From Candidatus Zhuqueibacterota bacterium (GTDB taxonomy: Bacteria > Zhuqueibacterota > Zhuqueibacteria > Thermofontimicrobiales > Thermofontimicrobiaceae): a stretch of DNA of 64,000 nucleotides. The notes below the pieces were generated by a model. The model did no database searches and had not been told where the DNA came from. It saw only the letters and a program-made list of their open reading frames with translations. Position numbers and translations under genes: made by a program. Positions 1 through 64,000 of this stretch are shown here, piece by piece (the first letter of the stretch is position 1; the number at the start of each line of letters is the position of its first letter). Location: contig JBMOPW010000020.1 of the NCBI GenBank assembly GCA_049322915.1, forward strand, positions 192,001-256,000, given 5' to 3'.

Positions 1-389
1 GTGAAAAACGACAGAAAATTCGAGTCAACGAACAGGATGTTGCTTTCATAAAAAGCATCGGCTTCCCGCTTGATCGTCATTTTATTCACAGGATAAATTC
101 TCAAGCCAGCTTCGATTCCAGGAAATTCATTTTGCAACGCATGGAGGAGTGGCATTGGCGTAAAGGCAGTGTGTTCCTCTTTTTTATTTTCCGATTGGAG
201 CACCTGAACGACGCTGAAAATTCTCGTGGCATTTTTATGGAATTTATCCGCATTCAGTTTTACTCCCGCAGTTAAAGCAAAGATAGCAAATCCTGTCATC
301 CCGACCGCCATTCCCAAAATGTTGATGAGAGAATAGGCTTTTTGTTTTTTCAGATTTCGTAATGCGACAAGTAAATAATTTTTGAACAT
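1..389 (-). CDS. FtsX/MacB-type ABC permease, N-terminal part (runs off the window edge; not in the ORF track)
   Basis: Manual minus-strand translation from ATG at 389: MFKNYLLVALRNLKKQKAYSLINILGMAVGMTGF...DKFHKNATRIFSV..., open to position 1. Same N-terminal pattern as the four permeases at 561-10601; AGGAG RBS upstream. Confidence 0.9.
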   Translation of the reverse strand, partial: MFKNYLLVALRNLKKQKAYSLINILGMAVGMTGFAIFALTAGVKLNADKFHKNATRIFSVVQVLQSENKKEEHTAFTPMPLLHALQNEFPGIEAGLRIYPVNKMTIKREADAFYESNILFVDSNFLSFF

Positions 390-406
390 GATTTTCTCCT
401 TCTCGT

Positions 407-596
407 GCATAGCGCAGAGCGTTATACGTGGGACGAGAGACGGCAGACGTGAGACGAAAAAGTTGGCGTCTCACATTTCACGTTTGACGTTTCACGCAAA
501 TTACGCTATGCGCTTATTCGTATCTCTAACTCTCCATCCGCCAAAGGACGGATTTCATCACTACTCACATCGCAAGGATTCAACTGGATTTGCCAG
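407..596. repeat. Inter-permease junction repeat, copy 1 (heptamer hairpin + relic 3' end + shared live 3' end)
   Basis: 528-596 matches 8178-8246 at 68/69 nt. Heptamer arm GCATAGC..GTGAGAC (407-455) is inverted against GTCTCAC..GCTATGC (468-511). Confidence 0.95.
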
Positions 597-2987
597 CGCT
601 GCTTTAATCGATTGATAACTCACCGTAATCACTGCAATAATGAGCGCTAAAGTTCCTGCCAATAAAAATGTCCACCAGCTAATATGAATCCGATAAGCGA
701 AGTTTTGTAACCATCGATTTACGGCAAAATAGGCAATTGGCCAGGCGATTATGTTTGAAATAAGAATCCATTTGACAAAATCTCGATTTAGCCACTGAAT
801 GATATTTATAACCGAAGCACCAAGTACTTTACGGATGCCTATTTCTTTGGTGCGCTGCTTTGCAATAAATAGAGCCAAACCAAATAATCCAAGGCTGGCA
901 ATAAACAATCCCATGATGGTAATAATACTTAATAATCGACTCACTTGCTCTTCAAACCGATATTGTCGATCGAAATCTTCATCGAGAAAAATTCCTTCAT
1001 ACGGGATCGATGGATGTAATTCACTCCATTTCGATTCGATGAATTTTAAAGTTTTATTTAAATTTTTAGTATTTAAAGACAATGTGATCACATTGAACAA
1101 AGATGGCTCATATTCCATAAAAAGGGGTTCTACAGTACTTTGCATTCCCTGATAATGAAAATTTTTTGTCACACCGACGATTTCCTTCTGGGTGAAGCCA
1201 CTATATATTTTCTTCCCAATCGCTTCTTCCGGTGAGCTCCAGCCGAGCAGTCCGACGGCAGCTTCATTAATAAGAAAGGCATTTTTCTCGTCATTTTGTT
1301 CTTTCAGGAAGGGGCGCCCAGCAACAAGCTCGATACCATATTCAGGGATAAAATCATGATCTACAGCCATATATTTCAAATCAAAAGGCTTTACCAAAAT
1401 ATCATTGCTAAAGCTTAATGAGTTATGAAGAACAGAACGCCCAGGGACGCTCGAAGATACGGTTGTACCAACAATCGCATGGTATTTATCGAATTCACTT
1501 TTCAACACTGTGTAATGGTCGCATACTTTTTTATTCATCCGAAACGGAATGACAAGTTTCTGCTCTTTGTTAAATCCCAACGATTGACTCTTCATAAAAT
1601 GAAGTTGGTTATAGATTGTGATCGTGCTTATGGTTAATAATATCGAAATCGCAAATTGTCCGATAACAAGTACCTTCAGGAGAAAAGTCCCACGTGAGTT
1701 GGTTACAGTTGATCCTTGAATCATAAGCGATGGTTTGAAGGCAGTCAAAATAAAAGCAGGATAACCGCCAGCAACAATACTGATAAATAATAAAAGACCC
1801 ACCAGCGCGAGAAGTACTGTCGGCTGAAAGAGTCCTCTGTGGGATAATTCAGTGCCAGCCATCTCGTTAAATAGGGGTAATAATATTTCTAACAACAGAA
1901 ATGCGAAAATCAATGCCAGGATGGTGATGATTATGGACTCACCCAAAAACTGCTTGATCAATTGAAATCGTTTGGCGCCGACAACCTTGCGCAAACCAAC
2001 TTCTTTGGTTCGATAAACCGACCGCACATTGGAAAGGTTTATGTAATTCATACAGCCAATTAATAAAATCAAAAATCCTATTACCGAATAAATGTATAGA
2101 TAAAGCTTGTTTCCTGGCGGTTCTATTTCATACCTCAGATTCGAATTGTAATGAATATCGAGTAACGGCTGCAAAAAATAGGTCCGTGTTTGTCCCCATA
2201 GGTCTAACTGTTTTTTGACATACTTGTAGGCAAGTCCACTGATTGACTCTTTGAATTCATTCACATTAGTGTTCGATCTGATCTTAACATACGTATACGC
2301 CGCACTGGAATGCCATTCTCGCAACAGAAAACCCCCTTCGTGTGTTTTCAAGGAGAGAAGTAAATCATATTTAAAATGAGAGTTTGAACGAGAGTTCTCG
2401 ATCACTCCAGTTACTATATAATCACAGACAGCAGGGAACGGCGCATAAAATCCACGAAATTCATAAATTGGATCTTTAATCTGGATTGTTTTACCGATTG
2501 GATTTTCATCTCCAAAATATTTCTTTGCCATATTTGTAGTCATCACGACCGTTCTTGGATTTTCTAATGCTGTTTCCGAATCACCTTGGATAAACGGCAT
2601 TGTAAATATTTTAAATATTTCCTGATCAACGTAGAACATTCGTTCCTCATAAAACGCCTTGTTTTCGTACCTGACAAATCCATCATTTAGTTGTAGGATT
2701 CTGGCTGCATGCTCAACCTGTGGGAAATCACTTTTCAGGACTGTCGCCACAACAGGACTGATTCGAGCAAATTTGAACTCGCCCAACGGAACCTTTCTAT
2801 ATTCGGCAATGCGATAAATTCTCACTGCGTCTTTATTGAATCGATCATACGACGATTCACTGGCGACATAAAGAAATATCACCATGCAGCAGGCGATTCC
2901 TATTGCCAGTCCTGCGATATTGATGGCAGAATATGTTTTATGCTTTTTAATATTTCGAAGAGTGATTTTCAAATAATTCTCTAGCAT
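561..2987 (-). CDS. ABC transporter permease, duplicated MacB_PCD/FtsX (~800 aa)
   Basis: NYLKITLRN start, two RxKE(I/V)G(I/L)RKV(L/V)GA motifs, C-terminal ANPVESLRCE. Confidence 0.95.
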   Translation of the reverse strand: MLENYLKITLRNIKKHKTYSAINIAGLAIGIACCMVIFLYVASESSYDRFNKDAVRIYRIAEYRKVPLGEFKFARISPVVATVLKSDFPQVEHAARILQLNDGFVRYENKAFYEERMFYVDQEIFKIFTMPFIQGDSETALENPRTVVMTTNMAKKYFGDENPIGKTIQIKDPIYEFRGFYAPFPAVCDYIVTGVIENSRSNSHFKYDLLLSLKTHEGGFLLREWHSSAAYTYVKIRSNTNVNEFKESISGLAYKYVKKQLDLWGQTRTYFLQPLLDIHYNSNLRYEIEPPGNKLYLYIYSVIGFLILLIGCMNYINLSNVRSVYRTKEVGLRKVVGAKRFQLIKQFLGESIIITILALIFAFLLLEILLPLFNEMAGTELSHRGLFQPTVLLALVGLLLFISIVAGGYPAFILTAFKPSLMIQGSTVTNSRGTFLLKVLVIGQFAISILLTISTITIYNQLHFMKSQSLGFNKEQKLVIPFRMNKKVCDHYTVLKSEFDKYHAIVGTTVSSSVPGRSVLHNSLSFSNDILVKPFDLKYMAVDHDFIPEYGIELVAGRPFLKEQNDEKNAFLINEAAVGLLGWSSPEEAIGKKIYSGFTQKEIVGVTKNFHYQGMQSTVEPLFMEYEPSLFNVITLSLNTKNLNKTLKFIESKWSELHPSIPYEGIFLDEDFDRQYRFEEQVSRLLSIITIMGLFIASLGLFGLALFIAKQRTKEIGIRKVLGASVINIIQWLNRDFVKWILISNIIAWPIAYFAVNRWLQNFAYRIHISWWTFLLAGTLALIIAVITVSYQSIKAALANPVESLRCE

Positions 2988-3009
2988 GATTCATTTCCTT
3001 TGATTTTCC

Positions 3010-3076
3010 GCTTAGCGCAAAGAGCATGGCGCATCGCATCCTTTTCGCCATGCCCTTTGCTTTATACACCATACGC
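3010..3076. repeat. Inter-permease heptamer hairpin, short form (junction 2)
   Basis: GCAAAGAGCATGGCG (3017-3031) vs CGCCATGCCCTTTGC (3046-3060): 14/15 inverted match with 7-nt periodic units. Confidence 0.85.
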
Positions 3077-5476
3077 TTATTCGTATCTCAAACTCTTCAC
3101 TGGATTCGCCAGTGCCGCTTTAATCGAATGATAGCTGACTGTCAACAAAGCAATGAGCAAAGTTGCCGATCCAGCCACCACAAATGTCCACCATTCCAGG
3201 TTGATCCGATACGTGAAATTTTGCAGCCATTGCGTCAGGCAGTAATAGGCAACGGGCCAGGCGATGATGTTGGCAATCAACACCCATCTGGTGAAATTCC
3301 AGGTTAACGATGATACGATACCTGGGACGGATGCGCCGAGCACTTTTCGGATGCCGATCTCTTTGGTTCGCCGCTCGGCGGTAAAAGTGGCTAAACCGAA
3401 TATGCCGAGGCATGCGATAAAAATAGCCAATATGTTTGAATACATCAGAATCTGTCCCAGCTTCTGTTCCGATTGATACATCTGATTGAATTGATCATCG
3501 AGAAAAAAATGCTGAAAAGGATATCGAACCTTGAAGCGATTATACAGGCTCTCTATTTTTGCCAGTGTCTCATGGAAATTGCCTGGGATCATTCGGATCT
3601 GAATCCAATATGAATTGGGTCGGCATCGAATAATGACGGGTTTGATATTGAAATGTAACGGACGGGCATGGAAATCTTTCACCACGCCGATAATATTGTA
3701 TCTGGCATCCTGAGGGCCGCTCCATACCTGGGGTACCTGTTTGCCAATCGGATTGGCCCAGCCTATTTGTTTCACAAAGGTTTCATTCACGATCAGGGCT
3801 GTAGCTGAATCGCTACCAAACGCTTTTGAAAAATTCCGACCCTGCACCATACGCATCTTAAACAGATCGATGAAATTATAATCGACTTCGAGAAGCTGGT
3901 AATGCACCAGTTTATTTTCCCCATTGTCTTTTTGGAATTCGATCCCAGTTGCCCAATTAATGTTAGTGGGTAGCTCGCTTGAAGTCGTGACATCGACGAC
4001 TTTGGGAATTTGCAGCAGATCATTTTTGAATGCTTCAAAATTATTGGTGATTTCCGAATCCGCCTGTCGCAGCACTAAAATCTGTTCCCTCCTGAATCCC
4101 AGGTCTTTGTGTTTGATATAACCAATCTGCCGGTATATTACGAGTGAAGCAATCATCAAAACGATTGCGATGCTGAATTGGAACAAAACCAGAAAATTCC
4201 TGAGATTCATGCCTTTTTTTTGATCCGTATTTTTTGACCTTAAAATTATCACGGGCTTCATCGAAGACAGAACGATTGAAGGATAAATACCAGAGATCAG
4301 ACCCGTGGCGATGACAACGGCAATTAATCCGAGAATCTCAGTTTTATTTAGAAAGAAACTCCAGTCAATCGTTCGCTGAATGAATTGATTGAACACTGGC
4401 AGCAGCATGGTTACCAGCGTAATTGCAGCAACAAATGCCAGTACTGACATGAATAGCGATTCTCCTGTAAACTGCCCGAACAATTGGTGACGCATTGAGC
4501 CGACCACTTTTCGAACCCCGATTTCTTTGGCTCGCTTCGAGGCATTTGCTGTCGACAAATTCACGGCATTGATGCAGGCGATCAATAGGACAAATATGGC
4601 AACGACGGTGAATAGTCGAATCAAATAGATGTCCGTGGGCGCGCCGAGTTCATAGCGATAGCCTGATGTGAGATGAACCTGGTGCAGCGGCTGCAGAAAA
4701 TAGTTGAAATTCAATCGGAATTCCCAATCACCATATTTTGTTTTGGTAAAGTCATTGAGTTTTTTTTCAAACGCCCTGGCATCGCATCCAGGCTGCAATT
4801 TAATGAAGGAGTAGTAATTATCCCAATTCCAGGCATTCAATCGCCTGTCACGATCATCAGGCTGAAACTGACTTTCGAAGGGGAGAATCCAATCAAATTG
4901 AATGTTGGAATTTTCAGGCGCATTCTCGGCAATGCCAGCGACCGTAAAATCACCGAGCGAACATGTCAGCGTTTTTCCTAATGGATCGTCGTTGCCGAAA
5001 AGTTTTTGCACCAGCCGTTGGCTGATAATGATGTTTTGCAGGTTATCCAGAATTTTCTCTTTGTCACCTTTGATCAGCTTGAAAGAAAAAATATTGAAAA
5101 AATTTTTATCAGCCAATACGCCCGCTTCAAAGAAATGCATTTCATCTCGGGACAGCAATAGCTGATTAAAGGAGCTGAATCGGGTGGCAGATTCAACTTC
5201 AGGGAACGCTTCCATCAGCGCCGCAGCCAGTGGCGCAGGTGTAATTGCCAGCATGTCCTCCGTCGTTCCAAATTTTTCACCTGGCAATTGAAAAATAATG
5301 CGAAAAATGCGATTGGAGTGCTGGTGGAAATTATCGTAGCTAAGTTCGTATTGCACGAACAGCATAATGAGCATAAAGCAGGTCATTCCAATCACCAGTC
5401 CTGCAATATTAATGAACGAATATCCCTTATTTCTCTGGATATTTCGAAGGATTAATTTCAGGTAGTTATTGAACAT
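3077..5476 (-). CDS. ABC transporter permease, duplicated MacB_PCD/FtsX
   Basis: Same architecture; KEIGVRKVVG and KEIGIRKVLGA motifs; ends ANPVKSLRYE. Confidence 0.95.
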   Translation of the reverse strand: MFNNYLKLILRNIQRNKGYSFINIAGLVIGMTCFMLIMLFVQYELSYDNFHQHSNRIFRIIFQLPGEKFGTTEDMLAITPAPLAAALMEAFPEVESATRFSSFNQLLLSRDEMHFFEAGVLADKNFFNIFSFKLIKGDKEKILDNLQNIIISQRLVQKLFGNDDPLGKTLTCSLGDFTVAGIAENAPENSNIQFDWILPFESQFQPDDRDRRLNAWNWDNYYSFIKLQPGCDARAFEKKLNDFTKTKYGDWEFRLNFNYFLQPLHQVHLTSGYRYELGAPTDIYLIRLFTVVAIFVLLIACINAVNLSTANASKRAKEIGVRKVVGSMRHQLFGQFTGESLFMSVLAFVAAITLVTMLLPVFNQFIQRTIDWSFFLNKTEILGLIAVVIATGLISGIYPSIVLSSMKPVIILRSKNTDQKKGMNLRNFLVLFQFSIAIVLMIASLVIYRQIGYIKHKDLGFRREQILVLRQADSEITNNFEAFKNDLLQIPKVVDVTTSSELPTNINWATGIEFQKDNGENKLVHYQLLEVDYNFIDLFKMRMVQGRNFSKAFGSDSATALIVNETFVKQIGWANPIGKQVPQVWSGPQDARYNIIGVVKDFHARPLHFNIKPVIIRCRPNSYWIQIRMIPGNFHETLAKIESLYNRFKVRYPFQHFFLDDQFNQMYQSEQKLGQILMYSNILAIFIACLGIFGLATFTAERRTKEIGIRKVLGASVPGIVSSLTWNFTRWVLIANIIAWPVAYYCLTQWLQNFTYRINLEWWTFVVAGSATLLIALLTVSYHSIKAALANPVKSLRYE

Positions 5477-5495
5477 TTTTTTTCTCCGCTTTTTT

Positions 5496-5681
5496 GCATA
5501 TCGCAGAGCGTTATACGTGAGACGAAAGACGAAAGAATTTAGCGTCTCGCATCTCTCGTTTGACGTTTCACAAGTTTCACGCTATGCCCTTTGCACCCCA
5601 CGCTATTCGTACCTCCAACTTTCCATCCGCCAAAGGACGGATTTCATCACTACTCACAATGCAAGGATTCAACTGGATTTG
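5496..5681. repeat. Inter-permease junction repeat (junction 3)
   Basis: 5617-5681 matches 8178-8242 at 63/65 nt; same GCAGAGC GTTATAC GTGAGAC heptamer arm. Confidence 0.95.
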
Positions 5682-8013
5682 TCACTGCCGCTTTGATTGC
5701 TTGATAACTCACCGTAAAAATTGAGATCACCAGCACCACCATCGCTGACAGCACAAAAGGCTCCCATCCCAGATTGATTCGATAGGAAAAGCCTTGCAGC
5801 CATTGGCTCGCTGCCCAATACGCCACAGGCCAGGAGATAATGTTGGCAATAAGTACCCACAGGGTAAATTCTCCGGACAGCAGCAGAACGATGCCCGCAA
5901 CCTTTGCGCCCAATACTTTGCGGATGCCGATCTCTTTGGTGCGTCGTCCCGCCATGAACGACGCCAGTCCGAACAGCCCCAGGCAAGCGATGAAGATAGC
6001 CAGCCCTGAGAAATAGCCAAAAATTTTTCCGATCTTACGTTCGGTCGTGTATAAATTTTCAATTGATTCGTCAAGGAATTGGTATCGAAATGGATGTCCG
6101 GGAACGAACTTTTTCCACTTTTGCTCTAAATAACTGACGATCCCTTGTTCGCTGCCACTGTATTTAACGCAGACGAAGAAACCGTTGCGCAAGCTAATAA
6201 CTTTTGGCTGGATGAAATTCCGCAGCGAGCCGCCATGATAGTCCTTCACCACACCGATGATCGTGCCCGTTTTCCCATTGATCGTCAGGCGCTTGCCGAT
6301 CGGCTCATTCAAATCCATTCTTTTGATGGCCGATTCATTCAGAACAAAATTGGCGTCATCGCTGATGAACTCCCGTGAATAAAATCGACCTGCTGCCATT
6401 TTTAAACCAAAGGTTTTTAAAAAATCATAGTCGCCCAAATCGGAAAAAAGCATGATTTCTCTGGTCGGATCTTTGCCTTCCCACTGGACTTGTGTCGTTC
6501 CGCCAAAACCAGGCCCAGGTGGAAATGCCTGGCTCACGCTGAGAATATTTGGATTTTGGAGCAACTCATTTTTGGCGGCTTCGAAATTCATGCCGTATTG
6601 ACCATACGAGGCAAATGAAATGATATTATTCTGGTCAAAGCCCAAATCTTTATTCTGAATAAAATGAAGCTGCCAATAAATAACCGCAGTCAGGATGATC
6701 AGTGTGATGGTGATCGAGAACTGGCTGACCACGAGCACCTTCCGCAGGGCGCCGCCTTTGCCAGCGCTGAATTGAGCCATGGCTCTAAAAACGCCCGCAG
6801 GCTGAAATGATGATAAATAGAGAGCAGGGTAACTGCCTGAAACAATACCTGTTAATATGACAATCCCTAACAAGACGAACAATGAACTCAAATTTTTCGT
6901 CGGGTCGAGCGAAAGCTGCTTGCTGGCAAGCGAGTTAAAAGTCGGCAGTAGAATTTCCACAAGAATGATGCTTACAAATAGCGCTAAAAATGATAACAGT
7001 AAGGTTTCACCCAGAAACTGGATGATGATATCCCGCCGCTGGGCGCCAGTCACTTTGCGGATGCCGATTTCTTTCGCTCGTGCGCCGGAGCGGGCGGTCG
7101 AAAGGTTGGTGAAATTGATGCAGGCTAATGCCAGGATCAAGATGGCGACGATAGAAAAAATGTAAATATACGTGATATTACCTGGATTGGGGTAGACAAT
7201 GTTCCAGCTATTCAGGTGCATCGAATGTAAATGAACTGATTTTAACGGCTGGAGGTCGAGGGTGATTTTGGAATCGGGAATATTTTTGATGACCATGCCC
7301 GCCATTTTTTGTTTGAGATCATTCAGATCGATATTTTTTTTGGTCAGGATATAGGTCGTAAACTGAGTGTATGTCCAGCTATCCAGCTTGGATTCCCGCC
7401 ATTCGGTCATGTTGATGACAGGGAAGATGTAGTCGAACTGGAGATGGGAATTGTGCGGAATATCTTTCATGACTCCTGTGACCTTCAAATCCGTATCCGA
7501 CATCTGAACGATTTTCCCCATTGGCTCGTCATCGCCAAATATTTTTTTCGCTAACCTTTCGGTGAGCACAATTGAATAGCGATCGTGTAAAGCCGTTTTG
7601 GGATCGCCTTTGAGAAATGGAAATTGAAATATTTCAAAGAAAGAAGGATCGGCGCAGGCCAGCTTTTCGGTTATAAAAATTTTGTCGCCCAGATGAAGAT
7701 ACCAGTTCGACCAGCCTGATTGGACTCGAGTGAAATTTTCAACTTCGGGATATTCTTCAACCAGTGTAGGACCAATGAGTGAAGGTGATCCAACCGAGCG
7801 AATTAAATTGCCGCCCGACCTGTCTTCGGAAATGACCCGAAAAATGTGATCGTTATTTTTGTGGAATCGATCCCAACTCAATTCATCTTGCACCCACAGC
7901 AGGATGAGCGTACAGACGGCCATGCCAATAGCCAGTCCGATGACATTCAAGAACGAATAGCCTTTATAGCGTTTGATGTTTCGCAGTGCAATTGTCAAAT
8001 AATTTTTGAACAT
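5650..8013 (-). CDS. ABC transporter permease, duplicated MacB_PCD/FtsX
   Basis: Start moved to MFKNYL (8013), with AAGGAG RBS; ends TNPVESLHCE. Confidence 0.95.
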   Translation of the reverse strand: MFKNYLTIALRNIKRYKGYSFLNVIGLAIGMAVCTLILLWVQDELSWDRFHKNNDHIFRVISEDRSGGNLIRSVGSPSLIGPTLVEEYPEVENFTRVQSGWSNWYLHLGDKIFITEKLACADPSFFEIFQFPFLKGDPKTALHDRYSIVLTERLAKKIFGDDEPMGKIVQMSDTDLKVTGVMKDIPHNSHLQFDYIFPVINMTEWRESKLDSWTYTQFTTYILTKKNIDLNDLKQKMAGMVIKNIPDSKITLDLQPLKSVHLHSMHLNSWNIVYPNPGNITYIYIFSIVAILILALACINFTNLSTARSGARAKEIGIRKVTGAQRRDIIIQFLGETLLLSFLALFVSIILVEILLPTFNSLASKQLSLDPTKNLSSLFVLLGIVILTGIVSGSYPALYLSSFQPAGVFRAMAQFSAGKGGALRKVLVVSQFSITITLIILTAVIYWQLHFIQNKDLGFDQNNIISFASYGQYGMNFEAAKNELLQNPNILSVSQAFPPGPGFGGTTQVQWEGKDPTREIMLFSDLGDYDFLKTFGLKMAAGRFYSREFISDDANFVLNESAIKRMDLNEPIGKRLTINGKTGTIIGVVKDYHGGSLRNFIQPKVISLRNGFFVCVKYSGSEQGIVSYLEQKWKKFVPGHPFRYQFLDESIENLYTTERKIGKIFGYFSGLAIFIACLGLFGLASFMAGRRTKEIGIRKVLGAKVAGIVLLLSGEFTLWVLIANIISWPVAYWAASQWLQGFSYRINLGWEPFVLSAMVVLVISIFTVSYQAIKAAVTNPVESLHCE

Positions 8014-8042
8014 GATTTTCTCCTTAGCTTGCGTGGGGGAAC

Positions 8043-8246
8043 GCATGGCGCAGAGCGTTATACGTGAGACGTGAGACGAAAGACGCGAGACGAAAGAATT
8101 TAGCGTCGCACATCTCTCCTTTGACGTTTAACAAGATTCACGCAATGCCCTTTGCACCCCCCTCTATTCGTACTTCCAACTCTCCATCCGCCAAAGGACG
8201 GATTTCATCACTACTCACAACGCAAGGATTCAACTGGATTTGCCAG
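8043..8246. repeat. Inter-permease junction repeat (junction 4)
   Basis: Heptamers GCATGGC GCAGAGC GTTATAC GTGAGAC GTGAGAC GAAAGAC GCGAGAC, an inverted arm at 8105-8155, then the shared 69-nt block. Confidence 0.95.
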
Positions 8247-10601
8247 GGCAGCGCGGATTGTCTGGAAACCGGATGTCGCCAGGGCGAATGCAAGTTCAAA
8301 TGCCACCGCCAGCATGAACAGCCACCAGTTGACCTGAGTTCGATAGGCAAAATGATTCAACCAGTAATGCATGAGGCAGAATGAGAAAGGAATAGCAAGC
8401 GCGCTGGCGCCTAAAATCCAGATGATGAACTGGCGGGAAATGAGAAACGTGATGCCGAATGCGCTTGCGCCCATCACTTTTCGGATGCCGATTTCTTTCG
8501 TACGGTTTTTTGTCACGAACGAGCTGAGACCGTAAAGCCCCAGACAGGAGACGAACAGAGCCAATCCGGTAAAAATGGATAAGAGTTCCCCCGACTTTTC
8601 TTCGACGCGGTAGAGGCGCGAATAGACATCCTCTAAGAAGCGATGATTTAAGGCATACCCGGGCAGGACGCTGGTCCAAACCTCTCTCACGTGCGAAATT
8701 GTCTCCGGTATTTTGTCAGGATTCAGTCTCATTGCAACTACAATGGTCTTCCGGGTATCGATCAAAATGAGCGCGGGATTGATTTTCTTGTGAAACGATT
8801 GAATGTGAAAATCCCGCACAATGCCGATCACACTGACAGCATCGCTCCGGCCCGGAATGTGAAGCAGAGCCCCGACAGGATGAGCCAGTCCCAATGCGCG
8901 CACAGCCGATTCATTCAAAATGACGCTGCCCATAGCATCCGTGGAGATTTCGCGCGAGAAATTCCTTCCCTCAATGAACGCCAGCTTCATGGTTTCGGCA
9001 AATCCAAAGTCAGCGGGCAGCGCTTGCAGATTCACCGAGTTTTCGGCCGGGCTGCCGGCTTTTGTGACGGAGATGTTGAAGCGGCTGTTGATGCCGGGCA
9101 AGGTGTACGCGCTGGAAACACCGAGTACATTCGGATTTTTCAATAACTCGTCGCGAAGCACTGAGTACTTTCCTGCTGCGGCGTCGTCATTGAGCGGGAA
9201 ATTGAGGAGCAGCACATTGTTCTTGTCGAATCCAAGTCCGGCGTTCTTCATATAGTTCAGTTGCTTGTAAATAATCGCCGTCCCCAGGATGAGAGTCAGG
9301 GTCAACGCAAACTGCAGGACGACGATGAATTTTCGAAGATTGAGCTTATGAGTGAGGCCCAGTCGCCGTTTCTTCAGAATGTCCACGGGCCGGAATCTGG
9401 ATAAAAACAGCGCCGGGTACCCGCCGGCAATGAGACTCACTGTGACGATCAGTCCGATGATGAGGATGCTGAATTGCAGCTTGAGCGTCGGTCCCATGTA
9501 AAAATCGGTTCCCACGAAGTCGTAAAATAGTGGCCGCAGTAATTCGAAAATGACAAATCCAACGGCGATGGCGAAGAGCGTAATGAGGAACGATTCGATC
9601 AAAAGCTGATGAATGAGCTGCGGGCGGCTTGCGCCGACGACTTTGCGAATGCCGATTTCCCGGGCGCGGTTCAAATAGCGCGACGTGGATAGGTTGATAA
9701 AATTGAAGCAGGCAATGATGAGAACGAAGAAAGCAGCGGCTAAAAATATTGTCACATACATTTTGTTACCTTTGGGCCCGAGGTCGTAGTTGGAGCGCAT
9801 ATCCCAGTGAATTTCCGAAAGCGGCAGCGGTATGAATTTCATGCGCAAAGCGAACCAGTCATTGGTATTCTCCTTCAGCATGTCCGCCAGCCTGCTCATG
9901 ACCGGCCCAATGGTTGCTCTCTCTTTCAACAGTAAGTAGGTGAAATCATCGCCCCATTGATCCCAGGGCGCAGCACTGACTTTGCCGCTCGCCGCAAATG
10001 TGGCGTAGGAAATGATGAACTGGCAGTTGAGATGGGTGTTGCGCGGGAAATCCCGCATGACGCCGGTGATTTTTAAAGGGGAGTCCTGATAGACTAACGT
10101 GCGGCCAACAGGATTTTCGGCGCCGAAATATTTCCGAGCCTGCGATTCGGTCATGACCAGGGAAAACGGTTCGGAGAGGGCATTTGCCGTATCGCCCTGG
10201 ATGAGATCAAACGTGAAGATGTCGAAAATCCCTGGCTCAGCGAGAAAGACATAGTCCTCGCGGATGGATTCGTCATTCGGCCTCGTGAAAATAGCGTCGT
10301 AATCTCGGCGAATGCGAATGGCGCGTTCGACTTCAGGCGACTGCGTATTCAGAGCCGGGGCGAGTGCGGGCATGGAGCCGGCGAAAATCATTTTGCTCTC
10401 CGGCGTGCCCCACTCCAGCATGATGCGATAGATGCGGCTTTTTTTCTCATGGAAATTCTCAAAGCTGGTCTCGTACATGACGTAGGTCAGCATCACCATG
10501 CAAACAGCCAGCCCAACGGCGAGACCGAGGATATTGATTGCTGAGAATCCCTTGTTCCGGCCGACATTGCGGAACGCGATTTTGATATAGTTCTTTAACA
10601 T
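8211..10601 (-). CDS. ABC transporter permease, duplicated MacB_PCD/FtsX
   Basis: MLKNYIKIAFRN, REIGIRKVVGA, KEIGIRKVMGA; ends ANPVESLRCE. Confidence 0.95.
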   Translation of the reverse strand: MLKNYIKIAFRNVGRNKGFSAINILGLAVGLAVCMVMLTYVMYETSFENFHEKKSRIYRIMLEWGTPESKMIFAGSMPALAPALNTQSPEVERAIRIRRDYDAIFTRPNDESIREDYVFLAEPGIFDIFTFDLIQGDTANALSEPFSLVMTESQARKYFGAENPVGRTLVYQDSPLKITGVMRDFPRNTHLNCQFIISYATFAASGKVSAAPWDQWGDDFTYLLLKERATIGPVMSRLADMLKENTNDWFALRMKFIPLPLSEIHWDMRSNYDLGPKGNKMYVTIFLAAAFFVLIIACFNFINLSTSRYLNRAREIGIRKVVGASRPQLIHQLLIESFLITLFAIAVGFVIFELLRPLFYDFVGTDFYMGPTLKLQFSILIIGLIVTVSLIAGGYPALFLSRFRPVDILKKRRLGLTHKLNLRKFIVVLQFALTLTLILGTAIIYKQLNYMKNAGLGFDKNNVLLLNFPLNDDAAAGKYSVLRDELLKNPNVLGVSSAYTLPGINSRFNISVTKAGSPAENSVNLQALPADFGFAETMKLAFIEGRNFSREISTDAMGSVILNESAVRALGLAHPVGALLHIPGRSDAVSVIGIVRDFHIQSFHKKINPALILIDTRKTIVVAMRLNPDKIPETISHVREVWTSVLPGYALNHRFLEDVYSRLYRVEEKSGELLSIFTGLALFVSCLGLYGLSSFVTKNRTKEIGIRKVMGASAFGITFLISRQFIIWILGASALAIPFSFCLMHYWLNHFAYRTQVNWWLFMLAVAFELAFALATSGFQTIRAALANPVESLRCE

Positions 10602-10865
10602 GGCGTTCTCCTGCCTGATCGATTAAAAGAGAGAGCCTTCAGTCCGTGACTCACGGAGGCTCGACTGAAGGGGTTGGAAATCCCGGGCAGTCAGTTTTTT
10701 TCAAGCGTAATTTTATTAATGAAAATAGCTCACCGGGAGAAAAAGCGCTCGCTGCATCGGACACCAAAAAGGCAGTGATTGACCCATGTGAATGAGCGAT
10801 TTCACTTGCCCGGCACATCATTCCTGATCGCGCGGCTGCAACGCCCGGAACGCCCGGATTTCCAA

Positions 10866-11555
10866 TTACACCCGGAATCTCTCCTTGACATTTTCCGTGA
10901 CCACCTGGCCGTCGAACAGATGAATGATGCGATGGCAATATTCAGCATAGGCCGGCGAGTGGGTGACCATGATGATCGTCGTGCCGTTCTCGTGCAGGTC
11001 GGACAACAGTTTCATCACCTCATCCCCGTGAGCTGAATCCAGGTTGCCAGTCGGCTCGTCCGCCAAAATGAGCCGGGGTTGAGCGACTACAGCTCGTCCC
11101 ACGGCGACGCGCTGCTGCTGCCCGCCGGAGAGCTGCTGTGGGAAATGATTTTTCCGATGCATCATCTGCATCTGCTCCATCACTTCATTGACGCGCGTTT
11201 TTCGTTCGGCTGACGAATAGCCCAGATACAGCAGCGGAAGTTCAATGTTTTCGAACACCGTCAATTCATCGATTAAATTAAAACTCTGAAAGACAAATCC
11301 GATATTGGCTTTTCGCAGATTCGCCCGCTGCCGTTCAGAATACCGGGATACCTCCTGGTCCAGAAAGTAGTACTCGCCGTCGTTGGGATTGTCCAGCAGC
11401 CCCAGCAGGTTGAGCAGCGTGGACTTCCCGCATCCGGACGGTCCCATGATGGCCACAAACTCTCCCTGCGTGATTTCGATGTTCACGTTATTCAGAGCAG
11501 TCGTTTCCACTTCCTCGGTCATGTAGATTTTTTTGAGATTTTTGGTTTTTATCAT
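10866..11555 (-). CDS. ABC transporter ATP-binding protein (LolD/MacB-like)
   Basis: GPSGCGKST Walker A, LSGGQQQR signature, LADEPTGNLD. Confidence 0.97.
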   Translation of the reverse strand: MIKTKNLKKIYMTEEVETTALNNVNIEITQGEFVAIMGPSGCGKSTLLNLLGLLDNPNDGEYYFLDQEVSRYSERQRANLRKANIGFVFQSFNLIDELTVFENIELPLLYLGYSSAERKTRVNEVMEQMQMMHRKNHFPQQLSGGQQQRVAVGRAVVAQPRLILADEPTGNLDSAHGDEVMKLLSDLHENGTTIIMVTHSPAYAEYCHRIIHLFDGQVVTENVKERFRV

Positions 11556-11626
11556 TGGTTTGTTCTCCGACTTATTGATCCTTCATTATTCTCCTGTATG
11601 GATAGAGATGTTTTAGGTTTTAAGAT

Positions 11627-11675
11627 GCGTTCAGCGTTCAGCGTTCAGCGGTCAGCCTTCTGCCTTTAGCTTTTG
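11627..11675. repeat. Heptamer tandem array downstream of and overlapping the four-helix-bundle gene
   Basis: GCGTTCA x3, GCGGTCA, GCCTTCT, GCCTTTA, GCTTTTG. Confidence 0.9.
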
Positions 11676-12011
11676 TATCAATCCAGCCAACATTTTTTTT
11701 ACTTCTTCAATTTCATTCAACAATTTTATATACGTGTTTTCATCGAGATAATGTAAATCGTAGGCTAAAAGTGTCTGGTATTCAAGTTCACTCGCTGATC
11801 CCATTGCAATTTGCAGGAAGCGAGCAAAATCAAGGTCGCTGTTTCGTCCACAACCTTCAGCAATATTTGATGGGATAGAAATACTGGATCTACGGATTTG
11901 GCTCGTCAATCCATAGATTTCCTCTTTTGGAAATGCACGAGTGTTTTTATAAATTTGCAAGGTTAGCTCATGGCTTTTCTGCCATACATTCAACTTCCTA
12001 AAATCTTTCAT
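11652..12011 (-). CDS. Four helix bundle protein (23S rRNA-IVP / TIGR02436, Avd-like fold)
   Basis: FRKLNVWQKS...FPKEEIYGLTSQIRRSSISIPSNIAEGCGR...FLQIAMGSASELEYQ is the family signature. Confidence 0.93.
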   Translation of the reverse strand: MKDFRKLNVWQKSHELTLQIYKNTRAFPKEEIYGLTSQIRRSSISIPSNIAEGCGRNSDLDFARFLQIAMGSASELEYQTLLAYDLHYLDENTYIKLLNEIEEVKKMLAGLIQKLKAEG

Positions 12012-12031
12012 TTTAATTCCTCCTGTTTTTA

Positions 12032-12063
12032 TCTGATTGCTAATTGCTGAAAGCTGATAGCTA
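12032..12063. repeat. Heptamer tandem array upstream of the four-helix-bundle gene (inverted relative to 11627-11675)
   Basis: TCTGATT GCTAATT GCTGAAA GCTGATA GCTA; GCTGA is the reverse complement of TCAGC in the other array. Confidence 0.85.
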
Positions 12064-13311
12064 TTTCAGAATCAGCTTATCCTTGTCCCCGAAATTGTCG
12101 TAGCTGGAAGTGATCACCTGTTCACCGGGGACAAGGCCGGCGGAGATTTCGTACACCTGGGTGTTGCTGCGGTGAATCTGAATCTTCCGTTTCACAGCAA
12201 AATGGCCGGAGCGGTCGAGAATATAGACCCACTGGCCGCCGGTGCTTTGATAGAATCCGCCGGTGGGCAGTAATATCGCGTCGGTGAGATCGCCCAGGTC
12301 GAGGCGAATGTGAAGCGTCTGCCCGCGCCGGATGTCAGCCGGAGGATCTCCGAGGAAGTCCAGATCGATTTCAAACCGTCCCTCTTTCACCTCAGGGTAA
12401 ACGCGCGTGACTTCGAGGCTATAGGTGCTGTTCGATAAATCGAATCGCCCAGTTCTGCCAATTTCGACGCGCGCGATGTAATGCTCGTCGATACTGGCGC
12501 GCACATTGAAGCTATCCAGCACATCGATCTGGCCCAATCGTTCTCCGGCGGACTTCGATTCGCCGATCTCCGCATTGAGCGAAGTGAGCAATCCGGCGAT
12601 GGGCGATTTAATGGTCAAATTCTCCACCTTCTGTCTGGCAATATCAAGATTAGAGGTCATCCGCTTCAACGACGCGTTCATTTCCTCAATTTGTGACAGT
12701 CTGAAGAGCGAATCCTGTCGGAAAGTCTCGATGGCCAAAACCCGGCGTTTGGTGACATAGTCGAATTCGTCTTTGATTTCTTCGAACTCCTGGTCGGAAA
12801 TGAGCTTTTGTTCCGCTAACACCTTATTCCGATCATGGAGCCGGTTCAGTTTTTTCAGGCGATAATCCAGATCATTCAATTCCGTCAGCAGGTTCAAACG
12901 ATATTGCTCCATCTGAAGACGCGTGGCCCGCAGATTATCGCTCTGGCGGAATAGCTCCGCTTCCCGTTGCATGATATTCAAAATCAAATTGGTGTTGGTG
13001 AGTTTGAGAATTTTGTCGCCAACCCTGACAAACGCGCCGGCTTCCACAAATTTCTCATCGACGCGACCGCCTTCGTCGGCGTCGAGGTAAAATGTCATCA
13101 CCGGATGGACATTGCCGATGATCGGTATGAATTCCTGGAATGGGCCGTGGGTGACCGTGGAAATGGTGATCCGCTCGCGATCCACATTGAGTTTGGAACT
13201 GCTGTCGCTGAAAATGAAGATATAAAGGACGAAGAGCGCAAATGCCGTTATGCCGGCAATCCCAATAATTTTTTTAGACGTCCATTTTTTCTTTTGAATT
13301 GGTCGATCCAT
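12061..13311 (-). CDS. Efflux periplasmic adaptor (HlyD/MFP family)
   Basis: N-terminal TM, GGRV..lipoyl half-motif, long coiled coil, IKSPIAG, beta-barrel and C-terminal GLVPGEQVI. Confidence 0.92.
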   Translation of the reverse strand: MDRPIQKKKWTSKKIIGIAGITAFALFVLYIFIFSDSSSKLNVDRERITISTVTHGPFQEFIPIIGNVHPVMTFYLDADEGGRVDEKFVEAGAFVRVGDKILKLTNTNLILNIMQREAELFRQSDNLRATRLQMEQYRLNLLTELNDLDYRLKKLNRLHDRNKVLAEQKLISDQEFEEIKDEFDYVTKRRVLAIETFRQDSLFRLSQIEEMNASLKRMTSNLDIARQKVENLTIKSPIAGLLTSLNAEIGESKSAGERLGQIDVLDSFNVRASIDEHYIARVEIGRTGRFDLSNSTYSLEVTRVYPEVKEGRFEIDLDFLGDPPADIRRGQTLHIRLDLGDLTDAILLPTGGFYQSTGGQWVYILDRSGHFAVKRKIQIHRSNTQVYEISAGLVPGEQVITSSYDNFGDKDKLILK

Positions 13312-13393
13312 TCAAGTTCCCTCGCGTTTTAATCCACAGATTTATTCGTGATAGGTGGGCATTTGGTTGAAGTGAAATGTTAAATCTGAGCAC

Positions 13394-13409
13394 TTCAATA
13401 TCCGTGCCA
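13394..13409 (-). promoter_or_regulatory. Sigma-54 (-24/-12) promoter for the exporter operon
   Basis: Minus strand TGGCACG-GATA-TTGAA (consensus TGGCACG-N4-TTGC, with -12 C>A), ~80 nt upstream of the MFP start and next to a sigma-54 activator. Confidence 0.7.
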
Positions 13410-13484
13410 TCATTATAATTTAATGACTTAAGCTTGAAAACACAAAATTTTAAACGATGAAACTATCCGCTTCCATGACACTCG

Positions 13485-13502
13485 GTGTTCGGAACCGTAC
13501 AC
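13485..13502. promoter_or_regulatory. Candidate enhancer (UAS) palindrome for the sigma-54 activator
   Basis: GTGTTCG-GAAC-CGTACAC imperfect palindrome ~80 nt upstream of the -24 box; weaker copy at 13463-13481. Confidence 0.45.
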
Positions 13503-13528
13503 TTTTTCATGTCAAACCAACAAAATAC

Positions 13529-13557
13529 TTGCTTTTTAAAAACAAAAATTGTATATA
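13529..13557 (+). promoter_or_regulatory. Candidate sigma-70 promoter for the regulator pair
   Basis: TTGCTT-17 nt-TATATA. Confidence 0.4.
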
Positions 13558-13652
13558 GTTAAAACTTGAACCACGGCCTGCTGTCGCCGGGGAACGAGGC
13601 GCCGGCGCACAATCAGGAGGCCGGTGAGCATTCAGCAAAAGAGAAAAAATTC

Positions 13653-15029
13653 ATGACTCCCAAAGTTGGCAAGATACTTGTCATTGACGACGACGAAGAT
13701 GTGCTGCACGCCGCCCGTCTTTTTCTGAAGCAGCACGTGAATTTGGTTCACACCGAAAAGAATCCGGGCAATATTGCCAGCCTGATGAAAAATGAGAATT
13801 ACGATGTCATCCTCCTGGACATGAATTTCACCAGGGACGTCACCAGCGGCGGCGAGGGATTTGTCTGGCTCAACAGAATTCTGGAAATCGATCCGTCCGC
13901 CGTTGTCGTGATGGTTACGGCTTACGGCGATGTGGAATTGGCGGTGCGGGCGATCAAAGAGGGGGCGACGGAATTTGTGCTCAAGCCGTGGCAGAACGAA
14001 AAGCTGCTGGCGACAATTTCGGCGGCGCTGAATCTGCGGCGCACGCGCAGCGAAGTCGCTGATCTGCGCGATCGGCAAAAACAGCTCAGCGCGGATCTGG
14101 ACCAGCCGTTTCATGAGTTCATCGGTTCCTGCCCGGCCATGCAGCAGGTATTCAAGACCATCGAGAAAGTGGCCAACACTGTCGCCAATGTGCTTATCCT
14201 GGGCGAAAACGGCACAGGCAAAGAGCTCGTGGCCCGCGAACTGCATCGCCAGTCGGCGCGGGCTCAGGAGGTTTTCATCAGCGTGGATATGGGCGCATTG
14301 ACAACCACGCTCTTCGAGAGCGAATTGTTCGGGCATGTGAAAGGCGCTTTCACGGACGCCAAAGAAGATCGCGCCGGCCGATTCGAAGTTGCCTCCGGCG
14401 GAACCCTGTTCCTGGACGAAATCGGCAATATTCCGTTGCCGCTTCAGGCGAAACTGCTGACCGTGCTTCAGAATCGGGAGGTGACGCGTATCGGTTCCAA
14501 TCGGGCCAAACCCATCGACATTCGTCTGATCTGCGCCACGAATCGGAACATCTTTGAACTGGTAGCGCAAAAGCAGTTTCGGGAGGATTTGCTTTACCGA
14601 ATCAATACGGTGGAAATTCATCTGCCGCCGCTGAGAGAGAGAATCGATGATATTCTGGCGCTGGTCGATTTTTTCCTCGGCGTGTATTGCAGGAAATACA
14701 ATGCGCCACGCAAGCGGGTCAACAGCGCCACACTGAAAAAGCTGGAAAAATACCACTGGCCGGGCAATGTGCGCGAATTGCAGCATGCCATTGAACGCGC
14801 TGTAATTATGACCGATGCCACCGTGCTCAATCCCCCGGACATATTTTTCCCGACCCGTGAATCCCGCGAAGACGGGTTGATTTTCGATAATTACAATCTG
14901 GAAGAAGCAGAAAAAATGATCATCCGCAAGGCCATTGACAAGCACAACGGCAATATTTCCAGAGCAGCGCGAGAGCTGGGCGTCACGCGAACCTCACTTT
15001 ATCGAAGATTAGAGAAATATGGTATTTAG
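13653..15029 (+). CDS. Sigma-54-dependent response regulator (REC-AAA+-HTH_8)
   Basis: Receiver (ILLDMNF), [30 protein letters not shown]-terminal Fis HTH; start set at MTPKVG. Confidence 0.96.
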
Positions 15030-16353
15030 ACATTTCAGGTTTATCATATCGCTGCGGATTTTCCTGCTGGCGGCGAACGGTCTGCTGTTCAGTTTTTTCA
15101 TACTGAAGACAGTCCATTATGCTGTCATTGGAGTCAGCGGGCTGGTCTTTGTCTATCAGATCTATTCGCTCATCCGCTACGTGGAAAAAACCAATCGCGA
15201 TCTGAATCGTTTTCTCGATGCCATTCGGTACGACGATTTTTCTCAGTCGTTCAGCGGTCTCTCGTTAGGCGCTTCGTTCGATGAACTCCGAAAGGCGTTC
15301 AATGACGTCCTGGAGAAATTCAAGCGGACCCGGTCGGAAAAGGAGGAGCACTTCCGGTACCTGCACACTGTGGTGCAGCATGTGGGCATTGGCCTGATTA
15401 CGTTTCAGCCAAATGGCGACGTCCAGCTCATCAACACTGCGGCGAAGCGATTGCTCAAAGTGAATCGGTTGAGAAACATCGAACAACTCAGCTCGCTGAG
15501 CCAGGACCTGGGGACGCGGCTGAAAAAAATGAAGTCCGGAGAAAAGGCGCTGGTCAAAGTGAGCGACGAAGACAGCGCGTTGCAGTTGACCATTTCCGCC
15601 ACGGAATTTCGGATGCAGGGCCAGCAATTCACGCTCGTCTCGCTGCAAAATATTCAGAGCGAATTGGAAGAGAAGGAGATGGATGCCTGGCAAAACCTGA
15701 TCCGCGTGCTCACCCATGAAATCATGAATTCGGTGACGCCCATTTCCTCCCTCGCGTCGACGGTCAATTGTCTGCTCTCTGATTCGCCGCAACTGACCGG
15801 GGAAACAATCGACGACGTCCGCAGCGCGGCTCAGACCATTGAAAAACGCAGCAACGGCCTGCTCCATTTTGTGGAATCATACCGCAAGCTCACACGCATC
15901 CCGCGTCCCAATTTTCAGATTTTCGGAGTGGCTGCGCTGATTGGCCGCGTCGAAAAGTTGATGAGCAGCCATGTTGCCGAGACCAATATCGCCGTCACCT
16001 CCGGCGTGGAACCCCGGCACCTGGAAATTACCGCGGATCCGGAGCTCATCGAACAGGTGCTCATCAACCTGCTGCTCAATGCAATCGAGTCAGTGAAAGG
16101 GCAATCCGCGCCGCAGATTGAATTGATGGCGCGAATCGATGCGCGGGGACGGGCGATCATTCAGGTGGCGGACAATGGGCCGGGCATTGCTCCGGACCTG
16201 CTGGATAAAATTTTCGTCCCATTTTTCACCACAAAAAAAGACGGCTCCGGCATCGGGCTCAGTCTGTCGCGGCAGATTATGCGGCTGCATCGGGGGGCGA
16301 TCTCGGCTTCATCCAACCCGGGCATCCGAACGGTCTTCACACTGCGGTTTTAA
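15019..16353 (+). CDS. Sensor histidine kinase (NtrY-like, PAS-like + HATPase)
   Basis: Two N-terminal TMs, LTHEIMNS H-box, NLLLNA, DNGPGI, FFTTKKDGSGIGL. Confidence 0.95.
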   Translation: MVFRHFRFIISLRIFLLAANGLLFSFFILKTVHYAVIGVSGLVFVYQIYSLIRYVEKTNRDLNRFLDAIRYDDFSQSFSGLSLGASFDELRKAFNDVLEKFKRTRSEKEEHFRYLHTVVQHVGIGLITFQPNGDVQLINTAAKRLLKVNRLRNIEQLSSLSQDLGTRLKKMKSGEKALVKVSDEDSALQLTISATEFRMQGQQFTLVSLQNIQSELEEKEMDAWQNLIRVLTHEIMNSVTPISSLASTVNCLLSDSPQLTGETIDDVRSAAQTIEKRSNGLLHFVESYRKLTRIPRPNFQIFGVAALIGRVEKLMSSHVAETNIAVTSGVEPRHLEITADPELIEQVLINLLLNAIESVKGQSAPQIELMARIDARGRAIIQVADNGPGIAPDLLDKIFVPFFTTKKDGSGIGLSLSRQIMRLHRGAISASSNPGIRTVFTLRF

Positions 16354-16461
16354 TAATTGCTCACGGCGCGAGACGAAAAGGCAAGGGGCACAAGGTCAGG
16401 ATTCAGCTTTGTCTTCCTTGGCGGAGAAACGGATTATTTCAGAGACGAGAGGAGTCGCTCC

Positions 16462-17319
16462 ATGGAACATGAATTGAGGAAGTCGGTGGATTCGCCCATT
16501 TACGTGGTGTCTGGCTATTCCGGCGCGAGCGGCGAGCAACTGGTGCACACGGTGCTGGCGCAGTTTCCGAATGTTGTTGTGCCGGTGAAAATGGTGACGC
16601 ATGTCCGACAGATGGAGCAGGTGATAAAAGTCGTGAATGATGCCAGGGAGACCGGCGGAACCATTGTCCATACCATGGTGGACGATGCGTTGCGCAATCG
16701 GCTCGTCGAGCTGTGCCGCGAGGTTGGCGTGAAGGCCATCGATCTTGTCGGTGATTTGTATGCCTGGCTGATTGAAGCGCTGCAGCAGCAGCCGGCCGGC
16801 ATCCCCGGGCTGTACCGCCAATTGCACAAGGTGTATTTCGATCGGGTGGAGGCCATTGAATTTTCCATGGCGCATGACGACGGCCAGAAACCGCACGAAC
16901 TGGGCAAAGCGGAAATTGTCCTCACCGGCGTGTCCCGCGTTGGCAAAACACCGCTCTCCATGTACCTGGCAGTCCTCGGCTGGAAGGTGGCGAATGTCCC
17001 GCTCGTCAAAGGAATCGACCCGCCAACAGAATTGTTTCAGGTGGATCGCCGCCGCGTCATCGGTTTGACCATCGATGCCGTGCAGCTTCTGAAATACCGC
17101 AACGCTCGATTGCATCGATTAACCGGCAGCGGCATGAGTGAGTATACCGATCCCCATGTGATTTTCGAGGAAGTTGAGGCTGCGGAGGAATTATGCCGTC
17201 GGCATCGTTTTTCGCTCATCGGCGTGTCCAACAAGCCGATTGAGACCAGCGCCAACGAGATCATCGATTTGATTACCAACCGATTCAAGGATGAAAGTCA
17301 CGGGAACATGAAGCAATAA
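16462..17319 (+). CDS. ppsR: PEP synthase/PPDK regulatory protein (kinase/pyrophosphorylase, DUF299)
   Basis: RVEAIEFSMAHDDG, GVSRVGKTPLSMYLA, KVANVPLV, KPIETSA; GAGGAG RBS before ATG 16462. Confidence 0.9.
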   Translation: MEHELRKSVDSPIYVVSGYSGASGEQLVHTVLAQFPNVVVPVKMVTHVRQMEQVIKVVNDARETGGTIVHTMVDDALRNRLVELCREVGVKAIDLVGDLYAWLIEALQQQPAGIPGLYRQLHKVYFDRVEAIEFSMAHDDGQKPHELGKAEIVLTGVSRVGKTPLSMYLAVLGWKVANVPLVKGIDPPTELFQVDRRRVIGLTIDAVQLLKYRNARLHRLTGSGMSEYTDPHVIFEEVEAAEELCRRHRFSLIGVSNKPIETSANEIIDLITNRFKDESHGNMKQ

Positions 17320-17403
17320 ATCGCCATTTTTCAATCGGCGAATTCGGCGCAGACTGATGGATTGAACGTGTCGCAATGACTGCAAAGGAGGCGTTACTAC
17401 AAA

Positions 17404-17838
17404 ATGGATTCAAAAGAAGAAGTCCGAAATATCCTGACACTCACGGGCAATAATTATTTGCAGGCGCTGGATTTGCTGGAGCGTCAGCTCAATGTGCTGC
17501 ATACGCGCGCTCAGGTGCTGATGAGCCTGGCGGGAATCGTCCTCACCATCACCGGCTTTTCGGGCCGGCTCATCGCCGGCACGTCGCAGTCAGCTCAGAT
17601 TCTTGTCATTCTCGGGCTGGCCACGGTTCTGTCCAGCGCCGTCTGGGTTTTCCTGCAAGTGATGCAGGTGAAATGGCTCACCGGGGAAGTCGTTCTGAAC
17701 GATCCGCGCAGTCTGGAAAAGGTGATCCTGCGCCGGACAAAAAAGACCCGCGCCTATACATCCGGCGGATTCGTTCTTTGCATCGGTCTGTTTTTATACT
17801 GCATTGCCTTTGCGCTGATGCTGATGAATCAGCAATAG
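17404..17838 (+). CDS. Hypothetical membrane protein (3 predicted TM helices)
   Basis: AGGAGG upstream, three hydrophobic segments, basic RRTKKTR stretch before the last TM. Confidence 0.75.
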   Translation: MDSKEEVRNILTLTGNNYLQALDLLERQLNVLHTRAQVLMSLAGIVLTITGFSGRLIAGTSQSAQILVILGLATVLSSAVWVFLQVMQVKWLTGEVVLNDPRSLEKVILRRTKKTRAYTSGGFVLCIGLFLYCIAFALMLMNQQ

Positions 17839-17945
17839 ATGACCGATCTCATAAACCTTCACAGGCTTTGATACGTTGTGATAAATTCTATTCCACGTTA
17901 TAGATGACGTGGCAACTCATTAAAAAAAAATTTAGATAACTTGAA

Positions 17946-18005
17946 TAGCCCCGACTTTTAAGTCAGGGAACAGAAATTCACCTCTGATTTTGGGGCTTCA
18001 GCTCC
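17946..18005. repeat. REP-like palindromic element
   Basis: AGCCCCGACTTTTAAGTCAGGG hairpin followed by GGGGCTTCAGCTCC; 17947-17980 matches 38893-38926 at 29/34 nt. Confidence 0.6.
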
Positions 18006-18094
18006 TTTTTGAGTGGACTCAGAAATAAAACAGATTTTTCCTTCCATTGAACGCATGCTTGATTCAGGCATATTTTATTGAGGAGAAAAAAAGA

Positions 18095-19006
18095 ATGATC
18101 TGCGCCGGAAAGATGCTTCTTTATCTTGGGATTTTCATCAGCCCGTTCTTTTTCCTGTCATGCAGACACCACCTGATTGACAATGCCAACTGGGAACTCG
18201 TCGCCACCGGGTTCAGCTTTCCCGAGGGGCCTGCCTGGGACGGTCAGGGTTTGCTGTACGTATCCAATTGCAATTCCGACTGGATCGCCCGAATTGAAAA
18301 TGGCGAGGTCGACAGGTTCCTCTCCGCGTCCGAGCGCACATTTGGCAAGACAAACGGAATGATTGTCTCTAAAACCGGCGATCTGTACGCCTGCGATTTC
18401 GGTCGGGGCGCAATTCTGAAAATTTCCTGGTCCGGCGAGGTACGGGTCGTCACGTCGGGATTTCAGGGCGCGCGATTCAATCGTCCCAACGATATTAATT
18501 TTGACCGAAGCGGAAATCTCTATTTCACCGATCCCAAAAGTTATCAGGCAGCGCAGCCGGATGGCCGCGTGTTTTACCACGATATCGCGGCTGACACTAC
18601 CAGACTGGTCGCGGTAAATATGGACTTTCCCAACGGTCTGGCCATGTCGCCGCGCGAGGCGAAATTATTTGTGTGCGAATCCGGCAAGTCGCGCATTGTA
18701 CGCTTCGATGTGGTTGAATCGGGGCGATTGGCAAATATGCAGGTTTTTGTGGAGTTGCCCGGCGGCGACCCGGACGGGCTGGAATTCGACACAGAAGGAA
18801 ATCTCTGGGTCGCTCATTTCGGCTCCGGCACGGTGTTCGTCATCGCGCCGGACGGTCACATTTTGCATCGGATAAAAACCCCGGGGAAGAAACCGAGCAA
18901 TCTCGAGTTTGGCGACGCGGACGGACGAACGCTTTTTCTCACCGAAGATGAAACGAACAGCATTTACAAATTGAGAGTCTGCGTGACCGGCTATCGGGCT
19001 TTTTAA
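18095..19006 (+). CDS. SMP-30/gluconolactonase/LRE family protein, probable lipoprotein
   Basis: FPEGPAW, NRPND, FPNGLA, PDGLEFD; FFFLSC lipobox-like. Confidence 0.92.
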   Translation: MICAGKMLLYLGIFISPFFFLSCRHHLIDNANWELVATGFSFPEGPAWDGQGLLYVSNCNSDWIARIENGEVDRFLSASERTFGKTNGMIVSKTGDLYACDFGRGAILKISWSGEVRVVTSGFQGARFNRPNDINFDRSGNLYFTDPKSYQAAQPDGRVFYHDIAADTTRLVAVNMDFPNGLAMSPREAKLFVCESGKSRIVRFDVVESGRLANMQVFVELPGGDPDGLEFDTEGNLWVAHFGSGTVFVIAPDGHILHRIKTPGKKPSNLEFGDADGRTLFLTEDETNSIYKLRVCVTGYRAF

Positions 19007-19035
19007 CGTTGTCCTGATGAGGTATAAAAATTATA

Positions 19036-19227
19036 GCTACTATTCAGCCACAAAATCTCTACGACACAAAGAAAAAGAAATATCTATAATAATCGATTCT
19101 GTAAAGCTGAAGTTGGCATTAAAAAAATACTGAATATCGGATTTAAAGATTGAATAAAAAGTTGGACACTACGTGTAACTTCGTGACCTGGCGCCTTTGA
19201 GGCAAAAATACATGCCTGAATAGTTGT
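19036..19227. mobile_element. MITE-like non-coding element, copy A
   Basis: Terminal IR ACTATTCAG(C)CA / TG(C)CTGAATAGT; 19179-19222 equals the reverse complement of 38851-38894 at 43/44 nt. Confidence 0.7.
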
Positions 19228-19377
19228 GAATCATGAGGCATCGCTGCCGCGACGGGATGGGATGGCCGGCAGTGCCGAATCTGAATACGAATGAAATACA
19301 AGGTCCTTTTTTAATGTTCAAAATGGTCGAATGACGATATAGATGAAACATCAGTTCAATCAATCAAGGAGTGTTGT

Positions 19378-20730
19378 ATGAGTTTTCCAAAAAAATTTGT
19401 ATGGGGTGCTGCGGCAGCAAGCTATCAAATCGAAGGCGGCGCATTCGAGGATGGCAGAGGTCTTTCTGTGTGGGACATGATGTGCCGAATTCCCGGAAAA
19501 ATAATGAACGGACATACCGGCGCTGTGGCCTGCGATCACTATCACCGCTTCCGCGAGGACGCCGGGTTGATGGGAGAGATCGGGCTCAACGCGTATCGGC
19601 TATCCATTGCCTGGCCCCGCGTGATTCCCGAAGGGGTCGGCAAAGTGAATGATAAAGGTATTGAATTTTATGATGCTCTTATCGATGCACTGCTGGAGAA
19701 TGGTGTGCAGCCGTGGGTCACGCTGTTCCATTGGGATTATCCCTATGCGCTGTACTGCCGCGGCGGCTGGCTAAATGCGGACAGCTCGGATTGGTTCGCT
19801 GAATACACGCAGGTGATTGTCGATCGGCTCTCGGATCGCGTCTCGCACTGGATGACGCTGAACGAGCCGCAGTGCTTCATCGGATTGGGACATCAGGACG
19901 GCTCTCATGCGCCCGGGTTGAAGCTCGGCTTTTCTGAAGTGCTGCTGGCGGCGCACAACGCCCTGCTTGCTCATGGCAAATCCGCGCAGATCATTCGCGC
20001 CCGAGCCAGAACGCAGCCGTCCATTGGCGCAGCGCCGGTGGGAATCGTCAAAGCGCCGGCAACCGAATCGAAGAAGGACATCGAAGCGGCCAGGGAAGGC
20101 ATGTTCGCCATCTCCGGTCTGAATTGCTGGAACAACACCTGGTTCGCCGATCCCATGGTGTGGGGCCATTACCCGGCCGATGGCCTGAAATTATTCGAAC
20201 CGTATCTGCCCAAAATCAAAGATGGCGATCTGAAGACCATCGGGCAGCCCCTGGATTTCTATGGCGCCAATATTTACCACTGCGACTTTTATCGCGCCGG
20301 CGCACATGGCAGCCCGGAACTGGCTCCCTTCCCGGTCAATCAATCCTACACGCTGATGGACTGGCCGGTCACCCCGGACGCGCTCTATTGGGGACCGCGG
20401 TTTTTGTACGAGCGCTACAAGCTGCCCATTGTAGTCACTGAAAATGGGATATCCATTTCGGATTGGGTGCAACGCGATGGCCAGGTCCACGATTCCCAGC
20501 GCATCGATTTTTTGGCAGGTTACCTGAAGGCCTATAAGCGCGCAATCGCCGGGGGAGTGGATGCCCGCGGCTATTTTCTCTGGTCGATCATGGATAATTT
20601 TGAGTGGGCCTATGGGTACAAACAGCGCTTCGGGATCATCTTTACCGACTATGCCACTAACACGCACATCCTCAAGGATTCGGCGCAATGGTACAAAGAG
20701 GTGATCAAAACCAATGGCGAGAATCTTTGA
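19378..20730 (+). CDS. Beta-glucosidase, glycoside hydrolase family 1
   Basis: FVWGAAAASYQIEG, TLNEP acid/base, VTENG nucleophile, WSIMDNFEWA. Confidence 0.97.
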   Translation: MSFPKKFVWGAAAASYQIEGGAFEDGRGLSVWDMMCRIPGKIMNGHTGAVACDHYHRFREDAGLMGEIGLNAYRLSIAWPRVIPEGVGKVNDKGIEFYDALIDALLENGVQPWVTLFHWDYPYALYCRGGWLNADSSDWFAEYTQVIVDRLSDRVSHWMTLNEPQCFIGLGHQDGSHAPGLKLGFSEVLLAAHNALLAHGKSAQIIRARARTQPSIGAAPVGIVKAPATESKKDIEAAREGMFAISGLNCWNNTWFADPMVWGHYPADGLKLFEPYLPKIKDGDLKTIGQPLDFYGANIYHCDFYRAGAHGSPELAPFPVNQSYTLMDWPVTPDALYWGPRFLYERYKLPIVVTENGISISDWVQRDGQVHDSQRIDFLAGYLKAYKRAIAGGVDARGYFLWSIMDNFEWAYGYKQRFGIIFTDYATNTHILKDSAQWYKEVIKTNGENL

Positions 20731-20848
20731 TTTGCCGCAGGAAGGCAGCGTGATGATTTTTTCGAATGATAAGTTGGTTGGAACGGTGAAACGAATCATA
20801 AAAACTGACTCGAATTTGTAGCGCAGATTAACGGTGTAAAAACCATGA

Positions 20849-20883
20849 ACCGGAGTCAGGCGAAGCAATTGCCTGGCTCCGGT
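20849..20883. terminator. Strong hairpin between convergent genes
   Basis: ACCGGAGTCAGGC-GAAGCAATT-GCCTGGCTCCGGT; no clear U-tract. Confidence 0.55.
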
Positions 20884-20892
20884 CAATGGACG

Positions 20893-22191
20893 TCAGTTGT
20901 TTGAGCCGGGGTCTGCCGGCGCTGCTTTCTGTTTCAATCGGTCGATCTTTTTAGCGGCCTCTTTGGCCTTTTTATGCTCGCTGTACGTATCCACAATTTT
21001 CTGGTAGCAGTTCATTGCTTTTTCGGTGTGGTTCAATTTGCTCTCATAAATGACGCCGGCGTCCATGAGCCTGTCCGGCGCTTTGGCATAATCCGGATAT
21101 TTTTCCGCGATGGAAAAAAAGGTCGCTGCCGCCTGTTCATAATCCTTCATTTTGTTCTCATAAATATCTGCAATTTCTTCCAATGACAGCACTGCCTTTT
21201 GATTGGATGTATCGGCTTCGATGATGTTGTTGAACGCCAGAATGGCCGTGGGATACTCCTTCAGATTATCCTTGTTGATCTTGGCAATATTCCATAGCGC
21301 TTCGATTTTCTGTGAGCTTTGAGGATAATCATCCACGACAAACCGATAGTCGGCAATCGCTCCCTGGAAATCCTTTTTCTTCTCTTTCTTAATTTCTCCT
21401 GACAATATCAACGCTTCCGGGGCGAACTGGCTCTCTGGAAATTCCGATTTGATTCTGGCAAGGGTGGCTATGGCATCATCATTCTGCTTCAATTTCTGAT
21501 ATTGTAGCGTGCCTCTGCGGTACAGCACTTCAGCCATATTCTGACTTTCCGGGAACAGCGCGATAAATTTTGCATAGCTCAAATCCGCTTCCCGGTTCTC
21601 ATCATTCTGGGCGTAGGTTTCGCCGATCCAGATTTGTACCTGTTCATTGCGGGCGTCTGTCGGGAAGTGAAGCGTGAATTCGCGCAAGGCGCTCAAAACA
21701 TAGGGATTAAAATGGGATTCCCTGACCGGCATAATGGTTTCCAGATAAGTATAAAAACGGTTGGCGCCGGAGTCAGCAGTTGCGGGGGAGCCAATCGAAT
21801 TCAACAGGAATGTTCGCTGCTCCGCGAATCGGCGCTCGTTGCCGATCAGTTGCCGGACAAGCTCTCTGGCTTCGTTGGCCTTTTCATCCTCCGGATACAG
21901 GAATAGCGCCTTCAGATACAACGCCAGCGCAGCGCTTTTATCGCCGGTCGCCTCGTTGGCTTTGGCCAGCAGAATCAGCACCTCCGGCGCGTGCGGGCTC
22001 TGCGGGAACGTCAGCAGGAAATGCTCCATTTCGCTGAACGTGAAGGCGTTCAATTTTTTTTCGTGCTGTTTGTAAATCTGCTGCAAAAAGGCAAACGCTT
22101 TTTCTTCGTCATACTGGGCATGAACATGGGTGACCCCCACCATTATCGCGAACAGTACGATCATTGGTACGAGAAAGTGTTTCATGTGCAT
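20893..22191 (-). CDS. Exported tetratricopeptide repeat protein (BamD/CpoB-like repeats)
   Basis: Signal peptide (VHA-Q), repeated 'FPxSxxAxEAL' TPR turns; GGAGG RBS before ATG 22191. Confidence 0.88.
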   Translation of the reverse strand: MHMKHFLVPMIVLFAIMVGVTHVHAQYDEEKAFAFLQQIYKQHEKKLNAFTFSEMEHFLLTFPQSPHAPEVLILLAKANEATGDKSAALALYLKALFLYPEDEKANEARELVRQLIGNERRFAEQRTFLLNSIGSPATADSGANRFYTYLETIMPVRESHFNPYVLSALREFTLHFPTDARNEQVQIWIGETYAQNDENREADLSYAKFIALFPESQNMAEVLYRRGTLQYQKLKQNDDAIATLARIKSEFPESQFAPEALILSGEIKKEKKKDFQGAIADYRFVVDDYPQSSQKIEALWNIAKINKDNLKEYPTAILAFNNIIEADTSNQKAVLSLEEIADIYENKMKDYEQAAATFFSIAEKYPDYAKAPDRLMDAGVIYESKLNHTEKAMNCYQKIVDTYSEHKKAKEAAKKIDRLKQKAAPADPGSNN

Positions 22192-22266
22192 GGCAAACCT
22201 CCATTGTAATGTTCTGGCTGACTGCATTTCCATCGTTGCGATACAAATCCCCGGTAGAATTCCCGC

Positions 22267-23424
22267 TCAATACAGGCACTTCCTGGCTTCGTCAGCAAAG
22301 GCGCTGATGAGTTCGATGTCGGCGTCAAAAAAGTGATCCGACGGGCAAAGGATATAGCCGCCATTTTCGCCGGCGTCTTCAAAGCATTTTCGTACGGCAG
22401 CGCGGGTTTCGGCCGGTGAACAGCCGGAGAAGTAGTGGAACTGGTCGAATCCGCCAATCATGCAGACTTTGTCGCCGATCCGTTTTTTCGCTTCAGCGAG
22501 ATTCACGTCCGCGCCCATGGAAGGCGGGGTGAATGTCTCCATGGCGTCTGGTTTCATGGCGGCAATGTCCTCCAGAATGGGCATCATGCCGCCGCAGGTG
22601 TGGTACACAATGCGCTGGCCGACGTTGTGCGCTTCCTCGATGAGCACCGAATCGAATGGCGCGACGAATTCATTGAATAATTTGGGAGAGATCACCGTGG
22701 TCGAGGCGTCGCCTCCACCCAATTCCAGAATGTCATATCGGGCGCCTTTGAGTGATCGGATGAAATGAATTTTCCGCTGTTGAAGGATTGTCAAAAATTC
22801 GCGCACCCACACCGGGTCGTCGTAGACTTCCATGATCATTTTCTCGGTGCCGTACAGGCAGCAGGCATCCTGCCAGCAGCCGGGCTGGCCGTAAATATCG
22901 AAGCAGATGATGTGGCCACGCACGAGACCGCGTTCCCCAAATTCCTCAGCCGTTGCATTGACGGAATCCACGTCGGACAGCGGGTAGGGCACGAATTCAG
23001 CAATGAGATCGATGTCGCGCTTGTCCTTCACCAGATGCTCCGTCACCCAGGTCGTTTGCACATTGGATTGAAGCAATGTCGTCATTGTCCCTTTGGGCGT
23101 GATCACTTCGAACCGCTCGGTTTTATACTGGGGATCCGGCACCGGGGTAGAGGTGATTTTCCACGTGTCGCTGAAAATTTGCTGACTGCCCAGAAATGGG
23201 TGATTTTCCTGACCCGGGGAAAAATACGCGCGCCGCTGGGTATCCGGTCTGTGGGGCACAGTCCACACAATGGGATCCAGGCCGAAATGGTCGAAAAATG
23301 TGAAATAGTCGACGCCGTTCATGTAGGTGTCCAGAAAATAGGGCATGATGTGGTGCGAGGTCACCGGCAATCGGTCCGGCTTCTCGCGTCGGATCGCCGC
23401 GAGCATTCGCTGTTTGGAAGTCAT
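22267..23424 (-). CDS. Uroporphyrinogen decarboxylase / MtaA-CmuA methyltransferase-like family protein
   Basis: MTSKQRMLAAIRREKPDRLPV, ISPKLFNEFVAP, YHTCGG, GGYILCPSDH. Confidence 0.85.
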   Translation of the reverse strand: MTSKQRMLAAIRREKPDRLPVTSHHIMPYFLDTYMNGVDYFTFFDHFGLDPIVWTVPHRPDTQRRAYFSPGQENHPFLGSQQIFSDTWKITSTPVPDPQYKTERFEVITPKGTMTTLLQSNVQTTWVTEHLVKDKRDIDLIAEFVPYPLSDVDSVNATAEEFGERGLVRGHIICFDIYGQPGCWQDACCLYGTEKMIMEVYDDPVWVREFLTILQQRKIHFIRSLKGARYDILELGGGDASTTVISPKLFNEFVAPFDSVLIEEAHNVGQRIVYHTCGGMMPILEDIAAMKPDAMETFTPPSMGADVNLAEAKKRIGDKVCMIGGFDQFHYFSGCSPAETRAAVRKCFEDAGENGGYILCPSDHFFDADIELISAFADEARKCLY

Positions 23425-23507
23425 AGCTGTCACTCCTCAGAATTAAATCAGTTTTTCGCATTGCGAAGTTGCATCGTCTGCCAGTCAGGCAGGGCATCGA
23501 TGGCAAA

Positions 23508-24686
23508 TTATTTACGCGCAGGCGTTTGCCAGATTGTGCCGCGGATGTCCGGCCGCGAGCGTTTCGGGTCCGGCGGATTCATGCGCTGATGGCCATCTCC
23601 GGGATCCGGCTGATAATAGACTGTCAACACGCGTCCCGGCTCCAGTTCGATGGACGTGGGATAGCCCAGGTCTTTGTTATCCGCATCGTCGCGGAGAATC
23701 ACTTCATTCCTGATATCCCAAGTGACGCCATCCTCGCTGATAATGGCGCGTTGCCCGAATGGTGGCCGGCGAAAGCCATAGGAACACAGCACGCGGCCAT
23801 CGTTGAGCAGCAGCAAATGCGGGGGGAATCCCCACATGGGCGTCCGGAACGGCTCGACCCAGGTTAAACCATTGTCATCGGAATAGGTTTCCAGCAGAAA
23901 ACAGCGCCGATCACCATCGTTGTAAGGGATCGTTGTCACGCGAATCATCATGATCAGTCTGCCCGTTGCCAGCCGGAGCATGTGCGGCTCGCCGATGCGA
24001 ATGCTGTCCGGCTGCGGGGACAGGATCGCTGCAATTTTCTGCCATTCACCCCCGATTGCTTTGGCCGAATACACGCCGATGCTGCTGCCCTCGGTGTAGT
24101 ACGAGGCGACGAGCAGCGAACCATCAGGGAGTTGTATCCCGCCGTGGATGGAATCCGTGCCGGGCATGGGCGGCGACCAGGTGACGCCGTTGTCCACACT
24201 CACCAGGCAGCGGGCGCCATGCTCTCCGGCAGCGTGTTTGTACTCAGGCCGCTCGACATACCTGATCCATCGTTCGAGTACGTCCGCCTCGTACGAATTG
24301 GGCGGCAGACCAGTATACTTGTCGGCTGACCAGAAAGTGGACCAGCACAATGCGAGGATCGAGCCGTCGTTCAAAACAGTCAGCCCAGCATGGCGGTCGT
24401 CGATGGGCGTGGCCAGCAGGGGAGTCGGCCGACTCCACGTTTTGCCGTTATCCGAAGAACGAACCGTGACAATCTCTCCGTTGGGTCCGAGATGCTCTTC
24501 GTTGATGCAGAAACTCACCAGCAGATCGCCGTTGGCCGCGCGAACCATGGCCGGCCAGGCGCAATACTCGTCGTGCGAGGCATAGACCGCCAGATGTTCG
24601 ATGATGTGCGGCCGGGGCGCTTTCGGCGACTGACACGACGCGCCCAGAACGATCGTGATTAAAATGAAAGAGACACTGCACCGCAT
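23508..24686 (-). CDS. Sialidase-like BNR/Asp-box beta-propeller lipoprotein
   Basis: Asp boxes SSDNGKTW, SVDNGVTW, SDDNGLTW, SEDGVTW; DLGYP; LGASC lipobox. Confidence 0.85.
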   Translation of the reverse strand: MRCSVSFILITIVLGASCQSPKAPRPHIIEHLAVYASHDEYCAWPAMVRAANGDLLVSFCINEEHLGPNGEIVTVRSSDNGKTWSRPTPLLATPIDDRHAGLTVLNDGSILALCWSTFWSADKYTGLPPNSYEADVLERWIRYVERPEYKHAAGEHGARCLVSVDNGVTWSPPMPGTDSIHGGIQLPDGSLLVASYYTEGSSIGVYSAKAIGGEWQKIAAILSPQPDSIRIGEPHMLRLATGRLIMMIRVTTIPYNDGDRRCFLLETYSDDNGLTWVEPFRTPMWGFPPHLLLLNDGRVLCSYGFRRPPFGQRAIISEDGVTWDIRNEVILRDDADNKDLGYPTSIELEPGRVLTVYYQPDPGDGHQRMNPPDPKRSRPDIRGTIWQTPARK

Positions 24687-24793
24687 GGCTGAATTCCTTT
24701 CTGTGAATGATGAAGGGCGCAACGCTTCGCTGCCCGTCAGATTGATTGAAGGGTGTCAGTGATCGTGGACTAATTCGGGGCGTCCTGGAAAAT

Positions 24794-26293
24794 TCAATTC
24801 TCCATCTCCGTCAAGCCAGTGGCGCACACCATGACCTTTTCCGGCGTGGCTTCCTGCCGGGTGAATTCGCTGGTAATGCGGCCCCGGAACATGACGTAAA
24901 TCCGATCGCAAATTCCCAGCACTTCAGGCAACTCCGATGAAATCAATATAATGGCCATTCCCTTTTTGATGAATTCATTGATCAGCCCGTAAATTTCCTG
25001 CTTGGCCCCGATATCGATGCCCTGAGTGGGTTCATCTAAAATTAGCACTCTCGGATTGCTGCCGAGCCAGCGCGCCAGCACCACTTTTTGCTGGTTGCCG
25101 CCGCTCAGTTTCATGGTGAATTGATCGATGCCCGGCGTTTTGATGTTCATGGTTTTAATGTAGCGATGGACGATCTCATTCTCAGCGCGCCGGCGAATGA
25201 AGCTGAATCGGGTGATGGATTTGAGATTGGGAAGCGTCATGTTTTCTTTCACCGACATGGACAGGACAAGTCCCTGCGTCTTTCGATCTTCGGTGGCAAA
25301 GGCAATGCCGGCGTTGATGGCGTCCTTGGGCGACTTGATGGCTAACGGTAGCCCCTCCAGCAGTATCTGCCCGGAGTGAATGGGATCGATGCCGAAAATG
25401 ACCCGCGCCAATTCTGTCCTGCCAGCGCCCACCAGTCCGAACAGTCCCACCACTTCGCCCTTGCGAATGGTCAGGTTGATATCCCTGAGTTTATTTACTG
25501 TCTCGAGATTGCGGATGACCAGCGCGTTTTCGCCAAGCGCCGGGGTGCGCATCGGAAATTCCTCTTCCAATGACCGGCCCACCATCAACTTGATCACCTC
25601 AGCTTTATCGGTCGATTTGGTTTCCAAAACGCCGACCATCTGCCCGTCGCGGAACACGGTGATGTTTTCTGTGATTTCAAAAATTTCTTCCAGCTTGTGA
25701 GAAATGAAGACGATGGTTTTCCCTTTGTTTTTCAATTCCCGGATGACCCGGAACAGGTTGTCGATTTCGTGGGAAGTCAACGTCGCGGTGGGTTCATCCA
25801 TGATGATGAGGCGCGAGTTGAACGAGAGCGCCCGGGCGATCATCACCAACTGCTTCTGGGCGATGCTCAGTTTTCGTACGATCTGCCCGGTGTCGAGATC
25901 GAAATTCATTTCGGCCAGTATCTGCTGCGCGCGGGCGTACAGCGACTTCCAGTCGATGAGCCCTGTTTTAAATTTTGGCTCATGGCCTAACAAAATATTT
26001 TCAGCGACTGAAATATCGGGGAAGAGCTGCAAGTCCTGAAAGATCGTGCTGATGCCCAATTCCTGAGCTTGCTGCGGATTACGGATTTCGACTTTCTTTC
26101 CGGCGAAAAGAATTTCTCCGCTATCCGGTTTGAAAATGCCATTGATAATTTTCACGAGAGTGGATTTGCCGGCGCCGTTCTCGCCGATGAGCGCGTGGAT
26201 TTCATTGGGCCGAACCCGGAACTCGACATTGTCCAGCGCTTTGACGCCGGGGAATTGCCGCGTGATATTTTTCATGTGAAGGAGATAGTCCAT
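24794..26293 (-). CDS. Sugar ABC transporter ATP-binding protein (RbsA/MglA-like)
   Basis: GENGAGKST, duplicated ABC domain, LSGGNQQKV. Confidence 0.96.
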   Translation of the reverse strand: MDYLLHMKNITRQFPGVKALDNVEFRVRPNEIHALIGENGAGKSTLVKIINGIFKPDSGEILFAGKKVEIRNPQQAQELGISTIFQDLQLFPDISVAENILLGHEPKFKTGLIDWKSLYARAQQILAEMNFDLDTGQIVRKLSIAQKQLVMIARALSFNSRLIIMDEPTATLTSHEIDNLFRVIRELKNKGKTIVFISHKLEEIFEITENITVFRDGQMVGVLETKSTDKAEVIKLMVGRSLEEEFPMRTPALGENALVIRNLETVNKLRDINLTIRKGEVVGLFGLVGAGRTELARVIFGIDPIHSGQILLEGLPLAIKSPKDAINAGIAFATEDRKTQGLVLSMSVKENMTLPNLKSITRFSFIRRRAENEIVHRYIKTMNIKTPGIDQFTMKLSGGNQQKVVLARWLGSNPRVLILDEPTQGIDIGAKQEIYGLINEFIKKGMAIILISSELPEVLGICDRIYVMFRGRITSEFTRQEATPEKVMVCATGLTEMEN

Positions 26294-26302
26294 CGTCGCG
26301 CC

Positions 26303-27229
26303 CTATTCTATTTCCATGCCGCGTTGAAGTCGTACAGCCACCAGAATCACCAGCCCTTTGACAGCCATCTGGTAGTAAGCGGATACATCCAGCATATTCA
26401 GTCCGTTATTCAAAATGCCCATGATGTACGCGCCAATGAGAGTGCCCCAGATCCATCCCTTGCCGCCGGTGATGCTCGTCCCGCCAATCACCGCAGCGGC
26501 GATGGCGTCCAGTTCCATACCTGTGCCCATGTTGGGATCGCCGGAATTCATGCGGGAGGTCAAAATCAGCGCGCCAACCCCGGACGCCAGTCCGCAGATC
26601 CCGTAAATGGCAATTTTGATTTTATCCACAGCTAACCCGACGAACCGCGACGCTTCCTCGTTGCCGCCGATGGCGTAGACATAGCGGCCAAAGCTCGTGT
26701 GCTGCAACACCAGATAGGCCAGAAAGTACACGACCAGCATGATGACGACCGGGATGGGAATAGACCCGAAATAGCCGCGACCCACCTGTTGAAATTGCTC
26801 GCCCAGTTCCGAAATCGGAAAGCCGCCGGTGATGATGAAACACAAGCCCCGTCCGATGACCATGGTGGCCAGCGTGACGATGAAGAAAGGGATTTTTATT
26901 TTAGCGATGAAAAAGCCGTTCAACAGCCCCACTGCGAGGCTGCTCATCAGGCCAATGATGACGGACAGATAGACCGGCGCGCCGAGTTCCTGCACAAAGT
27001 AGCTGATGATGATGCCGGTCAGGGCGACGATCGAGCCGACGGACAGGTCGATGCCGGCGCTCAGAATGACGAATGTCATGCCCACGCCCACAATGGCCAT
27101 GACCGAGATTTGCCGGCTGATGTTCAGCAGATTGGAGAACGATAGGAATCGCGGGGACAGAAAAGACATGATGACGATCATGACTGCCAGGACAACGAGA
27201 ATCCCGTACTTGTTTAAAATCGAACGCAC
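26303..27229 (-). CDS. Sugar ABC transporter permease (RbsC-like)
   Basis: GIDLSVGS, GRYVYAIGGNEEA, ELDAIAAAVIGG. Confidence 0.96.
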   Translation of the reverse strand: MRSILNKYGILVVLAVMIVIMSFLSPRFLSFSNLLNISRQISVMAIVGVGMTFVILSAGIDLSVGSIVALTGIIISYFVQELGAPVYLSVIIGLMSSLAVGLLNGFFIAKIKIPFFIVTLATMVIGRGLCFIITGGFPISELGEQFQQVGRGYFGSIPIPVVIMLVVYFLAYLVLQHTSFGRYVYAIGGNEEASRFVGLAVDKIKIAIYGICGLASGVGALILTSRMNSGDPNMGTGMELDAIAAAVIGGTSITGGKGWIWGTLIGAYIMGILNNGLNMLDVSAYYQMAVKGLVILVAVRLQRGMEIE

Positions 27230-27335
27230 GAATCACTCCTCTTTGAGGTACCGGAAACATATCGAAAAATTTGATAATTCAAAGCCATTGCAGGGATTAG
27301 CGCTGCTCTCGCGTGATGCAATTGAATCGACGACG

Positions 27336-28295
27336 CTATTCCGGCAGTCGTCCCCATTCCACAGAGAGCGTGTCGATATTTTCATGCGTGAGCAATTTCA
27401 CCGGGATCAAAATCTCCGCCGGCGTTTCATTGCCTTTTAAAATTTGTATGGCAGATTCAATGGCTGTCTTTCCAATGGAGTAGGGGAAGACCAGGGCCGC
27501 GCCCCGCAGGCATGGGTCATCGGCGTCAAATCGCTCGAAAGCCTCCTTCTGGCCGCCGCAGACCATCACCGCTTTGACGTCATCGATGCGGCCGGCTCCT
27601 TCAATGGACGCCATGGCGCCCAACGTCATCACATCGTTGATGCCAAAAATATAATCCACATCCGGGTGCGAAATCAACAGGTCTTCCATCAGCGCCATCG
27701 CCTTTTCGCGCCGGGATTCGGCGTTCAACTCGGATAAAATTGTGATGCCGGGGTAATTGCTCATCACGTCGCGAAATCCGATCACGCGATTGATGCACGA
27801 CGTGAGGACCGGGTGAGTAATAATACCCACTTCGCCCTGACCATTCAGTTGCCCGGCGATGAACCGCGCACAGATTCGGCCGGCCTCCACATCGTCGGAC
27901 ATGATGTGCGTCTTCACCTCGCCCTTCTCCGACTTGATGTCCACGGTGATGACCGGAATTCCCTGCCGATTCACTTCGTCGATGGTGGGGCCGATGGCTG
28001 TCGGACTCACCGGACTCACAATGAGCACATCGATATTCTGCTGCATGAAATCTTCGATGTCGCTGATCTGTTTATTCAATTTCAGGTCCGCATTGCGGGA
28101 GAGCACTTTGATTTTGAAGTCAGTGCTTTTGGCGGCAGTTTCGAGCAGGCCTCTGTTCAGGGTGATGTAAAAATCATCCTGCATCGTCAACAGCGACGCT
28201 CCGATCAGAATCTCTTTATCATCCGTCTTGCGGGAGCAGTCTGTCAGAAGAACAACGCTCAGGAGAATCAAAATGAACGGGGTGATGCGCTTCAT
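27336..28295 (-). CDS. Sugar ABC transporter substrate-binding lipoprotein (RbsB-like)
   Basis: LLTDC lipobox-like, GIPVITVD, IFGINDVMTLGA. Confidence 0.93.
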   Translation of the reverse strand: MKRITPFILILLSVVLLTDCSRKTDDKEILIGASLLTMQDDFYITLNRGLLETAAKSTDFKIKVLSRNADLKLNKQISDIEDFMQQNIDVLIVSPVSPTAIGPTIDEVNRQGIPVITVDIKSEKGEVKTHIMSDDVEAGRICARFIAGQLNGQGEVGIITHPVLTSCINRVIGFRDVMSNYPGITILSELNAESRREKAMALMEDLLISHPDVDYIFGINDVMTLGAMASIEGAGRIDDVKAVMVCGGQKEAFERFDADDPCLRGAALVFPYSIGKTAIESAIQILKGNETPAEILIPVKLLTHENIDTLSVEWGRLPE

Positions 28296-28380
28296 AGTGT
28301 GCCTTTCATGATTTGAAGTGAGAGTTCAGTATGGACATGACGTCTTGAATCATGTGCATTTTAAAACAACGCGGCTCGTT

Positions 28381-30645
28381 TCAATCCCGATAGCGCGGCA
28401 GGGATTTCCGATACTCATCCACGCGGAGCCCAATTTTTTCCACCGGAATTTGTTTGAATCCGGTCGCAAACGCCGGGGAATTTTCTTTCAGCCGAAAATC
28501 TTCTTTTTCGAAATTGACAAAGCCGGGATTTTCTTTGAGCACAAGATTGTCTTTGAATAATTCCGCGATGCTTTCTCCCACATCCGTGTGATAGATGTAG
28601 CCGGCTTCATTGTCCAGGTTGAGATAATATGGCTCCCAACCGGCCGGGGCAGTTTTGACATGCTTGCAAATGATGGAGTCGGCAATCACATTGTTTTTCA
28701 TGGTGATGACCGACAGATCGTAGGCGAAGAAATCATACAGTTCGATCCATTTCCCGGCGACGGAGATGTTGTTCAAAATGCGGTTGTTTTTGGGAACCGC
28801 CGGATCGTCGTCCAGCAGGGTCCGCAATTCCGGATACTTTTCGCTGTAGGGCGGCTCAGTGGCAGTCAGCGCTTTCAATGAATCGAACAGCACCGGATAG
28901 GTTCCGTCGAAATAATAGCTGGCCCAGCTCAGGCCACGCGCGTCGAGGACAATGGAAGGCTGACAGGCAATGAACACGTTGTTCTGGACGAGATTGTCGC
29001 GCCCGCCACCGAGCAATGCGCCGCGCCCGGATTTGTAGCAGATGTTCCCGTAAATTTTGAAGCCGGACGCGAAGTCGTCCAGATAAATCGCGGTGACGCC
29101 ATGCAGCCCGGGGCCTTTGAGATGATGGAAATAATTATAACGATACTCATTGCCGCGCCAGGTATAATTTCGACCGGTGTGAGTCGCGCCGGCGTCGCCG
29201 GTCTCGTTGCAGACATTGAATATTTCGTTGTATTCCAGCAGGTGATCGTTGCCGCAGATATACATGCCTTCGTGCGGCGCGTCGTGAATGACGTTATGGG
29301 CGACATACTGGCCCACGCCGGAGATGAAGATGGCGTACTGACCAGTCCGCACCCAAGTGCTGTAATGGTGGATATAGTTATTGGTGGCGAAATTATGCGC
29401 CGGCGTCAACGTCTTCCGGCTCCCGCTTTTGAGCAGTATCCCGCTCTTGGCCACGTCGTGAATGTCGCTGCTGGTGATGCCGTTGTTCGACCCGCCGATA
29501 ATGACGACAGCATCATCGCCCAAAAAGCTGAAGTCGCAGCCGGCAATCGCATTATTCGTCCCGCCGGAAATGGTGACGCCCTGTCCCCGCGAGTATTTGA
29601 AAGACATTCCCTCCAGCCGAACGCCGTTGCAATGGCTGAGGCTGATCAGAGGCTGGTCGAGAACCGATGCGTAGATTTCGCTGTTATCGGGATCCCCGGG
29701 CAGCCAGACGTACACCGTGCCAGAGTCCCGGTCGAGGTACCATTCTCCCGGCGCGTCCAGTTCTTCGGGAAAATGGAGAAAATAGAATCGCTGATTTTTG
29801 GTGTAGCCGTAATGATGATGCGGCTCGGCCAGCGTGATTTCGCCCTTTTGAAAATCGATCGCTTCAATTTTCTGGTAGGAATCGCTCCAATCCCAGGTCC
29901 AGTAGCCGTGGAGGTAGATGTCGTCGACACGGGCCCAGTGAAGCGGCCTGGCGCTGGTGAATTTGATCTTGCCATAATGCCGTCCCACCGGAACGCCATC
30001 GAACCGCTTCTCCCGCTCCAGCCCTTTGTTGAGAAGCCGCTCGCCTGTCTGAGGCACATCGGCGATGGTCAGCCACCCTTCGTTGGGGTAGCGGGCCGGC
30101 GTCATTCGCTGGCCCTGGCTAAAAAGCTCGAGTCCCGGAGCGCCGCGCTGGGTGATGTCCCCATAATCGGAAATCCCATTGGCCGTCATATCGAGCTGGA
30201 TGACGTTCCCCCTGGCTGGCGCCGGCAGGCGGTCGAGCACGCTGGTATCGGTTACAATTTCAAACCCGGTGAGGCGCTTGCCGCCCATGACTGTGACTTC
30301 ACCGTCGCCGTAATTTTGCCAGATGATCCGGGATTCGGTGTCGCCGGCATTCAGTGAGTCGAGGCGCAGCGTCTCAGCGAATGGGTATAAGCCGGCCCGC
30401 ACGCGAATGACGATGCTGCTGGCGGACTCAGCTTTTTTCAATTCGCGAATTCGCTCGCTGGCCTGGTGGAACGTGGCCAGGGGTCCATCGCTGTTGGTTT
30501 CGTTGGGGCGATCCAGGGCGCCGGACCAGGCGTCGTTCCCGAATGGGGAAATGTACAGCGTGATGGTCTTTTCATTTCGAAGAGGAGAACAAAATGCAAC
30601 GAGAAGCGTGAGGGACAGCAGAGCTAATAACGTGTGGATTTTCAT
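28381..30645 (-). CDS. Right-handed parallel beta-helix protein (putative glycoside hydrolase/lyase)
   Basis: YISPFGNDAWSG..GPLATF, ARYPN, EELDAPGEWY, multiple PbH1 repeats, DAGA, IYLDD. Confidence 0.85.
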   Translation of the reverse strand: MKIHTLLALLSLTLLVAFCSPLRNEKTITLYISPFGNDAWSGALDRPNETNSDGPLATFHQASERIRELKKAESASSIVIRVRAGLYPFAETLRLDSLNAGDTESRIIWQNYGDGEVTVMGGKRLTGFEIVTDTSVLDRLPAPARGNVIQLDMTANGISDYGDITQRGAPGLELFSQGQRMTPARYPNEGWLTIADVPQTGERLLNKGLEREKRFDGVPVGRHYGKIKFTSARPLHWARVDDIYLHGYWTWDWSDSYQKIEAIDFQKGEITLAEPHHHYGYTKNQRFYFLHFPEELDAPGEWYLDRDSGTVYVWLPGDPDNSEIYASVLDQPLISLSHCNGVRLEGMSFKYSRGQGVTISGGTNNAIAGCDFSFLGDDAVVIIGGSNNGITSSDIHDVAKSGILLKSGSRKTLTPAHNFATNNYIHHYSTWVRTGQYAIFISGVGQYVAHNVIHDAPHEGMYICGNDHLLEYNEIFNVCNETGDAGATHTGRNYTWRGNEYRYNYFHHLKGPGLHGVTAIYLDDFASGFKIYGNICYKSGRGALLGGGRDNLVQNNVFIACQPSIVLDARGLSWASYYFDGTYPVLFDSLKALTATEPPYSEKYPELRTLLDDDPAVPKNNRILNNISVAGKWIELYDFFAYDLSVITMKNNVIADSIICKHVKTAPAGWEPYYLNLDNEAGYIYHTDVGESIAELFKDNLVLKENPGFVNFEKEDFRLKENSPAFATGFKQIPVEKIGLRVDEYRKSLPRYRD

Positions 30646-30768
30646 GCAGATTCCTTGTGCTTGGTCAATCGAACTGCGTTACGAAAAATTCAGTGAGTCG
30701 CACTGTGGACTCAATCTGTCATTTGAAAACAATCAGATAAACATGAACCAGGGGAAGGTATTTCTTTG

Positions 30769-30812
30769 TTTTGAAATTTTCAAAATGTAAAAAAATATCC
30801 GGCCATTGTCAA
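30769..30812 (-). promoter_or_regulatory. Sigma-70 promoter with overlapping palindromic operator for the carbohydrate cluster
   Basis: Minus strand TTGACA-17-TACATT (30812-30784); TTTTGAAA-T-TTTCAAAA at 30769-30785. Confidence 0.6.
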
Positions 30813-31048
30813 TAAGTATTTGTGAATTATTTGGGATTCAGGCATACCCCGGAGCCAGGATTCGGACGTGCGGTTGAGCTACCCACCGAATTTTGGGCCG
30901 GCATCAGCATACGGCGAATGCCCGGAGGCGCGCCGTCGGGATTCTATTGGAGCGAAAAAAAAATGTATGATTCCTGAAAAAAAATTCTTATCTTGCCGGA
31001 GCTAATTTGTACACCAGAGTGGTTGCGCAGAGAAACACGGAGAACAGG

Positions 31049-31612
31049 ATGATTAGACTGGTTGTTGCGCTGGGAAATCCGGATCGGCAGTACCTGAAAA
31101 CGCGGCACAATATTGCCTGGCAGTTCATCGAATATTTATCCTTTTACAGCAATCTGGATTGGCAGAAAAAATTCAAGGGCGACTATGCAGCGCGCAGGTT
31201 TTCCGGCGAGATGATCTATTTTCTGAAACCGCAGACTTACATGAATCGCAGCGGAGAGAGCGTTCAGGCGCTGATGCAATTTTACAAGGTATTGCCGGAA
31301 GAGATGCTGGTCATTCACGACGACCTGGAACTGAATTTCGGTGAGGTCGGATTCAAAAAAGGCGGGGGAGTGGCCGGCCACAATGGGCTGAGGTCCATCG
31401 TCGCGTCGGCTGGCGCGGGCGATTTCTATCGGTTCCGACTGGGCATTTCCCGGCCAGACCACGGCAATGTCACGGCCTGGGTGCTGGGCAATTTTTCCGG
31501 GGATGAGACCATTCGGCTGTCGGGTTATCTGAAAAAAGCTGCGGCGATATTCGAAGACCACTTCACCGGAAATCTGGAAACACTGAGCGCTAAAACCAGA
31601 TGCATCCAGTGA
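31049..31612 (+). CDS. pth: Peptidyl-tRNA hydrolase
   Basis: LGNP..Y..TRHN, KPQTYMNRSG, HDDLEL, GHNGLRS. Confidence 0.97.
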   Translation: MIRLVVALGNPDRQYLKTRHNIAWQFIEYLSFYSNLDWQKKFKGDYAARRFSGEMIYFLKPQTYMNRSGESVQALMQFYKVLPEEMLVIHDDLELNFGEVGFKKGGGVAGHNGLRSIVASAGAGDFYRFRLGISRPDHGNVTAWVLGNFSGDETIRLSGYLKKAAAIFEDHFTGNLETLSAKTRCIQ

Positions 31613-31641
31613 CGTCAGCCCGGCGCGACCGTCCAGTCGAA

Positions 31642-33018
31642 TTAAACGTTCTTCTTTTTGGGGTCGAAATAGTCCAGTTTCTCCATTTTGCTGTGCAGGG
31701 TGCTGCGCGGTATTTTCAGCAGTCGGGCGGCATTGCTGATGTTGTGCGCGGACTCTTTCAACGCCCAATCAATGACGCTGCGCTCGTAGTCGCGCAGCAG
31801 TTCATCGAATGACCTGTCTGCCGGGAGCGGGCTTCCGGCGGCCGGCGCGGCGGGTGACTGACGCGAGAGGGCAGTCGGCTCTTCCGCGAAATTCAGCACA
31901 TCAATTTCCTGAGGCAGTGCCAGCATTCGCTGCACCGTGTTTTCGAGCTCGCGCACATTGCCCGGCCAGTGATAGCGCATCATCCGATCGAGTTGGGCCG
32001 GCGTGATGGTCAGCGTTTTTTTATTGCGGTTGTGCTTGGCGATGAAATGGTCGATCAAAATCGGCAGGTCGTCTTTGCGATCCCGCAGCGGCGGCACAGC
32101 AATGGGGATGATATTCAACCGGTAAAAAAGGTCCTCCCGAAATTTTCCTTCCTTCACTAACTGATGCAGATTCACTTTGGTAGCGCAGACCACGCGAAAA
32201 TCGACCGGAACCGCCTCCGAACTGCCGACCGGCTGAACCTCCCGTTCCTGTAAAACGCGGAGTAATTTCACTTGCAGCAGTAACGGCAGGTCGTCGATGT
32301 CATCGATGAAAAGTGTCCCGCCGTGGGCGCGCGCGATGTAGCCCTTGTGGCGTCGATGCGCTCCGGTGAAGGCGCCCTTTTCGTGGCCGAACAATTCGCT
32401 CTCCAGCAGGCTTTCCGGCAGTGTGGCGCAATTGATGGCAACGAACGGTCCATTGCTCCGCTCGCTGTACTGGTGCAGAATTCGCGCCACCAGTTCTTTG
32501 CCGGTCCCGCTTTCGCCCTGCACGAGTACGGTGTGATCTGTCGGAGCCACCGATTGCAGCGTCGCCATGAGCCTTTGCATGACCGGCGTACTGCCAATCA
32601 ACGCCGTGGTTTCGTATCGATGGATCCGATTTTTGAGCTGCCGGTTTTCCTGTAAAATTTCTTTGAATTGCCGGATATGCATCAGCATGCTCAGCAGTTT
32701 ATCTGGCGAAAATGGCTTGGTCACATAATCGTACGCGCCGAGTTTTAACGCGGCGACGGCCGTTTCCACCGTCGCGTACGCAGTGATGACGATGACCGTG
32801 CAGTCGGCATTTTTCTCCTTCGCGGCTTTCACAATATCCAGGCCGTTCAAGCCGGGCAGGCGCAAATCGGTCAGCACCACTTCGAATCGCTCGTGCTCCA
32901 GCATTTCCAGACCGGCGTTGCCGGTGTCACAGGCGCTGACGTGATAGCCCTCCTTCCGGAGCATCTCTGTCAGCGTAATGCGGGAAATTTTTTCGTCTTC
33001 AACAAGTAAAATATTCAT
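31642..33018 (-). CDS. Sigma-54-dependent response regulator (AtoC/ZraR-like)
   Basis: Receiver, [22 protein letters not shown], Fis HTH; Walker B reads LFIDDI. Confidence 0.95.
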   Translation of the reverse strand: MNILLVEDEKISRITLTEMLRKEGYHVSACDTGNAGLEMLEHERFEVVLTDLRLPGLNGLDIVKAAKEKNADCTVIVITAYATVETAVAALKLGAYDYVTKPFSPDKLLSMLMHIRQFKEILQENRQLKNRIHRYETTALIGSTPVMQRLMATLQSVAPTDHTVLVQGESGTGKELVARILHQYSERSNGPFVAINCATLPESLLESELFGHEKGAFTGAHRRHKGYIARAHGGTLFIDDIDDLPLLLQVKLLRVLQEREVQPVGSSEAVPVDFRVVCATKVNLHQLVKEGKFREDLFYRLNIIPIAVPPLRDRKDDLPILIDHFIAKHNRNKKTLTITPAQLDRMMRYHWPGNVRELENTVQRMLALPQEIDVLNFAEEPTALSRQSPAAPAAGSPLPADRSFDELLRDYERSVIDWALKESAHNISNAARLLKIPRSTLHSKMEKLDYFDPKKKNV

Positions 33019-34475
33019 GCTGCACCCTGAATTGGCAGTGTCACGTGAAAGGTGGTTTTCACACCGGGCTGGCTGGAAACGCGAATTGCGCCGGCGTGAT
33101 TTTCAATGATGCCGAGGCTGACGGATAGTCCCAGCCCGGTGCCCTTGCCCTCATCCTTTGTAGTGAAAAAAGGATCGAAAATTTTGTCCAGATGCTGCGG
33201 CTCAATGCCGGTTCCATTGTCGGAAATTTCGAAGAAGATGGCGTCGCTGTTGAGGACGCCGGTCGCGATGGTGATTTGGCCCTGAACTTCGATGCTGTCG
33301 ATGCTGTTGATCAGCAGATTCATGATCACCTCCTGAATGAGATGGCCGTCCGCTTGAATCGCCGGGAGCTCATCGGCAAGCTGCTTCCTGATGTGAATAT
33401 TGTTTTTCTCGAGCCGATATTGTATCAGCGACAGGACATTGTCGATCTCGTCATTGAGATTGATTCGGGCAACGTGCTTGGATTGTTGGCGCGAAAAACC
33501 GAGCAGCTTCTGCACAATGAGCGCAATGTGATCCAGCCCTTCGTTGGCCAATTGGAGATAGCGATGAGTCTGACCCAGATCCTCGGGCTCGCGTCCGATG
33601 GCGTACAGGCAGTTCTTGATGCCATTGAGTGGATTGTTGATTTCGTGGGCCACGCCGGAAGCCAGCCGTCCCACAGAGGCTAATTTTTCAGCGTGAAAAA
33701 CCTGGCGCTGGGCTTCCAATAATTGCCGCCGCGATTGAGCCAGACGCTTTTTCATTTCTTCAAAGTTTGTGACCAGAAAGCCGATTTCATCGCGGCCGGC
33801 GGTTAACTGGATGGGGCCATCGCGTTCCAGGTCCAATTGATTCATTTCCGAGACCAGTTGCCGAAGCGACTTGGTGAGGCGATGAATGAGAACATAAATC
33901 ACTGCCAGAATGATCACGACCACGCTCAGCGTGAGCGTCAACAGCAGGAAAAATAATTGTTTCATTTTCGCCCGTGTCGGCTCGCTGTCAAAGCCCATTT
34001 TCAGAACGCCCCATGATTTGCCATGGATTTGCAGCGGGAAGGTCACTTCGGTGATCCAGCCGAAATCGGCGATGTTGTGTATGCGGCAGATGGGTTCGAA
34101 ATTGCCGGAAGAAGCGAGCGCGCCCGTTCCGTCAGCGATCTGGCTCGCCCCGGAATAGCTGCTGCGAACCATGATGTGCCCGTGAGGATCGTACACATGG
34201 ATGAATTTGACCTGCTCGTTTTTCTTCAAAAAATTGTGGATATGATTCTCTAAAAATCCTTCCTGTTGCAGCAGACCGCTTTCCTGGTAGATGAGCGCGT
34301 CGAGGATGGAAACGGAGAACGTCTGCGTCACCAGCAGCGCGCTCTCTGCCTGGTTTTTCAAAATGAGCGAGCGCCAGTGAATGAGCACGCTGATGGAAAT
34401 GGCCATCATCAGGAAAATGATGAGGCTGCCCATGAGCAGGACGAAGCGCGTTTTCAGGCTGTAGAGGTAGCTCAT
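33015..34475 (-). CDS. Sensor histidine kinase (2 TM, HAMP, HisKA, HATPase)
   Basis: GVAHEINNPL, DNGTGI, FFTTKDEGKGTGLGL; ATGA overlaps with both neighbours. Confidence 0.95.
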   Translation of the reverse strand: MSYLYSLKTRFVLLMGSLIIFLMMAISISVLIHWRSLILKNQAESALLVTQTFSVSILDALIYQESGLLQQEGFLENHIHNFLKKNEQVKFIHVYDPHGHIMVRSSYSGASQIADGTGALASSGNFEPICRIHNIADFGWITEVTFPLQIHGKSWGVLKMGFDSEPTRAKMKQLFFLLLTLTLSVVVIILAVIYVLIHRLTKSLRQLVSEMNQLDLERDGPIQLTAGRDEIGFLVTNFEEMKKRLAQSRRQLLEAQRQVFHAEKLASVGRLASGVAHEINNPLNGIKNCLYAIGREPEDLGQTHRYLQLANEGLDHIALIVQKLLGFSRQQSKHVARINLNDEIDNVLSLIQYRLEKNNIHIRKQLADELPAIQADGHLIQEVIMNLLINSIDSIEVQGQITIATGVLNSDAIFFEISDNGTGIEPQHLDKIFDPFFTTKDEGKGTGLGLSVSLGIIENHAGAIRVSSQPGVKTTFHVTLPIQGAA

Positions 34476-35422
34476 GGCCTCTCCGGCATCGATGCAATGA
34501 TGGGTTCAATGTGGTCGTAATCAGCGTCCCGGGCAATGGCGAATCCGAAGGCGAACTCCGGGTCCCAGTCTTTCACGATGCGCTGATATTCAGTTTTTCG
34601 AATATCGATTTTCAGAAATGCGCTCTGAATGGCCTGCGCGATGACCGCGTCCAGTTCCGCATTGACAACGATGGGCGAGCCGGGAATCGGTTCTGAGGTG
34701 GCGAGAAATCGGATGCCTTTATCGATGAATTCGTAGGCCACGCGATCTTTCACCACGCCCACATCGAAATTTCCCTGCAAAACCTGATAGATAACGGTGT
34801 GATGATAATCGAAATAATGAATGGAATCCAGGTCGCTGATCGTCAATCCATATTTTTTAAATTCGTGGCGGAACAACCAGTTGCCGGAAAACGACTGCGG
34901 CGAAGGGAGAGCCAGTCGCTTGCCTTTGATATCTTTGATGGACTGCAACGGGCTATCGGACCGCGTCACCAGCACGGAGCGGAAAAACGGCTCGAATTGA
35001 TTGTTGAGCGGTTTTAGGATGCACTTCAGCGGAGATTTTTCGCGGGCAGCCAGGTAGATGTAGGTCCCCAAGAATGCCGCCTGAACCTGCCCGCTGACCA
35101 GTTGGTGAATGGTCTCTTCGTAGGAATTACTCAATTTCAATTCGAACCGATACGGCGTCGATTGAGTGAGGTAATTCATGATGGGCTGATACCCTTCGTA
35201 GATCAAATTGGGTGAAAACCTGGAGATGACGCCGAAATAGACAACCGGCTTCGCGCCGGCCGGCGTGGTCGGGGAAGCGGCCAAGTCGGATTCGTCCGGC
35301 GCGATGGAGATGTCAGTGATGGCAAAGTAGCCATAAAAAACAGCTATGACGAAAATGATGAATGCGCCAATGGCCAAAAAGAATTGTAGGAATTTCATCG
35401 TGTGCTTTTCGTTGAACTTCAT
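34472..35422 (-). CDS. PhnD/phosphate-phosphonate family substrate-binding protein (membrane anchored)
   Basis: YQPIMNYL, DIKGKRLALPSPQSFSG, HHTVIYQVLQGNFDVG, SEPIPGSPIVV, ARDADYD. Confidence 0.88.
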   Translation of the reverse strand: MKFNEKHTMKFLQFFLAIGAFIIFVIAVFYGYFAITDISIAPDESDLAASPTTPAGAKPVVYFGVISRFSPNLIYEGYQPIMNYLTQSTPYRFELKLSNSYEETIHQLVSGQVQAAFLGTYIYLAAREKSPLKCILKPLNNQFEPFFRSVLVTRSDSPLQSIKDIKGKRLALPSPQSFSGNWLFRHEFKKYGLTISDLDSIHYFDYHHTVIYQVLQGNFDVGVVKDRVAYEFIDKGIRFLATSEPIPGSPIVVNAELDAVIAQAIQSAFLKIDIRKTEYQRIVKDWDPEFAFGFAIARDADYDHIEPIIASMPERP

Positions 35423-35481
35423 GTTTTTGACGTTCCTTTGAGCAAAATGTATACCTCACAATTCTCTGGAAAAACAACAGC

Positions 35482-35510
35482 AATGTACGGTATGAAAAAA
35501 TCAAAGTCAA
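35482..35510 (-). promoter_or_regulatory. Candidate sigma-70 promoter for the PhnD-like/kinase/regulator operon
   Basis: Minus strand TTGACT-17-TACATT. Confidence 0.55.
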
Positions 35511-35516
35511 GGGGAT

Positions 35517-35630
35517 TGTCGAAATCTCGGCAGGCGGCTCATCGAAAAATCGATGAGTTGTCGGAGATTCGTGAGAGCAGGAGCCGTGCGTCGACCGAAG
35601 ATGTCTGGAAAATATGTCGCAATTGTTGCA
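35517..35630. promoter_or_regulatory. Cluster of candidate enhancer-binding-protein sites
   Basis: TGTCG-AAATCT-CGGCA (35517), CTCATCGA-AAAA-TCGATGAG (35538), TGTCG-GAGATT-CGTGA (35559), TGTCG-CAATTG-TTGCA (35615). Confidence 0.55.
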
Positions 35631-35650
35631 TGTGAGCGGAGGACATTGAC

Positions 35651-35665
35651 TGGCATGGACTTTGC
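35651..35665 (+). promoter_or_regulatory. Sigma-54 (-24/-12) promoter
   Basis: TGGCATG-GACT-TTGC, near-perfect consensus, 42 nt upstream of ATG 35708. Confidence 0.85.
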
Positions 35666-35707
35666 GATTGCTATTACACTTCATTTTATTTAAACTTAGG
35701 AGATGGT

Positions 35708-36334
35708 ATGCCGGACGTTAAACCACGCTTTGAATTCCGGGCATTCGCTCAGAATTTTGGAATCGTCGAGGACAGGATGCGGCAACTGAGTCCTCTGGAA
35801 AAAATTCGGGAGAGTCTGGAAATTTATATCATGTCAGCCGGCAATAATGAGAACAACACCAAAATCCGAGACGGCCTCATGGATATCAAGGTGTTTGTGC
35901 AGTCGGTCGACGGGCTGGAACAATGGAATCCGCGAATGAAAGGCGAATTTCCCATGTCAGCGCAGATGATTCGCGACGAAGTATTCCCGGCTTTTGGTGT
36001 GACGGCGCCCTCATTGAACCGCAGCGCCTACACGCTGGAGCAATATATCCGCGAAGTGGTTGCGCCCCATCCGGGCCTGGCTGCGGTGAATGTGTTCAAG
36101 CGCCGATTCGCTTTCACCATTAACAATTGCATTGCAGAACTGGCGGACGTCTACATCAATGGCGCCAGAATCCGAACGGCCAGCCTGGAATCTGTCGATT
36201 CGGAAGCGATCCTGCAAGCCAAATCAATGGTCGGGTTGAATGACTTCGAAAATGTCAATTACCTGCTGGCGATCAAGCGCGTCATTGGCATGGAACCGTT
36301 GCCAGAGACATCGCCCTATCGCGTCGGATTTTAA
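35708..36334 (+). CDS. Divergent CYTH-like (triphosphate tunnel) protein
   Basis: N-terminal RFEFRAF (ExExK-like), KIR..MDIK, VFKRR, ELADV, and C-terminal NY; AGGAG RBS. Confidence 0.6.
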   Translation: MPDVKPRFEFRAFAQNFGIVEDRMRQLSPLEKIRESLEIYIMSAGNNENNTKIRDGLMDIKVFVQSVDGLEQWNPRMKGEFPMSAQMIRDEVFPAFGVTAPSLNRSAYTLEQYIREVVAPHPGLAAVNVFKRRFAFTINNCIAELADVYINGARIRTASLESVDSEAILQAKSMVGLNDFENVNYLLAIKRVIGMEPLPETSPYRVGF

Positions 36335-36576
36335 CGCATCGCTTCGAAGAAAAGGGCGCCCGTGGAACTGGCGTCCGACGCGCCGGGATTGGGCTGGAAT
36401 CCGCTGAAGCCTTTGCGATGCCGGCGGCTTTTTCATCGCGAATTCAGCGTCGTCGATGACTTTGAAATTGCTCCGGCGCTTGTTCATTTCGGCGTGAGAT
36501 GGTCGCTTCCCGGACGACGACGGCGATGCTCCCAATTGAGACGAATGTTTGTTCATTTAAAAATGAAGGAAAAGGA

Positions 36577-37044
36577 ATGGCCAAAGAAATAGAACGCAAG
36601 TTCCTCGTGAACGGAGATGCCTGGCGCAAGCTGGCCCGTGGCATCCATTATCGGCAGGGCTATTTATCGACGGTGAAAGAACGGACGGTGCGCGTGCGTA
36701 CGGTCGACGCCAAAGGTTTTCTGACGATCAAAGGCATTACGGTCGGCGCGTCCCGGTCGGAGTTCGAGTACGAAATCCCGGTCGATGATGCCAATTTCAT
36801 GCTGGATCATCTCTGCGAGAAGCCGCTCATTGAGAAATATCGATACAAGATTCCATTTGAAGGACATGTATGGGAACTGGATGAGTTCGAAGGCGATAAC
36901 CAGGGGCTGATCGTGGCGGAGATCGAATTGAAACACGAGGACGAGATGTTCCAGCGACCGCAGTGGATCGGGCAGGAAGTGACCGGCGATCCGCGGTACT
37001 TCAATTCCAACCTGACGAAAAATCCATTCACCACCTGGCAATAG
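36577..37044 (+). CDS. CYTH domain protein (inorganic triphosphatase / TTM type)
   Basis: EIERKFLV, QGYL, RVR, LTIKG, EFEYEIP, IEKYRY, WELDEF, AEIEL, W.G.EVTGDPRYFNSNL. Confidence 0.95.
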   Translation: MAKEIERKFLVNGDAWRKLARGIHYRQGYLSTVKERTVRVRTVDAKGFLTIKGITVGASRSEFEYEIPVDDANFMLDHLCEKPLIEKYRYKIPFEGHVWELDEFEGDNQGLIVAEIELKHEDEMFQRPQWIGQEVTGDPRYFNSNLTKNPFTTWQ

Positions 37045-37056
37045 AGAGAAACCGCA

Positions 37057-38703
37057 ATGGCACAGAACGGGAATACACCGGAGAAAAATTTTACGAATAC
37101 GCCTGATGCATCCGGGATTGAACGCGACCCATTGGACATGAGCAACTACCATTTGAATTTGCTCCCCAAAAAGATCGTTTCGCCGCTGGAAAGCTTCCTG
37201 GCCAAAATCGGCGGGCCGCTCGCAATTCTGGTTTTCATCATTTTCAATTTTTTTATTGACTTCAAATTTCTGGACAATATCGATCCTGCCATTTTGAGCA
37301 AAGACGCCCGCGCTGTTTTCGACGCTGTTGGCGCGGACGCATTTCAGGCAAAAAACATCTCGATGCTGGCAGTGTTCGTTGCAGCGCTCATTTTGTGGGT
37401 GACTGAGGCCGTGCCCAATTATCTCACGTCGCTGATGCTGATCATCACTCTGGTGCTGACCGGCGTGCTCTCCGAAGTGGATGCATACCATCAGCTCGGG
37501 CATAAAATTATGTGGCTCAACATTCTGTCGTTCATCCTGGCCAGCATGCTGGTGAAGACCGGCGCTGCCAAGCGGTTTGCGCTCTGGTTCATCGTCCGGT
37601 TCGGGAAAAACGCATCGTCGATTTTTATCAGCTTCATCGCCATCAACCTGGTGTTGTCCGCGTTTATCTCCGCCACCACCGCTAAAGCCGCGATTCTGCT
37701 GCCAATTTTTATGGTGGTTGCCGCGATTTACGGCGCTCCCGGCGGAGCCAATAAGACGAACTTCGGGCGCAATATTGTCCTGCAGAATTTATTTCAGATC
37801 AACATCGGCGCCAGCGGATTTCTCACCGGATCGGGCGCGAATCTTTTGGCAGCGGCGCTCATCGGCGGCGCCCTTGGCGCTGAAATTTTTTATTCGGATT
37901 GGCTTATCATCGGCTTTCCGCTGGCCGTGGCGCTCATTCTCATCGGATGGGTGGTGGGCACGCGACTGATTTTCCCCCTGGCGGCAAGAGAACGAACGCC
38001 GCAAATCCAGGGTGGGATGGAGCGGCTTCGGAGCGAATTGAACCAACTTGGTCCCATTCGGACCGATGAAATAAAGTCCGTGTTGATCTTCATTGCCGTG
38101 CTGGCATTATGGGCGACCGACCGCTGGCATGGGCTGAGCGCTACAGCCGTTGCGTTCATGGGCGCTGTGATCGCGTTGATTCCCGGCATTGGGCCGGTGC
38201 GGTGGAACGATGTGGATATTCCCTGGCATCTGCTGCTTTTTTCGGCCGGCGCGTACACGCTGGGCGAGGGATTGCAGGTGACAGACCTGCCGGCGATCAT
38301 GGTTGATCGGCTTTTCATCAGCATGGGATTCAATGAAACCACGCCTTTCTGGGTTTTGTATCTCATCATCACCGGTTCCATGCTGTTCAGCGCGATCATT
38401 TTTCAATCCAAAACTATGCGCACGCTCATTTTTATCCCGATTGCCATTGGTGTGGCCAATCGATTCGGCTACCCGGTCATGAGCCTGGCCTTCCCGGCGG
38501 CGCTATTGATCGAGCACGTCTATGTGCTGCCGTTCAATAGCAAGCCGGCTGCGTTGCTGTATGTCACGGATCAGTATAGCTGGACTGATTCTTTCAAATT
38601 TGGATTTACGATGATGGTCATCGCCTGGATCATCAGCATCCTCATGGCGATGACGGTGTTTCGGTTCATGGGAATTACGCCTCATGGGCTGGGAATTTTT
38701 TGA
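37057..38703 (+). CDS. DASS/SLC13 family sodium-coupled anion symporter
   Basis: LWVTEAVP, FISATTAKAAILLP, TGSGAN, PWHLLLF; many TMs. Confidence 0.92.
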   Translation: MAQNGNTPEKNFTNTPDASGIERDPLDMSNYHLNLLPKKIVSPLESFLAKIGGPLAILVFIIFNFFIDFKFLDNIDPAILSKDARAVFDAVGADAFQAKNISMLAVFVAALILWVTEAVPNYLTSLMLIITLVLTGVLSEVDAYHQLGHKIMWLNILSFILASMLVKTGAAKRFALWFIVRFGKNASSIFISFIAINLVLSAFISATTAKAAILLPIFMVVAAIYGAPGGANKTNFGRNIVLQNLFQINIGASGFLTGSGANLLAAALIGGALGAEIFYSDWLIIGFPLAVALILIGWVVGTRLIFPLAARERTPQIQGGMERLRSELNQLGPIRTDEIKSVLIFIAVLALWATDRWHGLSATAVAFMGAVIALIPGIGPVRWNDVDIPWHLLLFSAGAYTLGEGLQVTDLPAIMVDRLFISMGFNETTPFWVLYLIITGSMLFSAIIFQSKTMRTLIFIPIAIGVANRFGYPVMSLAFPAALLIEHVYVLPFNSKPAALLYVTDQYSWTDSFKFGFTMMVIAWIISILMAMTVFRFMGITPHGLGIF

Positions 38704-38845
38704 CAGCAATGTTCATGGCCGTTGAAAAATGCTGACGCAGAAATCCTGTCCCGATTCGAAAGCGCGAGGCGTTTCGCTGTTGCGCTGACGTCCCTGAGTC
38801 GCTCACGCCTTCGCGGCTGGAAATCTGGGAGTCGTTTCAGATAAT

Positions 38846-39020
38846 GTAATTATTCAGGCATGTATTTTTGCCGCAAAGGCGCCAGGTCACGAAGCCCTGG
38901 CGTTAAAGTCAGGTAACAGAAATTCAATTTTATTTTTAAAACCAAATTCAGTTTTCAGAATTCATTTTTAAGATGTTTCTTTTTCTTTGTGCTTTTGAGA
39001 CTTGGTGGCTAAACAGTCAC
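38846..39020. mobile_element. MITE-like non-coding element, copy B (inverted relative to copy A; contains a nested REP-like palindrome at 38893-38926)
   Basis: Degenerate termini GTAATTATTCAGGCA / TGGCTAAACAGTCAC; both arms and most of the core are homologous to 19036-19227. Confidence 0.7.
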
Positions 39021-39085
39021 CAGATTTGAAAATGAAATAGTGGAATAACAAGAAGTTGGAATGAAAGTCATTGACGGTGAGGATG

Positions 39086-39730
39086 ATGTCTATTTTATTC
39101 AAATCAACAAAACAGTTAGTGATGCAGATTGATGAGTTTTTGGATGCCATTTCCCAGGGTAGTCTGCTGTTTAAATTGGGAGTGAAAAATTATCTGGAAA
39201 AAGATAATCCAAATTTCAATGAGCATCTCAAATCGATCGATTCCCTTGAAGGCAAAGCCGACGAATTGCGCCGTAATATTGAAAATCAACTCTACACTCA
39301 GACGCTCATCCCGGAGCACCGCGGCGATGTGTTGGGGCTGCTGGAGAGCACGGATAATGTGATCAACCAGATGAAAGCGACGCTGTTCCAGTTCGATATT
39401 GAAACGCCGGAAATTCCGGAATCATTGAATAAGCATTTCATCGACCTGACCGAGATGTCCGTGAACTCCACCGAGGTGTTGGTGAAGGCTATTCGCGCAT
39501 TTTTCAAGGATGTGAATTCGGTGAAAGATCATCTTCACAAAGTCTACTTTTTCGAAAAAGAAGCGGATCGAATTGGGGATGATCTCAAGCGCCATGCGTT
39601 CAAACTGAATATCGAGTTGAGCCAGAAATTTCATCTCCGGTACTTTGCGCTGCATATTCAGCAAGTGTCGGACAATGCCGAAGCGGTCGCTGACCGGCTG
39701 GACATCTGCACCATAAAGAGAACGATGTGA
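39086..39730 (+). CDS. DUF47 / PhoU-like phosphate transport regulator
   Basis: LEGKADELRR...LIPEHRGD...D and EKEADR...D.AE..AD duplicated motifs; immediately upstream of PiT. Confidence 0.92.
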   Translation: MSILFKSTKQLVMQIDEFLDAISQGSLLFKLGVKNYLEKDNPNFNEHLKSIDSLEGKADELRRNIENQLYTQTLIPEHRGDVLGLLESTDNVINQMKATLFQFDIETPEIPESLNKHFIDLTEMSVNSTEVLVKAIRAFFKDVNSVKDHLHKVYFFEKEADRIGDDLKRHAFKLNIELSQKFHLRYFALHIQQVSDNAEAVADRLDICTIKRTM

Positions 39731-39731
39731 C

Positions 39732-41222
39732 ATGGTATCGGCATTTTTAATAAGCGGACTGTTTCTCGGCTGGTCGTTGGGTGCGAATGATGCGGGCAAT
39801 GTCTTCGGCACGGCTGTGGCGACAAAAATGCTGCGCTTTAAAACTGCCGCCGCGATTTGCAGTGTGTTCGTCATTCTGGGCGCTGCATTCAGCGGGGCCG
39901 GCGCCTCGCACACGCTGGAGCGATTGGGATCTGTGAACGCCATTGCCGGCTCCTTCATTGTGGCGCTGGCCGCTGCCATCACGACGTTTTTCATGACGCG
40001 CATCAAAATACCGGTCTCCTCGAGCCAGGGAATTGTCGGAGCGATTATTGGCTGGAATTTCTTTGCCGGCTATTTGACGGACTTTCGCTCTTTAACGACA
40101 ATCATCCTGACCTGGATTCTCTGTCCGGCGCTTTCTGCGGCGTTCGCCATCGTGCTCTTTTTGATCATGAAGGCCTGGCTCAGCCGATTGAAAATCCACA
40201 TGCTGCAAATGGATATGCTGACCCGAGTCGGCCTGATCATTGTCGGCGCGTTTGGTTCGTACACACTGGGAGCGAACAATATTGCCAATGTCATGGGCGT
40301 CTTCGTGCCGGTGGCCGATTTCCCGACCATTCACATTGCCGGTTTTTTGAACTTCACCGGCACCCAGTTGTTGTTCGCGCTGGGCGGTTTCGCCATTGCC
40401 GCCGGCGTGTTCACCTATTCCCATAAAGTGATGGATACCGTGGGCAAGAGCCTGTTCAAGCTATCACCCATTGCGGCGTTGATCGTGGTGCTGGCCCATT
40501 CAATCGTCCTGTTCCTTTTTTCATCGGAAGGATTGGGGCAATTTCTCGCCTCTATCGGATTGCCATCCATTCCGCTCGTGCCTGTCTCCAGCACTCAGGC
40601 GATTGTTGGCGCTGTCATCGGGATTGGCATTTTAAAAGGCGGACGGCAGATCAAATTCAAAATTTTAGGCGGAATAGCCCTGGGCTGGGTGACGACTCCC
40701 ATCATGGCCGGCCTGGTGGCATTTCTCTCGCTGTTCATTTTTCAAAATGTCTTTGACCAGCAGGTGTACCGGAAAGTCTCTTTCGATATGAATGAGCAGG
40801 TCATTCGCCAACTCAATGCAGAGGGCATTGTCGATACAAGCCTTGTTAGTTTGCAGAAAACCGAGTTTAAAAATCCCGCCCGGTTCGAATCGGTGCTCCG
40901 CGACCAAACGACGCTGAACCATGACCAGCGGAAAAAGGTAATCGAATATTCATTCGTGGAATCATACAGAGTCAATCCTCGGCTCATTGATAGTAAAATC
41001 GATAGTCTGTGGTTCACGCCGGACCAGATGGCAGCGTTGAGATCCCTTGCCGGAAAAACCTATTCGTATCGCTGGCAGTTTGTGAACGATTTACAGCGAT
41101 GGGGTGAGGCGTGGCGGTTTCGCGATGAAACAAAATTTACCCGGAATTACAATAAAGACCTGCAATCGAAATTCGAATTTCTATTCGAGATGTTTCGGGT
41201 CGATGACGAGGCAATGAATTAG
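39732..41222 (+). CDS. Inorganic phosphate transporter, PiT family, with soluble C-terminal extension
   Basis: GANDAGN, PVSSSQ, GANNIAN, PVSSTQ signatures. Confidence 0.93.
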   Translation: MVSAFLISGLFLGWSLGANDAGNVFGTAVATKMLRFKTAAAICSVFVILGAAFSGAGASHTLERLGSVNAIAGSFIVALAAAITTFFMTRIKIPVSSSQGIVGAIIGWNFFAGYLTDFRSLTTIILTWILCPALSAAFAIVLFLIMKAWLSRLKIHMLQMDMLTRVGLIIVGAFGSYTLGANNIANVMGVFVPVADFPTIHIAGFLNFTGTQLLFALGGFAIAAGVFTYSHKVMDTVGKSLFKLSPIAALIVVLAHSIVLFLFSSEGLGQFLASIGLPSIPLVPVSSTQAIVGAVIGIGILKGGRQIKFKILGGIALGWVTTPIMAGLVAFLSLFIFQNVFDQQVYRKVSFDMNEQVIRQLNAEGIVDTSLVSLQKTEFKNPARFESVLRDQTTLNHDQRKKVIEYSFVESYRVNPRLIDSKIDSLWFTPDQMAALRSLAGKTYSYRWQFVNDLQRWGEAWRFRDETKFTRNYNKDLQSKFEFLFEMFRVDDEAMN

Positions 41223-41296
41223 TCAGCAATAATGGGGCGGCCGGGCAATTACGTTTTTAAATCACTCATTCAAAATATTTCTTCACAGGAGATGGC

Positions 41297-42517
41297 ATGA
41301 AAATTTTTACTCCCGTAGTCGTACTTTCTTTACTCTTACTTTTCAGTATTTCTTTCGCGCAGACAGAGGCTCAAATCGCGCCGGGTCGAACGGAGTGGGA
41401 TCATGGAATCCTCATGTTCAAGTCGGATGACGGCGCGTTTCAGACCCGCTTTGATATGCGCGCTTATCTCAATGGCGGCTATTTCTTCGAGGACGAAGAT
41501 AGGCTCAGCAGCGGCACGCACGTGCGAAAAGCGCGATTCACCTTGAAGACATTGCTATATAACACCTGGCGGGCGGAATGGGATATTGATGTGGCTGAAG
41601 GCGTTGTGGAAATAAAAGATATGTTCCTGTCATTCGTGGGATTCGATAACTCCCACATCAAGTTTGGCCATTTCAAAATGCCGTTGGGACTGGAAGAATT
41701 GATGACGTCGCGGTACCAGACATTTGTGGAGCGAGCCTATCCCATGATGGCGTTTGAAACCGACCGCCATTTGGGCCTGCAATATTCGCGGTGGGGAACG
41801 AATTGGAATCTCAGGTCAGCAGTTTTCGGCCAGACGATGGATGCCGTTAAAAATAAGTCAATGGACGAAACCGGGAATGGCGCCGCGGCGCGCCTGGTGT
41901 ACACGCCTATCCAGAATTCGAAAGCCATCATTCACACCGGTCTGGCGCTCGCCTATCAGAAACCGGATGATGAAAGCAACGCCATGGAATTTCAGAGCGA
42001 AGCTGAGACGAAGCTGGGTGACGCCGAAATCCTTTCCACAGGGACGGTGTTCGATGTGAGCTATGCGTTCAAAACCGGACTGGAAGGAGTTATGGTTTAC
42101 AAAAATCTCTCGCTACAGGGAGAATATATTCAGACGAATTTACAGCGAATGAACGGCGCCGAGAATGCTACGTTGAGCGGCGGCTATGCGTTCATCAGTT
42201 GGATACTCACCGGCGAGATGCGTCCCTGGGTGAAAGAAGAAGGGGAGTTCGGTCAGATCATTCCCAAGAGCAACACCGTTGGCGCCTGGGAAATTGCGGC
42301 CCGCTACAGTCATCTCAATTTGAGCGATGACAAGGCCGGCATCACCGGCGGCAAGGCCAATAATTATACACTGGGATTGAACTGGTACGCCAATCCCAAC
42401 ATTCGGTTTATATTAAATTACACCTACGTGGATAATTCCATTTTCGCCACCAACGATGGATTCCCCGGTAATTACGATTTCAGCGTGCTCCATTTTTTGG
42501 CGATGGTTTTCTTTTAA
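41297..42517 (+). CDS. OprO/OprP phosphate/polyphosphate-selective porin
   Basis: RKARF, GHFKMPLGLEELMTSRYQTFVER, GAWEIAARYS, TLGLNWYAN, terminal F. Confidence 0.92.
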   Translation: MKIFTPVVVLSLLLLFSISFAQTEAQIAPGRTEWDHGILMFKSDDGAFQTRFDMRAYLNGGYFFEDEDRLSSGTHVRKARFTLKTLLYNTWRAEWDIDVAEGVVEIKDMFLSFVGFDNSHIKFGHFKMPLGLEELMTSRYQTFVERAYPMMAFETDRHLGLQYSRWGTNWNLRSAVFGQTMDAVKNKSMDETGNGAAARLVYTPIQNSKAIIHTGLALAYQKPDDESNAMEFQSEAETKLGDAEILSTGTVFDVSYAFKTGLEGVMVYKNLSLQGEYIQTNLQRMNGAENATLSGGYAFISWILTGEMRPWVKEEGEFGQIIPKSNTVGAWEIAARYSHLNLSDDKAGITGGKANNYTLGLNWYANPNIRFILNYTYVDNSIFATNDGFPGNYDFSVLHFLAMVFF

Positions 42518-42771
42518 TCTGACTGGCATTTTAAAAAAGTGCCGAAGTAGTGGAAATCTTGCTGTGACCAATTTAGCACAGAGGTGAGAGTCGCGCGCCG
42601 GGACTTATTTAAAAAAAATGATAGTGAAACGAAATCATTCTAATCAGCAATGAGATGATGCAGTGACCATAGCTATTGTGCACCTAAATTCTGATTCCGG
42701 AGTCTAATAATTTGAAGCTTTTTTATATTGCGTTGAATCGATTGAGTAGAACACAATCTGGAGGGAAAATC

Positions 42772-44106
42772 ATGAAATTATGGCCTGTTCTATTGTTGTT
42801 AAGTTTTTCCATTTTGCTGACGTCATGCAGCACGGATGAATCGACTGGTCTGGATGACAAAAATGAAAAAAGTGAATTCAAGCTCCTCATCAATGAATTT
42901 ATGGCCAGCAACGACGCGGCCAGCGCTGACGCGGATGACAACGGCAGCGGCGATAACAGCCCCTATGACGACTGGTTTGAAATCTATAATGCCGACAGCG
43001 TCGCAGTGAATGTCGCTGGAATGTACGTGACCGACAATCTGGAAAATTTGAACCAGTACCAGATTCCCGGTGCCGATCCGGCAAAGACGACCATTCCTCC
43101 CGGCGGATTCATTGTCATCTGGGCCGATAATGAACCGGATCAGGGTCCCCTGCACGCGAACTTCGCCCTGTCCGGCAGCGGCGAATCCATCGCCATCGTC
43201 GAGTCAGATGGCCGGCTCATCATCAATTCTCTGACGTACGAGGCGCAGCAGACCGACTTCTCTTACGGCCGCAATCCGGATGGCAGCGATACGTGGCAGG
43301 TCTTTGCCCAGGCAACGCCGGCCGCATCGAACACCGGCGCATCATCCAATTTGCCGCCGACGATCAGCGAGATTTCTGTCACCCCGGCGACAATCCAGGC
43401 CGGGGAGTTGGTCACCGTGTCGGCCAAAGTTACGGACACAAATTTGAGCGGCGTTTCGCTCAGTTACGGGGAGGCCGGAAATATTTCAGCCTCAGCGACG
43501 ATGGCGCTGGCCAATGCCGTGTATCAGGCGCAGATTGGCCCCTTCGATGACGGAAAAGTGATCTATTATTTTATCACGGCGACCGATGAAGAAGCAGCCC
43601 GGACGCAGAGCGACACGCTGCATTTTGAAGTCGGCTATGTCCCGCCGGTGCTTTTTATCAATGAATTTTTAGCCAGCAATGATTCCTCGTTCAAAGATCC
43701 GGACGAGGACGATCTCGACGGCGACCCCCAGGACGACTGGATCGAAATTTACAATCCCGGCCCGAATCCGGTGAACATCGCCGGCATGTATATCACGGAT
43801 AAATTGTCAAATCTCACGGCCTGGCAAATCCCTGAAACAGACTCTGCAAAAACGACAATCGATGCCGGTGGGTTTGTCATCATTTGGGCGGACAAAGAGA
43901 TGCAACAGGGACCGCTGCATGTCGACATCAAATTATCCGGGGATGGTGAGCAAATCGGGCTCATTGCGCCGAACGGCACGACTGTAATCGATTCTCTGAC
44001 TTACGGCGCGCAGACCGAAGACATCTCCTTTGGACGGTCTCCGGATGGCAGTCCCAACTGGATTCTTTTCAATACGCCATCGCCGGGCGCTTTGAACGGG
44101 AAATAA
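42772..44106 (+). CDS. Lipoprotein with two lamin-tail domains and a central Ig-like domain
   Basis: LLTSC lipobox; two INEF(M/L)ASN...DDW.EIYN...D.S.GR.PDG...W...TP/SP repeats; GGAGG RBS. Confidence 0.88.
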   Translation: MKLWPVLLLLSFSILLTSCSTDESTGLDDKNEKSEFKLLINEFMASNDAASADADDNGSGDNSPYDDWFEIYNADSVAVNVAGMYVTDNLENLNQYQIPGADPAKTTIPPGGFIVIWADNEPDQGPLHANFALSGSGESIAIVESDGRLIINSLTYEAQQTDFSYGRNPDGSDTWQVFAQATPAASNTGASSNLPPTISEISVTPATIQAGELVTVSAKVTDTNLSGVSLSYGEAGNISASATMALANAVYQAQIGPFDDGKVIYYFITATDEEAARTQSDTLHFEVGYVPPVLFINEFLASNDSSFKDPDEDDLDGDPQDDWIEIYNPGPNPVNIAGMYITDKLSNLTAWQIPETDSAKTTIDAGGFVIIWADKEMQQGPLHVDIKLSGDGEQIGLIAPNGTTVIDSLTYGAQTEDISFGRSPDGSPNWILFNTPSPGALNGK

Positions 44107-44232
44107 TCCGGGAGTAAAGTCTGCATGCTGCCGGCGTTATGCTGCTGGGCGCGCTGATGCAGACGTCTTGCATGCATTGGCAGCGTGGACTGTGACTGAA
44201 TTGCAATTACCATAAAACTGATTTGAAGCGAT

Positions 44233-44970
44233 ATGAAATTGCTTAACTACTGGATAAGCCTGGCGATCATCTCCGGCTGCAGTGTCAGCGAAAACGCTGT
44301 GCAGCCGGAGCATACCGGGCCATCATTGAAAATCATCTCACAATTTCTACTGGATGTGCCTGAACCTTCGGGACTGGCATTCGACCGATCCCGGAGCGCA
44401 ATGTGGACTGTCAGCGATCAGAATGGCTGCCTGTATAAACTGGACCTGACTGGCAACATTATTCAGACGATGACCTTGGAAGCGACCGATCTCGAAGGCG
44501 TCAGTTTCAATTGGCATACCGGTGAATTGTTAGTCGTGGAAGAAAACGCCGGCGATGTGGTGCAGTTGGATTCGCTGGGAGCTATTTTGGGAAAGCATCA
44601 GATTCTGCAGACCCACGATAATTCCGGTTTGGAAGGTGTCTGCGCAGACGATAAAGGCAGGATTTTTGTCATCAAAGAGAAAGCGCCGGGAAAGTGGATT
44701 GCACTGAATCCCGATTTCTCAATTGCAGAGACGAAGGAATTGACCTTTGCGCCTGATTACTCGGATATTGCCTGCGATACCAGTGACAATAGATTCTGGA
44801 TTCTCAGCGATCAGGGTCAGCAATTGTTCCTCTGGGATACCAATGAAGGAGTATTGGAAAGCTATCACGTGGCAATAGAAAATCCCGAAGGAATTGTCAT
44901 TGATTTTGTCAATCAGATATTTTATATTGTGAGCGATTCTCAGCAGCGACTATTCCTTTTAACTCAATGA
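44233..44970 (+). CDS. SdiA-regulated/YjiK-like beta-propeller lipoprotein
   Basis: ISGC lipobox; EPSGL, DLEGV, GLEGV, DYSDI, NPEGI blade motifs. Confidence 0.8.
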   Translation: MKLLNYWISLAIISGCSVSENAVQPEHTGPSLKIISQFLLDVPEPSGLAFDRSRSAMWTVSDQNGCLYKLDLTGNIIQTMTLEATDLEGVSFNWHTGELLVVEENAGDVVQLDSLGAILGKHQILQTHDNSGLEGVCADDKGRIFVIKEKAPGKWIALNPDFSIAETKELTFAPDYSDIACDTSDNRFWILSDQGQQLFLWDTNEGVLESYHVAIENPEGIVIDFVNQIFYIVSDSQQRLFLLTQ

Positions 44971-45043
44971 TATAAACAACAGTTGAGCAGCGATTCTGCT
45001 TATAAATAATTCATTAGAAAATTTACAAACGTGGAGGTTTAAC

Positions 45044-46309
45044 ATGAAAAGAGGGGTTACTATTTTATTAGTACTTTTTTCCTTGCTGGTTGTGTCAATT
45101 TCATTCGGACAGGCCCCGGCATTGAAAATCAATGAGTTCCTGGCCAGTAACGACACGGCCAATACCGATCCTTTTGGCGGTCATGATGACTGGATTGAAA
45201 TTTACAATGCAGGAACAGAGCCAGTCGACATAGGCGGCATGTTCATCACCGACGATCTGACCGAGCCCAACAAGGTACAAATACCGGCGACGCGACCGGA
45301 TTCAACGACGATTCAGCCGGGCGGCTTTCTCATCATCTGGGCTGACGATGAACCGGAGCAAGGTGTTTTGCATGTAGAAATTAAATTAGGCGCCGGCGGC
45401 GAGCAAATTGGGCTGTATGCCAGCGACGCTGCTACAGTCATCGACACGCTCACCTTCGGAGACCAGACCACTGATCAGTCCGCCGGGCGTCTCGCTGACG
45501 GCGAAAACAACTGGGTATTTTTCTCGAATCCGACTCCGGGTTATACCAACCGCATGATTCCCATAATCGTGAATGAATTCCTGGCCAGCAATGATTTTAT
45601 TACAACGGATCCTTACGGCGAAAATGATGACTGCATCGAAATTATGAACGTGGGAATTTTCCCGGTGAACATTGGTGGCATGTACGTGACTGACAAACTG
45701 TCGTCTCCCACGGAATGGCAAATCCCGACCGATATGCCGGATTCCACGACACTTCAGCCTGGCCAGATTCTTGTGCTCTGGGCGGATAAACAGACGTCCC
45801 AGGGAGTTTTCCATGTCGATATTAAACTAAGCGGCGACGGCGAGCAGATTGGAATTTTCGCTTCCGATGGCATCACAGTCATCGATTCTCTTTCCTTTGG
45901 ACCGCAACTTCCGGATACCTCGTATGGGCGAATTAGCGATGGCATGAACTCATGGACCCATTTTTCAACCCCAAGCCTGGGAGCCTCCAATTCAACGGGC
46001 GTCATCTCGGCAGTATTCGATACTGACGTCACTGCGAACACAATTGGTTCCTTTGAATTATATCAGAACTACCCCAATCCGTTCAACTCGGTCACCACAA
46101 TCCGATTCAATCTGCCACAAGCGCAGAAAATAAATATTTCAGTGTTCAACGTGATTGGCCAAAAAATTGCAACTCTCATTGATGGATTTCTTAAAGCAGG
46201 CCGTGGAGAGGTGCATTGGGATGCTGCGAACCAGGTGAGCGGAGTCTATTTCTATCAGATTAAATCCGATAACTATACCATGACCCGACGAATGGTTCTA
46301 TTGAAGTAG
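45044..46309 (+). CDS. Secreted protein with two lamin-tail domains and a C-terminal T9SS-A-like sorting domain
   Basis: Signal peptide, two LTD repeats, LYQNYPNPFNSVTTIRF...SGVYFY...RRMVLLK. Confidence 0.9.
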   Translation: MKRGVTILLVLFSLLVVSISFGQAPALKINEFLASNDTANTDPFGGHDDWIEIYNAGTEPVDIGGMFITDDLTEPNKVQIPATRPDSTTIQPGGFLIIWADDEPEQGVLHVEIKLGAGGEQIGLYASDAATVIDTLTFGDQTTDQSAGRLADGENNWVFFSNPTPGYTNRMIPIIVNEFLASNDFITTDPYGENDDCIEIMNVGIFPVNIGGMYVTDKLSSPTEWQIPTDMPDSTTLQPGQILVLWADKQTSQGVFHVDIKLSGDGEQIGIFASDGITVIDSLSFGPQLPDTSYGRISDGMNSWTHFSTPSLGASNSTGVISAVFDTDVTANTIGSFELYQNYPNPFNSVTTIRFNLPQAQKINISVFNVIGQKIATLIDGFLKAGRGEVHWDAANQVSGVYFYQIKSDNYTMTRRMVLLK

Positions 46310-46344
46310 CCATATTTCATCTCATGAAATAAGCGAAATTACCT

Positions 46345-46386
46345 GCATGGCAGAAGGGACAACTCTTCTGCTGTGCTCATTTTTTG
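46345..46386 (+). terminator. Intrinsic terminator ending the phosphate locus
   Basis: GCATGGCAGAAG-loop-CTTCTGCTGTGC followed by a T-tract. Confidence 0.7.
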
Positions 46387-46747
46387 ATTTCTCCTGATCC
46401 TTGTGCCGGCCTAAAAAAAGTTTCTGAGATCCCCAGTTTAGTCTTGTATAGTCTAACTTAAGCAATCATAAAATTTAAATGGATGAAGTTGTTGTTACGG
46501 TTCTGAAGGTGTAATAACAATTTTGTATTTAATCCCAAAATATGTTAATCAATCTTAAGAAAAACTAGAGATTGTTCGATATATTAATTATAATAGGCCT
46601 TAATTTTTAAAGCGTTAAGGGCCTGATTGTGTTAAACATCATATTTTTCAGTCATTAAAAAAATGTAATTATTAAGCGGGGGTAGAAGACCAATAAAAAT
46701 AGCGGATTAGTAGAACGAGTTTATAGGGGTGGAAAAAGGAATATAGC

Positions 46748-46776
46748 TTGCATTTAAAAATTGAAATAATTACGTT
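46748..46776 (+). promoter_or_regulatory. Candidate sigma-70 promoter for the TPR triplet
   Basis: TTGCAT-17-TACGTT in an AT-rich intergenic region. Confidence 0.35.
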
Positions 46777-46913
46777 ATACGCATTCTGAAAATGCGTTCC
46801 CAACGATTCCCAAAGCTCGATAAGAAGAATGGAGCATTATCAATCGGCGATGAAAAGCGTGACATTAGTTTATCCTCTGAGAGAAAAGATTTTTACAACA
46901 ACATCGGGTGACC

Positions 46914-48401
46914 ATGAACTGCATCGTGAGCTGCATATTTAAAATTAGTAGAAGGACATGTTGGGGGTTGATGATCCTGTTATTGGTCCATTCAAACGGA
47001 TTAGCCCAGTTGGATCAATTCCATTCGTCCGGTCCGCATTTTTCCATGGCGGGATTGAGCGACAGCGGGATGATTTCGGATGACAAGAAAGAAAGTGATG
47101 ACACCATCCGTGAAATCAACCGGTTCACGTTGAGCGATTCCCTCTGGAGGATGTGGCAAGCTGTGGCAGATTCTCAATACGTCATTGCCAGAAAAGATTC
47201 GATTCAGGCGGAGAAGCTATTTATATCCGGAGCCAAATTAGCCCGCGAAGCATTTAATTCCATTAAGAATATCAATCGCAGCGAAATGGACTCCTCGGAC
47301 GTGCGCAAGATCGAAGTGAAAGCAATCCTGCATTTTGAGCAGGCGCGCATGTATTTTGAACAGACCTTCAAGTTGAATCCTTTTGATATCAAGACGCAAA
47401 ATTACCTCATCTGGATTTTCCAAAACCTGGCTGAATTACATGCCCACTGCGACAATGCTACCCGCGCGATTACCATGCTGGAGTACCTGACTTACATCGT
47501 GAATGACGATCCCGGGTTGTATTACAAATTAAGCCAGAAATATTTCAATGCTGGCCGCTGGGACAAGGCGCTGACGAACATCAAATCGGCGATTGAGTTA
47601 TTATTGAATGATGACTGGAATAAAATTGACACGAACTACCTGTTCGGCCATTACTATATTAAATCAAATGCCGAGATTCAATTGAACATGATTCCGCAAG
47701 CGTTGCAGTCCCTGCAGTATGCCAAACTCATTGCCCCGACGCCGGTCGAAGCGAAGCGCATTCAGCAGAAAATTGATTGGATCAACTGGGACGATGGAAA
47801 TCTGACGGCATCCCGACGGTCCGACCAGTTGAATTACAAGGTGCAGCAGGGAGATTCAGATTATCTGACAATCAAAGAAGAGTACATGGACTTGCTGAAC
47901 CAGGTGACTACGGAGCGCGCCAAACAGGACATCAACTGGAAGGTTGCTCAGTTGGAGTATTCGTTTCTTGACCAGAAATTGCTGGCAGCGGATAGAATGC
48001 GGGAACTGGCAGAACAGATCCCACTGGATTCAACTGGACAGGCGCTTCGGCCCGAAGATCAGAAATACCTCGAAGATTATGGGATGATATGTTATAACCT
48101 GGGTCAGCAGCGCCTCCAGGAAAATGATCTCCGAAGTGCATTTGTTTATTTTTTCCAATCGGTCAATTTTCAATGGAGCGGTGTGGGAAAAAGCTACCTT
48201 CAACTTTCCAAGTTGACATCGCTGGATAATAAATCGTCACTTAAATATGCACAATCGGCGCTCGCACTGGAGGAGCAATTGTCCATCGATGAAAAGAATG
48301 ACCTGTACTATGCCATTTACCTCGCCTATAAACGCATGGGCAGTTTTGATGATGCCCGACAATGGTTTCAAAAGTCAAGCAATTTAACGATGAGTCGGTG
48401 A
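46914..48401 (+). CDS. Exported TPR protein, paralog 1
   Basis: Signal-like N-terminus, helical repeats, LNPFD and WINWDDGN motifs; start uncertain. Confidence 0.85.
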   Translation: MNCIVSCIFKISRRTCWGLMILLLVHSNGLAQLDQFHSSGPHFSMAGLSDSGMISDDKKESDDTIREINRFTLSDSLWRMWQAVADSQYVIARKDSIQAEKLFISGAKLAREAFNSIKNINRSEMDSSDVRKIEVKAILHFEQARMYFEQTFKLNPFDIKTQNYLIWIFQNLAELHAHCDNATRAITMLEYLTYIVNDDPGLYYKLSQKYFNAGRWDKALTNIKSAIELLLNDDWNKIDTNYLFGHYYIKSNAEIQLNMIPQALQSLQYAKLIAPTPVEAKRIQQKIDWINWDDGNLTASRRSDQLNYKVQQGDSDYLTIKEEYMDLLNQVTTERAKQDINWKVAQLEYSFLDQKLLAADRMRELAEQIPLDSTGQALRPEDQKYLEDYGMICYNLGQQRLQENDLRSAFVYFFQSVNFQWSGVGKSYLQLSKLTSLDNKSSLKYAQSALALEEQLSIDEKNDLYYAIYLAYKRMGSFDDARQWFQKSSNLTMSR

Positions 48402-49867
48402 TGCGGAACGTTGGGATAGCCTTTCTGATAGCTACAATTCTTACCTCATGCGCGGTAAATCGCTCGCTGAATACAGAACAAAAATCCAGGCACGTTTCAA
48501 CTGAGGTTGTGCATTTTCCGGGCGTGGATAGCACAGTCGCCCGCGAGGCGCTGAACTACGCCGATCGCATCCTTGCTGATGCCGCACAGATGGATGCCGC
48601 TGACTCTTTATATCAACGGGCGAAAATTTCATTTGAATGTGCAGACACGCTGTCTTTGGCGCTGCGCCATTCAAAAGAGCATGATCCCATTGGTGAGAAT
48701 CTGTGCCATCGTTGGATCAACCAAATCGGACTCTCAGGCAAAACGCGAAACCTATTTCTGAAGCTCAATTCCAGGCGTAAGCTAGAATACATTTTTACAA
48801 ATGCGAACGAGGATGCGGCTCAGGCGAAGCTGCTCAATCCATTCAATCTGAACACGCGGGGACTCCTTGTCCAGATAAATATGATGCTGGGCAATCTCAC
48901 CAATCGTAACGATTATTACTTGGTTGCTGTGAATGAAATTGAAAATTTGCTGCTGGTCGATAAGAGCAATCCCGATGTGTACACGCGGTTGGCCGAATGC
49001 CATTATGCACTGGGCAATTGGGCGAAATGCGATGAGAGTTTTCGGGAAGCGGAAAAGGTGCTTCACGTCGTCGCCCAGTTTAAAATGATTGAAGAACCTG
49101 GCAGCAGCAACGACGTGGATACATCGAAATGGGTGTACCTGCTTCGGGGACAGGGCGAAGCCAGAGCGAAAATGTACGATGCCGAAGGCGCAATTGGCTT
49201 TCTCACCCGGGCGTATGAACTCACCGACTCCGAGTCGTTGCGAACTGAATTGACGAATTACCTGTCCTGGATAAAATGGGATGAGGGGAATATTCGCGCA
49301 TCGGAATTGCGCGATGAAGTTGTTGAACTGGAACAGCATGCGGACTATAAACAGGCGAGTGAGAAATACATCGACCTGTTGAATCACCTGAAAACCCAGC
49401 GCACCAGAAATGAGATCAATTGGAAAATTGCCTCTATCGAATATCAGCATCTGAATCGGGAGAAAGACGCTGTGGCCCGGCTTTTTAGTGTGTTGAAAAA
49501 TATTCCCGACGATGAAACGAATGTGCCGCGACATGAGCGCTTTCGCAAAGACTATGCTGCGATGTGCTTTTCTCTCGGCTTGAAATATTCCAGGATGAAT
49601 GAAATGCGGCTGGCCTATATCTACCTCAGGCAGGCTTCAAAAATTGAATGGGACTATCGAGCCAGGAGCTATCTGCAACTGGCATTATTGTCCCAGTCGA
49701 ATCCCGAAGAGACAATACGCAACTGCACATTGGCGCTGAACGAGCGGGAGCAGCTATCCAGCGACGAGATTTACAAAATTCATCAGATGTTATTTGGTGC
49801 CCATAAGCAAAATGGCAATTACGACGATGCCCGGCATTTTCACAAATTGCTGGCGAACCATAATTAA
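48401..49867 (+). CDS. TPR lipoprotein, paralog 2
   Basis: TGATG overlap with the previous stop, ILTSC lipobox, LNPFN, WIKWDEGN. Confidence 0.85.
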   Translation: MRNVGIAFLIATILTSCAVNRSLNTEQKSRHVSTEVVHFPGVDSTVAREALNYADRILADAAQMDAADSLYQRAKISFECADTLSLALRHSKEHDPIGENLCHRWINQIGLSGKTRNLFLKLNSRRKLEYIFTNANEDAAQAKLLNPFNLNTRGLLVQINMMLGNLTNRNDYYLVAVNEIENLLLVDKSNPDVYTRLAECHYALGNWAKCDESFREAEKVLHVVAQFKMIEEPGSSNDVDTSKWVYLLRGQGEARAKMYDAEGAIGFLTRAYELTDSESLRTELTNYLSWIKWDEGNIRASELRDEVVELEQHADYKQASEKYIDLLNHLKTQRTRNEINWKIASIEYQHLNREKDAVARLFSVLKNIPDDETNVPRHERFRKDYAAMCFSLGLKYSRMNEMRLAYIYLRQASKIEWDYRARSYLQLALLSQSNPEETIRNCTLALNEREQLSSDEIYKIHQMLFGAHKQNGNYDDARHFHKLLANHN

Positions 49868-51349
49868 ATGAGTTCCATGAGAGAAATTTTCCTGAAAAGT
49901 CTGATTTCAATTGTGTTGTATGCCCTGATATTCCTGAATGGCTGCGGGACGACGCGTCATCAGTTTCATGCCGGGGACGAAGGATCTGACCCGGTGGGAG
50001 TCGATAGCCTCACCCTGGCCGAAGCGGATTCCATCATCCCGCATCTTTTTGTGAATTTTCACCATAAGCAAAAGTCGACCCAACTTTGCAATGACGGCGA
50101 ACGTTCCCTCACAGCCGCGGATTCACTGTGGCAATTGCTGCGTACTGAAATCCGGGATTCGTCACAAAATTCCGACACAACATCGGAGACTATCCTTACC
50201 CGGGAGAAAAGGCGGCAGAGCCACGTCGAAGAGCTGACCAAATGCCTGGTTGCTGCGGAGAAAAATTTTCAGAAATCGATCGAGTTAAATCCATTTGCCC
50301 TGGATTGCCGGGATGGTCTGGCTCGAACCTATTTTTTAAAAGCAGATGTTGAAAAGAATAATTCCAATTTCGTAAAAGCGGAGCAGGTGCTTCTTGAAAT
50401 TCTCGAGCGTGAGAAGGGCGAGCATAACCTTTACTTCAATCTGGGGGAATGCTATTTCAAACTGGAGCAGTGGGAAAACGCATTTCAAAATTACAGTCGG
50501 GCAGCATCTGTTTTTAGCCAGACAAAAGACTTTTATTTTGACAGCACCAGATCTGCCCAAGCGCAAGATTCAAGCGCCAATGCGCTCAACTTCACTTATC
50601 TCTATTCGCAGGCAGTGTGCCTGTCCAGGATGTACCGCTCGGCCGAGGCGCTCGAAATGATTCGTCAGGCAAAAACCATGGCGGAGACAGAACAGCGCAA
50701 ATCGATTGCCGCGCATTTCGAGAACTGGCTGAATTGGGATAACGGGAATATTCAGTCCGCAGAGAAGAAAAACAACATCCTGAATCTGGTCAAAGCGGAG
50801 AAATATACCGACGCTGCCAATCAATTTCAAACGTTGAAAGAATCGTTGTCGGACAGAGATGCCATTGATGAGATTGAATGGCGCATTGCCGGTCTTGAAT
50901 TTCAATATTTGAATAAGAAAGAGCAGGCGTGCGACCGGTTACTGCGCGTCATTCGCAACCGGGAAAAAACGGCTTCCATCGCCCTGTCAAATCAGGAGAA
51001 CATGAGGCAATATCTGAAAGATTGCGGTGCGATGCACTACTACCTGGGGATGAATTACATTGAAAAAGCGGACTATCGGTCGGCCAAAGACTATCTGGCA
51101 GTCGGCGCAGAAATCGAATGGTCCGGCAAGTACAAATGCCAACTCGAACTGGCTAAGATGAACAAACACAACCCACAGATGTCGCTGGAACTGATTCAAA
51201 AGGTCCTGAGCGCAGATTCCAATCTCACTATTCCCGAAAAAATCGATGCGCTCCAGGTGAAGCTCAAAGTGTTGAAAAAATTAGGCCCGGATTACCTCCT
51301 CGAAGCAAAACAGACCTACCTTCAAATCAGAGAACTTCAGAAGAACTGA
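49868..51349 (+). CDS. TPR lipoprotein, paralog 3
   Basis: Abuts the previous stop, FLNGC lipobox, LNPFA, WLNWDNGN. Confidence 0.85.
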   Translation: MSSMREIFLKSLISIVLYALIFLNGCGTTRHQFHAGDEGSDPVGVDSLTLAEADSIIPHLFVNFHHKQKSTQLCNDGERSLTAADSLWQLLRTEIRDSSQNSDTTSETILTREKRRQSHVEELTKCLVAAEKNFQKSIELNPFALDCRDGLARTYFLKADVEKNNSNFVKAEQVLLEILEREKGEHNLYFNLGECYFKLEQWENAFQNYSRAASVFSQTKDFYFDSTRSAQAQDSSANALNFTYLYSQAVCLSRMYRSAEALEMIRQAKTMAETEQRKSIAAHFENWLNWDNGNIQSAEKKNNILNLVKAEKYTDAANQFQTLKESLSDRDAIDEIEWRIAGLEFQYLNKKEQACDRLLRVIRNREKTASIALSNQENMRQYLKDCGAMHYYLGMNYIEKADYRSAKDYLAVGAEIEWSGKYKCQLELAKMNKHNPQMSLELIQKVLSADSNLTIPEKIDALQVKLKVLKKLGPDYLLEAKQTYLQIRELQKN

Positions 51350-51577
51350 TGCCGCTGGTATCGCGTTTGATTCGACCCTCCGTTGGAATATCAATCCCAT
51401 GACTGTTTTTTATCCGAAATTTCCCCTGAACTTTTTAATTTTTGTATCGTCTAAAAAAGTAGTTCAGGAAAAAGTTGTCTATCCATTTGAAATAGTATGT
51501 GTTTCTTGGAATTAAATCATAAATAATTTCTGCGGAGTTAACAGATAAGACCCAATAAAATACAGGAGGAGAAGCTG

Positions 51578-52666
51578 ATGAAAACGAACAGATCATCTTT
51601 TTACCTGGCAACGCTGCTCATTTTTATGATGAGCTTTATTTTGCCGGGATGTTACACACAGCTTTCCCGGCCGCAAGTGGATACTCAGGATGAGTATTAT
51701 TCGGATGAAAACCGAAGTGAATACGATGCGGAAGAGGCCGAGGATTATTACGATGATGAACAATACGCCGACTCGACGGTGATTCAGGAAACGGATGTCT
51801 ACATTCACAATTATTATCCTTACGGGCCGGGCTGGAATTTCGGGTATTATGACCCCTTCTATTACGACTATTATCGCTGGAGCTATGTTGGCTATTATCC
51901 AGATTTCTGGTGGGATCCGTACAGCCACTATTGGGGCCCGGGCTGGTATGTCGGATATAGTTATTACGATTATTATTACTGGCGCAATCCCGGCTATTAT
52001 CACAATTACTACGGTTACAACAATAAACCGGAGCGGGGAGCGATGAATCAGCGGGAATTCAATCGTCGGTCGCCGGGATTGGCAGATCACACGCGACGGG
52101 ATGAGCCGCGAAATGTATCCCGCGTGGATCCGGCTCAAAACGTCAATCGAGCAGGACGAACCGATGCGGCATTGAAAAATCCAACCATTCGGGATGACGC
52201 TCGTTCCGTGAAACGGGCGGTGAAACAGACGCCCTCTATTACCACGCGTCCCAGGACGAAGGACAATAAAGCCATGGTCAATGATTTGAAAAAGCGGTAT
52301 TCTGAAAATAAACGGAATAATACTGCGACGGACGCTCGTAAGACGATTCGGGTGAAAGATCAGCCGCGTCAGGTGAAGCAAAATGTGCAGCGGCCGAAAA
52401 TAACAACGGTTCCAAAATCTCGCAGCGATGCGTCTCGCAGCACGAATAAAAATAGCGCTTCTCCGAGCACATCGAATCGGAGCAGCGGAAGTACGTCCGA
52501 CAAATCCAATACACCACCAAGCGGCAGCAGTTCATCCGGCAAGTCCTATACACCGCGCAGCAGCGGAAGCAGTTCTGGCTCTGCCACACGAAGCGTTTCC
52601 GCGCCCCCGGCGCGAACGACTGAAACCAGTTCAACGACTTCTAAAGGTTCAACCAACAAAAAGTAA
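51578..52666 (+). CDS. Lipoprotein with acidic, Tyr/Trp-rich and basic Ser/Thr-rich low-complexity segments
   Basis: AGGAGG RBS, LPGC-YTQL lipobox, strong compositional zoning. Confidence 0.85.
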   Translation: MKTNRSSFYLATLLIFMMSFILPGCYTQLSRPQVDTQDEYYSDENRSEYDAEEAEDYYDDEQYADSTVIQETDVYIHNYYPYGPGWNFGYYDPFYYDYYRWSYVGYYPDFWWDPYSHYWGPGWYVGYSYYDYYYWRNPGYYHNYYGYNNKPERGAMNQREFNRRSPGLADHTRRDEPRNVSRVDPAQNVNRAGRTDAALKNPTIRDDARSVKRAVKQTPSITTRPRTKDNKAMVNDLKKRYSENKRNNTATDARKTIRVKDQPRQVKQNVQRPKITTVPKSRSDASRSTNKNSASPSTSNRSSGSTSDKSNTPPSGSSSSGKSYTPRSSGSSSGSATRSVSAPPARTTETSSTTSKGSTNKK

Positions 52667-52686
52667 CTTTTACATTGGAGCTGAAA

Positions 52687-53976
52687 ATGAAAAAATGGAT
52701 TATTTTTCCAATACTTCTGTTGGTCGGGTTGGTTGTTACATCCGCACAAGCGCAGACAGAAGCTTTCTTCCTGGGCCATATCACCGGTGTTGGTGGGCGC
52801 GCCCTCTCTATGGGTAGCGCATACCTGGCGGTTTCGGATGATTATTCGGCGACACTGTGGAACCCGGCCGGTCTCACGCAACTGCGACGGATGGAATTGT
52901 TCGCCTCAATGTCCAATTTAAAGTATCTGAACGAGTCCACCCTGGGCGAAGTGAAAAACTCGGATAAAACGACCAAGACCAAATTGAATTCAATCGGGTT
53001 CGCGTTCCCTGTCCCGACCTATCGCGGCAGCCTCGTGTTTGCCGTGGGCTATAATAGGGTACGTAACTTTGATTCCGGTTTTTCGTTAGGTCTGTACAAC
53101 AGCTATTACGGAGTGAATCAAGAATTTACTGAAATCGAAGAAGGCGGATTGAACAATTGGGTTTTTGCCGGCGCGATGGAAGTCACTGAAAATCTGTCCA
53201 TCGGCGCATCGATGAATATCTGGCGCGGAAATGATGATTACTATTTGAATTTCTATGAAGAAGACATTGATGATGCATATTATTATGATAACTATTCCTA
53301 CGATCAACAAATACTAACCAAGTACAACGCAGTGAATTTCAAGTTGGGAGCGCTCTATAGATTCGCCCGCTTCTTTAGATTTGCTGCCACCGTCGCCACG
53401 CCGGTGTCGATGAATGCCGAAGAAGATTGGGAGGAATTGACCTCGCAGGTGGAAGACGCCGACAGTCCGGATGAGGATTACCTGAACGATCAGTCCGGTA
53501 GCTGGGACTATGGCATCAAATTCCCGTTTGTATTTTCAGCCGGTGCTGCAGTCACTTTGTTGCCGAATATCGTGGTTTCAGGTGACGTTGAATACACGGA
53601 TTGGTCCCAGACCCGATACACCAAAGAACCGCCGGTCGGCGACAGGTTCAGCGAGAATCTGGATTTCAAACAGAATTATGCCGCCACGACCACGTATCGG
53701 GTGGGAGCGGAGTTCACAGTGCCGTTGATCAATGCCCAGTTACGGGCTGGCGCAATCAGAATTCCCTCGCCGCTCAAAGACGCAACGTCCCAGCAGGATA
53801 GAAATTACTACACCGTCGGTGGCGGGTTGTTGCTGGACAAACAAGTGAAAATCGATGTGGCATACATTCACGGCTGGTGGGAGAAAGCTGAAAGCTCTCT
53901 CTCCGAAGGCCTTGATCCTCTCAACGAAAAAATTACGTTTGATACCGTGTTTGCGACGTTGTCAGTTCGATTCTAA
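52687..53976 (+). CDS. Outer-membrane beta-barrel, OmpP1/FadL-like
   Basis: GGRALSMGSAYLAVSDDYSATLWNPAGL; terminal F. Confidence 0.88.
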   Translation: MKKWIIFPILLLVGLVVTSAQAQTEAFFLGHITGVGGRALSMGSAYLAVSDDYSATLWNPAGLTQLRRMELFASMSNLKYLNESTLGEVKNSDKTTKTKLNSIGFAFPVPTYRGSLVFAVGYNRVRNFDSGFSLGLYNSYYGVNQEFTEIEEGGLNNWVFAGAMEVTENLSIGASMNIWRGNDDYYLNFYEEDIDDAYYYDNYSYDQQILTKYNAVNFKLGALYRFARFFRFAATVATPVSMNAEEDWEELTSQVEDADSPDEDYLNDQSGSWDYGIKFPFVFSAGAAVTLLPNIVVSGDVEYTDWSQTRYTKEPPVGDRFSENLDFKQNYAATTTYRVGAEFTVPLINAQLRAGAIRIPSPLKDATSQQDRNYYTVGGGLLLDKQVKIDVAYIHGWWEKAESSLSEGLDPLNEKITFDTVFATLSVRF

Positions 53977-54006
53977 TTTACCAGTACAAAAAGCGATTTG
54001 TGAATT

Positions 54007-54051
54007 ATCTCTGCCATCGAATCCCGGCTTCCGGTGGCAGGGATTTTTTTT
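54007..54051 (+). terminator. Intrinsic terminator
   Basis: ATCTCTGCCATCG...CGGTGGCAGGGAT followed by a T-run. Confidence 0.75.
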
Positions 54052-54065
54052 AATTTCAAATTGAG

Positions 54066-56177
54066 ATGAAACGGATCAGTCCGCAAATAATATTCCTCAC
54101 CTACCTGCTGCTCCTTATATTTCCTGCGCAGACTGCCGCCTCGGAAAAAACCAAACGGGCAGAGGCGCATTACCAGCAGGCCGTCTCGTTCTACCAGCAA
54201 AGCAACCGCGATTCCGCGCTCCATCATCTGAAAAAAGCTATCTCGCTCAATCGAAAACACGCAAAGGCATACCACCAATTAGCCGTGCTGTTCATGGACG
54301 AGGGGACTGTGCACGGCCGGTTCAAGGCGACTTTTGAAATGGAACGCGCTTTAAAACTGGAACCAAACAATCCGGAATTCCGCTATTCCTGCGCCCTTCT
54401 CAATCTCAAAAAAGGCTTGACCTTCGAAGCCAGGCGACAGTTCGAGAAAATCGTCGAGGCTGATCCGTACCATTACCAGGCTTATTTTCAACTTGCCGCT
54501 CTGGAAGAAGACCAGGTGATGGCCTACAAAGATATGATCAGCATCGATCCGGATCTGGATGGGATTATCTTCATGCAGTCCTTTGCCCTGCAAGCGCAAC
54601 AAAAGGCCGCGGATTACTTCAGGCAGGCCATATCAGCGAATCCCCATTTTACAACGGCATACTATCGTCTGGCGCTCCTCTATTTTGAATTCCAGCAACT
54701 GGAGCACATGATTCAATTATTGGAGAGCGCGGTGAAGATTATGCCGACGGATAAAAATTGCCATCTGTTTTTGGGATTTGCCTATCAGCACTCGCGACGC
54801 TATGCTGAAGCGGAACGCGAATATCATCTGGCCAGATCGCTCATGACGCACGAAGAGGAGTCAATTTTCGAATCGGTGGAGCCCATTCTGTCCCCGACTC
54901 AACTCAAACAGCTTCAGCGTCCGGGGCGCCCGGCTGATACAGACTCCCTGCTCGAAAATGTATGGATGAGCAAGGACCCGCTTTTTCTTACTGAATTCAA
55001 TGAGCGGAAATTGGAGCACTTCAGTCGCGTGGCCTATGCAAACCTGAGGTATTCTTTTCCGGACAGGGGCATCGAAGGTTGGCAGACGGACCGGGGTAAA
55101 GTGCTGATTCGCTATGGCAGCCCTGCCTTCAAATATCGCACGCGACCGTACATCGGCGCGTTTGTCGGTGGCACCCGGAATCCGCTTCACCATTCGAAAG
55201 AGTACTGGATTTATTCGGACTTTCATTTTATTTTCGAAGACCAGTATCTCTCCGGCAATTTCGCCTTTGCCTGGGAGGATGGGACGCAGCCCGATTTCAA
55301 ATATGTGTATGAAGAGATGATCAAGGACAGACCTGATTTTTACCAGGTTCATCCTGACTCCGAGATGTTTGACGTGCCAATGGAGATCGCTGCGTTCAAG
55401 GGCGCGACAGGGAAAACCGAGTTGGAAATTTATTACGGCATACCGGCCGGGAAAATCCGGATGAAACAGCAACAGTTCCATTTGAAACAGGGCGTGTTTT
55501 TTTTCGATCCGGATTGGAAACCGGTTGTGAACAGCCGGGCGGATCTATTTCTGACACATGGCGACCTCATCGAAGTGGACAACAGCGCCTTTGGTGTGGG
55601 TCGGTTTCAGGCAGTTCTGGCGCCCGGCGACTATTTTTTCGCCATGGAATTTTTGGATCAAAATTCCAGGCAGTCAGCGACCGTTCATCAGGAGGTGGCC
55701 ATCGATTCGTTTTTCGCGGATCGATTTCAAATGAGCCACGTGCTGTTCGCCCATGATCTGAACCCACCCCGGACAGACTCGCTGCCGACGCGGGCGGATT
55801 TTCACATCATCCCCAATCCGCTCAAAACCTATGGGCCGGGACAGCCGGTGATCCTTTACTACGAAATTTATGGGTTGAGTCAGGATAATTTCGGAGCAAG
55901 CCGATATAGCATAGAGTATAAAATTGGTCAGGATAGCAAATCAATCCCCGGCTGGAGGAAATTTTTTACGGAATTGAAATTGCTGAAAAAGCGGGGAGAA
56001 GTCACCTCCAGCTACGAGTACGCCGGAAATTCGAGAGACGATATTCAGTATCAGAGAATCATCCTGCCGCCGGACCTGGTGGGGAGGGTGCAACTCATCA
56101 TTCAAATCACGGATTTAATCGGCAATGCCACGATACAGCGGCAGGAACTGGTGACCGTCATCGACAGGAAAAAATAG
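54066..56177 (+). CDS. TPR + GWxTD domain protein
   Basis: N-terminal TPRs; NERKLEHFSRVAYAN...GWQTDRGKVLIRYGSP. Confidence 0.9.
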   Translation: MKRISPQIIFLTYLLLLIFPAQTAASEKTKRAEAHYQQAVSFYQQSNRDSALHHLKKAISLNRKHAKAYHQLAVLFMDEGTVHGRFKATFEMERALKLEPNNPEFRYSCALLNLKKGLTFEARRQFEKIVEADPYHYQAYFQLAALEEDQVMAYKDMISIDPDLDGIIFMQSFALQAQQKAADYFRQAISANPHFTTAYYRLALLYFEFQQLEHMIQLLESAVKIMPTDKNCHLFLGFAYQHSRRYAEAEREYHLARSLMTHEEESIFESVEPILSPTQLKQLQRPGRPADTDSLLENVWMSKDPLFLTEFNERKLEHFSRVAYANLRYSFPDRGIEGWQTDRGKVLIRYGSPAFKYRTRPYIGAFVGGTRNPLHHSKEYWIYSDFHFIFEDQYLSGNFAFAWEDGTQPDFKYVYEEMIKDRPDFYQVHPDSEMFDVPMEIAAFKGATGKTELEIYYGIPAGKIRMKQQQFHLKQGVFFFDPDWKPVVNSRADLFLTHGDLIEVDNSAFGVGRFQAVLAPGDYFFAMEFLDQNSRQSATVHQEVAIDSFFADRFQMSHVLFAHDLNPPRTDSLPTRADFHIIPNPLKTYGPGQPVILYYEIYGLSQDNFGASRYSIEYKIGQDSKSIPGWRKFFTELKLLKKRGEVTSSYEYAGNSRDDIQYQRIILPPDLVGRVQLIIQITDLIGNATIQRQELVTVIDRKK

Positions 56178-56179
56178 GG

Positions 56180-57064
56180 ATGAAGAAACTGCTCATCACT
56201 GGCGGGAGCGGATTTGTAGGCACGTTTGTGACGGAGCTTGCCGCTCCCGGATATGAAGTTTATTCGCTGTACTCACAGCATGTGCCCGGTCATCGAAAAG
56301 CGACATTGATTCAGGTCAATTTCACCAATCCGGATCAGCTCCACCAGGTGCTGGCGCGCGTGAGGCCTGATATCATTCTGCACACTGCCGCTATTTCCAA
56401 GCCGGACGCCTGCGAAGCGGATCGGGACAGGACGGTGCAGGTGAATATCCAGGCGACGGTCAGTCTGGCTGACTGGGCCAGAGCCAATGGGGCGCGAATG
56501 ATTTTCACATCGTCGGATCTGGTTTTCGATGGTCGGCGCGGACATTACAGTGAGGACGATGCGACCAATCCGATCAGTTTTTACGGGGAGACAAAAGCGC
56601 GCGCCGAACAGTTACTGTCGGCTATGGACTTCAACTGCGCTTTGGTGCGACTCGCCCTGGTTTACGGCATCGGTCAGTTGCACCAGGAGAATTTCTTCCA
56701 CCAGATGGTGAATCAATTGCGGGCCGGGAAGTCCGTCAATCTTTTTTATGATCAATTCCGAACGCCCATCTCTGGCATCACCTTAGCCGAAGCATTGCTC
56801 GAATTGGCTGAGAGCGATTTCACCGGCATTCTGCACGTGGGGGGCAGCGAGCGGATCAGCCGTTGGGACTTTGGTCTGAAAGCGTGCGCCATCCTGAACC
56901 TTCCGACGGATACACTGCAACGCACGTCCATGTTCGATTTCCCATCCGCGGCGTCGCGTCCCCAGGATGTTTCCATGAATACAACCCTGGCGCAGCGCGT
57001 GCTGCGCACAAAACTGCTCGATTGCACCGAAGGCTTGCAGCGTGTGAAGTCTGCATTGCCATAG
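56180..57064 (+). CDS. dTDP-4-dehydrorhamnose reductase-like SDR
   Basis: TGGSGFVG, SSDLVFDG, YGETK, DQFRTP. Confidence 0.88.
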   Translation: MKKLLITGGSGFVGTFVTELAAPGYEVYSLYSQHVPGHRKATLIQVNFTNPDQLHQVLARVRPDIILHTAAISKPDACEADRDRTVQVNIQATVSLADWARANGARMIFTSSDLVFDGRRGHYSEDDATNPISFYGETKARAEQLLSAMDFNCALVRLALVYGIGQLHQENFFHQMVNQLRAGKSVNLFYDQFRTPISGITLAEALLELAESDFTGILHVGGSERISRWDFGLKACAILNLPTDTLQRTSMFDFPSAASRPQDVSMNTTLAQRVLRTKLLDCTEGLQRVKSALP

Positions 57065-57080
57065 AACATCGATTTTATTC

Positions 57081-57109
57081 TTGCTTTTTTGACGCGGTTT
57101 CTTTATAAT
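57081..57109 (+). promoter_or_regulatory. Sigma-70 promoter for the MFS gene
   Basis: TTGCTT-17-TATAAT. Confidence 0.65.
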
Positions 57110-57197
57110 AGCGGTGCATGAAACGATTCATCACGTAAAAACATCCTTCCTAAATTCCCTGATCATCGTATCTATTTCATTTAGCTGGAGCAATTTC

Positions 57198-58592
57198 ATG
57201 ACTCAAAACTTGCTGGACAAACCAGTTCACAGTCGCGAATTTCGCATCCGCCGATTCCTGAACTGGTTCCCCATGGGTCTGACCTATGCGTTTCTCTATA
57301 TGGGGCGCTACAATTTAACGGTTTCCAAGAATGCCCTCGGCGACCTCATGTCGAAAGCTGATTTCGGCGTCATCTTCGGCGCCGGGACAATCACCTATGC
57401 GTTCGCTTTTTTAATCAACGGCCCGTTGACGGATCGCATGGGAGGCAAAATGGCCATTCTGACCGGCGCATTGGGGGCTGCATTCATGAACGCCATTCTG
57501 GGCGTGGTCACTTATCTCGTGCTGACACAGAAAGCGACTATTAATCTCGTCCTGGTCTTTTCAATTATTTACTCGCTGAATATGTATTTCCAGAGCTTCG
57601 GCGCCGTGGCTATTGTGAAAGTGAACTCGTCGTGGTTCCATGTGCGCGAGCGCGGCGTATTCGGGGGAATCTTCGGCGTGCTCATCTCACTGGGCATTTA
57701 TTTCGCATTCGATTGGGGCACAGCGATCGTCGAAGCAACGCGCGCCACGCTGACCACGGATTTGAATTTCATTCAGACCGGGCTGCGAAATCTGATCGGC
57801 GTGACAGGATCGACCGTTGACCAGACCTGGTGGGTGTTCTTCATCCCTGCCATTCTGTTATTTGTGTTCTTCATATTCGAAATTTTTCTGCTCAGAGATA
57901 CGCCGTCTCAGGCCGGGCTACGGGATTTCGATACGGCCGACGCCTCGTCCGGCGAGGACGAAGGAAAGTATCAACTCCGTTTGCTTCTCAAAAAAATTCT
58001 GACCAATAAAATCATCATCACCGTCGCGGTCATTGAGTTTTGTACCGGCGTTCTACGGCAGGGCATCATGCACTGGTATCTCATTTTCACCAACGAGACC
58101 GGGCTCAGCGCCGAACATTTCATGCGCGCGCATTGGGGCCTCATTCTCATGCTGACCGGTTCTTTAGGCGGTATCTTCGCCGGATTTGTCTCTGACAAGA
58201 TTTTTGGCTCGCGGCGCGGGCCCGTGGCTGCGCTGTTTTACGGCATGATGATTGTGCTGACTGCAGCCATGGGGTTTGTCCTGGACATGAATCCCTTTGT
58301 CCTGGGCGCGATTGTTTCGCTCATTTCACTGGCAGTGATTGGCACCCACGGCATGCTCTCCGGCACAGCGACTATGGATTTCGGCGGACGAAAAGGCGCG
58401 GCTACCGCTGTCGGCCTGATCGATGGATTCGTCTATCTGGGAACCGGATTTCAATCAATTTGTCTGAGCCAACTTGTCACCATCAGTTGGAGTTACTGGG
58501 CGCCGTTTCTTGTCCCATTCGCCATCATCGGATTCATTCTGGCGATTAAAATCTGGCACGCCTACCCGCAGGGAAAACAAAAAGGCCATTAA
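57198..58592 (+). CDS. MFS transporter, GlpT/UhpT (organophosphate:Pi antiporter)-like
   Basis: Y..LYMGRYN, NGPLTDRMG, WFHVRERG, SDKIFGSRRGP, AVGLIDGFVYLG. Confidence 0.88.
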   Translation: MTQNLLDKPVHSREFRIRRFLNWFPMGLTYAFLYMGRYNLTVSKNALGDLMSKADFGVIFGAGTITYAFAFLINGPLTDRMGGKMAILTGALGAAFMNAILGVVTYLVLTQKATINLVLVFSIIYSLNMYFQSFGAVAIVKVNSSWFHVRERGVFGGIFGVLISLGIYFAFDWGTAIVEATRATLTTDLNFIQTGLRNLIGVTGSTVDQTWWVFFIPAILLFVFFIFEIFLLRDTPSQAGLRDFDTADASSGEDEGKYQLRLLLKKILTNKIIITVAVIEFCTGVLRQGIMHWYLIFTNETGLSAEHFMRAHWGLILMLTGSLGGIFAGFVSDKIFGSRRGPVAALFYGMMIVLTAAMGFVLDMNPFVLGAIVSLISLAVIGTHGMLSGTATMDFGGRKGAATAVGLIDGFVYLGTGFQSICLSQLVTISWSYWAPFLVPFAIIGFILAIKIWHAYPQGKQKGH

Positions 58593-58615
58593 CTTTTAAC
58601 TGAAGGAGCGCTTTC

Positions 58616-59329
58616 ATGAATTTCTTTGAAATTATCATCCTCACGGCTCGCCCGGCCTCGGGCAAATCTGAAGTCATTGACTATTTGAAAAAGACAGAAG
58701 TGGAAACCCGAAAGCAGCGGTTTCATATAGCTGAATTCGATGAGATCGATGACTTCCCATTTGTGTGGGATACCTTTGTCATCGATGATATTCTGACCCG
58801 GCATGGCAGACCCCGCCTGTTCACCAACGAAGATTATTATTTCAACGACCCATTTGTGTGGAATTTATTCATCGAAAAGATCAATGTCGCCTACGCCAAG
58901 AAACTGGCCTATAACCCCAATTATCACAAAACCCACAGCGCCATCATCGAGTTCGCGCGCGGCGGTGAAAATGGCATTGGCGAAGCGCTGTCCTATTTGA
59001 GCGCCGATATCCTCAGTCGGGCGGGCATTGTGTACATCGATGTTTCGTACGAAGAGTCAGTTCGAAAAAACCGGGCGCGGGCACGAAAAGGCCAGGAGGA
59101 TTCTATCCTGTTTCATTCATTGCCGGATGAAAAAATGGAGTTTTATTATAAGACAAATGACTGGAAAAAATTGACGGGCGCGGATCCTGAATTCATCAAC
59201 GTGAAGGGAATCAATGTGCCGTACTCGGTCTTTCGCAATGAACCGGACGTGACCACGCGCGGCGGTGAGCCGCTGGGCAAAGCGCTGGAGGATACGCTCG
59301 GCCGACTGTGGAAAATCAAAAATAAATAG
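58616..59329 (+). CDS. Uncharacterised P-loop NTPase/kinase-like protein
   Basis: N-terminal IIILTARPASGKS, IIEFARG, IVYIDVSYEESVRKNRAR (NMP-kinase-like lid); AAGGAG RBS. Confidence 0.7.
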   Translation: MNFFEIIILTARPASGKSEVIDYLKKTEVETRKQRFHIAEFDEIDDFPFVWDTFVIDDILTRHGRPRLFTNEDYYFNDPFVWNLFIEKINVAYAKKLAYNPNYHKTHSAIIEFARGGENGIGEALSYLSADILSRAGIVYIDVSYEESVRKNRARARKGQEDSILFHSLPDEKMEFYYKTNDWKKLTGADPEFINVKGINVPYSVFRNEPDVTTRGGEPLGKALEDTLGRLWKIKNK

Positions 59330-59349
59330 TCTGTTCGCCGGAATAAAAT

Positions 59350-59384
59350 AAAAGTGCACGACGGGTTTTGCCGTGCACTTTTTT
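59350..59384. terminator. Bidirectional intrinsic terminator
   Basis: AAAAGTGCACG-loop-CGTGCACTTTTTT between convergent genes. Confidence 0.8.
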
Positions 59385-59554
59385 CATTTCTGAATCGGTG
59401 GATGATACCGGCGTGGCTCCACTGTTCCGGGAGTCACTGGCCTGCCACAGGCAGTAACGCAGATAACTTTCACACCCTGCTGCAGCGGACGCCGATGGCC
59501 GGCGCGATGAGCATGACAGCCTCTTTCCCGATGAGTCGTCATCGGAGCGGGACA

Positions 59555-61081
59555 TCACTTCATGCGAATTCGGCCTTCGATTTTCGAATCAATTTTTTTC
59601 TGCTGCTCAATGGCCTTCACCACGACTTCCGTGAGAGGGATCATCAGATCGATCACTTTTTCAGGTTTGGAATACAGGTATTTTTCGTAATTGGCGAGGA
59701 CAAAATCCACGGTTGCCCCGGTGTAGATTCGCTGCGGATCGATCTTCTTGCCATTGACATGAGCCTTGAGTATTTTTATCGAACCATCGCCCTTTTTTTC
59801 GATGGCAATGGTAAGCCCTGAAACTTGCAGGATTCCGCCTTGCTTGTCCATGGCCGCTAGGGCGTTGTTATGAATCACGTTCAACAGATTCGCGCCGGTC
59901 ATTTCAAATTTGCACAGCGAATTATTGAACGGCAGGATGTTTTTGATATCCAGCTTTTTAATCACCCCGCTATCCAGATCCCGGCGAATGCCGCCGCTGT
60001 TGATCACCGCAAAATCGGCCTCGCAGTAGGTCCGAATGCAGTCCGCGATGAAATTGCCGATATTACTTTCCCCTTCAGAATTGCGATGCCACGGCGCGAC
60101 CAGTTCGCCAATGACGCGATCGTATTCCGCATTGATCTGGTTCTCGTAGATGGCAATCTCTTTCTGCAGCGAGGAATCGGGCGCGACACCCTCATTTTCG
60201 AGAGGAATGAGTTCGTAGGTGAACTGCTGAACCGTGTCAGCGGCAACCGTGACGTCGATATGTCCCAGGTTCATGCAGTTGCTGCCGGCCTGAACTATGT
60301 ATTTTCCATTGACACGAACCGGCTCTTTCAGCCGGGAATGGCTGTGTCCGCCGATGATGATGTCCACCGCCGGGCCGACATTAGAAGCCATCTCATAGTC
60401 AGCGTCCAGCCCGCGGTGACTGAGGACAATGATGAGATCGGTCAGCGGGTCGATGACTTGGGCGAGCGAATCCACGATGGGAATCGCCGGACGGACGATA
60501 ACCTGGTTGCGCTGCGGCATGTTGATGTAATCTTTCAGATCGTCCACGATGACGCCGATGACTCCGATTTTCAAATCCGCTTTCGTGAAAATGACGTAGG
60601 GTTTCTCGGTGAATAACGCGCCGTCTTCGGTGAACAGATTGGCCGAGACCACCGGAAAATTACACAGGCGAATCAGGTTGCGGACGTTGGCCACAGAAAT
60701 GTCGAACTCATGATTCCCCAGGGTCATGCCATAGTATTTCATGTAATTGAAAAAATGAATCAACGCGCCGCCCCTGGCGCTGTCCACCTCGATGTCTGAA
60801 ATGGGATTGCCGGTCATAAAATCGCCGGCATCCAGCAGCAGGAGTTGAGGCTGCTCCGCTCTGAATTTACTGATGTAATGGTTGAGCGCCTGCACTCCGC
60901 CCACCCATCGCGTGCCGCCCTGGGGTTCTTTCGATTTGATGGAGACAGGGACGAATCCCGCGTGGATGTCATTCGTGTGTAGAATCGTAATCGTTTTTCT
61001 GGACGAGTCGGTACCATAACAGGACTGGAACAGCGCCAGCGTGAGGATGATTGTTGTAATCAGATTGTTTTTTATTTTCAT
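59555..61081 (-). CDS. 5'-nucleotidase / UDP-sugar hydrolase (UshA-like metallophosphoesterase)
   Basis: LHTNDIH, LDAGD, LGNHEFD, LSHRG, GGHSH, NSGGIR, PFNN. Confidence 0.95.
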   Translation of the reverse strand: MKIKNNLITTIILTLALFQSCYGTDSSRKTITILHTNDIHAGFVPVSIKSKEPQGGTRWVGGVQALNHYISKFRAEQPQLLLLDAGDFMTGNPISDIEVDSARGGALIHFFNYMKYYGMTLGNHEFDISVANVRNLIRLCNFPVVSANLFTEDGALFTEKPYVIFTKADLKIGVIGVIVDDLKDYINMPQRNQVIVRPAIPIVDSLAQVIDPLTDLIIVLSHRGLDADYEMASNVGPAVDIIIGGHSHSRLKEPVRVNGKYIVQAGSNCMNLGHIDVTVAADTVQQFTYELIPLENEGVAPDSSLQKEIAIYENQINAEYDRVIGELVAPWHRNSEGESNIGNFIADCIRTYCEADFAVINSGGIRRDLDSGVIKKLDIKNILPFNNSLCKFEMTGANLLNVIHNNALAAMDKQGGILQVSGLTIAIEKKGDGSIKILKAHVNGKKIDPQRIYTGATVDFVLANYEKYLYSKPEKVIDLMIPLTEVVVKAIEQQKKIDSKIEGRIRMK

Positions 61082-61134
61082 GACGACCACCTGGAAGTGT
61101 TTTTTGAATAGTATGGAATTAGCGCGTGCGGAGC

Positions 61135-61163
61135 AATGTATACAAATAATTGAAAAAAATCAA
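61135..61163 (-). promoter_or_regulatory. Candidate sigma-70 promoter for the nucleotidase
   Basis: Minus strand TTGATT-17-TACATT. Confidence 0.45.
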
Positions 61164-61320
61164 GCACTTTGTAACATGGTCTGAGAAGGCGAAACCGGAT
61201 CATAAAAAGGAAATTTTATCATTGATTCTGATTTTCAAAATTAATATCTTGTGACTATCGAAAATTTTATTGTACACATCATGGAAAATTGACGATTCAA
61301 TAAAAATTGCGGAGCGGTCT

Positions 61321-61623
61321 ATGGTCAAACATATTGTCATGTGGCAACTGCACGAACATGCGGAAGGGCGTTCAAAACTGGAAAATGCAAATCGGGTGAA
61401 GGCGAGGCTGGAGGCACTAGCAGAATCGATACCGGAGATAAAATTGCTGGAAGTGGGATTGAATATCACGTCGGACCCGGATGCCTGCGATATCGTCCTT
61501 TATTCCGAATTCGACAGCCGCGAAGATTTACAGACCTACCAGGACCACCCGGACCACGTTGCGTTCAAGAAATTTATTCAGCCCATTCGATCCGAAAAGC
61601 GAGTGATAGACTATCTCATTTGA
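61321..61623 (+). CDS. Dabb family (stress-responsive A/B barrel) protein
   Basis: MVKHIVMW...IPEI..LEVG...DIVLYSEF...YQDHPDH...VIDY. Confidence 0.92.
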   Translation: MVKHIVMWQLHEHAEGRSKLENANRVKARLEALAESIPEIKLLEVGLNITSDPDACDIVLYSEFDSREDLQTYQDHPDHVAFKKFIQPIRSEKRVIDYLI

Positions 61624-61694
61624 ACCGCTCTGTGCCATGTACTGAGCAGATGTGCGGACGAATTTTAAAATACATCAAAGGGAGGATGAAAACC

Positions 61695-62657
61695 ATGCCA
61701 CTGCTGTTTGATATGCCTTTGGAAGAGTTGTACACTTATGCCGGCTGCAATCCACGACCGGATGACTTTGATCAATTCTGGGATTCGGGATTGGAGGAGA
61801 TGCATTCCATTGAGCCGAAAATTGAACTGGTCCATGCGAAGTTTCAGACGTCATTTGCCGAGTGTATGGATTTATACTTCACCGGCGTTGGCGGCGCGAG
61901 AATACATGCGAAATTTATTCATCCGCGCAATGCAAAAAAGCCGCATCCGGCAGTGCTGATCTTCCACGGGTACGCGGGCAATTCCGGCGACTGGACGGAC
62001 AAGTTAGGGTATGCAGCGCTGGGCTACACCGTGGCGGCGTTGGATTGTCGCGGCCAGGGCGGGAAATCCGAGGACAAAGGCGGCGTATTTGGCCACACAT
62101 TGAACGGACACATTATCCGCGGGTTGGACGATGTGCCGGAGAAGATGCTGTACCGGCAAATCATGCTGGATACGGCGCAATTGGCGGGCATTGTCATGGC
62201 CATGCCGGACGTGGATGAGAATCGCGTCGGCGCCCTGGGCGGCAGTCAGGGTGGCGCTTTGACTCTGGCCTGCGCCGCGCTGGAGCCGCGCATTAATCGC
62301 GCCGCGCCGGTGTTCCCGTTCCTCTCGGATTACAAACGCGTGTGGCAACTCGACCTGGCGGAACGCGCCTATGCCGAGCTGAAGGAGTACTTCCGTAAAT
62401 TCGATCCGCTGCATCAGCACGAGGAGTGGGTATTCACGCGATTGGGCTACATCGATATCCAGCACCTCTGTCCGCGCATTGCCGGCGAGGTGTTCCTGGG
62501 CGTCGGCCTGATGGATACAATTTGCCCGCCATCGACCCAATTCGCTGCCTACAACAAAATCACAGCGAAGAAATCGCTGGCCATTTATCCTGATTTTGGC
62601 CATGAAGAGTTGCCCGGTCATGCGGACAGCGTGTTTCAATTCATGGCAGAAATGTAA
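61695..62657 (+). CDS. Acetyl xylan esterase / cephalosporin-C deacetylase (CE7)
   Basis: DMPLEEL, PDDFDQFW, FHGY, RGQGG, GGSQGG, CPPSTQFAAYN, GHE; start reset behind GGAGG. Confidence 0.94.
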   Translation: MPLLFDMPLEELYTYAGCNPRPDDFDQFWDSGLEEMHSIEPKIELVHAKFQTSFAECMDLYFTGVGGARIHAKFIHPRNAKKPHPAVLIFHGYAGNSGDWTDKLGYAALGYTVAALDCRGQGGKSEDKGGVFGHTLNGHIIRGLDDVPEKMLYRQIMLDTAQLAGIVMAMPDVDENRVGALGGSQGGALTLACAALEPRINRAAPVFPFLSDYKRVWQLDLAERAYAELKEYFRKFDPLHQHEEWVFTRLGYIDIQHLCPRIAGEVFLGVGLMDTICPPSTQFAAYNKITAKKSLAIYPDFGHEELPGHADSVFQFMAEM

Positions 62658-62903
62658 TGTCGAACGGAGACGCTGCCGCTGAAAACGCTGCATCACGATG
62701 GGTCGATTTTGCAGGGAGCGGTTTTTTATGCGGAGCGAATCATACCGGCGCGGTTCAGTCGCACGGTTCATGGACAGCGCCATTGCTTCAGATTTGAACA
62801 GAATTTCAGACTCTTTAAAAATATGAGAAATGCGGGACGCATGGTTTTTCATTCGAACTTTGTATCGAACAGACAGTGACCTACTTATTGAAAGGAAAAT
62901 GGC

Positions 62904-63584
62904 ATGGTGCATGATCTGAACTCGCTTTTAAAATTAATGGGAGAGGTGTTCAAAGCGCACCCCTGGCATGGCATTTCCATTGGCGACGGCCAGCCCAAAG
63001 TTGTGACGGCGTACATCGAGCTCGTGCCGGAGGATACGGTAAAATATGAATTGGACAAAGAAAGCGGCTTGCTCAAAGTGGATCGGCCGCAGGTGTACTC
63101 CAACATTTGTCCCACCCTGTACGGGTTGATTCCCCAGACCTATTGCGGTGAAAAAATTGCCGAATTCTGCCAGCAGAAAACCGGGCGGCAGCACATTGTG
63201 GGTGATGGCGATCCGCTCGATATTTGTGTCTTCTCTGAAAAGCTCATTCCCCACGGCGACGTGATTTTGCAGGCGCGGCCGGTCGGTGGTTTGCGCATGA
63301 TCGACCACGGCGAAGCGGATGACAAAATTATCGCTGTCATGAAAAATGACGCTGTGTTCGAGGAATGGGACGATATCACCGACTGCCCCAACAAAGTCAT
63401 CGAGCGATTGAAGCATTATTTTCTGACCTACAAACAAGCGCCGGGCAGCTCGCTGACCGATTGCGAAATCACAGATGTCTATAATAAACAGGAAGCCTAT
63501 GAGATCATCCGGCGTGGGTATGAAGATTACCGGTCAAAATTCCCGGAAATAGAAAACGTGATGTCCACGATGTTGCGCCGATGA
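62904..63584 (+). CDS. ppa: Inorganic pyrophosphatase, family I
   Basis: HPWHG, KYELDKESG, YGLIPQT, GDGDPLDI, D.GEADDKIIAV, YFLTYK. Confidence 0.96.
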   Translation: MVHDLNSLLKLMGEVFKAHPWHGISIGDGQPKVVTAYIELVPEDTVKYELDKESGLLKVDRPQVYSNICPTLYGLIPQTYCGEKIAEFCQQKTGRQHIVGDGDPLDICVFSEKLIPHGDVILQARPVGGLRMIDHGEADDKIIAVMKNDAVFEEWDDITDCPNKVIERLKHYFLTYKQAPGSSLTDCEITDVYNKQEAYEIIRRGYEDYRSKFPEIENVMSTMLRR

Positions 63585-63709
63585 TTTTTAAAAGGATAAA
63601 ATCCAATGGCTGGTGGGCGTTCTTTCCTGCATTGGAACGGATTGAAAAATATATTATCAACAATCCGATAAAATGGTCGAATGATAGATTTCGCGCGCCG
63701 CGAAGATGA
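63581..63709 (+). pseudogene. C-terminal remnant of a Y1 (IS200-like/REP-associated) tyrosine transposase
   Basis: 42-codon frame ending ALERIEKYIINNPIKWSNDRF, matching the YI.xNP..W..D motif; no HUH part present. Confidence 0.6.
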
Positions 63710-63865
63710 ATAGGAATAAACAGAAACCGAATCGCCTCTCTCTGGGTGGAATTTCGCGTATCTATTTCGCGGCTGAAATTCGAATAGTTGAAGGAAAGCA
63801 AGAGTAAATACTTATTTACAAATAGGGGTTATCTATTTATAATTCGAAATAATTAAGGAACCTGA

Positions 63866-64000
63866 ATGAACGCCTGGACATGGAATATTCAAAATGAAGA
63901 TTTTCTTCAACGAACCATAAAAAGATGCCGCAGACAAAATATTATCCTCCCAACATTTCATCAACTCAGGCACCCTGATACGATTCCGCAGGAAATACAG
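63866..64000 (+). CDS. N-terminus of a probable PLP-dependent (fold type II) enzyme, truncated by the window edge
   Basis: AAGGA RBS; MNAWTWNIQNEDFLQRTIKRCRRQNIILPTFHQLRHPDTIPQEIQ, open to the end; the IILPTF.Q...P..IP motif is recalled from this family. Confidence 0.55.
   Translation, partial: MNAWTWNIQNEDFLQRTIKRCRRQNIILPTFHQLRHPDTIPQEIQ

Follow-up and report, generated by a model that had tools for sequence, protein, structure and literature searches.

A conserved bacterial gene cluster with a predicted sigma-54 promoter and two triphosphate-tunnel proteins as a possible condensed-phosphate acquisition system

The window analysed here, a 64-kb (64,000-nucleotide) stretch of DNA from a Candidatus Zhuqueibacterota bacterium, contains a gene cluster that is real and conserved across several bacterial phyla. 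Based on the results given below, we suggest, with a probability of roughly 45%, that this locus is a substrate-induced acquisition system for condensed inorganic phosphate (tri-, pyro- or short-chain polyphosphate); we infer all ligands, substrates and activities, as well as the direction of transport. The cluster had been called undescribed, and a literature search turned up no paper describing it.

All twelve genes of the original prediction were present as ORFs, and Pfam assignments (response regulator, histidine kinase, sensor, CYTH, DASS, DUF47, PiT, porin, LTD and propeller) agreed with the gene content claimed for them; the ORFs stood, but the starts of CYTH, DUF47 and the LTD lipoprotein were revised. 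The proposed boundaries also held, the flanking genes (Pth upstream and those for TPR proteins downstream) being unrelated. A hairpin search located the expected terminator closing the gene series, an intrinsic terminator-like hairpin followed by a T run, at 46345–46376 on the plus strand. Nine genes are indeed co-oriented with the content proposed, but their joint transcription did not stand: in this genome the DASS and DUF47 genes are separated by ~380 bp holding a terminator-like hairpin, so a single nine-gene transcript is putative.

The first of the nine genes (35708–36334, plus strand) encodes a cytoplasmic protein labelled 'CYTH-like', which had no match in Pfam or NCBIfam. According to its AlphaFold (AF2) model (pLDDT 97), it has the fold of triphosphate tunnel metalloenzymes (TTM), with Z scores of 13.6–12.9 against them in a fold search. 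This variant tunnel protein (variant TTM) carries RxExR instead of ExExK and is more conserved than any other protein of the locus, with 70–81% identity in class relatives. Its family includes 1670 representatives; a Ppx-GppA match was present in 4 of 12 long members, three above the curated cut-off and one weak (22 bits).

The neighbouring gene encodes a canonical, NeuTTM-like CYTH protein (PF01928, E 8e-16), probably starting at 36577 and ending at 37044 on the plus strand (ORF open from 36499), with no detectable sequence relation to the variant protein (hhalign probability 0.15%). Its closest relative was the Nitrosomonas tripolyphosphatase NeuTTM, NE1496 (2FBL/3TYP; E 2.5e-17), described as a specific inorganic triphosphatase (PMC3440374). 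ExExK, together with the acidic and basic residues of the tunnel, did not vary across 64 orthologues. Just three residues precede ExExK, so the protein cannot hold the HF motif, which PMC8233210 gives as a mark of class IV cyclases.

The three genes of the divergent sensor triad lie on the minus strand. They encode a membrane-anchored periplasmic binding protein of the PhnD family (34472–35422; Pfam Phosphonate-bd, E 7e-57) with its TM anchor at the N-terminal end, a sensor histidine kinase (33015–34475; Pfam and translation) with the order TM1, periplasmic loop of ~140 aa, TM2, HAMP, HisKA and HATPase_c, and a sigma-54-dependent response regulator (31642–33018) composed of REC, AAA+ and Fis-type HTH domains (Pfam Response_reg, Sigma54_activat and HTH_8). 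NCBIfam places the regulator as NtrC/AtoC-like, and its translation shows GAFTGA and Walker A. The translational coupling proposed for the triad is reflected in ATGA overlaps at both junctions, where the kinase start overlaps the sensor stop and the regulator start the kinase stop. The rpoN gene was found in the genome. No ABC genes were found near the PhnD-family gene, which was the only gene with PF12974 found in the genome, and its product probably acts as a sensor and not as part of an ABC transporter. The claim that the locus operates outside PhoBR/Pst survived solely in the sense that it has its own regulator.

The best solved relative of the sensor was the arsenate sensor ArrX (E 4e-20), which according to PMC5908839 binds arsenate and, ~150-fold more weakly, phosphate. 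In an alignment with ArrX, the position of AioX C106, the Cys given in the same source as common to AioX, ArxX and ArrX, is occupied by glycine, as in PhnD. All sensor orthologues have R68, where ArrX has Met. Each of the 14 relatives that carry the variant TTM had a sensor orthologue, truncated by the end of a contig in one case, compared with 2 of the 47 relatives lacking the variant.

The sigma-54 promoter that the triad was said to face was found in the place proposed, as a -24/-12 element TGGCAT-N5-TTGCG at 35651–35666 on the plus strand (motif search), 43 nt before the ATG. Within the window, TGGCAYN5TTGC was matched exactly only by TGGCATGGACTTTGC at 35651–35665; with one mismatch allowed, 8 matches were observed versus 12.4 expected, so the motif by itself is not significant. 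The weight of the promoter call lies in position and conservation. A relaxed motif, NGGYAY-N5-TTG (background 0.016 per 200 nt), was present within 200 nt upstream of the variant TTM gene in 29/29 loci with a divergent triad versus 14/48 without one, and at least 10 of 11 consensus positions were matched in 17 of the 30 triad loci versus 2 of the 48 others. In addition, a palindrome search gave a candidate enhancer (UAS) at 35517–35574, made up of the palindrome TGTCGA-N4-TCGGCA (35517–35532) and two degenerate copies (35540–35555 and 35559–35574). The palindrome had no second copy in the 64-kb window even at two or fewer mismatches and, at the same tolerance, was present in 11 of 12 KSB1-type orthologous intergenic regions. 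Judging from sequence, the regulator would bind at this candidate UAS.

To describe co-conservation, we used 40 loci with full flanks, retrieved with the variant TTM as query, so the counts tell how often partners accompany it and not the reverse. The locus and genome sets partly overlap (e.g., L023 is G001 and L025 is G014), and kin are not independent. CYTH was present in 39 loci, DASS, DUF47 and PiT in 36 each and the porin in 37; these five core partners occurred jointly in 34/40 loci, the core together with the surface module in 25/40, and the complete set of eleven partners in 17/40. A lack of co-conservation had been named as grounds for rejecting the original prediction; order and orientation turned out to be strongly kept across phyla. 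In distant loci, the variant TTM lay beside Ppx, two PPK2 plus CHAD, Na/Pi-PhoU or Metallophos, and in 2 of the 12 distant loci examined TctABC replaced DASS. Taken as a whole, the earlier interpretation was partly supported: it stood in gene content, the divergent triad facing a predicted sigma-54 promoter, boundaries and co-conservation, and its phosphorus theme is reinforced, at the level of sequence, by the NeuTTM-like CYTH, the Ppx-GppA fusions and the PPK2, CHAD, Ppx and Na/Pi-PhoU neighbours in distant loci.

The 96%-complete genome gave no match to PPK1, PPK2, Ppx-GppA or VTC, so the substrate is unlikely to be an internal polyphosphate pool synthesised by known routes. Among relatives, PPK1 was present in 2/14 with the variant TTM versus 20/47 without it, a weak anticorrelation confounded by phylogeny.

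Following CYTH, a divergent DASS/SLC13 carrier with a predicted cationic binding site is encoded at 37057–38703 (plus strand; Pfam Na_sulph_symp E 6e-48, NCBIfam). In place of the canonical SNT motifs it has ATT and SKT, and K452, R455 and K496 were invariant in 61/61 cluster-linked proteins. Both DASS and TctABC are families with carboxylates and sulfate as known substrates, which counts against a phosphate reading. Further along the plus strand are a DUF47/PhoU_div PiT accessory protein (39071–39730; Pfam; likely start 39083 or 39086 from orthologue alignment) and a PiT (PHO4) permease (39732–41222; Pfam). The permease has a C-terminal cytoplasmic extension of ~150 aa matching no known family, its orthologues being mostly 347–430 aa long, and its top NCBIfam match was a sulfate permease model, far under the cut-off (71 bits versus 400). 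An OprO/OprP-family anion-selective porin is encoded at 41297–42517 (plus strand; Porin_O_P E 4e-55). The family assignment stood, but the choice of an OprO type over an OprP type did not: OprP (E 2e-22) and OprO (E 8e-21) were matched equally, so a pyrophosphate preference of the porin cannot be claimed.

These transporters bring up orthophosphate uptake or homeostasis, a rather unlikely explanation, but one with several points in its favour. The sensor would bind Pi and induce a high-capacity route made up of the porin, PiT-DUF47 and a Pho87/90-like DASS, and the tunnel proteins would clear toxic tri- or pyrophosphate by-products or regulate. In yeast, DASS members transport Pi, both PiT-DUF47 and OprP-type porins serve Pi, and the porin match to OprP was slightly better than that to OprO. 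PhnD-family proteins can also bind Pi, ArrX weakly (PMC5908839). However, this does not explain why two tunnel proteins almost always accompany the transporters (39/40), why the variant family has Ppx fusions, why a TctABC importer of the tricarboxylate type can stand in for DASS, or why 25/40 loci have a secreted or lipoprotein surface module.

The surface module closes the locus with three genes on the plus strand. The first encodes a lipoprotein with two lamin-tail (LTD) domains (Pfam) and the lipobox LLTSC, its start revised to 42772 (42772–44106; ORF open from 42712). The second (44233–44970; Pfam, AF2 model) encodes a five-bladed YjiK-like beta-propeller lipoprotein with weak SdiA-regulated/phytase-like Pfam matches and with Cys16 and many acidic residues invariant. 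Its AF2 model (pLDDT 91) matched YjiK 3QQZ at TM 0.69–0.70, and the fold search returned YjiK, glutaminyl cyclases and NHL domains, with no known phosphatase or phytase among the top matches. The third protein (45044–46309; Pfam, NCBIfam) is secreted and combines two LTD domains with a C-terminal T9SS sorting domain (Por_Secre_tail). Since LTD domains are common in the genome (20 matches) and the propeller matched no known phosphatase, the module may be generic.

In other bacteria, extracellular nucleases and phosphoesterases are found together with LTD domains (Pfam description, ExeM). The locus might acquire an organic or other phosphorus compound, for example DNA or nucleotides that the LTD proteins capture, phytate and other phosphoesters, anions resembling phosphonate or phosphite, or a phospho-carboxylate, with the tunnel enzymes acting on an organic triphosphate. 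The weak propeller matches, the phosphonate/phosphite-binding family of the sensor and the carboxylate carriers DASS and TctABC fit this idea. We nevertheless hold it to be quite improbable, as nuclease, phosphatase, C-P lyase, PtxD and HtxA genes are absent from the locus, phytase is missing from the top propeller fold matches, and CYTH has a specific inorganic triphosphatase as its nearest relative and no room for the HF motif (PMC8233210).

A response to a non-phosphorus oxyanion (arsenate, sulfate/thiosulfate or selenate) is a reading taken over from the ArrX/AioX relatives of the sensor (ArrX being its closest solved relative) and from the sulfate carriers related to PiT and DASS (weak NCBIfam matches to a putative selenate-binding protein and the CysP sulfate permease; the Pfam name sodium:sulfate symporter). 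It is very improbable, since the AioX/ArxX/ArrX Cys is Gly in the sensor, as in PhnD (PMC5908839), ars, arr, aio and sulfur-assimilation genes are absent from the locus, and its distant-locus partners are polyphosphate genes.

We therefore propose the following scheme for condensed-phosphate acquisition. The ArrX/AioX-type sensor would bind a phosphorus oxyanion and signal via the adjacent histidine kinase to the NtrC-type regulator, which would bind the conserved TGTCGA-N4-TCGRCA sites and activate the sigma-54 promoter before the variant tunnel gene. The two lipoproteins and the T9SS-secreted protein may catch the polymer or shorten it extracellularly, and the OprO/P-type anion porin would provide passage through the outer membrane. 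DASS, with its Lys/Arg-rich site, is proposed to import short condensed phosphate, while PiT and its DUF47 partner would handle Pi. The imported chain would be broken down by the two cytoplasmic tunnel proteins, with the NeuTTM-like CYTH possibly serving as a tripolyphosphatase and the unclassified variant taking longer chains or the pyrophosphate product.

Among known systems, AioXSR/ArxXSR/ArrXSR, as presented in PMC5908839, likewise combine a PhnD-like periplasmic sensor lacking an ABC transporter with a histidine kinase, an NtrC-type GAFTGA regulator and a sigma-54 target promoter. They differ in the arsenic-site Cys (Gly here), in R68 (invariant here, Met in ArrX) and in their target, a molybdenum oxidoreductase in place of a putative transport and hydrolysis operon. 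TTM-fold proteins without ExExK are described in PMC8233210 for plants (TTM1/2, pyrophosphate-preferring) and yeast (Vtc2/3 tunnel domains); the variant protein similarly retains the tunnel fold and basic residues without the hallmark motif, but is single-domain, bacterial, linked to transporters or Ppx, and without detectable sequence relation to them. CYTH shares ExExK and the tunnel residues with NeuTTM and bacterial CYTH tripolyphosphatases, whereas the enzyme predicted here sits in a putative uptake operon, always paired with the variant protein. As in Pseudomonas OprP/OprO with Pit/Pst (Pho regulon), a Porin_O_P channel accompanies an inner-membrane phosphate carrier; a dedicated sensor triad and sigma-54 stand here in place of PhoBR, the DASS, tunnel-protein and surface modules are extra, and the porin fits the O-type and P-type alike. 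In DctBD-dctA and PgtABC-pgtP, a periplasmically sensed external substrate induces its own anion carrier via sigma-54/NtrC-type control. By analogy, the locus may have this control logic in common with them, although sensor families and substrates differ.

We know of no bacterial genes for feeding on tri- or polyphosphate. If the condensed-phosphate reading is true, the locus would supply genes for this way of life.

The twelve ORFs found between positions 31642 and 46309 of the window corresponded exactly to the original prediction. Three minus-strand genes, joined by ATGA overlaps, encode a PhnD-family binding protein, a histidine kinase and an NtrC-type regulator. They face nine plus-strand genes in the following order: an ORF without a Pfam or NCBIfam match (35708-36334, referred to below as the variant tunnel gene), CYTH (36577-37044), DASS/SLC13, DUF47, PiT, a Porin_O_P porin, an LTD lipoprotein, a beta-propeller lipoprotein and a secreted LTD protein. 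Some gene starts had to be slightly corrected, the most likely start being 36577 for CYTH, 39083 or 39086 for DUF47 and 42772 for the LTD lipoprotein. The terminator proposed for the end of the locus was recovered as a hairpin with a T run at 46345-46376. The flanking genes are unrelated and encode a peptidyl-tRNA hydrolase upstream and TPR proteins downstream.

The gap between the DASS and DUF47 genes (38704-39082, ~380 bp) is unusually long, and two hairpins lie in it, a terminator-like one at the stop codon of DASS and a GC-rich one near 38880. The predicted fold of this gap was only modestly stabler than that of shuffled sequences (z -2.1), and the sole match in an Rfam scan of 31000-47000 was IS009, at chance level (E 0.6). 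The same junction is mostly short in orthologous loci, with 19-69 nt in seven of them and 36 nt in the relative G014, as against ~770 nt in the relative G059. Given the length of the gap and its terminator-like hairpin, the last six genes may or may not depend in this genome on the sigma-54 promoter described below.

The gene order is conserved in related genomes. Of 60 relatives, 10 had a DASS orthologue with 57-84% identity, and an eleventh had one at 41%. In all ten relative loci fetched for the synteny check, the sensor triad, the variant tunnel gene, CYTH and DASS occurred together in the same order and orientation, as expected if the proposed combination is a genuine unit. DUF47, PiT and porin genes followed in nine of these ten loci, the contig of the tenth ending before them. 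The complete LTD-propeller-LTD set was seen in seven, with one more cut by a contig end; it was absent from G014 despite 5.7 kb of available sequence.

A wider scan of species-representative genomes was performed with the variant tunnel protein as a query, and the best 80 of 162 relatives were kept, several of the loci lying on the same contigs as the close-relative ones. According to the record titles, the loci belonged to KSB1, Calditrichota, Cloacimonadota, Aminicenantes and other Acidobacteriota, Elusimicrobiota, Ignavibacteria, Bacteroidales, Gemmatimonadota, Krumholzibacteria and several proteobacterial groups. Partners were counted in those 40 loci of the best 80 of 162 that had at least 5 kb of sequence upstream and 9.5 kb downstream. 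CYTH accompanied the variant tunnel gene in 39/40 loci, the porin in 37/40, and DASS, DUF47 and PiT in 36/40 each; all five occurred together in 34/40. This five-gene core was accompanied by the surface module in 25 loci, the sensor triad was found in 21, and all eleven partners were present in 17. The triad and the surface module were largely confined to FCB-type loci. Both were absent from the Acidobacteriota loci, in which the porin gene lies upstream.

Twelve loci chosen for having no DASS or no PiT match were examined separately. TctABC occupied the place of DASS in two of them, and Ppx-GppA that of CYTH in one. Two PPK2 genes with a CHAD protein were found in one locus, Na/Pi-PhoU in one, a Metallophos protein in two, and PiT in three, two of which also had DUF47. 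By gene content, these neighbours again point to phosphate and polyphosphate.

Three of the distant loci (L048, L102 and L062) had individual arrangements. In the Deltaproteobacteria and Atribacterota loci, a LysR regulator and the tripartite transporter TctABC replace the triad and DASS beside the variant tunnel gene, and in the Atribacterota locus a full Ppx-GppA gene also replaces CYTH. In the third locus, the tunnel pair has a CHAD protein gene on one side and two PPK2 genes on the other.

Within the class, the variant tunnel gene was present in 14 of 61 genomes. A sensor orthologue was detected in all 14 carriers (13 at E <= 1e-103, one cut by a contig end) and in two of the 47 genomes without the variant, namely G006 (82% complete) and G056; since the genomes of the class are kin, 14/14 versus 2/47 describes the sample and is not a statistical test. 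A link between the cluster and the absence of PPK1 (2/14 versus 20/47) was considered and rejected as too weak and confounded by kinship.

The first protein of the sensor triad, predicted to be PhnD-like, was confirmed as such by Pfam (Phosphonate-bd, E 7e-57) and carries an N-terminal membrane anchor. It is the only PF12974 gene product found in the genome, and its gene is linked to that of a histidine kinase rather than to those of an ABC transporter. The kinase contains HAMP, HisKA and HATPase_c domains and two membrane segments flanking a loop of ~140 residues, and the regulator contains REC, Sigma54_activat and HTH_8 domains with GAFTGA present. AioXSR and ArrXSR likewise combine a PhnD-family protein, free of ABC genes and paired with a kinase, with a sigma-54 activator of the NtrC type and a target that has a -24/-12 promoter.

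The closest solved relative of the sensor is ArrX (E 4e-20), followed by PtxB, HtxB and AioX. According to the available text of PMC5908839, AioX, ArxX and ArrX have in common the pocket residues Y88, C106, Y131, S161, S163, H192 and D210, and ArrX binds arsenate, with phosphate being bound ~150-fold more weakly. In the sensor, Gly119 aligns with the ArrX cysteine (AioX C106), as in PhnD. Y101, G119, H207 and R68 are invariant among 30 orthologues, and S177 and S179 are each retained by at least 90% of them. In ArrX, Met takes the place of R68.

The sequence TGGCATGGACTTTGC at 35651-35665 is the sole exact match to TGGCAYN5TTGC in the 64 kb. With one mismatch allowed, 8 matches were observed in the window where 12.4 would be expected, which means that the motif is no proof by itself; the stricter pattern TGGCACN5TTGCW had no match in the window. 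The weight of the promoter call lies in its conservation across related loci, for which the relaxed pattern NGGYAY-N5-TTG was counted in the 200 nt preceding the first gene of the plus strand. It was present in 29/29 loci with a divergent sensor triad (one further triad locus was skipped owing to masked sequence) and in 14/48 loci without an adjacent divergent triad, against a background of 193 matches in 2.44 Mb (0.016 per 200 nt). A match to at least 10 of the 11 consensus positions was seen in 17/30 triad loci versus 2/48 others, and in the remaining triad loci TTGA or TTGT replaces TTGC. An rpoN gene is present in the genome.

A palindrome, TGTCGAAATCTCGGCA, is located at 35517-35532, ~134 bp upstream of the promoter, and has a single match in the window even with two mismatches allowed. 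Two degenerate copies follow at 35540 and 35559. These palindromes were detected by comparing orthologous intergenic regions, a repeat search of the intergenic region alone having missed them. Of 12 orthologous intergenic regions of the KSB1 type, 11 contain the palindrome with no more than two mismatches, frequently in two copies. Such an arrangement would be expected for the enhancer of a sigma-54 activator, and we infer that the regulator binds there. Taken together, a regulatory design composed of an XSR-type sensor, an enhancer and a sigma-54 promoter is well supported. What the window contributes is an ArrX-like sensor triad with a conserved sigma-54 promoter and an enhancer candidate.

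In L071, L086, L091 and other Melioribacteraceae loci, a sigma-54-type motif lies 50-58 nt before the first gene, and no sensor triad was found within 10 kb. The regulator of these loci must consequently be encoded elsewhere or be of a different kind.

The first plus-strand gene had been labelled CYTH-like, and its predicted fold agrees with this label. An AlphaFold model built from 120 sequences (pLDDT 97) matched thiamine triphosphatases (ThTPase), ygiF, archaeal CYTH proteins, 1YEM and SaTTM, with Foldseek E-values down to 5e-7 and Z of 11 to 13.6 over 150-187 residues. On the basis of these structural matches of the model, we assign the protein to the triphosphate-tunnel proteins, with their eight-stranded tunnel fold. 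It differs from CYTH/TTM proteins in that the ExExK motif is absent and reads R7-x-E9-x-R11. E9 and R11 are invariant among 120 members, and R7 is conserved in at least 90%, as are five basic residues (K52, R54, K61, R133 and the invariant K131) and three acidic ones (E71, E144 and E161). BLASTP found no relation between the variant and the canonical CYTH protein, and hhalign of the variant family against CYTH orthologues gave a non-significant probability of 0.15%. A complex prediction for the two proteins scored 0.00 and is uninformative in either direction. Among same-class orthologues, the variant is 70-81% identical, above every other protein of the locus. A profile search gave 1670 cluster representatives of the family at E <= 1e-3 and 288 at E <= 1e-30. 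Four of the 12 longer family members scanned had a C-terminal Ppx-GppA match, three above the curated cut-off and one weak (22 bits against a cut-off of 27). The available portion of PMC8233210 reports that TTM-fold proteins without ExExK, the plant TTM1/2, prefer pyrophosphate.

The canonical CYTH protein matches PF01928. Its sole solved matches at E <= 0.01 were the entries 2FBL and 3TYP of NE1496/NeuTTM (E 2.5e-17), described in the available part of PMC3440374 as a specific inorganic triphosphatase. All or nearly all of 64 orthologues share ExExK, R39, R41, K52, K87, R89, E100, D102, E115 and E117. Class IV adenylate cyclases (CyaB) are marked, as stated in the available text of PMC8233210, by an HF motif four residues before ExExK. 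This assignment was ruled out for the window protein, because only three residues precede ExExK from the likely start and the HF motif cannot be present.

The DASS gene product matches PF00939 (164 bits), TIGR00785 (189.8 bits, just below the cut-off of 198.6) and solved DASS proteins. In canonical DASS/SLC13 carriers, two Ser-Asn-Thr hairpin motifs bind Na+ and the substrate. The solved relatives carry SNT-type motifs at the two hairpin tips, whereas the window protein has A-T-T and S-K-T; likewise, P-P-N of the solved relatives becomes K-P-x. The residues A206, T207, S451, K452, T453, R455, K496 and P497 are invariant in 61/61 cluster-linked proteins. We read the site as cationic, probably Na+-independent and suited to a highly charged anion. 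Two subtypes can be told apart among the cluster-linked DASS proteins, 38 with at least 55% identity to the window protein and 22 below, with the tip motifs SATTAK/NSKPA versus PATAAR/SAKPN. In Ignavibacteria, the DASS subtype goes with the type of the adjacent CYTH.

The PHO4 permease gene (PiT) directly follows the PhoU_div gene (DUF47). The permease has a soluble C-terminal extension of ~150 residues (40770-41222) without a Pfam family or HTH match; the G014 orthologue also has this extension, and most other orthologues are 347-430 aa long. The porin matched the Porin_O_P profile and is similar to OprP (2e-22) and the pyrophosphate-preferring OprO (8e-21) alike, two porins whose selectivity is set by constriction residues.

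The LTD lipoprotein and the secreted protein encoded by the last gene have two LTD domains each, the latter also having a T9SS C-terminal sorting domain (PF18962/TIGR04183). The propeller is a small five-bladed lipoprotein in which Cys16 and eleven acidic residues are invariant, and its nearest folds are E. coli YjiK (TM 0.69-0.70), bacterial glutaminyl cyclases and NHL domains. The fold search lent no support to a weak Phytase-like Pfam match, and we assign no enzyme activity to the propeller. LTD domains are frequent in the genome, with 20 matches in about ten proteins, some of more than 1000 aa.

No match to PPK1, PPK2, Ppx-GppA or a VTC domain was found in the genome, which is 96% complete. 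Two weak PstS-like matches lie elsewhere in it, and a second CYTH gene is located at a contig end. Pyrophosphate freed by the tunnel enzymes could be split further by a family-I inorganic pyrophosphatase, whose gene lies at 62904-63584, 16 kb beyond the downstream end of the locus.

At the other end of the window (561-16353), four tandem genes for MacB-like FtsX permeases of ~800 aa each are accompanied by an ABC ATPase and an HlyD-type adaptor. A second pair of sigma-54 activator and histidine kinase genes (13566-16353) faces them. The HlyD gene is closely preceded, at 13395-13409 of the minus strand, by a -24/-12 motif that is near the consensus, TGGCACGGATATTGA. By this arrangement, the MacB-like/HlyD gene set is probably a second sigma-54-controlled operon.

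The target operon encodes a porin for anions, two anion carriers of the inner membrane, a pair of cytoplasmic tunnel proteins and, in this lineage, three surface proteins. The most economical reading of this gene content, to which we give a probability of about 45%, is the substrate-induced acquisition of condensed phosphate. The LTD and propeller proteins at the surface would hold or trim the polymer, and small fragments would enter through the porin. Tri-, tetra- or pyrophosphate may then be imported through DASS and Pi through PiT, and the tunnel pair would complete the hydrolysis, either from PPPi via PPi to Pi or from longer chains to PPPi.

There are other explanations. The DUF47-PiT pair and the similarity of the porin to OprP could be read as a module for Pi only, which we consider rather unlikely. 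An organic or other phosphorus substrate seems improbable, and a non-phosphorus oxyanion very improbable.

Acquisition of condensed phosphate can also be put in a stronger form, which we advance tentatively: the locus might represent the first bacterial pathway devoted to feeding on tri- or polyphosphate from outside the cell, including a Na+-independent DASS, a new tunnel-enzyme branch and a retuned ArrX-like sensor. The surface LTD and propeller proteins would capture and shorten the polymer, and the OprO/P-type porin would admit the fragments. The Na+-independent, Lys/Arg-lined DASS would import tri- or tetraphosphate, and the new tunnel-enzyme branch and the NeuTTM-like enzyme would degrade the imported chain. 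The whole system would be switched on by the ArrX-like sensor, retuned from arsenate to condensed phosphate.

Full-text literature searches found no description of the cluster. CYTH, DUF47 and sigma-54 are not mentioned in the Flavobacterium Pho regulon paper (PMC8115612), and PMC5193443 refers to sigma-54 in one unrelated passage only.

External polyphosphate is a phosphorus source for some marine bacteria, algae and a haloarchaeon. As stated in the accessible text of a 2026 paper (PMC13318637), the route by which microbes gain access to external polyphosphate, and whether cells import it, remain unknown. The locus supplies named, testable candidates for each step, namely a sensor, a porin, a carrier and hydrolases. 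The sensor would extend the ArrX/AioX sensor family beyond arsenic, and the DASS proteins form a subgroup in which a predicted cationic site replaces the motifs for Na+ and substrate. With 1670 cluster representatives, the family of the variant tunnel protein makes up a large, unclassified branch of the triphosphate-tunnel proteins. The lineages carrying the locus, including KSB1, Ignavibacteria, Bacteroidales, and Aminicenantes and other Acidobacteriota, are typical of sediments and sludge.
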